DNA of 64,000 nt from Haliotis rubra (Eukaryota). The stretch is taken from NCBI RefSeq assembly GCF_003918875.1, contig NW_025765647.1:1426001-1490000 (forward strand). Reading direction: 5' to 3'. Within the stretch, counting starts at the first letter, position 1. Each line of letters opens with the position of its first letter. Below are positions 1-64,000 of the stretch, one piece after another. Made by a program: the position numbers and the translations under genes. The notes under the pieces were generated by a model. It searched no databases, had not been told where the DNA came from, and saw only the letters and a list, made by a program, of their open reading frames with translations.

Positions 1-41
1 ATGAAGGTCAACGTACAGATGTTCCACACAAGAATTATCAA

Positions 42-2249
42 TTACTTCAGTACAAAGTCACAGACCAGCGACAGGTGATCTGAAGGGTAAGTGTGTGATG
101 GTAGCCTGTTCTCCCCAATCTCATGAATGGTTGGCATCATCAACACAGATTTCAGACACAACTTTCTCGGTGTAAACCACACATAGTCAATAGTCCGACT
201 TAGCTCCCTCTTGACGTTAATCCCTCCTCTGACCTTCCACGTGGTGAAGGGAATCTCAGACCCATCACCAGACAGCTGAGCATAGGAGCTGGCCAGCCCC
301 ACTTTACTCTTCTTGAACACTTCATAGACTTGCTCTGTCTGTTCAGCGTTGAAATCTCCGCAGACAATCACCGGATCATCACTAGTCATGGACTCAAGGA
401 TACCGTTAAGAAAATGTCCCTGTTCATATCGAACATCTGAAAATCCGTTCTTTGCCTTAAGATGGGTCGCAGCAACATAGAACTGCTTGCTGTCATTCTT
501 CGTTTGAAACTTACAGATGATGGAGACCTGATTTGTTTCATATCCCATGAAATTCTGCAAAACAACGTTCTCCTGCTTGATGAGCTCGAGCTCATCAGTT
601 TTCCAGAAAACTGCACATCCATCAGGTCCGTATGAGATTTCACAGTCTAGACAAGGTGAGTACGGCTTAGGAAAAAATACACCCTTATATCCTTCAGATT
701 TCAGTTTTTCCTCAAAAAATGAGAATTTGTCCACTTCCTGAAGACACAGCACTGATGCATTGTAGGTGAGCAGTTCTTCCAAGATGTGTAAATGCCGATT
801 GTCCCAATCTAGAGCTTCAGGGGGGACACAGCACGAAGTTGTCATCACCTTGACTCAAGGCTGAAAATACAAACATAACAGGTATGTAGAAGATACATAC
901 AACTTGATACACAATACTTGATACGCACACACAGACTGGTAAAGACTCACACAAAACAAAAAGATCATTTTGTAATTTATTGCATTAGGATTTTAGAATG
1001 TTCATTTATAATTTTTTCAAATTTAACAAGCTGAAAAATTAAAACTGAAATTCTGCCTCGCAAAATGGCTTTTTTGATGCAATGTTTCAACAATTTGTAT
1101 TCTTAAAATGATATGTGTTTTGTTTTGGGTGGCATTATTCATTACCTTCAATCACATACTCATCATGGTCTTTGATAGTCACTGTCCAATTTTTAGTTTC
1201 ATTTATCAGTGTGACATAGGCACAATATATTTGTTTGTTTTTTGTTGAACGCCACACTCGACATTATTCCAGCTATATGGTAGCGGATTGGAAATAATCA
1301 AGCCTGGAACGGACAATCCAATGATCAACACCATATGCATCGATCTTCACAATTGGGATACGATGGTATGTGTGAAATCAGTGAGTGACCAGCCGTTAGT
1401 CGCCTCTAGTTCACACTGTCATCATATTCGGATGTTGTTTGCATATGTTCAGGTGACCAGGGATTTACATGGAGTCTTGTATTTGAGGGTCCCTGGGACT
1501 CATGCTCTTAATTTTCAGGGGTCCTGGACAACAAAATGGGGGTCCCGGACACTTATATATTATTATTAATACTGCTATTGTATTGTGTATCATGATCATC
1601 ACATTGTTACAGTAATCAAATTGCAAATAATACCAAAACCAAGCTAGTAGCAAACTCAGTGATAACGTATTGTCACCTGATTGGATTTTTTTTAAAAAGT
1701 ATTTAGACTTTTTCTGCGTCCCTGCACTAATATATTTTGTTGCGTCCATTGTCAATTATTATGCGTATAGGACACAGGAATTCGCATCCTGTAAATCCCT
1801 GGATGACCCTTCCGTAGTGATGATGGTAGGCATATATAGTGAGTGAGTGAGTTAATATTTAACGTCACATCGGCAATATCTCAGCCATATCGTGACGAAG
1901 GCATATATAGATTACCATGACTAACAGACACATGATACAGATAACCAGATTTGACGCACTGACTAAAATCATCTTTTTGTAGCGACATGTCTATTCTAAA
2001 GAGCCAAACTAAACATCACAGAGTGCTGTGGTGCACAAAAACATCCATTTCTACTTCAGAAAAGAAATACATAGCATTGAAAGTACCTTGCGCCAAGATG
2101 TTCCATTGAAATATTCTTATAGAGGGGCCATTCTCAGCACTTAATGATTTAAACTGCCGCTTTATTAGGGAGGGTAGATTCTTCTTGGACACTTCAGTCT
2201 GCACCTCCTTTAACAGACCCTGAGCTCCCATAGAGATTCCATCACTCAT
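42..2249 (-). CDS. NOCT: Nocturnin (EEP-family NADP(H) phosphatase / CCR4-like); coding exons 2249-2087 and 860-42, ~326 aa if the G6 run at 820-825 is read as G5
   Basis: EEP/nocturnin motifs IRIFQWNILAQ|ALSQGDDNFVLCPPEALDW, LCLQEVD, ATHLKA, CGDFNA, TIDYVW, YPSDHLSL. GT donor at 2086-2085 and AG acceptor at 862-861 (phase 1); upstream acceptor at 2258-2257. The true start may lie in an unseen upstream exon. Confidence 0.93.
1230..1410 (-). mobile_element. SINE fragment (family 2)
   Basis: Similar to the fuller copy at 31253-31497 (attccagctatatgg...gacaatcca...gatcaac...catcgatct...gttagtcgcct). Confidence 0.75.
1458..1801. mobile_element. hAT-like MITE in the nocturnin intron
   Basis: 12-bp TIRs CAGGGATTTACA / TGTAAATCCCTG; flanks ggtgac / gatgac (imperfect 6-bp duplication). 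Confidence 0.7.
1840..1898 (-). mobile_element. 5'-truncated SINE/LINE tail insertion (59 bp)
   Basis: (GTGA)n tail; perfect 12-bp TSD aggcatatatag at 1828-1839 and 1899-1910. Confidence 0.85.
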
Positions 2250-2570
2250 CTTCAAGCTGCAGTGAGATGGGATCAAAATAACATTGGCCCTGCAAACACA
2301 ACCAAGATGAACAACGCAAACTTTGTACAGATTACAATAATTGCAGTTACAAAAACTGCACCAAGGAACATGCAGTAGTGAACTGCTTGATAACGGTGTT
2401 AGCATATAATACAAAATAATGGCTATTTATAAACATGATAAAGCGCCTGTATCCACGTTCAAGTCGCTAACACATTATTACCCCGTTTAACCCAAGCTGC
2501 CTGTGAGGCACTAGAAGGTTAATAGTCACATGACTTATCCCACAGGGTACCGATTCACTGCTGGGTGAAC

Positions 2571-2883
2571 CAGTGTTCACGAATGGTGTTTCAAAGTAAG
2601 ATTTCATATGTCTGTCTGACCCATTGAAAAATTCACAGGACCCATAGAATAAAATTAAACACACATTTCAGATTTAATATTTCTTATATTGGCATTGAAA
2701 TTATTAACAAACATAGGATTTATAAACAGCAAACAAGTGTCACATGTCACATATAACAACTTCAGTCAAAGTCCTTGTGAAATATACAGTCAGAAACTGG
2801 GGCCGGCGGGTTGTAGATTTCTATCAGACCGTTGGCAAATCTGCCGGCTTTGTCAGAGGGTCAGACGCTATTCGTGAACACTG
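2571..2883. mobile_element. hAT-like MITE inserted in an older SINE remnant (~2470-2895)
   Basis: 14-bp TIRs CAGTGTTCACGAAT / ATTCGTGAACACTG; 5-bp duplication tgaac; removal restores ctgctgggtgaacagagg. Confidence 0.75.
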
Positions 2884-5800
2884 TGAACAGAGGCACTTTT
2901 TTTAATAAAGTTACTTTCCTAAGGTGAGGGCAGAACTGAAGTCCTACAAACTCTCAACAGTCAACCTGCCAAACATAATCACCCATCTGAGGACTCTCCT
3001 TGACAAATATTGCTTAACTTCAACTGACTTGTGACCTGGGCTCTATACACAGGACAACAGACCACAATGAAACCGAAATGTATTGTACAAGACATTGTAA
3101 TAAAGAGTTGTAATTCCATAGAATCATCCCCTTTGTTTATCACACCAACTTTCTAAATGCAACTTTTAAGAGGGTACAGAGATGTACCTGGGGTACACAT
3201 CGGTATTATCCATGCACCAACAATATATATTACTATGAAATGTACATTGTCATTACATTAACCTGCCCTTTACCTTGTCCACTTGCTGTGATTAGTACCA
3301 CGTGTGAAACATGACCGTGTACTTAGGGAAATCACACCGGATGACCCATGTCATCAGCTGATAGTAATTCATAAAGTTATCGGACGAAGATGAATAACTT
3401 AAAGCTAACTTGATAAAACTGCCATTTATGATTTGACCCACAAAATAGAGATCTTTTAACTATTAACCATTTCATACTAATGTTAGTTTATATCAAACTC
3501 ACACGATTATTTATCAAGCACCACTCCCATTAGAAAACGCCGGGTTTACCGGAAAGGATTTGACCCAAAACCGGACACAAATCAGTTTCACGAAACATCA
3601 AGAGTTAAGAAACCGGACAGTTTTATTTAACACTACGTAGGGAACCGTACACAAACAAAACATTTCATGATGATCTCTGAAGTTTACAAAAGAATAGCCC
3701 TTTTAATCTTACCCTTAAAATCTCTGTAAACGAAGTCAATGGCAACCACAAGCGTACCGGAAGAGCAATGGTGACAATAAATGACTAGGATCCCGTCTAT
3801 TGATCCGCTGAGAGGACGCGCATTGCAACAAGAATAACTTCTTTGGAGTTGGATCGCAGATCACGAGTTCAAGACCAATAATTTACTGTGGAGTCATGCA
3901 GTTTGTCCCTTCGTCAACCCGTCCCCTAGTTATAGTCCCACTTATTGTTTCATGAGAGAAAAGACAAAGAAGAAGAAAAAAACAAAACATTTTTTGACAC
4001 ATTAACTGTAAGCATTGTAAAGTCAAAAATAGACAGCAAATGAAATTATTAGCGCGTTGCAATTTCACTATTTAAAGCATTTATAGATTATGTTATGGTC
4101 TCTGCATTTATGCAGAGCACAAATCCTGTTTTCGTTTGACTGTCACGTAGTCACGCCACACTGGGAAAGACTTCTGAACTTAATTATCATCCAAAATAGA
4201 CCTTTACAGGAGAAACATAATATCATAATATTAATATACATACTTCTGATTATCAAGAATGAGTGACTGACAGGTCGACCTCATATTGAAGGAACTACAG
4301 AACGCGGCGTTAACAATGACAACAAGTAACAGCGACAACAACAACAATATCTGCTTCATTGTCATCGCAGAACGATGTCTTTGCTCCTAATATTAATCAC
4401 CAATCTCATTAAAATGGAAACATTGTTTAGCAAGAACTAACATCTGATTGAAAGAGATTGATAATTCACACTCTTGACTTGTCAACACTTCGATTAGGCC
4501 TACATTATATTGCTGGAATATTGTTGAGGTTGGCGTTATATATCGGGATAACAAAACTCAAAAAGAACTTATATAAAATTACAAGTCAGCGATTACCTTA
4601 AAGCTGTCGTTGACAGGAGTCAGTGTGGGTGAGTTGATCGGAACAGCTGTGATGTGGATCCTGACGCAGAGTTCACAATGACTCACAGGAAATCTGGCTT
4701 GTATACAGGATGCTTGCAGACAAGGCCTACAGCTTATCTATATGGTAATTTCTCAACACGCGTGGACCGCATAGTAACAGCGTATGACGTCCTACATAGG
4801 ACGTTTTCGAAAGATTTATATTCCTTATTTGTAACATGTATGCACATGAGCAGTATTTAAGCATCACCTAAATCCACGGGCATTTTTGTAAATTTTGGTC
4901 CAAACAGGCATACAACAGATGGTGGAATGCCTACTTAAAAGTCTGGGGGTCGCATGTTCACGTACTGCCAAGGCGCCAAACACATTGATGTATATATTCA
5001 TACTTGCAGTCTGTGCACTACATTTGCTGAACTGATTTAAAATATCCAAGATATTTTTATGGATTAAACTTCTTTTTTAATTTCTCTCACCAGTAGAGAG
5101 AAATTAAAAAAGAAGTTTAATCCATAAAAATATCTTGGACATCAATGTACAACTTCTAAATGCCACTGAAAGACATGATTTAAAATAGTATACGAGATGT
5201 AATGTGAGGTGGTGAGGATATAGTTTTACGCGACTTGAACCAGAAGTAGGGTCTATTTGCGCCCAACACAACTGTACATTAATTAAAGTTGAACAATCAC
5301 AAATATAAGTAGGCATACTGCAAATATAAATGTTTATGAAAAAAAAAGAAGAAAAGAGGACATGATCTTCTGCTGAGTGACTTGTATCAAGACATCAAGC
5401 AACCAATTTTTGTTTTGGGATGGAGCAAAAAAACCCAACAAAACACAAAAATATGATGCTTGTTCAATAAAAAAAAGCAGAAAATCAAACAGAAAAAGAA
5501 AGGTTAAAACGATTTAAAAGCAATTCATATATTTTGTTTAAGGTTTCTACTGGACGACATGTGCTTAGATTGTCTCATATTTGCCTGATGCAGTAACCTA
5601 CTCTAATATAGCCCTTTGGATTGAACCGTATAGAAGGTTGGGGTCCAGTGTTGCAGCAAGGGAGAATGTATCGCTTTTCTCGAGCATTGCACTTCTAAGA
5701 TTTTGTCTGATGTTAACATACCGTGGACACTCCAATAGATAGCGCTGAACTGTTTCAGGCATCTTATCACTGCATTGAGCACAAACAGGTGATACTTCTT

Positions 5801-6398
5801 TATCAACAACACTTATGTAGGCATTAAGTGCACAGTGACCAAGAAGTGGCCTATACTAGTTAAACAACTTCATCACGCCTCTTCCGACGGCGAATTTTAC
5901 AATTTTGTGCTACTGAAGAACAGAATCTGTACAGGTGTCTTCAAGCAGATCCAACATCCCACAAGTTTTGCCACTTAAAAGGAGACCGACTTCCCAAAGG
6001 CACATTCAAAATCTCGTTGACAAGGCCTGAATTCCAAATTATCAACTTCATCCTTTAGCAATCCTTACCCTATCTGCTGTTTCATAATCCTGCAAAACGA
6101 CATGAGCTGGAACCAATACAATATCACAAGATATATATTTAGTATTCACAATTGTGTTTGGTTTCAAACTTCGTAAACAATATCCTTTCTGGACCGATTA
6201 ACTCTAGAATCAATAGCTGACAATGAACCGGTAAAAATGACTGCTTCATAATTATATTTATCCTGCCATCTCAATGATTGTATAGAATTACTATAAGTTC
6301 TGCTGCATCTGGCATCATGAGGCCTGAACACAACGGAGATACTATAATCAGGGATCCAGAAAGCTCTAGCAGTACGGATCATGGCCGAATCCTTGGAG

Positions 6399-6551
6399 TG
6401 AGTGAGTGAGTTGGGTTTTACGCCGCTTTTAGCAATATCCCAACAATATCCCCAGAAATGGGCTTCACACATTGTACCCATGTGGGGAATCGAACGTAGG
6501 TTTTCGGCGTGACGAGCGAACGCCTTAACCACTAGGCTACCCCACCGCCCC
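6399..6551 (-). mobile_element. tRNA-derived SINE (family 1)
   Basis: Reverse complement begins GGGGCGGTGGGGTAGCCTAGTGGTTAA (A box), has a GTTCGATTCCC B box and ends in (TCAC)n; 14-bp TSD ccgaatccttggag at 6385-6398 and 6552-6565. Confidence 0.92.
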
Positions 6552-7377
6552 CCGAATCCTTGGAGGCGTCAGTATATATGTGTGTGTGAAATTTGTATGT
6601 CGTTCCCGAAAAAAATCCTCAGAAATCGCTCTCACCACATTTGGGTTTACATCCTTCTGAACAATGGAACTGAGTTCATAGTGTAGTACTGGCTAAGAAG
6701 AAGCTGTAATGTGAGATGAGAGGCAAGAGTTAACTCCCTTATATACCTAAGAAAAAGACTCCAGAAGGTTTCTTCAACTCCTTTGGTCAGAATATAGTGG
6801 AAAGGCCCATAGAGTTGTAGTACCCTGTAGTACCTTCCAGAACTCTGTCTAAATATACAACAATGCCCCCTGGTGTACAATGTTATACAATGAATAATAA
6901 TGCCACATAACAGTACTTTTTACATTACATTGGGTATTGAGCAAACCTTTTTCAGAAGTCCAAAGTCCAAGTGGCCTTGATGTGCTGGAATAAAATCTAA
7001 TGTGGCAATAATTGCAATGCTGCTTTTAACAAACATTAAATGTCGTCCTGTTTGGATGTATCGCTAATTTTTATTACAAACTGTGCACTGATGGATGATC
7101 ACGTATTCTCGTCACGCATTGTTGATGTATTGTAAAGGCGTTGTTCCAACTGATGACTTGTGATATCCTTACATCACCAGCAAACACCACCATCTGAGTG
7201 ACTGGCTACGTGTTAGTTTTAATATGGAAGCGTATTTGAGCCTCAGTGTAAAAAATTGTCATCTACGCAGATGATACTTTCATCTACGTAGACGATTCTG
7301 TCGTCTACGTAGACGATGTATGTGTCGTTACCGACATTATGAAGCAGCGTTACGACCCCAGACTGGATATAGTTTCA

Positions 7378-7560
7378 GTGCGTGAGTGAGTTTAGTTTTA
7401 CGCCGCACCCAGCACTATTCCAGCTATATGGCGGCGGTCTGAAATTGTCGGGTCTGGACCAGACCAGTGATCATCAGCATGAGCATCTAACTACACAAAT
7501 GGGATACGATGATATGTGTCGATCACGTCAGCGAGCCTGACCATCCGATCTCGTTAGTGA
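7378..7560 (-). mobile_element. SINE family 2, 5'-truncated
   Basis: gtgagtgagtttagttttacgccgcacccagc...cagcgagcctgacca, same family as 31253-31497. Confidence 0.8.
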
Positions 7561-8893
7561 AGCCGAGGTGGAGCTCAGCAGTGTTCAGTAGTACGTATAC
7601 ATGTATAAAGATATCCACAAAGATGATGACACAGCATGAATGTCCCTACTTCATCTCCCTGAGGTATCATCAACGTCGAAGTAAAGTATCTTCTACGTAG
7701 GTGTAAGTATTATCTACATTACGTTTCGACTGTGACACTAAAACGCGTTGCCTGTTAAAAGGGCACTGATCCAGAGCGATTAATGTTTAGCGTTAATGTT
7801 TAGGGCCAACAATCTAATTACGTCAGGTGGTCAGTCCCCGCTCCCCTCGACCGTGTCGGACGCGGGAACTGCACATGGGCAGCTCTCTACTTTGGCAGAG
7901 TTTCTTCAACCTAATCAACAGGCCAATAAGAACGGCGGATGCCCATCAGATACCGATATTTGAAAGTATCCACAGTAGTTCTTGTCTGATTGTAATAAAG
8001 TATCCCAGCAGTGTAAGCTTTTTCGTATTTTCCTGATGCGTTGATGACTAATCCAATTTGATCCCATACAATGCAGTACTTACTACTCCCTTGCTGCAGC
8101 CCATGTGTGGTGGTATAAACCTACACCTGTATAATTGTCATCATTCACCTGATGGTCAGTTAGTGAATTTATAACAGGTATAGTTTGTCGTAATACCACT
8201 CAGATTACCCGACACAGTTTTATGTCCCTCTTCTCTTCCCGTGTCTCCGTTTCCCCTCATGTTCCTATCCCGGTCGCAAAACCTTCCTTCCTACTCTTCT
8301 TCTCTCCTCCTCTCTTCTTCTCTCCTCCTCTCTTCTTCTCTCCTCTCATGTCTCGCGTCCCACCTCTCCTACTAATTTGTTCTCAATTTCCCATCCACTA
8401 TACTACCCTTCTACCCTCATCTCCTACCTGTTTCTCCATTCACATGCGTGCTATATCTCCATTTTCACCTGTCCATGTCCCCGTCCGCATGTTATACTTC
8501 TCACCTTCACATATGTCTGTCCTTTCCTAGCACACCTCTTCCCCTACCTTCTATATCTCCAATCTTATCTGCCCCTTTGTCCGTGGTCCCGTTATATTGG
8601 CTTTCCCCTCCCCTGCACACATATCTCCCTTTTCAACCATCTGCCCCAACCTCCGATCTACTCCTTTACTTCAATACTATTAAACAATTTTCAAATCGCT
8701 GTCCTCTTTCATGAGACTCTATATCAGTTCCCAAAGACACATTTCCTACTTTGTGACAAGGATTTCACTAACTTGTCATCTATTTCACATTGACTTTTCC
8801 TCATTTTACTCCTGTACTGAACACGTCTTCACGCTCTGTCAATGAAAGGCAGGAGCTAATAGATTATGTTTTAGTGACGAAATTTCAATTAAT

Positions 8894-9806
8894 CACAGGG
8901 ACGTTCGACTGACCAACGTCACTGTACACTGCCTTCCTCCCAACACCACTGCTCACATTCAGCCAATGGACGCTGGTATCATCAGGAACTTTAAAGCCCT
9001 TTACAAGAAGTCGCTAGTTAAACACTACATCACATGTGCTGAGAATGGACAACCCCAGACGCTAACACTAAGATTAGCAATCCGGTTCGTTAAGTCTGCC
9101 TGGGATGAAGTGAGTGACAAGTGTATCACCAATGGCTACAAACACGTTGACATAATTCCGGACGAAGACGACGAGGACATCCCCCTTGCTGAGCTGCGGA
9201 ATTTGATGCAGCAGTTTCCACGAAGTGATGTCGACGAAGTCCCAACTGCTGAGCAGTATGTGGATGAAGACACTGTCAAATCATGAACAGAGTGCAGCAC
9301 CGACAGACGACCAGTCTGATGACGATGAACAACAAACAGTTGTCGCTCCAACAGTAGCACAAGCTCTTGAACACGCAAACAACAATTGCTGACATTCTAC
9401 GAATGTAATGGCGACGAAGGTTCGGTGAATTTAGTGATGGACTTAGTGAGGAAACTGGAAGAAATCAAACCAAGAAAACAAACATCTATGACAGACTTTT
9501 TATGGAAATTATTGCTACAGTCAACGTGATGAAGTAAGATGTGTAATGTTAATGTGAGTCAACGTGATGAAAGAATGTTATGATGTTATGATTCATTGTT
9601 CTTACTATTGACTATTGATTTATTGATATACATACATGTACGTGAATAAATTTTCAATATACATGCCTTTAGGGGAGGGGGTGACAACCGTCATGAGTAT
9701 ACACCGTCAATACGTTTTGCTTGTTTGATCCAGTTAACCGGACGCCTTCAATATCCGGACGATTTCCGAGTGTAACCAAAATGTCCGGATAAACGGGGTT
9801 CGACTG
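8894..9806 (+). mobile_element. pogo/Tigger (Tc1/mariner) DNA transposon remnant: 3' part of a DDE_1 transposase plus right TIR
   Basis: Frame reads LTNVTVHCLPPNTTAHIQPMDAGIIRNFKALY...AIRFVKSAWDEVS (pogo/CENP-B DDE_1 signature); stop at 9284-9286; terminal ...ccggataaacggggttcgactg at 9785-9806. Left TIR not found. Confidence 0.9.
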
Positions 9807-9849
9807 AAATAAAAGTCAACAATGTTCTTGAACTTGAGAGTTTTTTTTT

Positions 9850-10075
9850 TTTTTTTATCATTGGATATTTACATAGTCCATATATATCCACGCATCGGTG
9901 CATGCTCAAGGCGCTGGTATTTTTTCCCCTCGATTACTGGATGTCAATTTCAACGGCACATCTTATTATCAATCTCAACTCCCTGGGGACCATACAACTC
10001 TTACTGCCACACCAAGTTATTTCCCTTACGAGGTACACATTCACAGCTGGGTGGACTGGGACACATAGTGACAGT
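9850..10075 (-). mobile_element. Old SINE-like element
   Basis: ggtacacattcacagctgggtggactggg core similar to 2546-2570; gcgccttgagca...ggata tail next to a T-run (poly-A on the minus strand). Confidence 0.5.
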
Positions 10076-10440
10076 ACTTTATCCAAGTTTACTGCACCTT
10101 GTTCTACCCGCAACTAGGTGTTTCAACGTATCCATGTGCCCACCATCGGGTCATATACCAAGTACTTTTTTGTTTTACCTCTATTCTACTTACTCTATAT
10201 ACGTTTAAGACTACTTTTGCCTGTAGTAGCCGTTGAAGCACTGTCAACCCAGAACACACAGAGAACCTGACAACTTACATGGTCATAAACAAAGTACATT
10301 TTATTATTATATAATGACTGCCTGGGGATTGACAGTGCACTGTACATAACCTGGAACACTCCAACACCATCCCAGTATACATAACCTTTTAAGCCAAATA
10401 TTTTCATAATTCTTGCAAGTGCTCATAAAATCCTCATTCA

Positions 10441-10700
10441 AGAAGGATAACTCTAATTGAATAGCGAACTATACTAGAGTAGCTTCCCTTTGAAAGACGT
10501 TCGAATTTCAGAACGTTTCTTCTCCATGTTAAATCAGAACAGCTGACATACTAGGTGTTGATGTAGATCTATCAATATCTACAATACACAAAGACGGAAG
10601 TGTAACCTATGCATAAATTCGGCGCATGCGTGGTCCTGTCGACTGTAGCGGCGTCATGACAACAGTTAGATCTTCCTTGTCAGCCATTTTGAAAGAGAGA
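10441..10700 (+). promoter_or_regulatory. Putative promoter of orphan gene copy A
   Basis: ETS-type CGGAAGTG (10595-10602), NRF1-type GCGCATGCGT (10622-10631), YY1-type GCCATTTT (10683-10690) and AGAGTAGCTTCCCTT (10476-10490). All are retained in copy B. Confidence 0.6.
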
Positions 10701-10770
10701 CGTTTTTGCAGTTTTATCGTACAAAATACGACTCTAAACGTGTGTCGAGCTTGAAGAGGTGGAGAAAACA

Positions 10771-12507
10771 ATGAATCCTTCTGCACCAGGTATATGGAAA
10801 TGTTCTTCTCAAAGCCGCCTGTGATTGTTATATAGTGTTTACAATGGAGAAATTCCAAAGACGATGATGTGTCGAGCCATCAACATCTGCCCAGTCAATG
10901 TCTGAATGTAGTTCTCATATTATTGAGTTGTACAATTGATATAACAGGAGGTTTTCCTCAGCTACGTAAACATTTAAGACATTTTAGATGTAGCGGTATA
11001 AATAACAACATGACGCACTGAATATTCGACTTGTTTTGAGAAGACCTAACCCAAGTTTTAGTCATCTATGTTTTCAAAATGTCGAATTACTGTGTAGACA
11101 GTTTAGTAAACTATTCACTGTCACAGTGGCTGTGACCCGCCTGCCCCCCGGGCTTCGGACAGTGGTGATGGGAGATGGGACAAGATGCCTGATAGATAGC
11201 AACACTATCTGGATGCCAGCCGGTAATGCTGTTGGCCTCTCCCTGGGTGCTGCCTACCGACAACCAATACTTATTCATTCTGGAGCTCAGCCTGGTAGCC
11301 ACCAACCACCTACAGTCACGCCTCCACCTTGCAGTGAACATGAGGAGACAACGTCTGTCTGCAAGCCAAGCTTAGCACAAGACCTGCAGCTGATGAGACC
11401 AGAGGTATGCTTTTGTATTTTCTCTACATTTGATGATTTTACAACAGAACAAAATGAGGTATAGCTACAGAATAACGGAAACCTACCAGCCATATTGTTT
11501 GGTGTCACGTCACCCTAACCCTAACGCTAACTCTAAACCTTACCTCAACCCTAAAGTTTACCGTAACCCTAAGTAAACTTCAAAGATGGCGGAAGGTATC
11601 CAGTATTCTGTAGTCTTACCCAAAATATGACATTCGTTCAATATCATAAAAGTGATACCATTATTGTATTGTCCATTAGGCCTTCTCCTGTGTTCTGCCC
11701 CAACTTGACCTACCCAATCCAGTTCCTCCTCCCCAGTCTCTAGCCAGTGTTGACATGCCTGCTATGTCTACAATAAACAACCCTAAACTCCAACTAAAGC
11801 GAAAACCTGAGCTGAAGCCCTGCAAACGAAAGCCCAAAACGTTCAGGCCAAAACCTCAACCAAAGCCTCGCATTCCTAAAGAGACAATGAGCAAGCATCA
11901 GCCTGAGAGCAAGCCCTACTTTGTGCCTCAGCCTCTTGGAGCTAAGCACATCAAAACCCAGAGCAGACCTTTGGGGAACCGTATCACTAAGCCCTCAGGT
12001 GGTAATGGTATCATTAAGTCCTCATGTAAGCTTAGTTTTGCTGAAGAATTACTGTTTGCTGATGAAGCTTACTTAAAGCCAAAGTCTGTTTTACCAAGGA
12101 CATTGCCTGTCCCTGATAAGAATGTAAAAGATAAGGCTGCTTCAGCATTAGAGCATTCTAATTCTGCGGCTACCAATGGTGCAACAGTAAATGTTAATCC
12201 TGCCAAGGCAATGGACAAAGCTGATCCTAGCTCTGATGATGAATATGATGTGGAATATCTTTACCTTACTAAAATTATTTTAAGGAAAAAGAGGAAACCC
12301 ACTGCTGAGCCCTGCAAAGAGTCCCAACCCTCACGCAAGAGGAAGTGTCCAGATGACAGCAGTGAGGTACCCCAAGCTGCAAAGCAGACAAGACTGGAGG
12401 AGCCCCAGGACGCTCTGGAGCCACACCAGGACTCTCTGGAGGACCTGGAAGCTCTCTTGGCTGAGTACAGCTCCAGTCTGTCATCTGGCACCAGGGACTT
12501 CTTCTAA
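10771..12507 (+). CDS. Orphan three-exon gene, copy A (exons 10771-10789, 11127-11404, 11680-12507; 374 aa), predicted disordered nuclear protein
   Basis: ATG AAT CCT TCT GCA CCA G|gtatat ... tcacag|TG GCT...CCA GAG|gtatgc ... cattag|GCC TTC...TTC TAA. Phases 1 and 0 join without stops (1125 nt); the splice sites are conserved in copy B; AATAAA at 12699-12704. Confidence 0.75.
11458..11620. mobile_element. MITE with internal telomere-like (CCCTAA) repeats, in intron 2 of copy A
   Basis: ~35-bp imperfect TIRs starting GGTA; flanks caaaatga / caaaatat; empty site caaaataa at 17150-17157 in unit B. Confidence 0.8.
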
Positions 12508-13552
12508 ATACTGTAAGGTGGAGGGGACAGGTAGGTATATATTGGTTTATAGTGGGTATGCTGATGTTTATACATCATCATCAGCGTAAGTTTGATGACT
12601 GGATAGGAATGGCTGTGAATGGCGGTTTTGGGGTTGTTTGTTTACAATGGAACTGAAATATATGTATCTGTTTTAACGTTATGACAACATTGTTTCTTAA
12701 TAAAATATCTCTTTGCAGTTTAAATAGTAGTTATGTCTTATTTTAAATACTGAACTTGTGTTCTGTTGTTAGTAGAGGAACTATTTTAGTGGAGTGGTGT
12801 TAATATTTCCAATCATAAGATACTCAAGTGGCAAATGTGGAGAGTAAACAGCATTGCCAAGGCAATGTTATTCTGTATATGCACTGGTTGCGTTTGTAAA
12901 CACAGTTTTATATTGTCACCATAATCATATCGCTCTTCAAAGACAATTCACCATGGTTGTCTTTGATTTCAAACCTGAGTGTCACACAAATCAAGCTTGA
13001 CCAGAGCAATTGTCCTGAACCATAAACTCCTGCAAAAAAGATGTCATACTAATGAGAGTACATATGAGCCGCTTCAATTATTACTGTATCTGAGAGTGAG
13101 TAACATGTTTATATGATACTTGCAGTGTAGTGTAAGCAGACAACAGATGTAATGTACAATGAATATGTCCTCTGGTGCAGTACTTAGAGCCAGGTATCCT
13201 TCTGTGTGTAGTAACACAAACATGAAAACATATTTGGTGTGGTTAAAGTGAGTACCGATCATTCTTCAAACCAACAGACAGACATCCCCATGATGGTGTT
13301 GTAATTCTTGCATAGCCTCAAGGTTTCTTGAGTGTACTGAGATTATACTATAAGTGTGTGACTGATAAACAATTGCAATAGTTTGATAACACAGTTACTG
13401 AGTAAATTAAAATATATGAGTATTTATTGCCATATCTAAGAGTGAACTAAATGCAATAGTTACACAATACAGTGTCTGGATTAACAGAGGGTATGTCCAT
13501 TGGGTTTGTACTCTGGTACAGGACTTATCCTCAGGTATTCCTCTCTGTGTAG

Positions 13553-13979
13553 TAGTGTTGGGAATTGGTTAAAATCTCATAATTGATGATTGTTTCATTG
13601 CAACCGATCAATCATCGAAAATAATTGGTTAGCGTCATTTATGAAATTTTCCTGTTTATTTTTGTTAATGCACAAAAACATAAAGAAAAAACATGTAGTT
13701 CTTGGGAGGTTTTTATTGCAAATTTCACATCTTGAAAGGATGACTTGTATGTTAGGAACATAAATGTCTTGGGGTCTTTAAGATAAATTCAATCATGACT
13801 TGGAACGAGCTTGTAGTGCTCAGGAAATGTAACCGACAAAACCAACCTTGTGAAAAATACTGTTAATGCAAAAGGTGTTCCAGAATTGCTTGTGTTCGAT
13901 TATGAGAAAACATGATCGATTGCTTGGTCGTTTAGTCACTGCAACATTTCGTTTATTTCAATTAATCGGACCACCACTA
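13553..13979 (+). mobile_element. hAT-type MITE (~430 bp)
   Basis: TAGTG...CACTA termini; perfect 8-bp TSD ctgtgtag (13545-13552, 13980-13987). Confidence 0.9.
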
Positions 13980-14974
13980 CTGTGTAGCTACACAAACATT
14001 GAACATACTTGGTACAATGTGAGTACCAGTATCATATTTTCATAGCATCATATTCATAGTACCTGTATAGCCTCGGCTATTTAGCAGCACAGACATTGAA
14101 CACAATTGGGAAATTGAGAGAGTACCTGTATCCCATTCCAAACCAAGAGACATGTATAACCTATGAGGTTTTTTGTAGCCATGGGTGTTCTCTGAGTGTA
14201 GCAGCACAAACATGGAACATATTGTGGTTTTGAACCAATGGGTGAGTGGTTCAGATAATAGGTGATTTTTCAGCATTGTGGCATGTAAAGTGATCACACC
14301 TAGACCAGACAAACCATGACGATACACAACTTAGCAGATAACAGCTTGTCCTCCATAAAGTAATAATCATACCACGCCGATTATGTGGCCAACACAGTCT
14401 TAAGAACAGGTGACTGGTCAACGTTTTCTGATCTCCACACAAAAGGTGGGTCACACTTTGGGACACTTGTGATGATTTCATAACACATTAATGTAAACAT
14501 GATTTAGTTACAAATATTGGAATGGAACTTTTACTATGGGGGAACCAAATCGTTTTTACATTAAACTACATAGCAAAGCTGGTCCTCTATGAAGTTCTGT
14601 TACTATTCAGCAACCATTCCCACCAACACATTATTCTGACAAACATGAATGACTGGTGAACCTTTCACACCTGGACACACGAGGTGGGTCAGTTAGAAGA
14701 GCACTGGTCACACGTGCTTTGGGATAGCATTGGATTAATGTATTTCTTGATGTGTATTCTTACGAGCCCATGGATCAGTTACTAAGGAAAGTGGCTGTAT
14801 TACATTGAAATGACATGAATCGTGTTAGCATGTAAGATAATCATGTTAAACCTGACAAACGTGATCAGTGAGTAACGACCCCTGGTATAACCATGAAACA
14901 CACAGAGGTCTTCCACCAAGTAGTCCTTATACCCTGCAGCTATTGTCACCAACACATTCTGAACACAAACATAT

Positions 14975-15600
14975 CCGTAAGTCCGTCCTTCCGTTATACT
15001 TCCATTTCCCATTCTCACCCGTCCGTATGTCCGTCGTCCCGTTATACTTTCATTCCCCATGCCCTCAATGTCCCCCATTCTCACCTGTCCGTGTGCCCTT
15101 CCTCCAGTTTACATGCATTCCCCATGTGCCAAATTTCCCCCATTCTCACCCGTCCGTATTACCGCCGTCCCGTTATACTTCCATTCCCCATGCCCCAAAT
15201 GTCCCCCATTCTCACCTGTCTGTATGTCCGCCCTCCTGTTATACTTCCATTCCCCCGCCCTGCACACATATCTCCCTTTTCACCCATGCCCCATTATCAT
15301 TTGTCCGTATGTGCGTCCTCCCGTTATACTCCCATTCCCCGTGCCCCATTATCATTTGTCAGTATGTGCGTCCTCCCGTTATACTTCCATTCCCCATGCC
15401 CCCAGTGTCCCCCATTCTCACCCGTCCGTATGTCCGTCTTCCCGTTACACTTCCATTCCCAATGCCCCCAGTGTCCCTCATTCTCACCTGTCTGTATGTC
15501 CGCCCTCCCGTTATACTTCCATTCCCCATGCCCCAAATGTCTCCCATTCTCACCTGTCTGTATGTCCGCCCTCCCGTTATACTTCCATTCCCCCGCCCTG
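14975..15600. repeat. 66-bp pyrimidine-rich minisatellite
   Basis: Unit ccgttatacttccattccccatgccccaaatgtcccccattctcacctgtctgtatgtccgccctc, recurring at ~15377, 15443, 15509 and 15575. Confidence 0.9.
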
Positions 15601-15989
15601 CACACATATCTCCCTTTTCACCATGTGCCCATACCTCCGCTCTACCACTTACCTTCAATACTATTAAACAATTTCAAGTTTCAAACCTCTGTTCTCATTC
15701 ATGAAAGATAATTTACATTATCATTTCTCAAACACAAAATCATATTACCTACTTTGTGGAAAATTATTTTACAGTACCTTTTATCCATTTCACATTGAAT
15801 ATTCTTTATTTTACTCGATTTTATTCCTGTACCCAACATAAACAAAATTTATTTAATAACTATACAACGACTGCCTTGTGGCAGTGTATATTACCTAACG
15901 CGGAACGCTCCACCACCATCTTGTTAAACATAACCGTTTAAGCCAAATACTTTCACTATTCTTCTAAACAGTCATAAAATCCTTATTCA

Positions 15990-16250
15990 AGAAGGATAAC
16001 TCTATTTACATAGCAAACTCTACTAGAGTAGCTTCCCTTGGAAAGACGTTTGGATTTATGAACGTTTCTTCTCCATGTTAAATCGGAACAGCTGACATAC
16101 TTGGTGTTGATGTAGATCTATCAACATCTACAATACACATAGACGGAAGTGTCACTTATGCATAAATTCGACGCATGCGTGTTCCTGTCGACTGTAGCGG
16201 TGTCATGACAACAGTTAGACCTTTCTGTGTCAGCCATTTTGAAAGAGAGA
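15990..16250 (+). promoter_or_regulatory. Putative promoter of orphan gene copy B
   Basis: CGGAAGTG 16144-16151, ACGCATGCGT 16171-16180, GCCATTTT 16233-16240, AGAGTAGCTTCCCTT 16025-16039. Confidence 0.55.
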
Positions 16251-16319
16251 CATTTTCGCTGTTTCATCGTGAACAGTACGACTCTAAAAGAGCGCAGAGC
16301 TTAAGGAGTGGAGAAAATA

Positions 16320-18036
16320 ATGAATCCTTCTACACCAGGTATATTGAAATGATCTTCTCAAAGTCGCCTGTGATCAACAATATATGTCTCATCAGGAATG
16401 TAGTTCTCATATTATTGAGCTGTACAGTTGATATGACAGGAGGTTTGCCTCGGCCACGTAAACATTTAGGAGACTTTTAGATGTAGCGGTATAAATAACA
16501 ATTTGACGCACTACATAATCGACTTGTTTTGAGAAGACCTTTGTTTTTAGTCATCTGTGTTATCAAAATGGCGAATTACTCTGCAGGCAGTTTAGTATTA
16601 TTCACTGTCACAGTGTCTGTGACCCGCCTGCCCCCCAGGCTTCCGACAGTGGTGATGGGAGATGGGACAAGATGCCTGATAGATAACAACACTATCTGGA
16701 TGCCAGCCGGTAATGCTGTTGGCCTCTCCCTGGGTGCTGCCTACCAACAGCCAAGACCTAACTCAAGTTTTAGTCATCTGTGTTGTCAAAATGGCGAATT
16801 ACTCTGCAGGCAGTTTAGTAAACTATTCACTGTCACAGTGTCTGTGACCCGCCTGCCCCCCTGCCAACAGTGGTGATGGGAGATGGGATAAGATGCCTGA
16901 TAGATAACAACACTATCTGGATGCCAGCCGGTAATGCTGTTGACCTCTCCCTGGGTGCTGGCTACCAACAGCCAAGACTCCTTCATTCTGGTATCCGTCA
17001 GCCTCCTATGGTCCAGCCACCACCTTGCAGTAGACATAGGGAGACAATGTCTGTCTGCCAGGGCAGCTTAGCACTGGACCTGCAGCTGATGAGACCAGGG
17101 GTATGCGTCTGTATTAATTGTCTGTACATTTGACAATTTTATAACATCACAAAATAAGACATTCGCTCAATATCATAAAAGTGATACCATTACTGTATTG
17201 CCCATTAGGCCTTCTCCTGTGTTCTGCCCCAACTTGACCTACCAAGTCCAGTTCCTCTTCCCCTGTATCTATCCCATGTTGACAAGCCAGCTATGCATAC
17301 AGCAAACAACCCTAAACTCCAACCAAAGCAAAAACTTAAGCAGAAGGCCTGCAAACGAAAGCCTAAGCCTTTCAGGCCAAAACCTCAACCACTGCCTCAC
17401 ATTCCTAAAGAGAAAGTGAGCAAGCATCAGCCTGAGAGCAAGCCCTACTTTGTGCCTCAGCCTCTTGGAGCTAAGCACATCAAAACCCAGAGCAGACCTT
17501 TGGGGAACCGTATCACTAAGCCCTCAGGTGGTAATGGTACCATTAAGTCATCATGTAAGCTTAGTTTTGCTGAAGAATTACTGTTTGCTGATGAAGCTTA
17601 CTTAAAGCTAAAGTCTGTTTTACCAAGGTCATTGCCTGTGCCTGATAAGAATGTAAAAGATAAGGCTGCTTCAGCATTAGAGCATTCTAATTCAGCGGCT
17701 ACCACTGTTGCAACAGTAAATGTTAATCCTGCCAATGTGATGGACAAAGCTGATCCTAGCTCTGATGATGAATATGATGTGGAATATCTTTACCTTACTA
17801 AACTTATTATAAGGAAAAAGAGGAAACCCACTGCTGAGCCCTGCAAAGAGTCTCCACCCTCACGCAAGAGGAAGTGCCCAGATGACGGCAGTGAGGTGCC
17901 CCAAGCTGCAAAGCAGACAAGACTGGAGGATCCCCAGGACGCTCTGGAGCCACACCAGGACTCTCTGGGGGACCTGGAAGCTCTCTTGGCTGAGTACAGC
18001 TCCAGTCTGTCATCTGTCATCAGGGACTTCTTCTAA
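16320..18036 (+). pseudogene. Orphan gene copy B (exons 16320-16338, 16839-17100, 17209-18036), frameshifted in exon 2
   Basis: Net 4-bp deletion near 16861 gives TGA at 16874-16876; partial duplication of intron 1/exon 2 (~16533-16752); exon 3 remains open; AATAAA 18192-18197. Confidence 0.7.
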
Positions 18037-18659
18037 ATACTGTAAGGTGGAGGGGACAGGTAGGTATATATTAGTGTATTGTGGGTATGTTCCTGTTCAT
18101 CATCCAGCAAGTGTATGGTTTAAGAGACTGGATATTGATTGAAGGTTGGGGGTTGTTTGCTTACGATTCTACCTTGATTACATTGTTTCTCAATAAAATA
18201 TCTCTTTGCAGTTTAAATAGTAGTTATGTCTTATTTTAACAACTGAAGTTGAATTCTGTTGTTAGCAGAACTATTTCTGTGGAGGGCTGTTAGTGTTTCC
18301 AAACATTAGTTGATCAACAGGCAATTGTGGGAAGTGCATATGAGCAGCAGTTATTGGGAGTACATATGAGCAGCTGCATTTATTACTGATTGAACGAGTG
18401 AATTAAAGACAATACTAACATAATACAGTACCAGGTGACAACAGTTTGTATGTCCATTTGATTGGTCCTCTGCTTGATGAGAGCAATTCAAGCCGAACTA
18501 TTACTGCATATGAGCAGCTAAATATATTACTGTATCTTGGAGTGACTTACATGATACTGACAATAGTAACACATATAATGTAAGCAGACAACAGATGTAA
18601 TGTACATTGAGTAGGTCCTCTGGTGCAGGACTTAGTCTCAGGTAGTCCTCTGTGTGTAG

Positions 18660-19089
18660 TAGTGGTGGTCCGATTAATTGAAATAATCGAAGATTGGTCG
18701 CAGTGACTAAATGACCAAGCAATCGGTCATGTTTTCTCATAATCGAACACAAACAATTCTGGAACACTAGTTTTCATCAACAATATTTTTCACAAGGTTG
18801 GTTTTGTCTGTTACATTTTATAAGCACTACAAGCTTGTTCCAAGTCATCAATGAATTTATCATAAAGACATCAAGAAATTTATGTTCCTAACATACTAGT
18901 CATCCTTTAAAGATGTGAAATTTTGCCCCCCCCCAAAAAAAAAATTAAAAAAAATAAGTACATGTTATTTCCTTATATTTTTGTGCATTAACAAATTTCA
19001 TAAATGACGCTAACCAATTATTTTCGATGATTGATCGGTGGTAATGAACCAATCACCAATTATGACATTTTAACCAATTCCCAACACTA
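18660..19089 (-). mobile_element. hAT-type MITE, same family as 13553-13979, opposite orientation
   Basis: TAGTG...CACTA termini; perfect 8-bp TSD gtgtgtag (18652-18659, 19090-19097). Confidence 0.9.
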
Positions 19090-19536
19090 GTGTGTAGTAC
19101 AACAAACATCAAACATATTTGATAAGGTTAGAGTGATTGACATAATGATATCCTTCTTCAAACCAATAGACAGACAGAGTGGTGTAATTCATGCATAGCC
19201 TCAAGGTTTCTTGAGTTTATTATACAAAAGGTGGGTCACTCTGATCAACACTTGCAACAATTTGATAACATGTTAGATTAAACTATATGTATATGAGCAT
19301 ATCATGATTATTACTGTGTCCAAGAGTGAACTTATTTAAAGGCAATGTTAACCCAATACAGTGTCTGGAGACAACAGATGGTATGTCCATTGGGTTGGTA
19401 CTCTGGTACAGGACTTATCTTCTGGTATTTCTCTCTGTGTAGCTACACAAACGGTGAACACATCTGGAACAATGTGAGTACTTGTATCTGTTTTTATAGC
19501 ATTATAGTTTACATGTATATGACTTGTAAAGCCTCA

Positions 19537-19697
19537 GGGGCGGTGGGGTAGCCTAATGGTTAAAGCGTTGGCTCGTCACGCCGAAGACCCGGGTTCGAAT
19601 CCCCACATGGGCACAATGTGTGAAGCCCATTTCTGGTGTCCCCGCCGTGATGTTGCTGGAATATTTCTAAAAGCGGCGTAAAACCAAACTCAGTCAG
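19537..19697 (+). mobile_element. tRNA-derived SINE (family 1), full length
   Basis: A box TAGCCTAATGG, B box GGTTCGAATCC; TSD tgtaaagcctca (19525-19536, 19698-19709); empty site in unit A at ~14064-14076. Confidence 0.92.
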
Positions 19698-19939
19698 TGT
19701 AAAGCCTCAGGTATTTAGCATCATAGACATGTAACATATTTGGTAAGTTGTGAGAGTACCTGTATCCCAAGAGGCATGTATAACCTAAGAGTGCCTGTGT
19801 AGCCATGGGTGTTCTCTGTTACCTTGTAGCAACACAAACATTGAACATATTTTGGTTTTGAACCAATGGGTGAGTGATTAAGGTGACAGACGTTTTTCAG
19901 CATTGTGGCATATTAAGTGATCACACCTAGACCAGACAA

Positions 19940-20222
19940 GGTGAAATGGTTTAACATTGAACATGTACTTAAGAATATTTCGCTCTTATGATGACGTGCA
20001 TGTGTGTGTATGTGTGGCTGCTTGTACTAGCCCAGGCTTAAGCTGTTTTATAGTGCTAGCTCAATGAGATACCATGCCACAGCTAAGCATGAATACCCCA
20101 CTCGGACACATTATACTGACTCCGAGCCGACCAGGCCTTGTTTTACCCATTAATACAGAGCCTCAGGCTCAAGTACCATATTTTAACGTGTTTTGGTATG
20201 ACCTCAGCCGAGGATCAAACCA
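19940..20222 (-). mobile_element. SINE family 3 (Meta-domain-like core), 5'-truncated
   Basis: Reverse complement contains ttaaaatatggtacttg...attaatggg...cagtataatgtg; TSD agaccagacaa / agaccagataa; empty site at 14302-14312. Confidence 0.8.
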
Positions 20223-20853
20223 AGACCAGATAAACCATCATCACACACAACAGATTAAGTGACTAATGCATTCTTAAGGCAAGAGCTGGTGATTGGTCAA
20301 CATTTTCTGATCTGGACACAAAAGGTGGGTCAGTGATAATGTGAAAGCACATTAAATTACGTATCAAAGCTGGTCCCCGTAAAGCTATATTTCTGCTCGG
20401 CAACCATAACCATCAACACATTCTTCTAACAAACATGGATGGTGAACTGAAGATGAGGTGGGTCAATTAGAAGAACACTGATCACACATGCTTTTAAATA
20501 GCATGATGATACATTCCTTATATTCTTGCGAGCCAAAGAATTAAATACAGATAGATGAGACACAATTCACAGAGGTGCTACATAAAGTAGTCTTCATTCT
20601 CTTGAGCAATTGTTACCAACATGTTCTTGAGATAAACATGGGTGAGTGGTAGAATTGTCTCATGTTGATACATAAGGTTGGTGTCTGTGATAGTACTGAT
20701 CAAACACCTTGATACAGCATGCATTGTATCATTCCATTGACGTTTTACCAACACACTGACCTGCCTGGCAAAGATGTGCTTGTGGCAGTGTCAAAGAAAG
20801 ATTTCTGATCTTGTTCTTTTGCCAGAGTTGTAATTTGACAGATATGAAAGGAA

Positions 20854-23800
20854 ATCTCTCCTCCATCCTCCATTCTCCCCTCCATCCTCCTTACTTCCCC
20901 CTTCATCTCCCTTACTTCCCCTCTGTCCTCCATCCTCCATCCATCCTTCTCCCTCCCTCCACCCACCTCCCTCCTCCATTCCATCCTCCATTCCTCCTCC
21001 TCTCCTCCTTCCCTCCTCCTTCCTGTCCTTCTTCCTCTCCCTCTTTCCTCATCTTCCTTCCCTCCATCCTCCCTCCTTCCATCCCTCTTTTCCATCCTCC
21101 TCCTCCTCCTTCCTCCTTCCTTCCTCCCTCCATCCACTCCATTCCATCCTCCATCTCCCTCCTTCCTCCTTCCTTCCTCCCTCCTCTCCTCTCCTCCTTC
21201 CTTCCTTCCTTCCTCCTCCTTCCTCCCTCCCTCCCTCCTCCTCCACCCTCCTCCTCCTTCCTCTCCATTTCCTCCTTCCCTCCTTCCTCTCCATCCTCCA
21301 TCCTCCATTCCTCCCTCCTCCCTCCATCCTCCTCCTTCCTCCTCCACTCCATCTCCTCCTTCCCTCNNNNNNNNNNNNNNNNNNNNNNNNNNNNNNNNNN
21401 NNNNNNNNNNNNNNNNNNNNNNNNNNNNNNNNNNNNNNNNNNNNNNNNNNNNNNNNNNNNNNNNNNNNNNNNNNNNNNNNNNNNNNNNNNNNNNNNNNNN
21501 NNNNNCCTCCTTCCCTCCCTTCCTCTTCCTTCTCCTTCCTCCATCCCTTCCATTCCCTCCTTCCTCCCTCCTCCTCCTCCCTCCTTCCATCCTTCCTTCC
21601 ATTCCATCCTTCCTTCCTCCTTCCTTCCCTCCTTCCTCCATTCCTCCTCCTTCCCTCCTTCCTCCCTTTCCTCCTCCATCCTTCCTCCTTCCATTCCTTC
21701 CTCCCTCCATCCTCCATCCTCCCTCCCTCCATCTCCNNNNNNNNNNNNNNNNNNNNNNNNNNNNNNNNNNNNNNNNNNNNNNNNNNNNNNNNNNNNNNNN
21801 NNNNNNNNNNNNNNNNNNNNNNNNNNNNNNNNNNNNNNNNNNNNNNNNNNNNNNNNNNNNNNNNNNNNNNNNNNNNNNNNNNNNNNNTCCTTCCTTCCTC
21901 CATCCTCCTCCCTCCTTCCATCCTTCCTCCTTCCTCCTCCTTCCTCCTTCTCCCTTCCTCCTCCTTCCTCCTTCCTTCCTCCTTCCTTCCTCCTTCTTCC
22001 TTCCTCCTCCTTCCTTCCCATCCTCCATCCCTCCTCTCCTCCTCCTTCCTCCTTCCATCCTCCTCCTCCTCCTCTCCTCCTTCCTCATCCTCTTCCTCCT
22101 TCCTCCTCCTCCTCCATCCTCCATCCTCCTCCATTCCTTCTTCCTCCTTCCTCCATCCTTCCATCCTCCTCCTTTCCTTCATTTCCTTGTCATCCCTCCA
22201 TCCTTCCTCTCCTTCCTCCATCCTTCCTCCATCCATCCTCCCTTCCATTTCCTCCTTCCTCCATCCTCCATCCTCCATCCTCCTTCCTCCCTCCTCTCCT
22301 CCCTCCCTTCCATCCTCCTTCCTCCATCCCTCCATCCTCCATCCTCCATCCTTCCTCCATCCTCCATTCCTTCCTCCATCCTTCTNNNNNNNNNNNNNNN
22401 NNNNNNNNNNNNNNNNNNNNNNNNNNNNNNNNNNNNNNNNNNNNNNNNNNNNNNNNNNNNNNNNNNNNNNNNNNNNNNNNNNNNNNNNNNNNNNNNNNNN
22501 NNNNNNNNNNNNNNNNNNNNNNNNNNNNNNNNNNNNNNNNNNNNNNNNNNNNNNNNNNNNNNNCTCCCTCCTCCCTCTTCCTCCATCCTTCTCCCTCCTN
22601 NNNNNNNNNNNNNNNNNNNNNNNNNNNNNNNNNNNNNNNNNNNNNNNNNNNNNNNNNNNNNNNNNNNNNNNNNNNNNNNNNNNNNNNNNNNNNNNNNNNN
22701 NNNNNNNNNNNNNNNNNNNNNNNNNNNNNNNNNNTCCATCCTCCTTCCTTCCCTTCCTCCATCCCTCCTTTCCTCCTCCCTCCCTCCTTCCTCCTCCTCC
22801 CTCCCTCCTCCTTCCTCCTCCTTCCTTCCTCCTTCCTCCTCCTTCCTCCTTCCTCCTCCTCCATCCTCTTCCTCCTCNNNNNNNNNNNNNNNNNNNNNNN
22901 NNNNNNNNNNNNNNNNNNNNNNNNNNNNNNNNNNNNNNNNNNNNNNNNNNNNNNNNNNNNNNNNNNNNNNNNNNNNNNNNNNNNNNNNNNNNNNNNNNNN
23001 NNNNNNNNNNNNNNNNNNNNNNNNNNNNNNNNNNNNNNNNNNNACTCCCTCCATCCTCATCCTCCTCCTCCTCCTCCCTCCATCCTCCTCCTCCTTCCTC
23101 CCTCCTTCCTCCTCCATTCTCCTCCCTCCTTCCTCCATCCCTCCTTCCTGTTCCTCCATCCATCCTTCCTTCCCTCCATTCCTTTTCCTTCCTTCCTCCT
23201 CGTCCTCCTCCTTCCTTCCTCCCTCCTGTCCTTCCGTTCCTCCTCCTCCTTCCTTGTCCTCCATCCTCCTCCTTCTCTTCCTCCTCCATCCTTCCTCCAT
23301 TCTTCCTCTGTCCTCCTTCCTTCCTCCATCCTCCTCCTCCTCCTCCATCCTCCTGTCCCTCCTGTCCTTCCTTCCTCCTTCCTCCATCTTCCTTTTCCTC
23401 CTCATCCTTCCTCCGTCCTCCTTCATTCCCTCTTCCTCCTCCTTCCTCCTTCCGTCCTCCCTCCGTCCACTCCTGTCCTCCTTGTGTGTTCCTCCTTCCT
23501 CCTCCCTCTGTTCCCTCCACTGTCCGTCCTTCCTCCTCCATTCCTGTCCTCCTCTCCATCCTCCTTCCTCCCTCCTGTTCCTCGTTCCTTCCTTCCATCC
23601 TTCCTCCTCCTCCATCCTTCCTCCTCCATCCTCCTTCCTCATCCTCCATCCCTCCCTCCATCCTTCCCTCTCCTTCCTCCCTCCTCCCTTCCATCCCTCC
23701 ATCCTCCCTCCTTCCTGTTTCCCTCCTCCTTCCTCCTCCTCCTCCTCCTCCTCTCATCCTCCTTCCATCNNNNNNNNNNNNNNNNNNNNNNNNNNNNNNN

Positions 23801-26800
23801 NNNNNNNNNNNNNNNNNNNNNNNNNNNNNNNNNNNNNNNNNNNNNNNNNNNNNNNNNNNNNNNNNNNNNNNNNNNNNNNNNNNNNNNNNNNNNNNNNNNN
23901 NNNNNNNNNNNNNNNNNNNNNNNNNNNNNNNNNNNNNNNNNNNNNNNNNNNNNNNNNNNNNNNNNNNNNNNNNNNNNNNNNNNNNNNNNNNNNNNNNNNN
24001 NNNNNNNNNNNNNNNNNNNNNNNNNNNNNNNNNNNNNNNNNNNNNNNNNNNNNNNNNNNNNNNNNNNNNNNNNNNNNNNNNNNNNNNNNNCCTTCCTCCT
24101 CTCCATCCCTCCTCCATCCTCCCTCCCTCCATCCTCCTCCTCCTCCTTCTCCTCCTCCTCCATCCTTCCTCCTTCCATCCTCCTTCCTCCTTTCCTTCCC
24201 TTCTTCCCTTCCCTCCTCCTCCTCCTCCTCCATCCTCCTCCCTCCTTCCTCCATCCTTCCTCCATTCCCTCCTTCCTCCCTCCTCCTCCCTCTTCCTNNN
24301 NNNNNNNNNNNNNNNNNNNNNNNNNNNNNNNNNNNNNNNNNNNNNNNNNNNNNNNNNNNNNNNNNNNNNNNNNNNNNNNNNNNNNNNNNNNNNNNNNNNN
24401 NNNNNNNNNNNNNNNNNNNNNNNNNNNNNNNNNNNNNNNNNNNNNNNNNNNNNNNNNNNNNNNNNNNNNNNNNNNNNNNNNNNNNNNNNNNNNNNNNCAT
24501 CCATTCCTCTCNNNNNNNNNNNNNNNNNNNNNNNNNNNNNNNNNNNNNNNNNNNNNNNNNNNNNNNNNNNNNNNNNNNNNNNNNNNNNNNNNNNNNNNNN
24601 NNNNNNNNNNNNNNNNNNNNNNNNNNNNNNNNNNNNNNNNNNNNNNNNNNNNNNNNNNNNNNNNNNNNNNNNNNNNNTCCTCCTTCCTCTTCCCTCCTCC
24701 CTCCATCCTTCCCTCCATCCTCCATCCTCTTCCTTCCATCCCTCCTTCCATCATCCTTCCTCCTTCCATCCATTCCATCATCCCTCCTCCTCCTCCTCCT
24801 TCCTCCCTCCTTCCCTCCCTCCATCCCTCCTCCTTCCTCCTTCCTCCCTCCCTCCTCCATCCCTCCTTCTCCTCCCTCCTTCCATCCTCCTCCATCCTTC
24901 TCTTCCCTCCATCCCTCCATCCTCCCCTCCTTCCCTCCTTCCCTCCTCCTTCCCTCCATCCTCCCTCTTCCTTCCTCCTCCTCTCCTCTCACCTCCATCC
25001 ATCCTTCCTCCATCCTCTCCTTCCTCCACTCCATCCATCCTCTCCTCCTCCTCCTTCCATCCTCCTCCTTCCTTCCCTCTCCCTCCCTCCTTCCTCCATC
25101 CTCCTCCTCCTCCTTCCATCCTCCCTCCTCCATCCTTCCTCCATCTCTTTCCTCTTCCTCCCTTCCTCCCTCCATTCCTTCCTCCTCCTTCCTCCTATCC
25201 TTCCTCCATCTCCTTCCATCCTTCCTTCCTTCCTCCATCCTCCTTCCTCCTCCATCCTCCTCCTTCCTCCTCCCTCCTTCCTTCCTCCTCCCTCCTTCCT
25301 CCATCCTCCTCCCTCCTTCCTTCTCCTCCATCCCCTCCTCCTTCCTCCTTCCCTCCTCCTTCTCCTCCTCCATCTTCCCTTTCCTCCTTCCTCCTTCCTT
25401 CCTCTTCCATCCTCTCCTCCTTCCTCTCATCCTTCCTCCTCCATCCTCCATCCTCCTTTCCTCCATTCCTCCTTCCTTCCTCCTTCCTCCTTTCCATTCC
25501 ATCCTTCCTTCTTCTCCTTCCTCCATTCCTCCTTCCTCCTCCTCCTCCTTCCATCCTCCTCCTTCCTCCATCCTTCCACTCTTCCATTCCTCCTCCTTCT
25601 TTCCTCTGTTCCTCTCCTTCCTCCTCCATCCTTCTTCCTCCATCCTTCCTCCTCCCTTCCTCCTTCCTCCTCCTTCCTCCTCCTTCCTCCTCCATCCTCC
25701 TCCATCCTCCTCCATCTTCCTCCTCCTTCCTTCCATCCTTCCTCCATCCTTCCTTCCTCCTCCTTCCTTCCTCCTCCTCCTCCTTTCCTTCCTTCCTCCT
25801 TCCTTCCTCCATCCCTCCATTTGTTCCTTCTCCTCCTCCATATCCTCCTTCCTCCTCTCCTTCCATCCTTCCTTTCCTCCTTCCTTCCCTTCCTCCCTCC
25901 ATCCTTCCTCCATCCTCCCTCCTTCCTCCTCCCTCCTTCCATTCCTCTCTCCTTCTCCATCCTCCATCCTTCCCTCCTCCTATTCCTCCTTCCTCTCTGT
26001 CCTCCTTCCTTTCCCTCCATTCCTCTTCCTCCATCCACCTTTCCTCCTCCTTCCATCCTCTTCCCTCTCTTCCATCCTCCTTCCTCCTCTTCCTCCTCCA
26101 TCCTCCTCCATCCTCCTTCCATCCTCCTTCCTTTTCCTCCTCCTCCTTCCTTCTTCCTCATTCCTCCCTTCCTCCATCCTCCTTCCTCCTTCCATCCTTC
26201 CTCCTCCCTCCATCCTCCTCCTCCATCCTTCCATTCCTTCCTCCTTTCCTCCATCCTTCCTTCCTCCTCCTCCTTCCTCCGTCCTTCCTTCCTCCTCCTC
26301 CTCCTCCCTCTTCCTCCTTCCTCCTTGTCCTCTCTCCTTCCTTCTTCCTCCATCCTTCCTCCTCCTTCCTTCCTTCCGTCCACCTCCTCCATCTGTCCTC
26401 CTTCCTCCTCCTCCATCCACCCGTCCTCCTTCCTTCCTCCTCCTTCCTCCCTTCCTCCATCTGTCCTTCCTCCTCCATTCCTCCTTCCTCCTCCATCCAT
26501 CCTTCCTCCTCCTCCTTCCTTCCTTCCGTCCTCTTCTCCTCCTCCTTTCCCTCCTGTCCTCCTCCTTCCTCCATTCCGTCCTCCTCCATTCCATTCCTCC
26601 TGTCCTCCGTGTTGTCATCCGTCTTCCTCCATCCTTCCGTCCATTCCGTCCTTCCTCCATTCCGTCCTCCATTCCTCCCTGCTTCTCCATATCTCCTCCT
26701 TCCTCCGTCACTTCCCCTCCATCCTCCTTCCTTCACCTCCATCCCATCTCCACTTCCCCTCCATCCTCCCCTACTTCTCCCTCCATCCTCGGTCCTACTT

Positions 26801-26905
26801 CTCCCTCCATCCTTCCTGTGGGGCCTTCCCCTTCCATCCTCCTGGGTCGGCCTTCCCTCCATCCTCCTTCCTTTTCCATTCCATCCTCTCTAATTCCCCC
26901 CTCTT
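20854..26905. repeat. ~6 kb polypyrimidine/polypurine tract ((CCT)n / CCAT / CCTT mosaic) with eight N gaps
   Basis: Plus strand is almost only C/T; N runs lie between 21367 and 24677. Confidence 0.95.
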
Positions 26906-29900
26906 TATTGGCTGATTGCTTGTGTTAGCTTTCTTTCGTTCATTTGTTGTTTTCTCAGTTTGATGCTTAGTTACTTTTGTTGTTATTTCTTTGCTTGGTT
27001 TGTTGTTGCTTTTTGACAGTGGGTGGCTATGAGTTTGGTTGTGTTAATGCTCTTTTAGCATGTTTTGGTTTTGTTGATTTTTGAGTGTTTTGTTTGTTTT
27101 CATTATTTCTTGCATTTTGTGCTTGTTTAAGTGTTTGTGTTGTTTCTTTGATACGTGTTTGTTTTCTTGTTTGTTTGTTTGTTTGTTTGTTGGCTGTATC
27201 TTGCTTTGATTGGTTATTTCCTTTGTTTTTTGTTGTTTGATACATTTGATTGGTTCCATCCAGTGTTTTGTTTTGCTGATGTTGTTTCAGTGATTGATTG
27301 TTTGTTCTTTGTTTCTTTTGTTCTTGGCTGTTCAGCTGTTTGATACTCTGTTTGAATTATTTGGTATTTGTTTGACTTGTTGATGATATTCTTTTGTTGA
27401 TTTCATTTATTTCGATTTTATGTTTGTTGCTTGGTTTTTGGTTTCAATATTTGATTGGCTGTGTTTTGTTTTGGTTCGTGTGTTTCTTCATTGGTGTTTT
27501 GTTGCTTGCTACGTTTAGTTTACTCGTTGTGTTGTCAATTCTTTTCGGTTTTTTTGTGTGTTTTTTTGGTGTTCTTTGTTTTTTTTTGGCTGATTGCTTG
27601 TGTTAGCTTTCTTTCGTTCAGATGGGGTTTTCTAAGTTTAATGTTTGGTTCCATTTGTTGTTATTTCTTGCTTGGGTTGTCGGTTGTTTTTTTCAGTGGG
27701 TGGCTATGTAATTGGTTGTGTTAATGCTCTCTTAATTTGTTTTCGTTTTGTTGATTTTTGAGAGTTTTGTTTGTTTTCATTTCTTTGTTTTGTTCATTTT
27801 GTGCTTGATTTAGTGTTTGTGTTGTTCCTTAGATAAGTGTTTATTTTGTTGTTTGTTTGTTGGCTGTTTTGTGCTTTGATTGGTTATTTCCTTTGTTGGT
27901 TTGTTGTTTGATATATTTGATTGGTTCGTTCCTGTGTTTGTTTTGCTGATGTTGTTTCAGCTATTGATGGTTTGTTCTTTGTTTCTATTGTTCTTGGCTG
28001 TTCGGCTGTTTGATACTCTGTTTGAATTATTTGGTATTTGTTTGCCTTTGTTATGATATTCTTTTGTTGATTTCTGTTGTTTCGATTTAATGTTTGTTGC
28101 TTGGTTGTTTGTGTTTCAATATTTGATTGGCTCTGTTTTCTTTCAGTACGTGTGTCTGATCATCGGTGTTTTGTTGCTTGCTGTGTTTTGTTTACTCGCT
28201 GTGTTGTCAAATCCTTTTCGTTTTTCGGGTTTTTTTTGGCTGATTGCTTGTGTTAGCTTTCTTTCGTTCATTTGTTGTTTTCTCAGTTTGATGCTTAGTT
28301 ACTTTTGTTGTTATTTCTTTGCTTGGTTTGTTGTTGCTTTTTGACAGTGGGTGGTTATGAGTTTGGTTGTGTTAATGCTCTTTTAGCATGTTTTGGTTTT
28401 GTTGATTTTTGAGTGTTTTGTTTGTTTTCATTATTTCTTGCATTTTGTGCTTGTTTAAGTGTTTGTGTTGTTTCTTTGATACGTGTTTGTTTTCTTGTTT
28501 GTTTGTTTGTTGGCTGTATCTTGCTTTGATTGGTTATTTCCTTTGTTTTTTTGTTGTTTGATACATTTGATTGGTTCCATCCAGTGTTTTGTTTTGCTGA
28601 TGTTGTTTCAGTGATTGATTGTTTGTTCTTTGTTTCTTTTGTTCTTGGCTGTTCAGCTGTTTGATACTCTGTTTGAATTATTTGGTATTTGTTTGACTTG
28701 TTGATGATATTCTTTTGTTGATTTCATTTATTTCGATTTTATGTTTGTTGCTTGGTTTTTGGTTTCAGTATTTGATTGGCTGTGTTTTGTTTTGGTTCGT
28801 GTGTTTCTTCATTGGTGTTTTGTTCCTTGCTACGTTTAGTTTACTCGTTGTGTTGTCAATTCTTTTTCGTTTTTGTGTGTTTTTTTGTGTTCTTTGTTTT
28901 TTTTGGCTGATTGCTTGTGTTAGCTTTCTATCGTTCAGATGGGGTTTTCTAAGTTTAATGTTTGGTTCCATTTGTTGTTATTTCTTAGCTTGGGTTGTCG
29001 GTTGTTTTTTTCAGTGGGTGGCTATGTAATTAGTTGTGTTAATGCTCTCTTAATTTGTTTTCGTTTTGTTGATTTTTGAGAGTTTTGTTTGTTTTCATTT
29101 CTTTTTTTGTTCATTTTGTGCTTGATTTAGTGTTTGTGTTGTTCCTTAGATAAGTGTTTGTTTTGTTGTTTGTTTGTTGGCTGTTTTGTGCTTTGATTGG
29201 TTATTTCCTTTGTTGGTTTGTTGTTTGATATATTTGATTGGTTCGTTCCTGTGTTTGTTTTGCTGATGTTGTTTCAGCTATTGATGGTTTGTTCTTTGTT
29301 TCTATTGTTCTTGGCTGTTCGGCTGTTTGATACTCTGTTTGAATTATTTGGTATTTGTTTGCCTGTGTTATGATATTCTTTTGTTTATTTCTTTTGTTTC
29401 GATTTAATGTTTGTTGCTTGGTTGTTTGTGTTTCAATATTTGATTGGCTCTGTTTTCTTTCAGTACGTGTGTCTGATCATCGGTGTTTTGTTGCTTGCTG
29501 TGTTTTGTTTACTCGTTGTGTTGTCAAATCCTTTTCGTTTTTCGTGTTTTTTTTGGCTGATTGCTTGTGTTAGCTTTCTTTCGTTCATTTGTTGTTTTCT
29601 CAGTTTGATGCTTAGTTACTTTTGTTGTTATTTCTTTGCTTGGTTTGTTGTTGCTTTTTGACAGTGGGTGGCTATGAGTTTGGTTGTGTTAATGCTCTTT
29701 TAGCATGTTTTGGTTTTGTTGATTTTTGAGTGTTTTGTTTGTTTTCATTATTTCTTGCATTTTGTGCTTGTTTAAGTGTTTGTGTTGTTTCTTTGATACG
29801 TGTTTGTTTTCTTGTTTGTTTGTTTGTTGGCTGTATCTTGCTTTGATTGGTTATTTCCTTTGTTTTTTGTTGTTTGATACATTTGATTGGTTCCATCCAG

Positions 29901-30870
29901 TGTTTTGTTTTGCTGATGTTGTTTCAGTGATTGATTGTTTGTTCTTTGTTTCTTTTGTTCTTGGCTGTTCAGCTGTTTGATACTCTGTTTGAATTATTTG
30001 GTATTTGTTTGACTTGTTGATGATATTCTTTTGTTGATTTCATTTATTTCGATTTTATGTTTGTTGCTTGGTTTTTGGTTTCAATATTTGATTGGCTGTG
30101 TTTTGTTTTGGTTCGTGTGTTTCTTCATTGGTGTTTTGTTGCTTGCTACGTTTAGTTTACTCGTTGTGTTGTCAATTCTTTTTCGTTTTTTTGTGTGTTT
30201 TTTTGTGTTCTTTGTGTTTTTTTTGGCTGATTGCTTGTGTTAGCTTTCTATCGTTCAGATGGGGTTTTCTAAGTTTAATGTTTGGTTCCATTTGTTGTTA
30301 TTTCTTTGCTTGGGTTGTCGGTTGTTTTTTTCAGTGGGTGGCTATGTAATTGGTTGTGTTAATGCTCTCTTAATTTGTTTTCGTTTTGTTGATTTTTGAG
30401 AGTTTTGTTTGTTTTCATTTCTTTTTTTGTTTTCATTTTGTGCTTGATTTAGTGTTTGTGTTGTTCCTTAGATAAGTGTTTGTTTTGTTGTTTGTTTGTT
30501 GGCTGTTTCGTGCTTTGATTGGTTATTTCCTTTGTTGGTTTGCTGATGTTGTTTCAGCTATTGATAGTTTGTTCTTTGTTTCTATTGTTCTTGGCTGTTT
30601 GGCTGTTCAATACTTTGTTTGAATTCTTACTTATTTGTTTGCCTCGTTGATGGTATTCTTTAGTTTATTCCTTTTTTCGATTTAATGTTTGCTGCTTGGA
30701 TGTTTGTTTTTCAATATTTGATTGACTCTGTTTTCTTTTGGTTCGTGTGTTTCTTCAGTATTGTTTTGTTGCTTGCTACGTTAAGTTTACTCGTTGTGTT
30801 GTCAATTCTTTTTCGTTTCGGTGATTGCTTGTGTTAGGTTTCTATCGTTAAGTTATCTCAGTTTGATGCT
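26906..30870. repeat. G/T-rich tandem repeat: ~650-680 bp subunits in an A-B dimer (~1.32 kb), three copies
   Basis: Anchor ttggctgattgcttgtgttagctttct at ~26908, 27586, 28236, 28903, 29553 and 30223, alternately followed by ...catttgttg (A) and ...cagatgggg (B). Confidence 0.9.
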
Positions 30871-31252
30871 TAGTTACTTTTGTTGTTATTTCTGTTAGGT
30901 TGTGTTTATGCTCACTTAATTTGTTTTTATTTTGTTCTTTGCTCTTTGTCTGTTCGATACGTTGAATTCATTGGTATTTGCTCTGCTGATTGATGGTACT
31001 CTTTTGTTTACTTCTTTTGTTTTTAGTCTGTGTTTGTTTCTTGGTTTTCGTGATTGTATTTGCGTTTTTAGTCGTTTTATGGTTTTTATTCTTCACTGGT
31101 GTTTTGTAGGGGTTTTTAATGTACCAGGTTATGGATATTTTTTCGTTTTCTGTTTCGAGTCATTTTCGTGAGGTTGGGTGTTTCTTGGGTTTGATGTTTG
31201 GTCCCTTATGTTTTTACTTCATTCGTTGGTTTGTTGTGGTTACCTGTTGTTA

Positions 31253-31497
31253 GTGAGTGAGTTTAGTTTTAAGCCGCACTCAGCAATATTCCAGCTATAT
31301 GGCGTCGGTCTGTAAATAATCCAGTGATCAACATCATGAGCATCGATCTGCGCAATTGGGAACCAATGACATGTGTCAACCAAGTCAGCGAGCCTGACCA
31401 CCCAATCCCGTTAGTCGCCTTTTATGACAAGCATAGTCGCCTTTTATGACAAGAATGGGTTGCTGAAGACCTACTCTACCCCGGATCTTCACGGGTC
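31253..31497 (-). mobile_element. SINE family 2, near full length
   Basis: (GTGA)n tail; perfect 15-bp TSD ggttacctgttgtta (31238-31252, 31498-31512). Confidence 0.92.
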
Positions 31498-31499
31498 GG

Positions 31500-34400
31500 T
31501 TACCTGTTGTTACTCTCAGTGGCTGACTATATAATTGTTTGGTTGCTCATTGAATTGAGTGGTGGGCAACTATTTTCTGAGTTTGGGTTCTTAATTGTTT
31601 ATAACCTATTTGGCTCAGCTGGGTTTGGGACTTTGTCCTCTGTTGTTGTTTGTTTGTTTGTTTGTTTTGTCTGTTTTTCTTGTTTGTGGGGGGTGAGTGT
31701 GGTGTTCTCTTCTCAGTTAATGTGAGGGGACAGTGGGTTGTTTTTCTCTAATTTGTGTCTATCATGGCGGCATAGTTTGATCTTTTCTTTCTTTCAAAAA
31801 ATGTTTTGTTCTTGTTCTCTTTTTTTTCACTGTGTTAGTTGTTGTTTAATTGCCTATCTTTGTATTTTTGTGTTTTTTTAATTTTGTGTGTATGCTTAGT
31901 TGGTTGCTGTTCATGTTGTTAGCTTCACGCATTCGTTGAATGTGTCTGTGTAGCTTAGACGTCTAGTATGCTTGGTTTGTAGTTTTAAACCTTTGGTTTT
32001 CATGGGATGGTTAGCTCGAAAATTCCTCCACACCTTCATGCTCCAATCTCTCTCAATCCTCTATGTCTATCACCTTTCCTAAACCCACTATCATCCACAC
32101 TATTCTCTCTGCACTTCTTATATTCCCCCTCTAGCCTTTTCAAGTCCCCTTCCATCTTTCCCATTCGTCCCACCCGCCGTTCTTTTTTCTACACATTACA
32201 TACCTATCCATTCTCCTTATTTTCCCTGCCACTCTCACTTCTTTTCTTTCTGTCCTTCCTTCACTTGCATCCATTCTGCTTCGCACCCCTTCCATCCTAC
32301 TTCTTCCTCTATCCCCAGTCACTTCACTCAGTCCTCCCTTTTACCCCTGCGGTCCTCCTTAGTCTCCCACCAAAGCCAACCCACTTACCCCCTTCATCTA
32401 ACCTAGTTCCGTTTCCACCCTCCTTTCCTCCCCCATCCTCCTTACTCAGTTACCTTCTGCTTTCTCTATCATCCTTCCTGCTTATCCTTCCATCTTTATA
32501 TTTTCACCTCCTACTTCCCTAAACACTTCACTCTACCTTCCTTTAATCTTCCTTATTTCACTCACTATCGTTTGCGTATCCCCTCCCTATTTACATTTTC
32601 AAATCCACTACTGACTTTCTACTTCTTCCTTTTCACAATAGCTACATTTCTTATCATCTCCTTACTTTTCCCTATATCCTACCCATCCACTAGTTTTCGT
32701 TTTGTGTTCCTCTTTTTGGCTTTTTCTTTGGCTGTTGGCAGGTTCATAATTTCTTGGTTAGTTCGATACTTGCTCTTATGTTTTCTTCCTCGCTGGTTTA
32801 CTGATCGGTCGTTTTGTTGTTTGTTTGTTTTGCTCCCAACTGTTTGGTTCTTGGACACTTTGTTTCTAGTCTTGCGTCTGTGTTTTGTTGCTTGTAATAG
32901 TTTTCAAATTTTGTTATATGTTTCTTTATTTTTTTTATTTTGTTGCCTGGTTGCTTGGTTATATTTTCATTTCGATATTTGTGTTGTTTCGGTAATTGTT
33001 TTTGGCTTTGTGTTTCCCAGGGTGTTTTTAGTTGGATGTTTGGTTGTTGGTGGCTTCCTTTCATTTGTTTGTTTGTTTGCTTGTCTGCTTGTTGATTGTT
33101 ACATTTCTTGTTTGTGTTGATGAATGTTTGTTCTCTGTCCGTGTGTGATTGTTTTCGTTTTTTCTGCTGTTCTTTAGTTCTGTGTTTGTTTGTTAGTTGA
33201 CAGTTCCTCAGTTAGTTTTGTTGTCAGTTGTTTTGTTTTTTTTGTTTGTTTTTTTTTGTTTCGGTTTCTTTTGCTTTGATTGTTTGGTTGGTTGGGGATG
33301 GGGGTGGGGTGGAATGTTGCTCATTTTGTTCGGTTCTCTGGGTTTTGTTGTTTCATTTTTCACATACTGTTTCATTTTGTTTCTTTACATTGCTTGTTTC
33401 ATTGATTGGTCGGTTACACCCTATCCTCCCTTTCAACTCTATTCTTGTCCATGTCTCCTTCCATCTTTGCTACTCGTCCCACCCCACGTACTCTCCATTC
33501 TGTCTCTCTACTTGCCCCCACCCTTAATATTTCCCCTCATTCACTACTCCCCATCCCCTGAACCTCCAATAATTTCCTTTCCTAACAAGCCCTTTCCCAC
33601 TCCTTACTACCTTTTCTAATCTGTTTCTTATATTTTCGAGGCGTTTGTTTTCTTTTTTGTTTTGTTTGTTTGGAAAGTAGTTTGCATATTTTGTTTATTT
33701 GCTTAGTCCTTTTTGTTGCTGTCGTGTTTGTTTCTTTCCTCTGTACTGTGATGATGGTTGGTCGTTTGCTGTATATTTGTCTGGTTCTAGAAGGCTTATC
33801 TATTTCCTGGTGTTGTTGATTTCATTCTTATTTATGTGCTATCTTGTTGCATGGTCATTTGGTGTTTCGTTTTGTTGTTATATTTGTTGAATGTTTTGCT
33901 TTGAAGTGGGTAAGGGGTGGGTTGGGTTGTATGTGTTATACAGTTCATTTGGTATTCATACATGTTTGCTTGCTTATCTTTGGGGGTTTGGGGTGTTTAA
34001 TTGTTTTTGTTGGTTTGTTGTTAAGTTTTCTTTAGATCCCTTTTGATTTGTTTTTAACGTTTCGGTTCTTTTGTCAATACTGTTTGTTCATTTTTAACCC
34101 TTCTGTATTTTGATTTGTGTTTTTCCGTGGTTGGTTGTCGGTGTCACTCATATTTTCATTAGTATCTTTTGTGCTTTTTTTGATTGGTCGGTGTTTCTAT
34201 TTTGAATTGGTTTCATATAATTGGTTCGTTTCCCCAATTTACCTTCCATCTTCCTTTCTCATCCCTCCACCCCTTCTTCTTCATACATCCCCCCCCCCCA
34301 ACTTCTCCTTCATCCTCAATAGTTCTGCCTCCATCCACTATTCTTTCTGTCCCACTCCTCCCTGTCTACCCCTCCATACTCCATACTTTCCAGGTCATCC

Positions 34401-37400
34401 ACCCTACTTCCCCCTCCATTGTCGCTAGTTACGAGGGCCTTAATTAATCCACCTCATTCTTCCTCCGTCTCATCACTTTCACTTTATCCACCCTCCTTAA
34501 CCATCAACCCTCCCTACTTCTCTATACTTTCTTCTTTTCCCTCCACCCACCCTAGATTCCCTCTATATCCATCCTACTTTCCCCTTCACTCTCCTTTCTC
34601 CCCACTCAGTTGTCCCTGTCTACCCCTCAATCTTCAGCTCAGTGATTGTTCTTATGTTGTGTTCATTGTTATTGTACTTATTGCTTGATTTTTTGCTTTT
34701 TATTGTTTGTTTTTGTTTTTCTTTACACTGATGGTTGTTGCTATTATTTTGCGTTTTTGTTAGATGTTTCTTTGCTTTATTGCTATTGTTCCTCTGTTCT
34801 TTCAGTGCTTGTACCTTCCGTTATTTCTCTTGATATGTTTGTGTGTATGCTTGGTGATTTGTGTTGAAAGTTTGGTTGGTTATTCTGTTTTTGTTTTATG
34901 TGTATTTCCTTTCGTTGGTTATTTGTTTGGTGCATATAGATGTTCAGTTTGTTTGTTATACCTTTGGTTTTTGTTGTGATATATAAACAGTTGCTTTCTA
35001 GATTGTTGCCGTTCAACCAGTTCCTCTTTTATTTGATTGTTTGTTTGGTCGTTTGGTTTCTTGACTCTTTGTGAGATATTAGATTTGTGTTTTTCAATGT
35101 TTCTTGTTTGTTGCTAATTCCTGTAATGTACTTTTCTGTACCATTGTTTTTCATGTTTTTATTTTTGTGTGTTGTTTCCTTCTTTGTTGTATAATTGTTT
35201 TGAGTCTCTATTGTTTGAAAACCGTGTATGTTTGTGTTATTCTTTTCCTTTATTGATTAATTTGTATCTTGTGTAGCTATTCGACTGGTTACATCCTACT
35301 TGTTTTTATTACTTGTTTTGCTGCTTGGTAGTTCACTCTGTGGATGTTTGGTTGTATGTTTTGTTTTGCTTGGCTTCGTTTTGTTTGTTTTACGCTAGTT
35401 GGTTGTTGTTTACAGGAGGCATCTAGTTTCTCGTTAATAAGTTTGATTGAATTATCGGTTTGCTTAGTTATCTGAGTTTTCCCTTTCTTGTTTCGTTGGG
35501 TACATGTGTTGTACATTATTTTGTAGAGGTCTTATTTTGGATTGTGGGTTGGGGGGTTTGTGTTTGTTGATTGGTTTCGTCTTGGATGTTTTTGTTATTA
35601 TAATTACGTTGTTTGTCGGTTGTGTGACTGAGTTCATCGTGTTTTTATGGGTTTTGATTTCGATTTTGGTTTAAATCATTGTGTTTTATCTTTTTGGTCA
35701 TTTGTATCCTTGGTTGTTTGGTCTCCAGGGATATATGTTTTTTTGTTTGGTCTTTTTGTCAGTATTGTTGTTCAGCTTATCTTCCTTAAGTACTTGGGAC
35801 TTCCACGTTTCTTTCAGTGTTGTATTGTTCACGTGTTTGATTTGTCTCTGTTTTTGTGTGGCGCTATGGACTCTTTTTTTGGTTCTGTTTCTTTTTGTTT
35901 AGTTGTTTGGCTGTTTGCTTTGTTTCTGCATTCATTGGTTATTTGGTTGGATGAATGCAGATTGGGATTGTCGGTTGGTATTTCTGCTTGCTTATTTGTT
36001 TTGTTTTTTTTGTCTGGTGTGTTTATCATTTATGGGTTGTTACGTTTGTTTGTTTGTTTTATTTTTGTTGTTGTTTTGTTCTGATGGTTGGTTGTTTGTC
36101 CGTTTTTGTTTCATCCTGTATCCCATTTGATCCTGCCCACTCTTTCCTCCGATCCCCCTAATTACGCCTCTCTCATCCATCATTTGTCTCCTTCAACCTT
36201 CCCTACCATTCTCTCTACTTCCCGTCTATACTGTACCTGTCTGTAACTTCACTTCTTCACCCTCCGTCCTTTGCACTTGTTTGTTACATACACCGTATTT
36301 TCTTGTTCTTTACCTTGCTATATTGTCCTCTGTAATTTGTTTGTCTGTAGTTTCTTGTTTGCGTTTTCTGGCATGGTTTCGCTGGGTTCTCTGTTTGATT
36401 TGGAATTTGTTGAAAAAATGTCTTCTCTGCTCAAACATTCCTCTGTTTTATGGTTTAGTTTGTTGGTATTTTTGCCGTTTATGTTTCTTTTATCTCATGT
36501 TCGTATTTACTATTGCTTTTTCACTTATATCTATACATCTATTGTACTGTTTTTTCGTTTGAAGTTTGGGTTGGCTGCTTGAAGTGCTTCGCAGGTTGCT
36601 ACTTTGTCTGGTTTGATTTTTGGTTATGTTTTGTTTTGATTTTTTTGTTTTCTTTGTATCTTTGTTGGGCCTCGTTTGGGCTTTTTTGTTCAGTTGTTTT
36701 GGGTTGGCTGTTTGTATGCTTCATCTTTGGTTTGACCGTTATTTGGTTGATTTGTTGTTTGGTTGATTAGTTTTTGTTTTCATTGGTTCTTTCCTCCCAA
36801 TTTCACAGCTCATTCCTCGCAAGTACTCGCACTATCGCTTTCTACTTCTTCATCCTCCGGACTTTCTCCTTAATCCTCCAAGCCTCCGTTCTAACCCCAC
36901 CCCACCCTTTCCACCCATCCTTTCTCTTTACTTTTCCATAGATTGTCCATGGTTTCCTCTTTTCCCTAATTTCTATCCAATTTATCCCCCTACTTCCAGC
37001 TTCTCCTTTCTCCAAACCTCTATAAATCCTCCCTTTACCTCCTTCACGTTAGCTTCTTCCGCACATTGCTCTCAAGTTGTTCCATTACCTTCCTTACTTC
37101 ACAATCCATATGTCATTCTTCTCCATCAACCCTCTCCACTTCAACTCCATTCATCCCTACTTCTCCTTCCGTATTCTCTACTTCCCTTTTCACCCTCCCT
37201 ACTTCTCCTTCCGTATTCTCTACTTCCCTTTTCACCCTCCCTACATCTCCTTCCGTATTCTCTTTCTCTTTTCACCCTCCCTACTTCTCCTTCCGTTCTC
37301 TATATTTTCCTTTTCACCATCCCTACTTCTCCTTCCGTTCTCTATATTTTCCTTTTCACCCTCCCTACTTCTCCTTCCGTTCTCTATATTTTCCTTTACA

Positions 37401-38400
37401 CCATCCCTACTTCTCCTTCCATTCTCTATATTTACCTCTTCATCCTCCTTACCTTTTGTTCTCTATTCACCCTCTTTATTTCTCTTTCCGTTCTCTCTGC
37501 TTCACTTTTCACTCTCCCTATTTGTCCTTCCGTTTTCTCTACTTCTTTTTCACCCTTCCTACTTCTCGCAATTGCCTACACCTCTTCCCCCGCAATCCTT
37601 ACTTCTCCTTCCACTCTCTCTCCTTCCGCAATGACATATATGTCCATTCTTCTCCACCAACCCTCTCTAATTCAACTACATCTCTTCCATATTATCTACT
37701 TCCCTTTTCACTCTCCCTACTTCTCCATCCGTTCTATTTACTTCCTTTTTCACACGCCTTGCTTTTCCTTTTCTACATTCTTCCCTTTTCACTCTTCCTA
37801 CTTCTCCATCCCTTCTAGCTACTTCACTTTTCACCCTCTCTACTTCTCTCCGTTCTAGCTACTTCCCTTTTCACTCTCCTCACTTCTCCTGCCGTTCTAG
37901 CTACTTCCCTTTTCACACTCCTTGTTTCTCCTTCCGTTCTAGCTACTTCCCTCTTCATCTTCCTTACTTCTCCTTCCATTCTACCTACTTCCCTTTTCAC
38001 TTTCCACAATCCTTATTTCTGCCGCTTCCCCTTCCACTCATTCTCCTCCCTCTTCCTCCACAATCCTTACTTATCGTCCCCTTCTCGCTTCCTCCGCAAT
38101 CCTTACTTCCCCTTCCACTCTCTCTCCTCCCTCTTCCTCCACAATCCTTACTTATCGTCCCCCTCCCTCTTCCTGCGCAATCCTTACTTCCCCTTCCACT
38201 CTCTCTCCTTCCTTCTAGTTCCACTCTCTCACCTCCCTCTTCCTTCGCAATACTTACTTCACCTTCCACTCTTTCTCCTCCCTCTCCCTCCACATTGTCA
38301 CTTCCTTCGTCCATCCTGTATCTTCTTGACAGCCCCACCACTTTATTTTTCCATGAACTCAATTGTCAATTTACTTTCAATCCAATCCCCATCCTACTTA
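31500..38400. repeat. Alternating C/T-rich and G/T-rich low-complexity blocks
   Basis: CT blocks at ~32020-32690, 33415-33620, 34230-34640, 36120-36270 and 36790-38400, separated by GT blocks. Confidence 0.85.
37150..38000. repeat. 42-bp pyrimidine-rich minisatellite (2 x 21-bp subunits)
   Basis: ccctacttctccttccgt(a)ttctctacttcccttttcaccct recurring at ~42-bp spacing. Confidence 0.8.
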
Positions 38401-38411
38401 ACCGTCCATTG

Positions 38412-38543
38412 TCGGGGTGGTGTCTTAGCCTCATCATTCGTCATGCCGAAGACCTGGGTTCGATGGGTACAGTGTGTGAAACCCATTCTGGCGACATTGC
38501 CGGAAAATTGCCATAAGCAGCACAAAACAAAACTCACTCTCTC
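38412..38543 (+). mobile_element. Degenerate tRNA-derived SINE (family 1)
   Basis: cgtcatgccgaagacctgggttcga...gtgtgaaacccattctgg...aaactcactc; flanks tccattgtc / tccactgtc. Confidence 0.7.
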
Positions 38544-38763
38544 TATCCACTGTCTCTACATCCCAATTCTACCTCACTACATCCCTTGGTATTATATCCA
38601 TACTCCCCAAGCATTTATACGGTTTAGCAAAACAATACATTCAAAGGAAAAAACATGACAGTTTCATCAAAGCTTATTAAAGCATTCTCTATTACACTCA
38701 GTGATGGGAATATACTTTGTTAACTTAAAGTCTGTTTGGACAGGGCTCAGGCTAAAACGGGAA

Positions 38764-41700
38764 AATCTAGCTAGTGTAACAAGTTAACATTCTACAGGTA
38801 ATCTAGCGGGTTTAAGTTAACATTCTACAGGTAATCTAGCTGGTATAACAAGTTGACATTCTACAGGTAATCTAGCTGGTATAAGTTAACATTCTACAGG
38901 CAATCTAGCTGGTATAACAGGTTGACATTCTACAGGTACTCTAGCTAGCATAACAAGTTAACATTCTACAGGTAATCTAGCTGGTATAACAAGTTGACAT
39001 TCTACAGGTACTCTTGCTGGTATAACAAGTTAACATTCTACAGGTAATCTAGCTGGCATAAGTTAACATTCTACAGGTAATCTAGCTGGTATAACAAATT
39101 GACATTCTACGGGTAATCTAGCTGGTATAACAAGTTGACATTCTACAGGTAATCTAGCTGGTATAACAAGTTGACATTCTACAGGTAATCTAGCTGGTAT
39201 AACAAGTTGACATTCTACAGGTACTCTAGCTGGCATAAGTTAACATTCTACAGGTAATCTAGCTGGTATAACAAGTTGACATTCTACAGGTACTCCAGCT
39301 AGCATAACAAGTTAACATTCTACAGGTAATCTAGCTGGTATAACAAGTTGACATTCTACAGGTACTCTAGCTGGCATAAGTTAACATTCTACAGGTAATC
39401 TAGCTGGCAAAAGACAACATTCTACAGGTAATCTAGCTGGTATAACAAGTTGACATTCTACAGGTAATCTAGCTGGCATAAGTTAACATTCTACAGGTAA
39501 TCTAGCTGGTATAACAAGTTAACATTCTACAGACAATCTAGCTGGTATAACATGTTAACATTCTACAGGTAATCTAGCTGGCAAAAGACAACATTCTACA
39601 GGTAATCTAGCTGGTATAACAAGTTGACATTCTACAGGTAATCTAGCTGGCATCAGTTAACATTCTACAGGTAATCTAGCTGGTATAACAAGTTGACATT
39701 CTACAGGTACTCTTGCTGGTATAACAAGTTAACATTCTACAGTTAATCTAGCTGGCATAAGTTAACATTCTACAGGTAATCTAGCTGGTATAACAAATTG
39801 AAATTCTACAGGTAATCTAGCTGGTATAACAAGTTGACATTCTACAGGTAATCTAGCTGGTATAACAAGTTGACATTCTACAGGTAATCTAGCTGGTATA
39901 ACAAGTTGACATTCTACAGGTACTCTAGCTGGCATAAGTTAACATTCTACAGGTAATCTAGCTGGTATAACAAGTTGACATTCTACAGGTAATCTAGCTG
40001 GTATAACAAGTTGACATTCTACAGGTAATCTAGCTGGTATAACAAGTTGACATTCTACAGGTACTCTAGCTGGCATAAGTTAACATTCTACAGGTAATCT
40101 AGCTGGCAAAAGACAACATTCTACAGGTAATCTAGCTGGTATAACAAGTTGACATTCTACAGGTACTCTTGCTGGTATAACAAGTTAACATTCTACAGGT
40201 AATCTAGCTGGCATAAGTTAACATTCTACAGGTAATCTAGCTGGTATAACAAATTGACATTCTACAGGTAATCTAGCTGGTATAACAAGTTGACATTCTA
40301 CAGGTAATCTAGCTGGTATAACAAGTTGACATTCTACAGGTACTCTAGCTGGCATAAGTTAACATTCTACAGGTAATCTAGCTGGTATAACAAGTTGACA
40401 TTCTACAGGTAATCTAGCTGGTATACCAAGTTGACATTCTACAGGTACTCTAGCTGGCATAAGTTAACATTCTACAGGTAATCTAGCTGGCAAAAGACAA
40501 CATTCTACAGGTAATCTAGCTGGTATAACAAGTTGACATTCTACAGGTACTCTAGCTGGCATAAGTTAACATTCTACAGGTAATCTAGCTGGTATAACAA
40601 GTTGACATTCTACAGGTAATCTAGCTGGTATAACAAGTTGACATTCTACAGGTAATCTAGCTGGTATACCAAGTTGACATTCTACAGGTACTCTAGCTGG
40701 CATAAGTTAACATTCTACAGGTAATCTAGCTGGCAAAAGACAACATTCTACAGGTAATCTAGCTGGTATAACAAGTTGACATTCTACAGGTAATCTAGCG
40801 GGCATAAGTTAACATTCTACAGGTAATCTAGCTGGTATAACAAGTTAACATTCTACAGGTAATCTAGCTGGTATAACATGTTAACATTCTACAGGTAATC
40901 TAGCTGGCAAAAGACAACATTCTACAGGTAATCTAGCTGGTATAACAAGTTGACATTCTACAGGTAATCTAGCTGGCATCAGTTAACATTCTACAGTTAA
41001 TCTAGCTGGTATAACATGTTGGCATGCTACAGGTAATCTAGCTGGTATAACAAGTTGACATTCTACAGGTAATCTAGCCGGCATCAGTTAACATTCAACA
41101 GGTAATCTAGCTGGCATAAGTTAACATTCTACAGGTAATCTAGCTGGCAAAAGACAACATTCTACAGGTACTCTAGCTGGCATAAGTTAACATTCTACAG
41201 GTAATCTAGCTGGTATAACAAGTTGACATTCTACAGGTACTCTAGCTGGCATAAGTTAACATTCTACAGGTAATCTAGCTGGCAAAAGACAACATTCTAC
41301 AGGTAATCTAGCTGGTATAACAAGTTGACATTCTACAGGTAATCTAGCGGGCATAAGTTAACATTCTACAGGTAATCTAGCTGGTATAACAAGTTAACAT
41401 TCTACAGGTAATCTAGCTGGTATAACATGTTAACATTCTACAGGTAATCTAGCTGGCAAAAGACAACATTCTACAGGTAATCTAGCTGGTATAACAAGTT
41501 GACATTCTACAGGTAATCTAGCTGGCATCAGTTAACATTCTACAGTTAATCTAGCTGGTATAACATGTTGGCATGCTACAGGTAATCTAGCTGGTATAAC
41601 AAGTTGACATTCTACAGGTAATCTAGCCGGCATCAGTTAACATTCAACAGGTAATCTAGCTGGCATAAGTTAACATTCTACAGGTAATCTAGCTGGCAAA

Positions 41701-44700
41701 AGACAACATTCTACAGGTACTCTAGCTGGCATAAGTTAACATTCTACAGGTAATCTAGCTGGTATAACAAGTTAACATTCTACAGGTAATCTAGCTGGTA
41801 TAACATGTTAACATTCTACAGGTAATCTAGCTGGCAAAAGACAACATTCTACAGGTAATCTAGCTGGTATAACAAGTTGACATTCTACAGGTAATCTAGC
41901 TGGCATCAGTTAACATTCTACAGGTAATCTAGCTGGTATAACAAGTTAACATTCTACAGGTACTCTTGCTGGTATAACAAGTTAACATTCTACAGGTAAT
42001 CTAGCTGGCATAAGTTAACATTCTACAGGTAATCTAGCTGGTATAACAAATTGACATTCTACAGGTAATCTAGCTGGTATAACAAGTTGACATTCTACAG
42101 GTAATCTAGCTGGTATAACAAGTTGACATTCTACAGGTAATCTAGCTGGTATAACAAGTTGACATTCTACAGGTACTCTAGCTGGCATAAGTTAACATTC
42201 TACAGGTAATCTAGCTGGTATAACAAGTTGACATTCTACAGGTAATCTAGCTGGTATAACAAGTTGGCATTCTACAGGTAATCTAGCTGGTATAACAAGT
42301 TGACATTCTACAGGTACTCTAGCTGGCATAAGTTAACATTCTACAGGTAATCTAGCTGGCAAAGACAACATTCTACAGGTAATCTAGCTGGTATAACAAG
42401 TTGACATTCTACAGGTACTCTTGCTGGTATAACAAGTTAACATTCTACAGGTAATCTAGCTGGCATAAGTTAACATTCTACAGGTAATCTAGCTGGTATA
42501 ACAAATTGACATTCTACAGGTAATCTAGCTGGTATAACAAGTTGACATTCTACAGGTACTCTAGCTGGCATAAGTTAACATTCTACAGGTAATCTAGCTG
42601 GTATAACAAGTTGACATTCTACAGGTAATCTAGCTGGTATAACAAGTTGACATTCTACAGGTACTCTAGCTGGCATAAGTTAACATTCTACAGGTAATCT
42701 AGCTGGCAAAAGACAACATTCTACAGGTAATCTAGCTGGTATAACAAGTTGACATTCTACAGGTAATCTAGCGGGCATAAGTTAACATTCTACAGGTAAT
42801 CTAGCTGGTATAACAAGTTGACATTCTACAGGTAATCTAGCTGGTATAACAAGTTGACATTCTACAGGTAATCTAGCTGGTATAACAAGTTGACATTCTA
42901 CAGGTACTCTAGCTGGCATAAGTTAACATTCTACAGGTAATCTAGCTGGTATAACAAGTTGACATTCTACAGGTATTCTAGCTGGTATAACAAGTTGACA
43001 TTCTACAGGTAATCTAGCTGGTATAACAAGTTGACATTCTACAGGTACTCTAGCTGGCATAAGTTAACATTCTACAGGTAATCTAGCTGGCAAAAGACAA
43101 CATTCTACAGGTAATCTAGCTGGTATAACAAGTTGACATTCTACAGGTAATCTAGCGGGCATAAGTTAACATTCTACAGGTAATCTAGCTGGTATAACAA
43201 GTTAACATTCTACAGGTAATCTAGCTGGTATAACATGTTAACATTCTACAGGTAATCTAGCTGGCAAAAGACAACATTCTACAGGTAATCTAGCTGGTAT
43301 AACAAGTTAACATTCTACAGGTAATCTAGCTGGTATAACATGTTAACATTCTACAGGTAATCTAGCTGGCAAAAGACAACATTCTACAGGTAATCTAGCT
43401 GGTATAACAAGTTGACATTCTACAGGTAATCTAGCTGGCATCAGTTAACATTCTACAGGTAATCTAGCTGGTATAACAAGTTAACATTCTACAGGTACTC
43501 TTGCTGGTATAACAAGTTAACATTCTACAGGTAATCTAGCTGGCATAAGTTAACATTCTACAGGTAATCTAGCTGGTATAACAAATTGACATTCTACAGG
43601 TAATCTAGCTGGTATAACAAGTTGACATTCTACAGGTAATCTAGCTGGTATAACAAGTTGACATTCTACAGGTAATCTAGCTGGTATAACAAGTTGACAT
43701 TCTACAGGTACTCTAGCTGGCATAAGTTAACATTCTACAGGTAATCTAGCTGGTATAACAAGTTGACATTCTACAGGTAATCTAGCTGGTATAACAAGTT
43801 GGCATTCTACAGGTAATCTAGCTGGTATAACAAGTTGACATTCTACAGGTACTCTAGCTGGCATAAGTTAACATTCTACAGGTAATCTAGCTGGCAAAAG
43901 ACAACATTCTACAGGTAATATAGCTGGTATAACAAGTTGACATTCTACAGGTACTCTTGCTGGTATAACAAGTTAACATTCTACAGGTAATCTAGCTGGC
44001 ATAAGTTAACATTCTACAGGTAATCTAGCTGGTATAACAAATTGACATTCTACAGGTAATCTAGCTGGTATAACAAGTTGACATTCTACAGGTACTCTAG
44101 CTGGCATAAGTTAACATTCTACAGGTAATCTAGCTGGTATAACAAGTTGACATTCTACAGGTAATCTAGCTGGTATAACAAGTTGACATTCTACAGGTAC
44201 TCTAGCTGGCATAAGTTAACATTCTACAGGTAATCTAGCTGGCAAAAAGACAACATTCTACAGGTAATCTAGCTGGTATAACAAGTTGACATTCTACAGG
44301 TAATCTAGCGGGCATAAGTTAACATTCCCACAGGTAATCTAGCTGGTATAACAAGTTGACATTCTACAGGTAATCTAGCTGGTATAACAAGTTGACATTC
44401 TACAGGTAATCTAGCTGGTATAACAAGTTGACATTCTACAGGTACTCTAGCTGGCATAAGTTAACATCATTCTACAGGTAATCTTAGCTGGCAAAAGACA
44501 ACATTCTACAGGTAATCTAGCTGGTATAACAAGTTGACATTCTACAGGCAATCTAGCTGGGCATAAGTTAACATTCTACAGGTAATCTAGCTGGTATAAC
44601 AAGTTGACATTCTACAGGTAATCTAGCTGGTATAACAAGTTGACATTCTACAGGTAATCTAGCTGGTATAACAAGTTGACATTCTACAGGTACTCTAGCT

Positions 44701-46508
44701 GGCATAAGTTAACATTCTACAGGTAATCTAGCTGGTATAACAAGTTAACATTCTACAGGTAATCTAGCTGGTATAACATGTTAACATTCTACAGGTAATC
44801 TAGCTGGCAAAAGACAACATTCTACAGGTAATCTAGCTGGTATAACAAGTTGACATTCTACAGGTAATCTAGCTGGCATCAGTTAACATTCTACAGGTAA
44901 TCTAGCTGGTATAACATGTTGGCATGCTACAGGCAAACTAGCTGGTATAACAAGTTGACATTCTACAGGTAATCTAGCTGGCATCAGTTAACATTCAACA
45001 GGTAATCTAGCTGGCATAAGTTAACATTCTACAGGTAATCTAGCTGGTATAACAAGTTGACATTCTACAGGTAATCTAGCTGGTATAACAAGTTGACATT
45101 CTACAGGTAATCTAGCTGGTATAACAAGTTGACATTCTACAGGTACTCTAGCTGGCATAAGTCAACATTCTACAGGTAATCTAGCTGGCAAAAGACAACA
45201 ATCTACAGGTAATCTAGCTGGTATAACAAGTTAACATTCTACAGGTAATCTAGCTGGCATAAGTTAACATTCTACAGGTAATCTAGCTGGTATAACAAGT
45301 TGAAATTCTACAGGTAATCTAGCTGGCAAAAGACAACATTTTCTACAGGTAATCTAGCTGGTATAACAAGTTGACATTCTACAGGTAATCTAGCTGGTAT
45401 AACAATTTGACATTCTACAGGTAATCTAGCTGGTATAAGTTGACATTCTACAGGTAATCTAGCTGGTATAACAAGTTGACATTCTACAGGTAATCTAGCT
45501 GGCATAACAAGTTGACATTCTACAGGTAATCTAGCTGGCATAAGTTGACATTCTACAGGTAATCTAGCTGGTATAACAAGTTAACATTCTACAGGTAATC
45601 TAGCTGGTGTAACATGTTAACATTCTACAGGTAATCTAGCTGGCAAAAGACAACATTCTACAGGTAATCTAGCTGGTATAACAAGTTGACATTCTACAGG
45701 TAATCTAGCTGGCATAAGTTAACATTCTACAGGTAATCTAGCTGGTATAACAAGTTGACATTCTACAGGTAATCTAGCTGGCATAAGTTAACATTCTACA
45801 TGTAATCTAGCTGGTATAACAAGTTAACATTGTACAGGTAATCTAGCTGGTATAACAAGTTGACATTCTACAGGTAATCTAGCTGGTATAACAAGTTGAC
45901 ATTCTACAGGTAATCTAGCTGGTATAACAAGTTGACATTCTACAGGTAATCTAGCTGGCATAAAGTTAACATTCTACAGGTAATCTAGCTGGTATAAAAG
46001 TTGACATTCTACAGGTACTCTAGCTGGTATAACATGTTGGCATGCTACAGGTAATCTAGTTGGCATAAGTTAACATTCTACAGGTAATCTAGCTGGTATA
46101 ACAAGTTAACATTCTACAGGTAATCTAGCTGGCATAAGTTGACATTCTACAGGTAATCTAGCTGGTATAACAAGTTAACATTCTACAGGTAATCTAGCTG
46201 GTATAACATGTTAATATTCTACAGGTAATCTAGCTGGCAAAAGACAACATTCTACAGGTAATCTAGCTGGTATAACAAGTTGACATTCTACAGGTAATCT
46301 AGCTGGCATCAGTTAACATTCTACAGGTAATCTAGCTGGTATAACATGTTGGCATGCTACAGGTAATCTAGCTGGCATAAGTTAACATTCCACAGGTAAT
46401 CTAGCTGGTATAACAAGTTAACATTCTACAGGTAATCTAGCTGGTATAACAAGTTGACATTCTACAGGTAATCAAGGTGACATAACATTTTAACATCCTG
46501 TAGGTAAA
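38764..46508. repeat. 7.7 kb satellite array, roughly 220 monomers of 36 or 33 bp
   Basis: Constant core ACATTCTACAGGTAATCTAGCTGG followed by TATAACAAGTTG/A (36 bp), CATAAGTTA, CATCAGTTA or CAAAAGACA (33 bp). Confidence 0.98.
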
Positions 46509-48903
46509 TATTATGAAGCATCATTACATAGAAATCATTAGTTTGGACAGGTGAATTTCTTAAATTTTACCTCATCTAAAAGTGACAAAACAAAACAAAG
46601 CAAATCTAAGATGTAATTCACTTTATTCTTTATAACTTTTGCAAATACAGAAATTAAACATTTCTTAACAGTGAAAAATATCCACAAGGACGGAATGTAA
46701 CATTACTTGTAAAATATGGATGAAGGAATGTTAAGTAAACCGACAGGGAGGCTGTTGCCTCATTCTCAAAACCCTCAAACACACATACACCCTTACCCCA
46801 CAAAGGTAATTATACAGATAAATATCTAAAAACATAATATAAATATGTTATTGTATTACTAATTGTATTTTTCTCTTTCCAACAACTTACAAGACAGTAA
46901 TTGGTATTTTAAAGGCATCAAATCACATCACAATAACCAACTCTGATAAACACAGCATGATAGAGACAGACATAAGTTCATATTAATGGACAAGTTCTTC
47001 CTTCTCAATAACCTTTGGCCATCATATTTAATTAATGATATGTACAATTAAAAATTGAAAAGTGTGGATTTGTAGTTACAACATTCAAAACATGTCAATT
47101 CAGCGAATTTAGTTGTAAATTTAATTTCCATTAGATTTGGATTATCTCCTGAAAATAACTGATTTGATCCAAAGGTGAAAATATTTAACTCTTTTACAAC
47201 TTTGGTAAGAATTCTAGTGAGTTAAGTACTGGCACAAGGCAGCAAGCAACGCCTGGCTCCTGTACACCTGCCACAATCACCAGATAGTGGCATGAGGCAC
47301 TTACTGCAGGAATAGCGCTTTACCAAACGATCTTACACATACAGGAGAAAATCTGAGATAGGCACTCTTACATAAATGAAAGATGATATTAAACAGTCAA
47401 ATCTGGAGAGATCTGCAAAATTATAGTGAAACAGGCTGTCTTTTGATAGTGGATTTCTCTTTTTGTCAAAAAACAAAAGATTTTCTAAACGCTAGTTCAT
47501 CATGAAAGTTACAAAATATATGCAATTTTTCAGGTCCTCAAATGTCATCAAATGACTGTCAGTATTCAATAAATATCAACAAGAAGATACCAAACACCCT
47601 TTCAAAAGGCTACTAAAATATATCCTTCGAAATTGCTGGTATTCAGGTACAATGTATCTATAGTTTGGACAATATTTAGTATGTGTTTGTGTTTATCGTA
47701 TGAACATTCAGTACATTACAAATAACATGTTTCGCTGTCTACACATTTGTTTCATGAATAAATATTGGCCTCTCCGTTGTGATGAAAAATGTTATAGATC
47801 AGAATGATAAACGAAGTGTACATATTCTGAATTTTGAAAGATATCGAACAGGGCATTGAAGTATGTCAATTGAGCAATTACAGTTATGGACTGTTAAATA
47901 CATACTATAAATGCATGAGTCTCAAGCCAAAGTTGTGACAGTTGGCAGTTGGCCAATACAACTGACTTGTGTTTGCATGGAATGTCATGGAGAAAAGCAA
48001 TTCAATATAGAATGAGATGAAACAAGCACCACATATATGAAAACACCTTGATATTCAATCATATCAGAATTATATAGAGTCATTAGTGCAGTCAGAAAAC
48101 ATTGCAGTGGCAGATTAATACTTAGTGAAAGAAGGATAATACGAGGGAACAAGTAGAATTACATAATATTCGTAACACAAGCAAATATAGATTGAAAACC
48201 GTCCCCCAATAACAAAAAAAGATGACGTTCATTGGAAACGGAACATGGAAATGCATAACAAAATGCAAACTTGAGTCTGATGAACACCAGTGGGTTGAAC
48301 CTTAAGGCTCTATTCCCTAAAGAGCTATGGTGACAAACACTTTAACAGATTTACGACAGTTGAAGCACTACAATAGTTTTATGGACTGGGGCCTGGAGAC
48401 GGGATTCCAAGACCAAGGACACCATTCCATGAAGTGATCTGACTGCAACTTTTGTCGTAACTACATGTCAAAGTATGTGATGGCAACTCCAAATTAATTC
48501 AGACTGGTAATAAATTTGTGTATTTAATGCAAATTAAAAAATTTATGCTTGGAACCTATGCATATGACTTTGTTGGACCATACATTTAAGGTACCTGTGC
48601 ATATGGAGTTACTTCCCTTTCCCTACCAGTAACACAGCTTTGTGTTCAATGTTCTGATTGGTTGATCATCCTGGGAGATGATGATGATATCATAATGATT
48701 GATGATTATCCATGGTTAAATGTGAAGCGATAAGTGAGACATATGCCAATTCTTGAGCACAGGTTAAACTACCAAACACCCAAATCCTAAAAATAAAATT
48801 CCAATGTGAAAAACATGCTGTATACTACTTCCCAATATTAAGTAGATGCAAGTAATGACTTTCATTGTGTTGTACGATTATGATTCTTTGAAATCCTGGA
48901 CTG

Positions 48904-51900
48904 TCATGTGAGATACTTCTGGAATAAGATCAGCATCTCATCATCCTCGTTCTCCCTGGCGTCCTCCATGATGGTGAGGCCATCGCTATTGGGGATGTTT
49001 CTGTTGGCCCCTGCCCTTAGCAACAGGTCGATGATGTCCTCGCTGCTGTTGGTGTAAGCATGCCATAGCGCTGTCCATCCATCTGTATCCTGGATGTTCA
49101 CATCTGCGTTGTACTGCACAGAACAGAGAAACTGTTTCAGCTTTTCTATGAATGAGTTGGATTCAATGCCACTTTGAACAATTCTTCAGTCATATCACAA
49201 CCAGACAGATAATTAGAGAATAACAAAGAAGCTATGAAATACACAATGCCATTTTAGAAAGTGGTCAAATGTAACATATGTTATATTTGGGATTACACTT
49301 TCTTAGTAAAGTACAGATTCTAGTACTTTTTGGGTTGAGTCCCATCCGGGATTCGAACCCGCACCCTCAGAGTCAGGCACCTAATCGCCAGCACACAAAG
49401 TCAGACGCATAGACCGCTCAGCCACCGCGGCTTCCACGGTGTAGAATCTGTACTTTACTAAGAAAGTGTAATCCCAAATATAACATGTAACAAAAGAGCT
49501 CCTCAGAATTACAGATTATCTGTGCCGAGTGAATGATTGGTGCTAATCTTGAGCCTTTGGCGATGGACTTACAGCGCTGTTCACGAGGGACAGAAAAGTA
49601 TGAGTTTGAGTAGGTTATTCTACATGTTAACCATTGACATTTCTTTTTACATTGGCTCCTCATGGTGAAGGCCAAATTTTATACCCCATGTAGTTGTAGC
49701 AGCCATTGAAGTTCCATGCAGGATTCAAACCATGGACCTTCTGATCTGATGCTTTGTCCACATGACCAAAGAGGTTAACTGACTCAGCAAGCTGTGGGAT
49801 GACCCCTTACTACACAGTGATACTGCTGGAAATTGGCTAAAATCAGTGTACAACCACACTCATCCACACACCACTACAGCTTATTAATAATTCACATGTT
49901 TGACAGATTGTAAGTTAGACCTTGTAATCATTTAACAACCCAAGATTATAAAAAGTGTAATCCCAAATATAACATATGTTACATTTGACCACTGTCTAAA
50001 ATGGCATTGTGTACAACCTAGATTAGACCCATTTACTGTTGTGACAATCTGTGCTACACAGTTGATAGGGTGGAAATCTGCTAGAGGCAGTGTACAACCA
50101 CACTCATCACCCATTTGATATTGTGCATTTTGGAACTTTCTCCAATTAAGGAACATAGCTTAGAAACTTTACTTTTAAAAGAATCTTCACAACATCCTGG
50201 TGTTCGTTGCTTGCTGCAGCAATAAGTGATGTCTGCCCATCATCCTCACACTGGAAGTTGACGTCTGCTCCTGATGTCACCAACATGGAGGCAATCTTGG
50301 TCAGGCCCTCGGAGCACGCCACATACAGTGGTGACTGTCCGCGCTTATTTTTACAGCTAAGGTCAACTTTCCCTGAGAAACAGAAAATTTTATGAATAAC
50401 TAAATACAAAACTTACATGCTCAATGTTTATGAAAGTGTTAAAGTTATCAGGAGTGCTAAATAAGTTGAACAAAGCGAGAAGCCAATTTGTCTCATATGA
50501 TTTCAGTTCTGCGAGTCAGTGGTTGATTTTCACTGAAATCCTCGGCTTTAGTCTTCTAAGCATGTACAATGATATTGGTACACTTCCATGAAATCATATG
50601 CATGACCCATTGTTCATGCCTTGAAAGATATAACTGAATCTATTTTTTTTAAGTCCCAGGTAAATCTGTGACATACAGATATGCTTTTACCATTCTGGCA
50701 TTTGGTCTGCGGATATCAAATCAAGTCTTTGATTCATATTAAGAACATGACATGAAACTGGTTATGGATAACGAACCTCTTCATTCTTTTCAACATTTCA
50801 GGATTACTTCTTGCCCCTTTACCAGGTGATTCAGAGAGACAAAGGAACTTTTTACCCATGAAAGGTTACCTGTTTCCACCTTCTATGTGAGATTACGAGT
50901 ATTTACATTACCTTCATTTATCAGGACGCTGACCAGCTTGGTGCTGCCTTTCTCCACAGCAACATGGAGTGGTACCTCTCCATCAGATAATGCGAGGTTA
51001 CCATCAATGCCCTTCTTCAGCAATAATTCACACACCTAAAAGTCAGAAAAGACGTCGTCTTCATACAAGCAACTCCAAATATATTTGGCTATGGTGATTT
51101 ATTATGCATTTATTATACAAATATGCACCTTAGGTTGAGCTTTGTATACTTATCCCTTTATAAGATGAGTATAATCATATGATTCAGTCTAAGGAATCTT
51201 ACTTTTGCCTGATTCTTTTTGACAGCATTCTCAAATGGTGCCAGATTGTTGTTGTCATGGTAATTGATGTCACAGCCTTCCTCAATTAGAAATAACGCCA
51301 CTGCTTCATTTCCTGGGGACACAAATCTGAACATAGTAGTACAACACAGGGAAAAGACATGTTGCTAATGCGAAAGAACAGTCATTTGACCCCCAATAAC
51401 TTTCTACTCAATAATCAATGATACAAACAATATTTACTCATGGGTTATGACAAGTTTCCCTTTTTTCATGCTTAATTTTGAACACTGTTGAGAGTTTCTA
51501 CAAAATGTTCTTCGTACAACACAAATTGCGAGCTTCAATATGTTCAGTTTCAAAACTCTTTTACTCATTACCCGTGAAGATCCAGGTTAGAACTGGTCTT
51601 CAGCAACAAATGCTGTAAGAGGCAACTAACTGGATTGGGATGTCAACTTGGTTGACACATGACACTGTATAGATCGATGCTCATGATGCATTACTGGATT
51701 GGACCATCTCCTGGTTTCGTGGTTTGGGACTGTCGCGGAGGATCCCCAACCGGTCACACCGCGTTAAAATATGGTACTTGGTCCCTGCCTGGCCGGCATT
51801 AATGGGTACAACAAGGACTGTCGGCTCTCGAGTCAGTATAATCTGAGTGGGGTATTCATGCATGGTATCCCAGTGGCTGCACTATAAAACCAGCTTAGTC

Positions 51901-52191
51901 TGGGCTATTGCATACACATACACACACTGCATCCATAGCAAAATATTCTCAAGCACGATGTTAAACCCAATTTCACCTCACCTCATTATTTGGATTGACT
52001 GACAGACCACCACCACAATAGCTTTTATGCATCATAGGACATGAACACCTACCAGCATCAATTGCTTGCTGCAGTGGTGTCCATCCATAGTAGATGCAAT
52101 TGATTTTGGCTCCTTTCAGGAGCAAAGACTGAATCTGTAGCAGTTGACCACCCCTCACGGCATTATGTAAGTCTTGTTCCAAGGTAGACAT
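48904..52191 (-). CDS. Ankyrin-repeat protein, 260 aa; exons 52191-52053, 51312-51203, 51035-50912, 50372-50173, 49113-48904
   Basis: Ankyrin motifs GWTPLQQAI, LAPFENAV, GEVPLHVAV, GQSPLYVAC, GQTSLIAAA, GWTALWHA. All introns are GT-AG with compatible phases (1,0,1,0); total 783 nt. Confidence 0.93.
49240..50013 (-). mobile_element. tRNA-like (A/B-box) unit at 49323-49441 enclosed by nested inverted repeats
   Basis: Minus strand TGGCTGAGCGG ... GGTTCGAATCC; perfect 45-bp IR 49278-49322 / 49442-49486; 62-bp IR with 1 mismatch 49240-49301 / 49952-50013. Confidence 0.7.
51570..51985 (+). mobile_element. Adjacent SINEs: family 2 5' part (~51570-51710) and family 3 (~51712-51985)
   Basis: acccgtgaagatccaggttagaactggtcttcagcaac (reverse complement of the 31253 copy end), then ttaaaatatggtacttgg...gcactataaaaccagc...(cacct)n tail. 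Confidence 0.75.
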
Positions 52192-52387
52192 GATACTGAT
52201 TTGTAGTCCTTCTGTCTAGTTCATTGTGGGCTGTTTGTGAAAAAGAACATCACTTATTTAGTTCTCATTTTATATGTGATCAGTGTTACGCATTCAGGGA
52301 ATTAGTGAAGCTTCTAAAGGTTAATAGAAGATGTGGAAACATATACAAATATCAGTGACCAAAGTTATGTTTGATGAGGCTTCTTAT

Positions 52388-52985
52388 TAGTGCTGGTAAC
52401 GGCATGCAACCTGAGAGTCGATACATCACGTTAATACAATTTTTGTCACAACGATATATTGCCAAAATATTGTGCACTTAAGCTGCGATACAATACGAAT
52501 CCCGATACAAGGGTGGTGATACGATACGTAACACGATACTAAAGTCTTTAATTCTAACACCAACTATAAAACACCTCATGATCAAAACGAAACCAATCTT
52601 ACAGTATTTCGTCAAATTCCGCCAGCATTGTTCAATGTGCATTCGGAAACGAGATAATTAAGTTTATACACTGACTTTGTGAATGTTGATTACATGTGAG
52701 CGTTATGTCTGACACAGTTCTTGACGCAAGAATTTCTGAGAAAATGTTTAATTATGAATTGGAAATAAGTAAGCATATATTTTAATCACCAAACAAAAGT
52801 AAGGCATTTTTCTTGAGAGATATCGCGATACGGCAATATTCAAAGTTAAACATTGATGTATCGTGGCCCATTTGACATAGTATCGTATCAGGATATCCGA
52901 CAACGTAAAAGTTTGTATCGATTCACTGTATCAGCGGCCCATGGATCGATGCATCGATGCATATCGATGAATCGTCTCACCACTA
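52388..52985. mobile_element. hAT-type MITE (~600 bp) with CGATA-rich subterminal repeats
   Basis: TAGTG...CACTA termini; TSD cttcttat / cttcctat (7/8). Confidence 0.8.
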
Positions 52986-53973
52986 CTTCCTATATTTAGG
53001 GGGCACAGGTGACTCAGTTGTCTAAAGTGAAGCAGGATCATGTGCAGAGTTGCATCCCTTGGGAAAGCCAGCTGTCTTTTGTGGTCAAATCTGGTGTTGC
53101 CTTAATTAATGTATTTGTTTTTTCAGGGAGCATACCGTCACCAAAAGAGGAAAATGTCTGATCATGAGACTTGTTTAGGGATATAATCCAACATTATGCG
53201 GAAATACTGTGATATAACAGGAATACTATGGCGATAAATGTAACTCACTCACTGCCTATTTTAAGTGGGTTTTTTAACTTGCACCATATATTCCCAGTTT
53301 GTGAACGAACATCTGCTATAGTATCACTATTTTCAAGATTGATAACATATGCTTTGAATTAAATTGATTTGTAAAGATGTTTCCAGAATTGTTCTCAACA
53401 ATAATTTTCCGAACTCCTCGTTTTTCCTCGTTGATCGTTGCTCAGGTAACGACCACGGTCAAAACAGGCTAACTACGGCCTAAAACAATATCGATCACTC
53501 ACTCAATCTGCCGAAGGCATGGCCGATTATTCTGGGTTAGTACGATTTCATTGCTAATGCCCGTACAGTAGGCATACACATTTGACATGTATCTATCTGT
53601 TATTGTATCAAGCTACACTTACGGCTGTAAAGAAAGTTCAGAGGCCTAATTCCTTGCTACCTTCTGTGCTGTTCTGAAACACGGAGCATCAACAATCAAC
53701 ACATCATGACAGAGCGTGTTTACGAAGGGAGCTAACTCTCGCTGTCGCAGTTGAGCTCACCACACAGGCACAGCTCCTAACCGCACTTTACTCGTAATGA
53801 GAAAACAGCACATGTGGGTGTCATGTCTGGCGTTTTCAGTTTTGGCTATGAATATATTAATTTGATATAGCTTCACAACATTGCTTTTGTTATTCATAAC
53901 TCCACGGGTGATTAGGATAACCATGTTTTTTTCCTAAATTTAAAAAAAGAAAAGAAATTACTATAGGTGATAA

Positions 53974-54012
53974 CAGAGACCATATAATATAATATTTATT
54001 ATATGGTCTCTG
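53974..54012. mobile_element. 39-bp hairpin micro-MITE
   Basis: CAGAGACCATATAAT...ATTATATGGTCTCTG with a perfect 7-bp TSD gtgataa. Confidence 0.75.
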
Positions 54013-54157
54013 GTGATAACGATTGTTGAATAACTTGCTACAAGGGGTAACGTATATTCTGTATATAGTTAAATAACCTGATATTAAAGTTTTTTTCTAA
54101 GAAACCAGACAGTTTAAGACCATTCTCCTTAAAATCAGAAGTTTTAAAAGTCAAACT

Positions 54158-54708
54158 GCGGCATGGTATCTCAGTGGGCTAGCACTATAAAACCAGCTTC
54201 AGTCTGGGCTTGTACAAGCAGCCGCACGTACACATACACATACACACGCATGCACGTTGTCATATGAGCGAAATATTCTCAAGCACAACGTTAAACCCAA
54301 TTTCACCTCACCTCATATGGAAATGTAAGTGCAATTCCATGATCCCAGAGGAGTGGTGGAGTAGCAAAGTGATTAAAGCATTCGCTCGTAACGCGGAAGA
54401 CCCGGCTTCAATTCCCATTTTGGTTACAATGTGTGCAGCCCATTTCTGGTGTGGATATTGCTAGAAAATTGCTAAAAGCGGCGTAAAACAAAACTCATTC
54501 GCTCACTCACTCCATGATCCTAGGACATTATGCTTCTTCATTCTTGTGTAGCCAAAGAGTGAGTGAGTGTGTTTAGTTTTACGCCACACTCAGCAATGTA
54601 AATAATTGAGTCTGGACCAGACAATCCAGTGATCAACAGCATGAGCATCAATCTGTGCAATTGGGATACGGAGGCATGTGACAAGCATGGATTACTGAAG
54701 ACCAATTC
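54158..54708. mobile_element. SINE cluster: family 3 tail (54158-54315, +), family 1 (54349-54510, +), family 2 (54557-54708, -)
   Basis: Family similarity; direct repeats tccatgatcc (54336/54511) and tgtgtagcca (54545/54709). Confidence 0.8.
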
Positions 54709-55805
54709 TGTGTAGCCAGTAGACCAGATTATTCAAACAGATGTTTCAGGTGAATTTTCGTTTTTTAATTCTTCGCCAAACTGCTTCTCATATCCTGGAA
54801 TGGTGGAACATCTTGAAGGTTTTTGGTACTATATTTCTTCTTCAGACTTTCAGACTTATTCCTATGCCTCACCAGGTACACTTGCTTGACTTGTTAGTCA
54901 GAGAAAACTGACAATTTTATAACTGTTCATAAGTCAAGCCTAAGAAATAATATTTTAGAATATATTTATATCGAGTCTTGTCCACAATATTGGTTAATCT
55001 TCCATGGTTTAATGTGACATTTTCAATTAGTTGTAAAAGACCTTTCTTCCATCACTCCCACCTAATCAAAGGGAGGTAACTCTAAGTATATTTTCCGCCA
55101 TGTCTGGGAGACTGGCCCCACTTCCAGAATGTTGTGTGTCTTGAGCCATGAAGTTTGACACTCTGAGTCATGTTGCTCATATCTTTTTCAGTGTCATTTA
55201 AAAACATATATGAAGAAAGTGTTTACAATGAGGAGAGTAAATCCAGGAAAAGCTGAATGGTTGATGATAAGTGTGGTGTGTATGTGGTATAAGTTAAGTA
55301 TCTGTTTTACTCAAATTTCAAGGTATTCCTGATAATTTTTCATGATGAAGTGTTAATACAAACATATTAACATACTTTTTTTCTGAAATAAGTTGTGTTT
55401 TAATACTGGAACAAGAAATGGGGAAATTCATACTGAAGTTCATTTGGGGAATCCTACTTCATATGTATTTTGGAATCAAATGGAAGGAGGCTGGTGTATT
55501 ACAAGGCATTTCTACTTCGAAAATCATAGGAATCACCAGAAAAACACAAAACAATTTCACTTGTTTTTGACCTGAACAGTTAACTGACTGAACAATTAAT
55601 CAATTAACTTCTTTGTGTATTTTATATTTGTCTCCTCACAGACAAGTAACACATATCAGGCGAACAGCCACATAATAATTATTTCAGTCCAAATTCAAGT
55701 TACAGGTTCAGCAAGATGATATCCAGTGGCAGTAAGTATATATGTTGTGGAACGATGATGTCCATGTTTCTTGATTCAAATTTCAATCTTCCCTGTGTGA
55801 ATATG

Positions 55806-55835
55806 CAGAGACCATATACCGATATATGGTCTTTG
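55806..55835. mobile_element. 30-bp hairpin micro-MITE
   Basis: CAGAGACCATATA...TATATGGTCTTTG; flanks gaatatg / gaataaa (5/7). Confidence 0.6.
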
Positions 55836-58800
55836 GAATAAATAATCATATAAGATATGTACATGGTACAGTCAGCATGTTTTCTTGACATGAAAGGATG
55901 GGGTTTCTAAATTATGTACGATGTAAGTCCAATTGACTTGAACTGCATTAAATTCTATTGATATCATTTTAGTTGTTTATTATCGACTCCACAAGATAAA
56001 GATAAAAAATTAATGTGGTCTAGCAAACAATGCAGGTGAGTGGGGGAATATTCTGAAATATTGTGAAAACTAAATTGTTAAGAAATGTCTTGTCATGGAG
56101 CATAAATGTGACACTTATTGAAGTAAAGTAATACTTGTGTTATTCTAACACGTTTGACAGTATGATTTCAATATATATATATATATATTATGACAGTTTA
56201 AAATTAAAACTCTTACCTTTCAAACAAAGAAAATGTCTATTCAACCTGAAAAGAACTTCAAACTCTTGAGGCACCTTCTGGTAAGTGAGTAGAAAGGTGG
56301 ATGGCACAGATATGACCAATGTTCGTGCATGGAGTTCGAGAGACTAATGTGAGACTGAGATCCGAACTCCCCACATTTTATATTTCGTACAATATTGGGG
56401 TACAAGGCACAACACATTTGAATACTCTTTATTTAAACCTGTGTTCAGACAGACAGCTATTTGAAACACAGACGTGCTCTTGTTCAGTTTAGATCGAGGT
56501 TTCATAAACTACGAAAGAAACAGGTAGGCATATTGGAGAGGCTAGGATAGAGTTTATAATATCTGTAAACTGTTATGTATAAAAGATGAATATCACTACT
56601 GGTTTATTTGTCATAAACGTCACGCATTGTGACGTGTGTACATCCCTTCACTACTTTTATGAATATCCATAAATTTGATATGCTTCTGAAGCATCAAATG
56701 CAAGCAAGCGGCTTGAAACATTTGTCAGTTTATACACACTAGTCTATGTTACTGAAACAGTTTATAAATATTACAATTTACTTTCTCATATGCGTAATTC
56801 TCAATATGAAAACCTGGGTCTATGGTCAATATTACTTCCTGAAATGAACCATTTGATTAATGGAAAATTGAAAACATATCACGGGATTACTTGAGGTCCG
56901 TATCTGAACTAAATACACTATATCCATTTGGGCATAGATTAACATACATTTTGACACACCGTCCTGGTCTATTTGCTGACACGAGAGTTACACAAAGCGT
57001 ACAATACAGGCTTTCATCTCGTACAGAAACAAGGCCAACCACTGCTGATGCAATAAAAACATCGTGACGATTGTCTTTTCTCCTCATAAACCTGTCAAAA
57101 ATATACCGCTCGAAGAGAGGTTTCAACGTTCGGTGATTCGTAAAGCTGGCAGATTACTTTAAATTGTCACAACCATATGCGATTGTCTGGACTATAGAAT
57201 TTTCGATCTATTCCGACATAATGTCATTCCGACCTGTGTTGACGTGGAGTACAAGTTGATGTTATACAAAACAGGTAAGTTAGTGACTTTATATATATTT
57301 TTTTATTTATCATTACATAATGAATAATCCTCCATGTTTGCATCCCTTGTGATGAAAGAATCACCGTCAGTCATTGTCCCGCTAAACTGTATAGAATGTT
57401 CCAACATAAGGTATTCATATTTCATTTTCAAAACAATCAAGGCTATACTGTAGAATATGTGTTATTTCAATATATGCCTAAATTTCCCTACAATCGCCAT
57501 TGGCTGAGGGGATGGTGTAAATGCGGCTTGTGTCCATGCAAGGTAGCCAAAGTATTGTAAGTTTCCATGGGCCCTAGTACGGTAATCTGACAATCTGTAG
57601 CCTGAGTTATATATTGTATCGTCATGTATAGTTAAATTATTATGGAATGAATTACTAGTTTGATTAATATCTGTGATAATCTAGTTGTTTTACTGTTGTT
57701 GTTTTTCCCCACCTATTCTTGTTTTAGTTACGATATGGGTGACATAGTGTTAAACTGACTTTTAAATTTTAACTCACTCACATAATTCATAACAGATTAT
57801 GAGTAATAGCAATAGATGTATTCGTCTGTCACAGACACGAAGCGAACTACTGTTGATGCCCACTCACTAACTCACTCACTCAGTGTTGACACAGGTATTC
57901 ACAGAGCATACAATAACAGACCTTCATCTCCCCACAGACGCAAATCTAGTGTAAAAAAAAAATGTATCGGGTTTATGTTTATAATCTATACAATAACAGA
58001 AACGTTGTCCATGTCTAAAACATATGAACTGAGAGCAATTAAGCATCTCCATCTATTCAGACAGGGACATTTACATAAAATTCTCTCCCTATGGAACACG
58101 GCAGAATAGAGCCAGTATCTTGCTTCGGCGAAATAGTCCTGGACCTACTCTCGGGAACGACATCCATAATGACATCTCATTCCCTGGGAACTGAACTAAT
58201 ATGAAATGCAAGCTATATTTGTTATAACAATACATATAGTTAACTAGACTCAGGGCATATGTAACATTCATGTAAAACAATAATAAGACACATCCCTCGA
58301 ACCATTCATATTCAGGTATATTCCATCCGACAACTTGGGGGGTAATACTTCAGCAACACAGCACGAAGATTTTCATCGTTAAAATATAAGTTGCGGATGA
58401 GAATGTCCTGTATCCACCCTCCCAAGACATCATATATTATGTTATCTATGAAAGTGAACTGGTCATCCAAAGAATGCATTATTGAAATACATCAATCCAC
58501 AGTGGTTATTGACAGAAAAACTACTTGCACTGCAGCGGTGCTAATGTATTGTTCAAAGAGGGTGTTCATGTTTTATAGTGGTTACTTAACTGAAGCAAAG
58601 TACAATAAACGTATTTTTGCCCCTTCTAAACCCGTTCAAAAAATACAGGTTCAGCGATCGGCGGTTCACTTGCGATTAGTTCCGTATCCGTCCTCGAGGA
58701 TCCCGTCATCCGTCGATTTTAAAAAAAAGGAAAGAAAAAGGCGATAGGACTGTCGCGATAACGTCGTTATATCCGAGGATAAAACGTCACGATTCGAGGA

Positions 58801-58954
58801 AGTCATTCAAATAGAATAGAGCGACTGTCGACTCTCCTCAGCAACTATTGTGCGTCAACAAATACGAGCTTCGTCTTTTGATGTCTGGGATAATAAAACG
58901 TCACGCCCGTGCCGGGTTGATCGGGAGGTCGTTCTGTATTAACTTATACACTAT

Positions 58955-59165
58955 ATGGAGACATTGAAGACCCGGGTAAACGTAGAATTGACCTTTGGCA
59001 ACCCCTGCTTGTCGTACGAGGAGACTAATTGGATCGGGTGGTCAGGCACCCTGACTTGGTTGACACATGTCATGGTTTCCCAATGGCGTAGATCGATGCT
59101 CTTGCTGTTGATCACTTGATTGTCTGGTTAAGACTCGAATATTACAGGCCGACGCCATATGGATG
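58955..59165 (+). mobile_element. SINE family 2 lacking its tail
   Basis: gaagacccggg...cttgtcgt...ggatcgggtggtcagg...gacttggttgacacatgtcat...gatcgatgctc. Confidence 0.7.
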
Positions 59166-59785
59166 GGAGTGCAACAGACACACAAAAGACCGGTTAGTGT
59201 AGATTTGTCTCACACAGGGCGTGTCTCATGACCGAGACATAATAATACACTTTACCTACACATCAACATGATAAACACACCAGGAATGTGTGGTAATATA
59301 TGGTCAGTTGAGCATGAAGACCATCTACATGTTTTTGAGTGATGGTATTTTTCTTTGACCTGTAAACAAATAGACCAACTGCGAGTAAAGTCTATTCAAT
59401 GATGTCACTATCAGGCGATTTCGAATACAAAATAAATATCAGACATATATTATCTTTCCTTCAGTTTCAAATAAGCCATGCAATGGGTTCTCAGACGGTT
59501 GCTCTTACTTGTGTTTCCAGAACACGAGTAATCGAGCGAACGCAACCACGTCGTCTATTTTTAGATATGACATGGGGAGATTCCCTTGTGCGGAATTCAA
59601 CTTGACTGCGGGGACAAACCGACATGGACAAGGAACATATGAGGCATCGTATCAACTTGACGTAACAGTATTATAAGGTATGTTCATTAGATATGATTAA
59701 AATCAACATAGTATGTTTGTTTCATATGCTTTTACGCAATAACCCGGAAGTTGAGTTTCAAAATTCATATCATCATGCATGTGGA

Positions 59786-59818
59786 CAGAGACCATATAAT
59801 AGTATTATATGGTCTCTG
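59786..59818. mobile_element. 33-bp hairpin micro-MITE
   Basis: CAGAGACCATATAATA G TATTATATGGTCTCTG; flanks atgtgga / atgtgca (6/7). Confidence 0.7.
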
Positions 59819-60600
59819 ATGTGCATTACGATCTTGACCAAAGTGATGCATTGTAAAGTTATTTTAGTGATTAAGTCATTTAACTGACTAACTTTTGTCC
59901 ATACTCGCTATGTTTGGGATAACGTGAGTTAATTTGTTTAGTTATAATACGCATGCAATGTTTACGATAATATTGATTATGACTTATTTAATCTGACAGT
60001 GTTTCAAGACTTGATCTAGTTATATAGAAATATTTAAGGACTTGACTCAAATAAAAATACGAATGGAACCCACAGCCTCCCATAGAAAATATTAAGCTTG
60101 AAGCCTGCCAAGGATTAAGAAACTGCGTAGAGCACATTATAGAGGGATTTCAGTACTGCCGGCGGAAATGGAAAGCTTTCCTTTTATAAATATAGAAACG
60201 TTCCTAATTTATGGCTAAGGTGTGTGGGGGTGGGAGGGCAGGGGCAGGGACATTGTTGTTAAAGTGAATAAAGTGAAGATCATACAGGGGGGGTGGGTGG
60301 GGGGGGGTGGGTACTATAGTGCCTGTGGATAACATATTAATTGTAATGCTTAGAATGTTGTTTCCTGCTTTCAGTGCTAGCACCAATAACAAAAGTACAA
60401 AGAATATTTGATATAAAAGACAGAATGGAGGAAACAATACCGATATCATGAACTGGCGGAATTGATGAACTGTCTTTTTGGTCACTGCTATTTATTGTGT
60501 ATTTTAGTTGAAGTATGAATAAGGAATAACAGGGCATGAAACTTAAAAAACAAACTAGCATCAAGGTACCGGTATATATATTGTCAGTGACAGGGTCTTG

Positions 60601-60835
60601 CAGGGGTGGAAATAACCCGACGTCCGAGTCCAGTGGTTTTTTTTTGTCGGGCAAGCACATTTGTACATCACGCTGTACCAGTGTCCAGTTGACATTCCAA
60701 TGTTAATTATGTTGTTTATTTAAAAAATCACCAAGAAAATCGGCCAGTATAGCGGAACAATTATCAGGACAAGTGATTTTACATGTGCCACTGTACCGGA
60801 GTACACTAGTGATTTTAAAGTTATTTCCACCCCTG
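60601..60835. mobile_element. hAT-like MITE
   Basis: 16-bp perfect TIRs CAGGGGTGGAAATAAC / GTTATTTCCACCCCTG; 5-bp duplication tcttg. Confidence 0.8.
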
Positions 60836-60850
60836 TCTTGCTAAGATACT

Positions 60851-60962
60851 TTGCTGTGATATATCTCCCATGTTGAGCGAGGAAATTCTAATCATGATCT
60901 CCACTCCAGACAGATGCAGACTCAAAAGGCTTTAGATATGTCACATACTCAGCCTTCAACCA
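60851..60962 (+). pseudogene. Displaced ~110-bp copy of the F-box gene coding sequence (61797-61907)
   Basis: atctcccatgttgagcgaggaaattcta...ccagacagatgca...tcagccttcaacca is shared between the two sites. Confidence 0.85.
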
Positions 60963-61080
60963 AGGTACCAAAATTAGTGGTACGTCCCTTTGACCTTGTG
61001 GTTACCATAGTTTACTGTATTTGTAAATCTTCGAATATTTATTTCAGTGCTGGCGCCAGAACCAAGACAAAGGAAAGAAC

Positions 61081-62499
61081 ATGGAGGTTCCAGGAAGTGA
61101 GATTCCAGTGGACGCTGGACGAGATAATTACAACTTTGGTCTGCTTCCAGAGGTAGCTTGGGTTCAAGTTATGCAGTACCTACAGCTGAAGGACAGATAC
61201 AGCTTGTCATTGACTTGTCAGTCACTGTATCAACACTTCTATCACCCATCACTGTGGAGCACCGTCAATGTCAATCTGAAGGGCGGGGCCACCAACTTCT
61301 CTCTCAGTAACACTTACATCCCAAACAGCCTGGTCCAGATGATTGACAAGTTTGGCCATCTCTTTCAGAAACTCACCATCAAAATATTTGGTCATGTGAG
61401 CACTTTTGATGATGACAGTCGTCTAATTTTGACAAAACTAAGCGAAGTCTGTCGTCTGGAGAGCCTGACACTCGAAGCCGGGAAGTTGATCACCCAGTTT
61501 GATATAGGTGGATTCCCGCCATTTAAGTCTGATATTCAAATTTTCATAAATTTTATCAATAATGCTTTTAGATTGAAACAACTGAATATCAAATCATGGC
61601 CGATGTATCCAGCGTTGTTCACTCAAAATAACCTCAATATTTTCAATGCCATTGTCAAGAATGAAAAACTGAAGGACCTAGAATCTTTGAGTCTGTTTTG
61701 GAGAGACGACAGTGCATGGTCTGAGCGAGAGCCTCTTTTACCATCTCCTTTATTTCTGATGACGTTTCTACCAGATCTGAAGAAGCTGACCCATCTTGCA
61801 GTGAGATCTCCCATGTTGAGCGAGGAAATTCTAACCATGCTCTCCTCTCCAGACAGATGCAAACTCAAACTGCTACAGATATATGTTACATATTCAGCCT
61901 TCAACCATGCCTTTCAGATACCAGACATATCATCAGACATCTGGAAGACATTGGCATTGGCAAGTCCGGAACTTGAGGTTGAGTGTTCTGTAATGTCCCA
62001 GGTTCCGAACACAGAACTGTCTCTCCTCCTTTGTCCTGATATGCCACTGAAGTCTGTCTCCTTTCTTCGATACTCAAGATGTAATGGGCAGATCATTGGC
62101 TCCATCACGGACAAATTTGCGTCGTCTCTCAAACATTTCATCTGTTATGCCGACACCTCTGATGTAGACGTTGAGCTAAGATACCTGGTGACCAAGTGTT
62201 CCTGTCTGAGGACTCTGGTGTTCCATGGGAACATCAAATGTTCCACAGTTGTAACTATAGCAATGCAGAAATCAGGACAGTGGAAAAAGTTGGAGTTTGT
62301 GGAAAAGAATCTTGACACATTTGATGAGGAGGGTGATGATGAGGATAGGGATGAAGCCATCAGAAAGAATGAGGCTGGGGAGTACATACTGGTTGGTCTA
62401 CATAGATTCCATCGCCATGACGACAACAGGGAGGAGACAATCGAGCAAATGAGTTCCGTGGTATCAGGAGTGATGGGGTATAAGTGGACAACTGTGTAA
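61081..62499 (+). CDS. F-box protein with degenerate LRR-like C-terminus (FBXL3/FBXL21/FBXO39/FBXO33-like architecture), 472 aa, single coding exon
   Basis: F-box signature LLPEVAWVQVMQYLQLKDRYSLSLTCQSLYQHFYHPSLW; LxxLxL repeats (LESLTL, LKQLNI, LESLSL, LTHLAV, LRTLVF); splice acceptor tttcag| at 61047. Confidence 0.9.
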   Translation: MEVPGSEIPVDAGRDNYNFGLLPEVAWVQVMQYLQLKDRYSLSLTCQSLYQHFYHPSLWSTVNVNLKGGATNFSLSNTYIPNSLVQMIDKFGHLFQKLTIKIFGHVSTFDDDSRLILTKLSEVCRLESLTLEAGKLITQFDIGGFPPFKSDIQIFINFINNAFRLKQLNIKSWPMYPALFTQNNLNIFNAIVKNEKLKDLESLSLFWRDDSAWSEREPLLPSPLFLMTFLPDLKKLTHLAVRSPMLSEEILTMLSSPDRCKLKLLQIYVTYSAFNHAFQIPDISSDIWKTLALASPELEVECSVMSQVPNTELSLLLCPDMPLKSVSFLRYSRCNGQIIGSITDKFASSLKHFICYADTSDVDVELRYLVTKCSCLRTLVFHGNIKCSTVVTIAMQKSGQWKKLEFVEKNLDTFDEEGDDEDRDEAIRKNEAGEYILVGLHRFHRHDDNREETIEQMSSVVSGVMGYKWTTV

Positions 62500-63520
62500 A
62501 TCAGAGACTCTCTGAAATGCCTTTAATTACTTAGTTGACCCAAGTCTTGTTGAAATCCAAGGGAAGAAATATGACAATGACATTTGAGATATTTTGTCCT
62601 CAAAATAACAACTGAATATGTAACTGTTTTTGCTATGTTTATTGCGCCAGCTTTCAGTTAAAGCACTTTAGTATTTGTTGGCTGGTTCACCATTAAACCA
62701 ACTGAAAACAAATCTAAGATTAGACAAATCATTTGGACATTGATTTCAGATCTGTCACTGCTTTACAATTAAGTTCTGTAAATTTATGTGATATACCAAG
62801 TGTTCGGAGAGTTTATACACTACCCTGTACACACTTGTGTAAAGTACTTGTATATTTGACAACTGGAAAAGCCTGACAGCACACTATATGATGCTCTCCA
62901 TGTATGTATATAATTATGAGACTAAATACTGAAAATGCAACTGATCGTCTTACCAAGTTAAAACTTATATGTGTTTCATTAATTTGTAAGTTTATTTCGT
63001 AGTCAAATCATTTCACAGTTTATTCCAACCATTTACATGAACATTTTAATGATGAAAAAATGATACATCTGATAAATAATGACAGGCCTGACATTATGTT
63101 ATTATTATGATACATATTTTTGAAATTACTTAATTATGATGCTTTCTTCATTGAACTTTGGGTGATGGAACAACTACCGAAAACACACATCTTGGTTCAG
63201 TTTATGCATGTGCAATATGTTACAAGTAACAGTGACTGTGTGTCTCTTATTTTCCCTTCCACACAACCCTCCAACGATATAACAGCCAGAAATCAAGCAA
63301 GTCTAGAATTTCCTCTGAGGCAGGTAGCCCCAATACAGATGTTATTAATCTCTGAATCTCTCATCCCACTTCTGCTCCATTTTCTATATTTGAATGGAGT
63401 TATTTGTGTCTGTCCAAATTACTAGTATATATATTCACAGAACAAGTGTTAGCCTATCAGCATGGCGTCAATAATGACACCGAAAATGTATCTGCTGCAG
63501 GCGTTTTGCATTTGGAAGTA

Positions 63521-63844
63521 GGGCCAGACCAATTTTATTTCCTTTTTTACAGATCCACCGGTCGTCCTTTTTCAAGAATAAGAAGACAAAAATAATTAAT
63601 TTTTCCCGCCCAAAAAATAAAATCCTCATGTTTTTGTTGGGAAAAAATGTACACTTATCCAAAAGAAATTTTTTGATTGTTTTTTGCCCCATATACACTT
63701 CATAAATTGCTAAAAATAGAATACTTTAGTCTTCAAAAGGAAAATATCTTTGACCGGTGATTTTTATTTTTTATTTTTTCCCACCTGCCTTTAGGTTTTC
63801 TGAGGACAAGAATCCGTAAAACAAGAAATATAATTGGTCTGGCC
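63521..63844. mobile_element. MITE with ~20-bp TIRs
   Basis: ggccagaccaattttattt / aaatataattggtctggcc, flanked by TA. Confidence 0.7.
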
Positions 63845-64000
63845 TATTCAAATCATAATATTAAAATATATATGATATTCAGTATTATATACTAATGTGT
63901 TCAGGGCAAATCATAGGAAAGTAGTCATTGAAACTAGTCTCCAAGAAGAAGAATCAATTATATTCTTTTAGATCAAATTTGTTTTGAATTGAAGGATGTA

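What the first reader, a model, noticed from the sequence alone, without database searches (positions are those of the whole stretch)
10771..18036. Tandemly duplicated spliced orphan gene encoding a disordered nuclear protein with an acidic LxxLL tail
Seen: three exons join in frame into 374 aa (MNPSAPVAVTRLPPGLRTVVMGDGTRCLIDSNTIWMPAGNAVGLSLGAAY...RDFF). Start, splice sites, stop and AATAAA are conserved in two diverged copies, each behind an ETS/NRF1/YY1-type motif cluster. The protein has a Pro/Lys-rich region, a SIM-like SSDDEYDVEYL, NLS-like RKKRK and RKRK, and a C-terminal acidic LEDLEALLAEY (LxxLL). I recognise no folded domain. Inference: a lineage-specific transcription/chromatin co-regulator built from short linear motifs and sitting at the edge of a ~26 kb repeat block, loosely analogous to macrosatellite-borne germline or early-embryo genes. 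This is the best candidate for an undescribed system in the window.
Basis: partly seen in the sequence, partly recalled or inferred. Interest (0 to 1): 0.75.

Follow-up and report, generated by a model that had tools for sequence, protein, structure and literature searches.

The report
Abalone-only disordered nuclear protein gene pair
This is a real, spliced gene for a 374-residue, mostly unstructured and probably nuclear protein; its family was found only in abalones (Haliotis), it sits beside a damaged tandem twin, and it is an ordinary lineage-restricted gene whose function is still unknown.

Summary
The window is Haliotis rubra contig QXJH01000168.1. It matches locus L003 at 100% identity over 21.4 kb.

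**Gene model.** A contig from a small, RNA-like public run joins 10789 to 11127 exactly.

**Copy 2 is not intact.**
- Exon 2 carries a 221-bp internal duplication.
- A 4-nt deletion breaks the frame set by the exon-1 ATG.

**History of the pair.** The same gene, 66-bp minisatellite, gene arrangement occurs in H. asinina, so the duplication is old. Gene conversion has since homogenised the gene bodies within each species.

**Family.**
- It has several members per species: 369-384 aa models in H. asinina, H. rufescens, H. cracherodii and H. rubra.
- A profile search of 1.84 billion representative proteins found only Haliotis members.
- Pfam, PDB and ESM Atlas gave nothing. AlphaFold2 gave mean pLDDT 45.

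**Selection and motifs.**
- Deep paralogues show purifying selection (omega 0.32-0.5, Fisher p 1e-6 to 4e-9).
- Constraint is strongest on a basic Pro/Lys block and on the C-terminal third.
- That third holds a bipartite NLS match and the acidic LEDLEALLAEY helix.
- Three promoter footprints are invariant across six paralogues.

**Annotation.** RefSeq mis-models this H. rubra locus as a 206-aa chimera with a transposase fragment.

The co-regulator function is untested. The macrosatellite analogy is not supported.

The parts
10595..10692 (+). Core promoter of copy 1. Motifs: CGGAAGTG (10595-10602, ETS-type), CGCATGCG (10623-10630, NRF1-type half site), GTCATGACAAC (10653-10663, unassigned) and TGTCAGCCATTTTGA (10678-10692, YY1-type).
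   Evidence: The last three blocks are invariant across six paralogues from two species; CGGAAGT is kept in five of six. The RNA-like contig of run X1 begins at 10676. Factor binding was not tested.
10676..10789 (+). Exon 1 of copy 1: 5' UTR from at or before 10676, then CDS 10771-10789 (MNPSAP + 1 nt).
   Evidence: An X1 contig covers 10676-10786 and joins to 11124 onwards.
10790..11126 (+). Intron 1 (337 nt, GT-AG).
   Evidence: The joint 'skips 337, GT..AG (cut +3)' appears in X1 only and is absent from three DNA-like runs. X1 has no depth inside the intron.
11127..11404 (+). Exon 2 (278 nt). It encodes the conserved N-terminal block ..TVVMGDGTRCLIDSNTIWMPAGN.. and ends ..LQLMRPE.
   Evidence: AF2 predicts a weak beta hairpin here.
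11405..11679 (+). Intron 2 (275 nt, GT-AG). It holds a very high-copy repeat insertion (~11440-11620) that is absent from copy 2, whose intron is 108 nt.
   Evidence: depth 10^4-10^5 in DNA runs. The splice junction was not among the listed joints, and X1 contigs cross both borders unspliced. Splicing is supported by GT-AG ends, frame conservation and the RefSeq models of sister species.
11680..12507 (+). Exon 3 coding part (275 codons + TAA). It contains the basic Pro/Lys block, KPYFVPQPLGAKHIK, SDDEYDVEYLYLTK, the bipartite NLS match RK-x12-RKRK, the acidic helix LEDLEALLAEY and the ..TRDFF end.
12508..12720 (+). 3' UTR with AATAAA at 12699-12704.
   Evidence: The block around AATAAA is conserved in copy 2, in H. 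asinina and in the unplaced H. rubra unit. The poly(A) site was not observed in reads.
15008..15593 (.). 66-bp minisatellite between the two gene copies.
   Evidence: The homologous 66-bp array lies between the two H. asinina genes (L001 7868-8452).
16145..16338 (+). Copy 2 promoter, 5' UTR and exon 1 (ATG 16320, donor after 16338).
16545..16978 (+). 221-bp tandem duplication inside copy 2. It duplicates the end of intron 1 and the first half of exon 2, giving acceptors at 16614 and 16839.
   Evidence: period 221, 2.0 copies, 93% matches.
16839..17100 (+). Copy 2 exon 2b (262 nt against 278). A 4-nt deletion shifts the frame relative to the exon-1 ATG. The resulting 18-codon ORF stops at TGA 16874-16876, which overlaps the in-frame ATG at 16876 (TGATG).
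   Evidence: ORF end at 16876.
17209..18036 (+). Copy 2 exon 3: intact, 275 codons + TAA, 87% aa identity to copy 1 with no indel. AATAAA follows at 18192-18197.

Best explanation
Copy 1 (10676-~12720, + strand) is a functional three-exon gene of a Haliotis-restricted, multi-copy family.

Shown:
- Its product is a 374-aa, 41-kDa, Pro/Ser/Lys-rich protein predicted to be almost wholly disordered.
- It sits in an old tandem pair that predates the H. rubra / H. asinina split. Gene conversion has kept the gene bodies alike within each species.
- In H. rubra the downstream copy is damaged in exon 2. It is either a pseudogene or at best encodes an N-truncated product.

Inferred (untested):
- The protein enters the nucleus through its conserved bipartite NLS match (RK-x12-RKRK).
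- There it acts as a scaffold or adaptor made of short linear motifs.
- The modules under strongest constraint are the basic Pro/Lys block with KPYFVPQPLGAKHIK and the acidic amphipathic C-terminal helix LEDLEALLAEY. These would serve as docking or activation surfaces.
- The TATA-less promoter carries ETS-, NRF1- and YY1-type footprints, which suggests broad, proliferative or germline expression rather than a tissue-specific secreted role.
For: - Gene model and frame.
- Exact intron-1 junction in one contig of run X1. That run has an mRNA-like footprint, with no depth upstream, in intron 1 or beyond about 12583. The junction is absent from three DNA-like runs.
- Models of 369-384 aa with the same ends in four Haliotis species.
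- Purifying selection between deep paralogues: omega 0.32-0.5, Fisher p 6e-7 to 4e-9. The lowest pN/pS lies over the basic block and the C-terminal third.
- Promoter blocks invariant across six paralogues with dS about 0.4.
- Genus restriction: only 5 hits, all Haliotis, among 1.84e9 representatives. No Pfam, PDB or Atlas match.
- Disorder: AF2 mean pLDDT 45, pTM 0.16. The Atlas's own model of the H. asinina relative P0001 has pLDDT 0.42.
- NLS pattern match with nearly invariant K/R columns.
- Old duplication plus conversion: the same gene, 66-bp minisatellite, gene layout occurs in H. asinina. Quartet site patterns give 0:5:0 in the 5' UTR for positional orthology, against 93:2 in the gene body for within-species clustering.
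- Copy 2 defects.
Against: - No localisation, binding or expression-by-tissue data exist. Every functional motif is 4-20 residues long and could match by chance.
- The intron-2 junction was not seen in the reads shown, and X1 contigs cross both of its borders unspliced.
- X1's library kind is not on record, and its contigs differ 2-10% from the window, so they come from a relative or a paralogue.
- Omega between the tandem copies is 0.65-0.96, so constraint on this particular subfamily is weak.
- RefSeq's own model at this locus is a different, chimeric 206-aa product.
- Absence outside Haliotis depends on which mollusc proteomes are in the library.
Confidence: 0.6

Rival explanations
1. The ~5.5 kb unit is a repetitive or mobile element, and the ORF is a transposon or virus-derived gene rather than a host gene.
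For: - The unit occurs at least three times in H. rubra (two in the window and one on the unplaced contig L006).
- Other family members are dispersed on other chromosomes.
- TE fragments lie nearby: a DDE_1 piece at 8966-9256 and an Exo_endo_phos ORF at 42-848.
Against: - No transposase, RT, integrase or capsid domain is present.
- I did not screen the unit borders for terminal repeats.
- Introns sit at conserved positions, the promoter is an ordinary conserved one, and the layout is positionally orthologous in H. asinina.
- Copy number is low.
- The profile search found nothing viral or TE-like.
Confidence: 0.04
2. The ORF is not translated: the locus is a non-coding or decaying transcript, and the 374-aa frame is kept only by recent duplication and gene conversion.
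For: - Omega is 0.96 between the two window copies.
- Copy 2 and the L006 copy are both disrupted.
- The H. rubra RefSeq annotation does not call the 374-aa product.
- The protein has no fold.
Against: - The frame is open and colinear in at least 10 genes of four species.
- dN is significantly below dS between paralogues with dS about 0.4 (p down to 4e-9).
- Constraint is clustered in discrete blocks.
- There is no indel in 828 nt of exon 3, while the flanks carry many.
Confidence: 0.06
3. The gene is real, but the protein's role is not transcriptional. It could be, for example, a basic chromatin or nucleolar structural protein, an RNA-binding disordered protein, or a cell-cycle-regulated substrate or adaptor.
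For: - The most constrained central block has pI 11 and is Lys/Pro-rich, like histone H1 tails or nucleolar proteins.
- No DNA-binding or coactivator domain is present.
- The promoter type is typical of housekeeping or proliferation genes.
Against: Nothing here discriminates this reading from the co-regulator reading. The invariant acidic LxxLL-containing helix fits an interaction or activation module at least as well.
Confidence: 0.3

Closest known systems
RefSeq 'uncharacterized protein' / misnamed Gnomon models of Haliotis (P0001 and P0007 H. asinina; P0002, P0003 and P0008 H. rufescens; P0004 H. cracherodii; P0005 and P0006 H. rubra)
   Same: - Same three-exon layout and the same N-terminus (MNPS..) and C-terminus (..TRDFF).
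- 69-78% identity over exon 3.
- Same conserved blocks and the same promoter footprints.
   Different: - The window's copy 1 is itself not annotated as such. RefSeq has a chimeric 206-aa model at this locus.
- Source names such as titin-like, TonB-like and EspI-like probably reflect low-complexity similarity; no Pfam domain backs them.
Taxonomically restricted (orphan) genes encoding intrinsically disordered proteins
   Same: - No detectable homologue outside one genus, and no domain.
- Low predicted order, a fairly high omega, and small tandem or dispersed gene families.
   Different: - This one has clear purifying selection on discrete motifs and a strongly conserved promoter.
- It is therefore not a young, barely constrained proto-gene.
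LxxLL (NR-box) coactivators and acidic activation-domain proteins (recalled from general knowledge)
   Same: An invariant LEALL sits inside a predicted acidic amphipathic helix near the C-terminus, next to NLS-type basic clusters.
   Different: - There is no homology to any coactivator family.
- A five-residue motif is not diagnostic.
- No nuclear-receptor link is shown.
Macrosatellite-borne genes such as DUX4 in D4Z4
   Same: A gene sits in a kilobase-scale tandemly repeated unit near other repeats.
   Different: - There are only two units here (a third is unplaced), and the gene has introns.
- The neighbouring 26 kb block is unrelated simple sequence and a 36-bp satellite.
- The pair is stable since before the H. 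rubra / H. asinina split.

Membership tests
Haliotis-restricted MNPS..TRDFF family (unnamed; RefSeq uncharacterized proteins) | Full-length colinear similarity with significant E-value | tested here: met
   E-values of 1e-124 to 3e-97 and 69-78% identity to nine 246-424 aa Haliotis proteins; alignment.
Haliotis-restricted MNPS..TRDFF family (unnamed; RefSeq uncharacterized proteins) | Same exon structure and promoter blocks | tested here: met
   Exon 3 starts at the same ..RPE|AFSC.. boundary in L001, L002 and L004. Promoter blocks are invariant in six genes.
LxxLL nuclear-receptor coactivators | LxxLL motif in an amphipathic helix | tested here: met
   LEALL at residue 355 lies in a predicted helix at 355-368 of P0001. 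The column is invariant.
LxxLL nuclear-receptor coactivators | Homology to a known coactivator family or domain | tested here: not met
   No Pfam hit at E up to 10. No PDB profile hit. No relative outside Haliotis.
LxxLL nuclear-receptor coactivators | Ligand-dependent binding to a nuclear receptor / transactivation | not testable with these tools
   Needs binding and reporter assays.
Macrosatellite-borne gene (D4Z4/DUX4 type) | The gene is contained in each unit of a long array of kilobase units | tested here: not met
   tblastn finds only two copies in the 64 kb window. The adjacent repeats are (TCC)n-like tracts, 42-82 bp minisatellites and a 36-bp satellite.
Transposon or viral ORF | Transposase, RT, integrase or capsid domain, or relatives in mobile elements | tested here: not met
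   Positional orthology with H. asinina.
SUMO-interacting motif (SIM) | Hydrophobic core [VIL]x[VIL][VIL] or [VIL][VIL]x[VIL] next to acidic or Ser residues | tested here: not met
   Copy 1 has no match to either core pattern. SSDDEYDVEYL has the acidic flank only.
HP1 chromoshadow-binding PxVx[LMI] proteins | PxVx[LMI] pentamer | tested here: not met
   Paralogues read PTVVM or PTVVL, but the window's copy 1 reads RTVVM, so the pattern is absent.
Classical bipartite NLS cargo | [KR][KR]-x10-12-[KR]3+ pattern, conserved | tested here: met
   RKPTAEPCKESQPSRKRK at residue 304. The K/R columns are at least 90% conserved. Import itself was not tested.

The most novel reading that the evidence does not exclude
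The family is an abalone-specific nuclear regulator, possibly germline- or embryo-expressed. Its tandem pair evolves in concert by gene conversion. In H. rubra the damaged downstream copy may still make an N-truncated isoform, by termination-reinitiation at the overlapping stop-start TGATG at 16874-16878.
Probability: 0.12. Interest if true: 0.5.

Novelty: new member of a known kind. Interest (0 to 1): 0.3.

Why it matters
- It corrects a RefSeq mis-annotation in the H. rubra reference, where a chimeric 206-aa model stands in place of the conserved 374-aa gene.
- It defines a genus-restricted, motif-built protein family with unusually clear promoter footprints.
- It gives a clean small example of an old tandem pair kept alike by gene conversion while one member decays.
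- It does not open a new kind of system. Lineage-restricted disordered proteins are common in mollusc genomes, and the function remains untested.

Tried and rejected
- **Domain and fold searches came up empty.** Pfam on exon products and on all 13 alignment members, a PDB profile search and two ESM Atlas queries gave nothing usable. I did not run fold search, because the model (pLDDT 45) is too poor for matches to mean anything.
- **HP1-binding PxVxL idea for the N-terminal block.** Dropped because copy 1 reads RTVVM.
- **SIM reading of SSDDEYDVEYL.** It fails the core consensus.
- **PIP-box reading of the ..SSGTRDFF end.** By eye it does not fit Qxx[LIM]xx[FY][FY].
- **Macrosatellite analogy.** Rejected.
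- **Literature.** Searches for the LOC and XP identifiers and for three family peptides returned nothing. The H. rubra resequencing paper PMC9327721 singles out other scaffolds as outliers, not this one.
- **Earlier scan notes.** Searches by sequence and by words were blank.
- **Reads.** The two run searches found no run on record as RNA. The single read-laying run used contigs only, so it gave no expression level, strand or intron-2 junction.
- **Masked stretches.** Locus L003, fetched to identify the contig, extends over the first masked N stretches of the window. I neither read nor used those letters; only the 1-21366 match was used.
Full report
**What is there.** Reading 10500-14500 and joining 10771-10789, 11127-11404 and 11680-12507 gives an open 1125-nt frame. 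Both introns are GT-AG and the stop is TAA. A second unit lies about 5.5 kb downstream. Direct-repeat families pair 10291-~14500 with 15840-~20000 at 73-95% identity, and this covers promoter, introns and flanks as well as exons.

**Source.** A 206-aa RefSeq protein of Haliotis rubra (P0013, XP_046563378.1) contains the window's exon 2 letter for letter. Its contig matches the window at 100% over 21,366 bases. The window is therefore H. rubra GCA_003918875.1, QXJH01000168.1. L003 also runs over the first masked N stretches of the window; I did not read or use those letters.

**Copy 2 is not intact.**
- Exon 1 (ATG 16320), both acceptors, the donor at 17100, exon 3 (17209-18036) and AATAAA (18192) are all present.
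- A 221-bp tandem duplication (16545-16978) repeats the end of intron 1 and the first half of exon 2.
- The second exon-2 copy has a 4-nt deletion.
- From the exon-1 ATG the products are 18 aa (acceptor 16839) or 93 aa (acceptor 16614).
- The 18-codon frame ends in TGA at 16874-16876. This overlaps an in-frame ATG at 16876, from which about 350 codons remain open through exon 3. That is a curiosity, not evidence of use.
- A loose-end consensus in run X8 ends in CCTGCCA just before 11159, like the copy-2b junction sequence. This hints that the variant is real and not an assembly slip, but it needs long reads.

**Transcription and splicing.**
- No run on record as RNA holds the stretch.
- Run X1 (41 M letters, kind unrecorded) covers only 10652-10819 and 11072-12583. 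It has no depth upstream, in intron 1 or further downstream.
- One 363-nt X1 contig joins 10786 to 11124 with GT..AG ends and a 3-base ambiguity. That is exactly the predicted junction 10789>11127.
- Three DNA-like runs lack this joint.
- X1 contigs differ 2-10% from the window, so they come from a relative or a paralogue.
- The intron-2 junction was not among the joints listed, and X1 contigs cross both of its borders unspliced. Intron 2 splicing therefore rests on GT-AG ends, frame conservation and the gene models of sister species.

**Family and range.**
- The word search with exon 3 found 11 proteins, all from Haliotis (asinina, rufescens, cracherodii, rubra). Nine score E 1e-124 to 3e-97 at 69-78% identity; six of them are full-length models of 369-384 aa, the rest are 246, 373 and 424 aa. 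The other two are a 248-aa model covering 39% of the query and a frameshifted 165-aa fragment. All carry uninformative source names.
- The alignment shows conserved blocks:
  - an N-terminal ..PTVVMGDGTRCLIDNNTIWIPAGN..;
  - LDLQLMRPEAFSCVLPQLDLP across the exon 2/3 junction;
  - a basic KPCKRKP..RPKPQPKPRIPKEK block followed by KPYFVPQPLGAKHIK;
  - SDDEYDVEYLYLTKLILRKKRKP, then SRKRK;
  - the acidic LEDLEALLAEY and a ..TRDFF end.
- A profile of this alignment was scored against all 1.84 billion representative proteins. Only five passed E 0.001, and all are family members or fragments from Haliotis records or a fragmented assembly.
- Pfam, a PDB profile search and the ESM Atlas gave nothing.
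- AlphaFold2 with the 13-row alignment gave mean pLDDT 45 and pTM 0.16. It predicts only a weak hairpin at 18-36 and three helices at 222-237, 292-306 and 355-368.
- The protein has 13% Pro and an overall pI of 9.1. A central block has pI 11, and the C-terminal third is mildly acidic (pI 5.4).

**Selection.** Nei-Gojobori estimates were made on exon 3.

| Comparison | dS | omega | Test |
|---|---|---|---|
| Deep paralogues | 0.37-0.47 | 0.32-0.59 | Fisher p 6e-7, 9e-7, 4e-9 (three pairs tested) |
| Tandem-pair clade, between species | 0.17-0.22 | 0.63-0.73 | p 0.09 and 0.036 (two pairs tested) |
| The two window copies | 0.067 | 0.96 | p 0.86 |

Sliding windows place the lowest pN/pS (0.29-0.42) over the basic block with KPYFVPQPLGAKHIK and over the last ~95 residues. 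The linkers are near 0.8-1.1. This is the pattern expected of a disordered protein that works through short motifs.

**History of the pair.**
- H. asinina has the same arrangement: P0007, then a homologous 66-bp minisatellite, then P0001, with 5.85 kb spacing.
- In a four-way alignment, informative sites in the 5' UTR (0:5:0) and upstream (9:10:1) pair each H. rubra copy with the H. asinina copy at the same position.
- Intron 1 through exon 3 shows 93 sites against 2 for within-species pairing.
- The protein tree likewise groups copies by species within a 100/99-supported clade.
- The simplest reading is an old duplication followed by gene conversion of the gene body in each lineage.
- This explains exon 3b-c being 3-4% diverged while flanks are 13-28% diverged. 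It also means that conserved sites between the two copies say little by themselves.
- A third unit, 83% identical and frameshifted in exon 3, sits on an unplaced 8.4 kb H. rubra contig.
- Other family members lie singly on other chromosomes or contigs.

**Promoter.** Alignment of six genes from two species shows three invariant islands within otherwise diverged sequence: CGCATGCG, GTCATGACAAC and TGTCAGCCATTTTGA. CGGAAGT is kept in five of six. The X1 contig begins at 10676, at the last island. The ETS, NRF1 and YY1 assignments rest on consensus matches recalled from general knowledge; binding is untested.

**Annotation.** RefSeq's model at this locus joins three pieces: a pogo/Tigger-type DDE_1 fragment (8966-9256), an extended exon 2 (11096-11404) and a 25-nt piece of exon 3 in another frame (12284-12308).

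**Function.**
- Shown: a real gene, under constraint, genus-restricted and predicted to be disordered.
- Inferred: nuclear import through the conserved bipartite NLS match, and action as a motif-built adaptor.
- Whether that adaptor is a transcription co-regulator, a chromatin or nucleolar protein, or something else cannot be decided here.
- The SIM reading fails its consensus, and an HP1-type PxVxL is absent from this copy.
- The macrosatellite analogy is not supported.

**Verdict.** The finding is a lineage-restricted gene family of ordinary kind, already predicted in sister species and mis-annotated here.

Noticed in passing
window 8966-9256 (+), with 11096-11404 and 12284-12308: The RefSeq H. 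rubra model XP_046563378.1 (LOC124272259, 206 aa) is a chimera. It joins a pogo/Tigger-type DDE_1 transposase fragment to an extended exon 2 and to an out-of-frame sliver of exon 3.
   Followed up: yes
window ~11440-11620 (intron 2 of copy 1): An insertion absent from copy 2 contains degenerate telomere-like CCCTAA repeats. Its depth in three DNA-like runs is 10^4-10^5, against hundreds for the flanks, so it is a very high-copy element. There is no second copy in the window.
   Followed up: partly
window 13553-13981 and 18658-19089: A ~430-bp element is present in both duplicate units in opposite orientation (84% identity over 446 nt).
   Followed up: partly
window 14868-15711: The 66-bp minisatellite between the genes creates long open frames (202-278 aa, Pro/Ser-rich) in three + strand frames. 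These are repeat artefacts, not genes. The array is conserved in H. asinina (L001 7868-8452).
   Followed up: partly
window 20926-26680, with N-masked stretches at 21367-24677: A several-kb polypyrimidine (TCC/TCCT/CCTCCTC)n tract has extreme GC and AT skew and produces spurious ORFs of up to 2034 aa. The gene table for this contig has a 241-aa gene on the minus strand that runs into it. The masked letters were not looked up.
   Followed up: no
window 38764-46507: A 36-bp satellite (AATCTAGCTGGTATAACAAGTTAACATTCTACAGGT) of about 222 copies at 86% matches, with 69- and 105-bp higher-order periods.
   Followed up: no
window 61081-62499 (+): A single-exon 472-aa ORF has an N-terminal F-box (Pfam F-box-like, E 2.9e-8).
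   Followed up: no
window 42-848 (-): A 268-aa ORF carries an Exo_endo_phos domain (E 3e-17). It is part of a 326-aa called gene on this contig and may be a LINE-type endonuclease remnant or a host nuclease.
   Followed up: no
L006 (H. rubra QXJH01002820.1, 8448 bp) 2574-6500: A third copy of the ~5.5 kb unit, about 83% identical to both window units, has a frameshift near codon 40-45 of exon 3. RefSeq models it as a 165-aa 'mypop-like' protein (P0011). It could be a paralogue, a divergent haplotig or an assembly indel.
   Followed up: partly
L001 (H. asinina CM074527.1) 9053-9598: A 182-bp tandem repeat (3 copies, 98% matches) lies just upstream of the downstream gene's promoter in H. asinina. 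It has no counterpart among the window's tandem repeats of score 200 or more.
   Followed up: no
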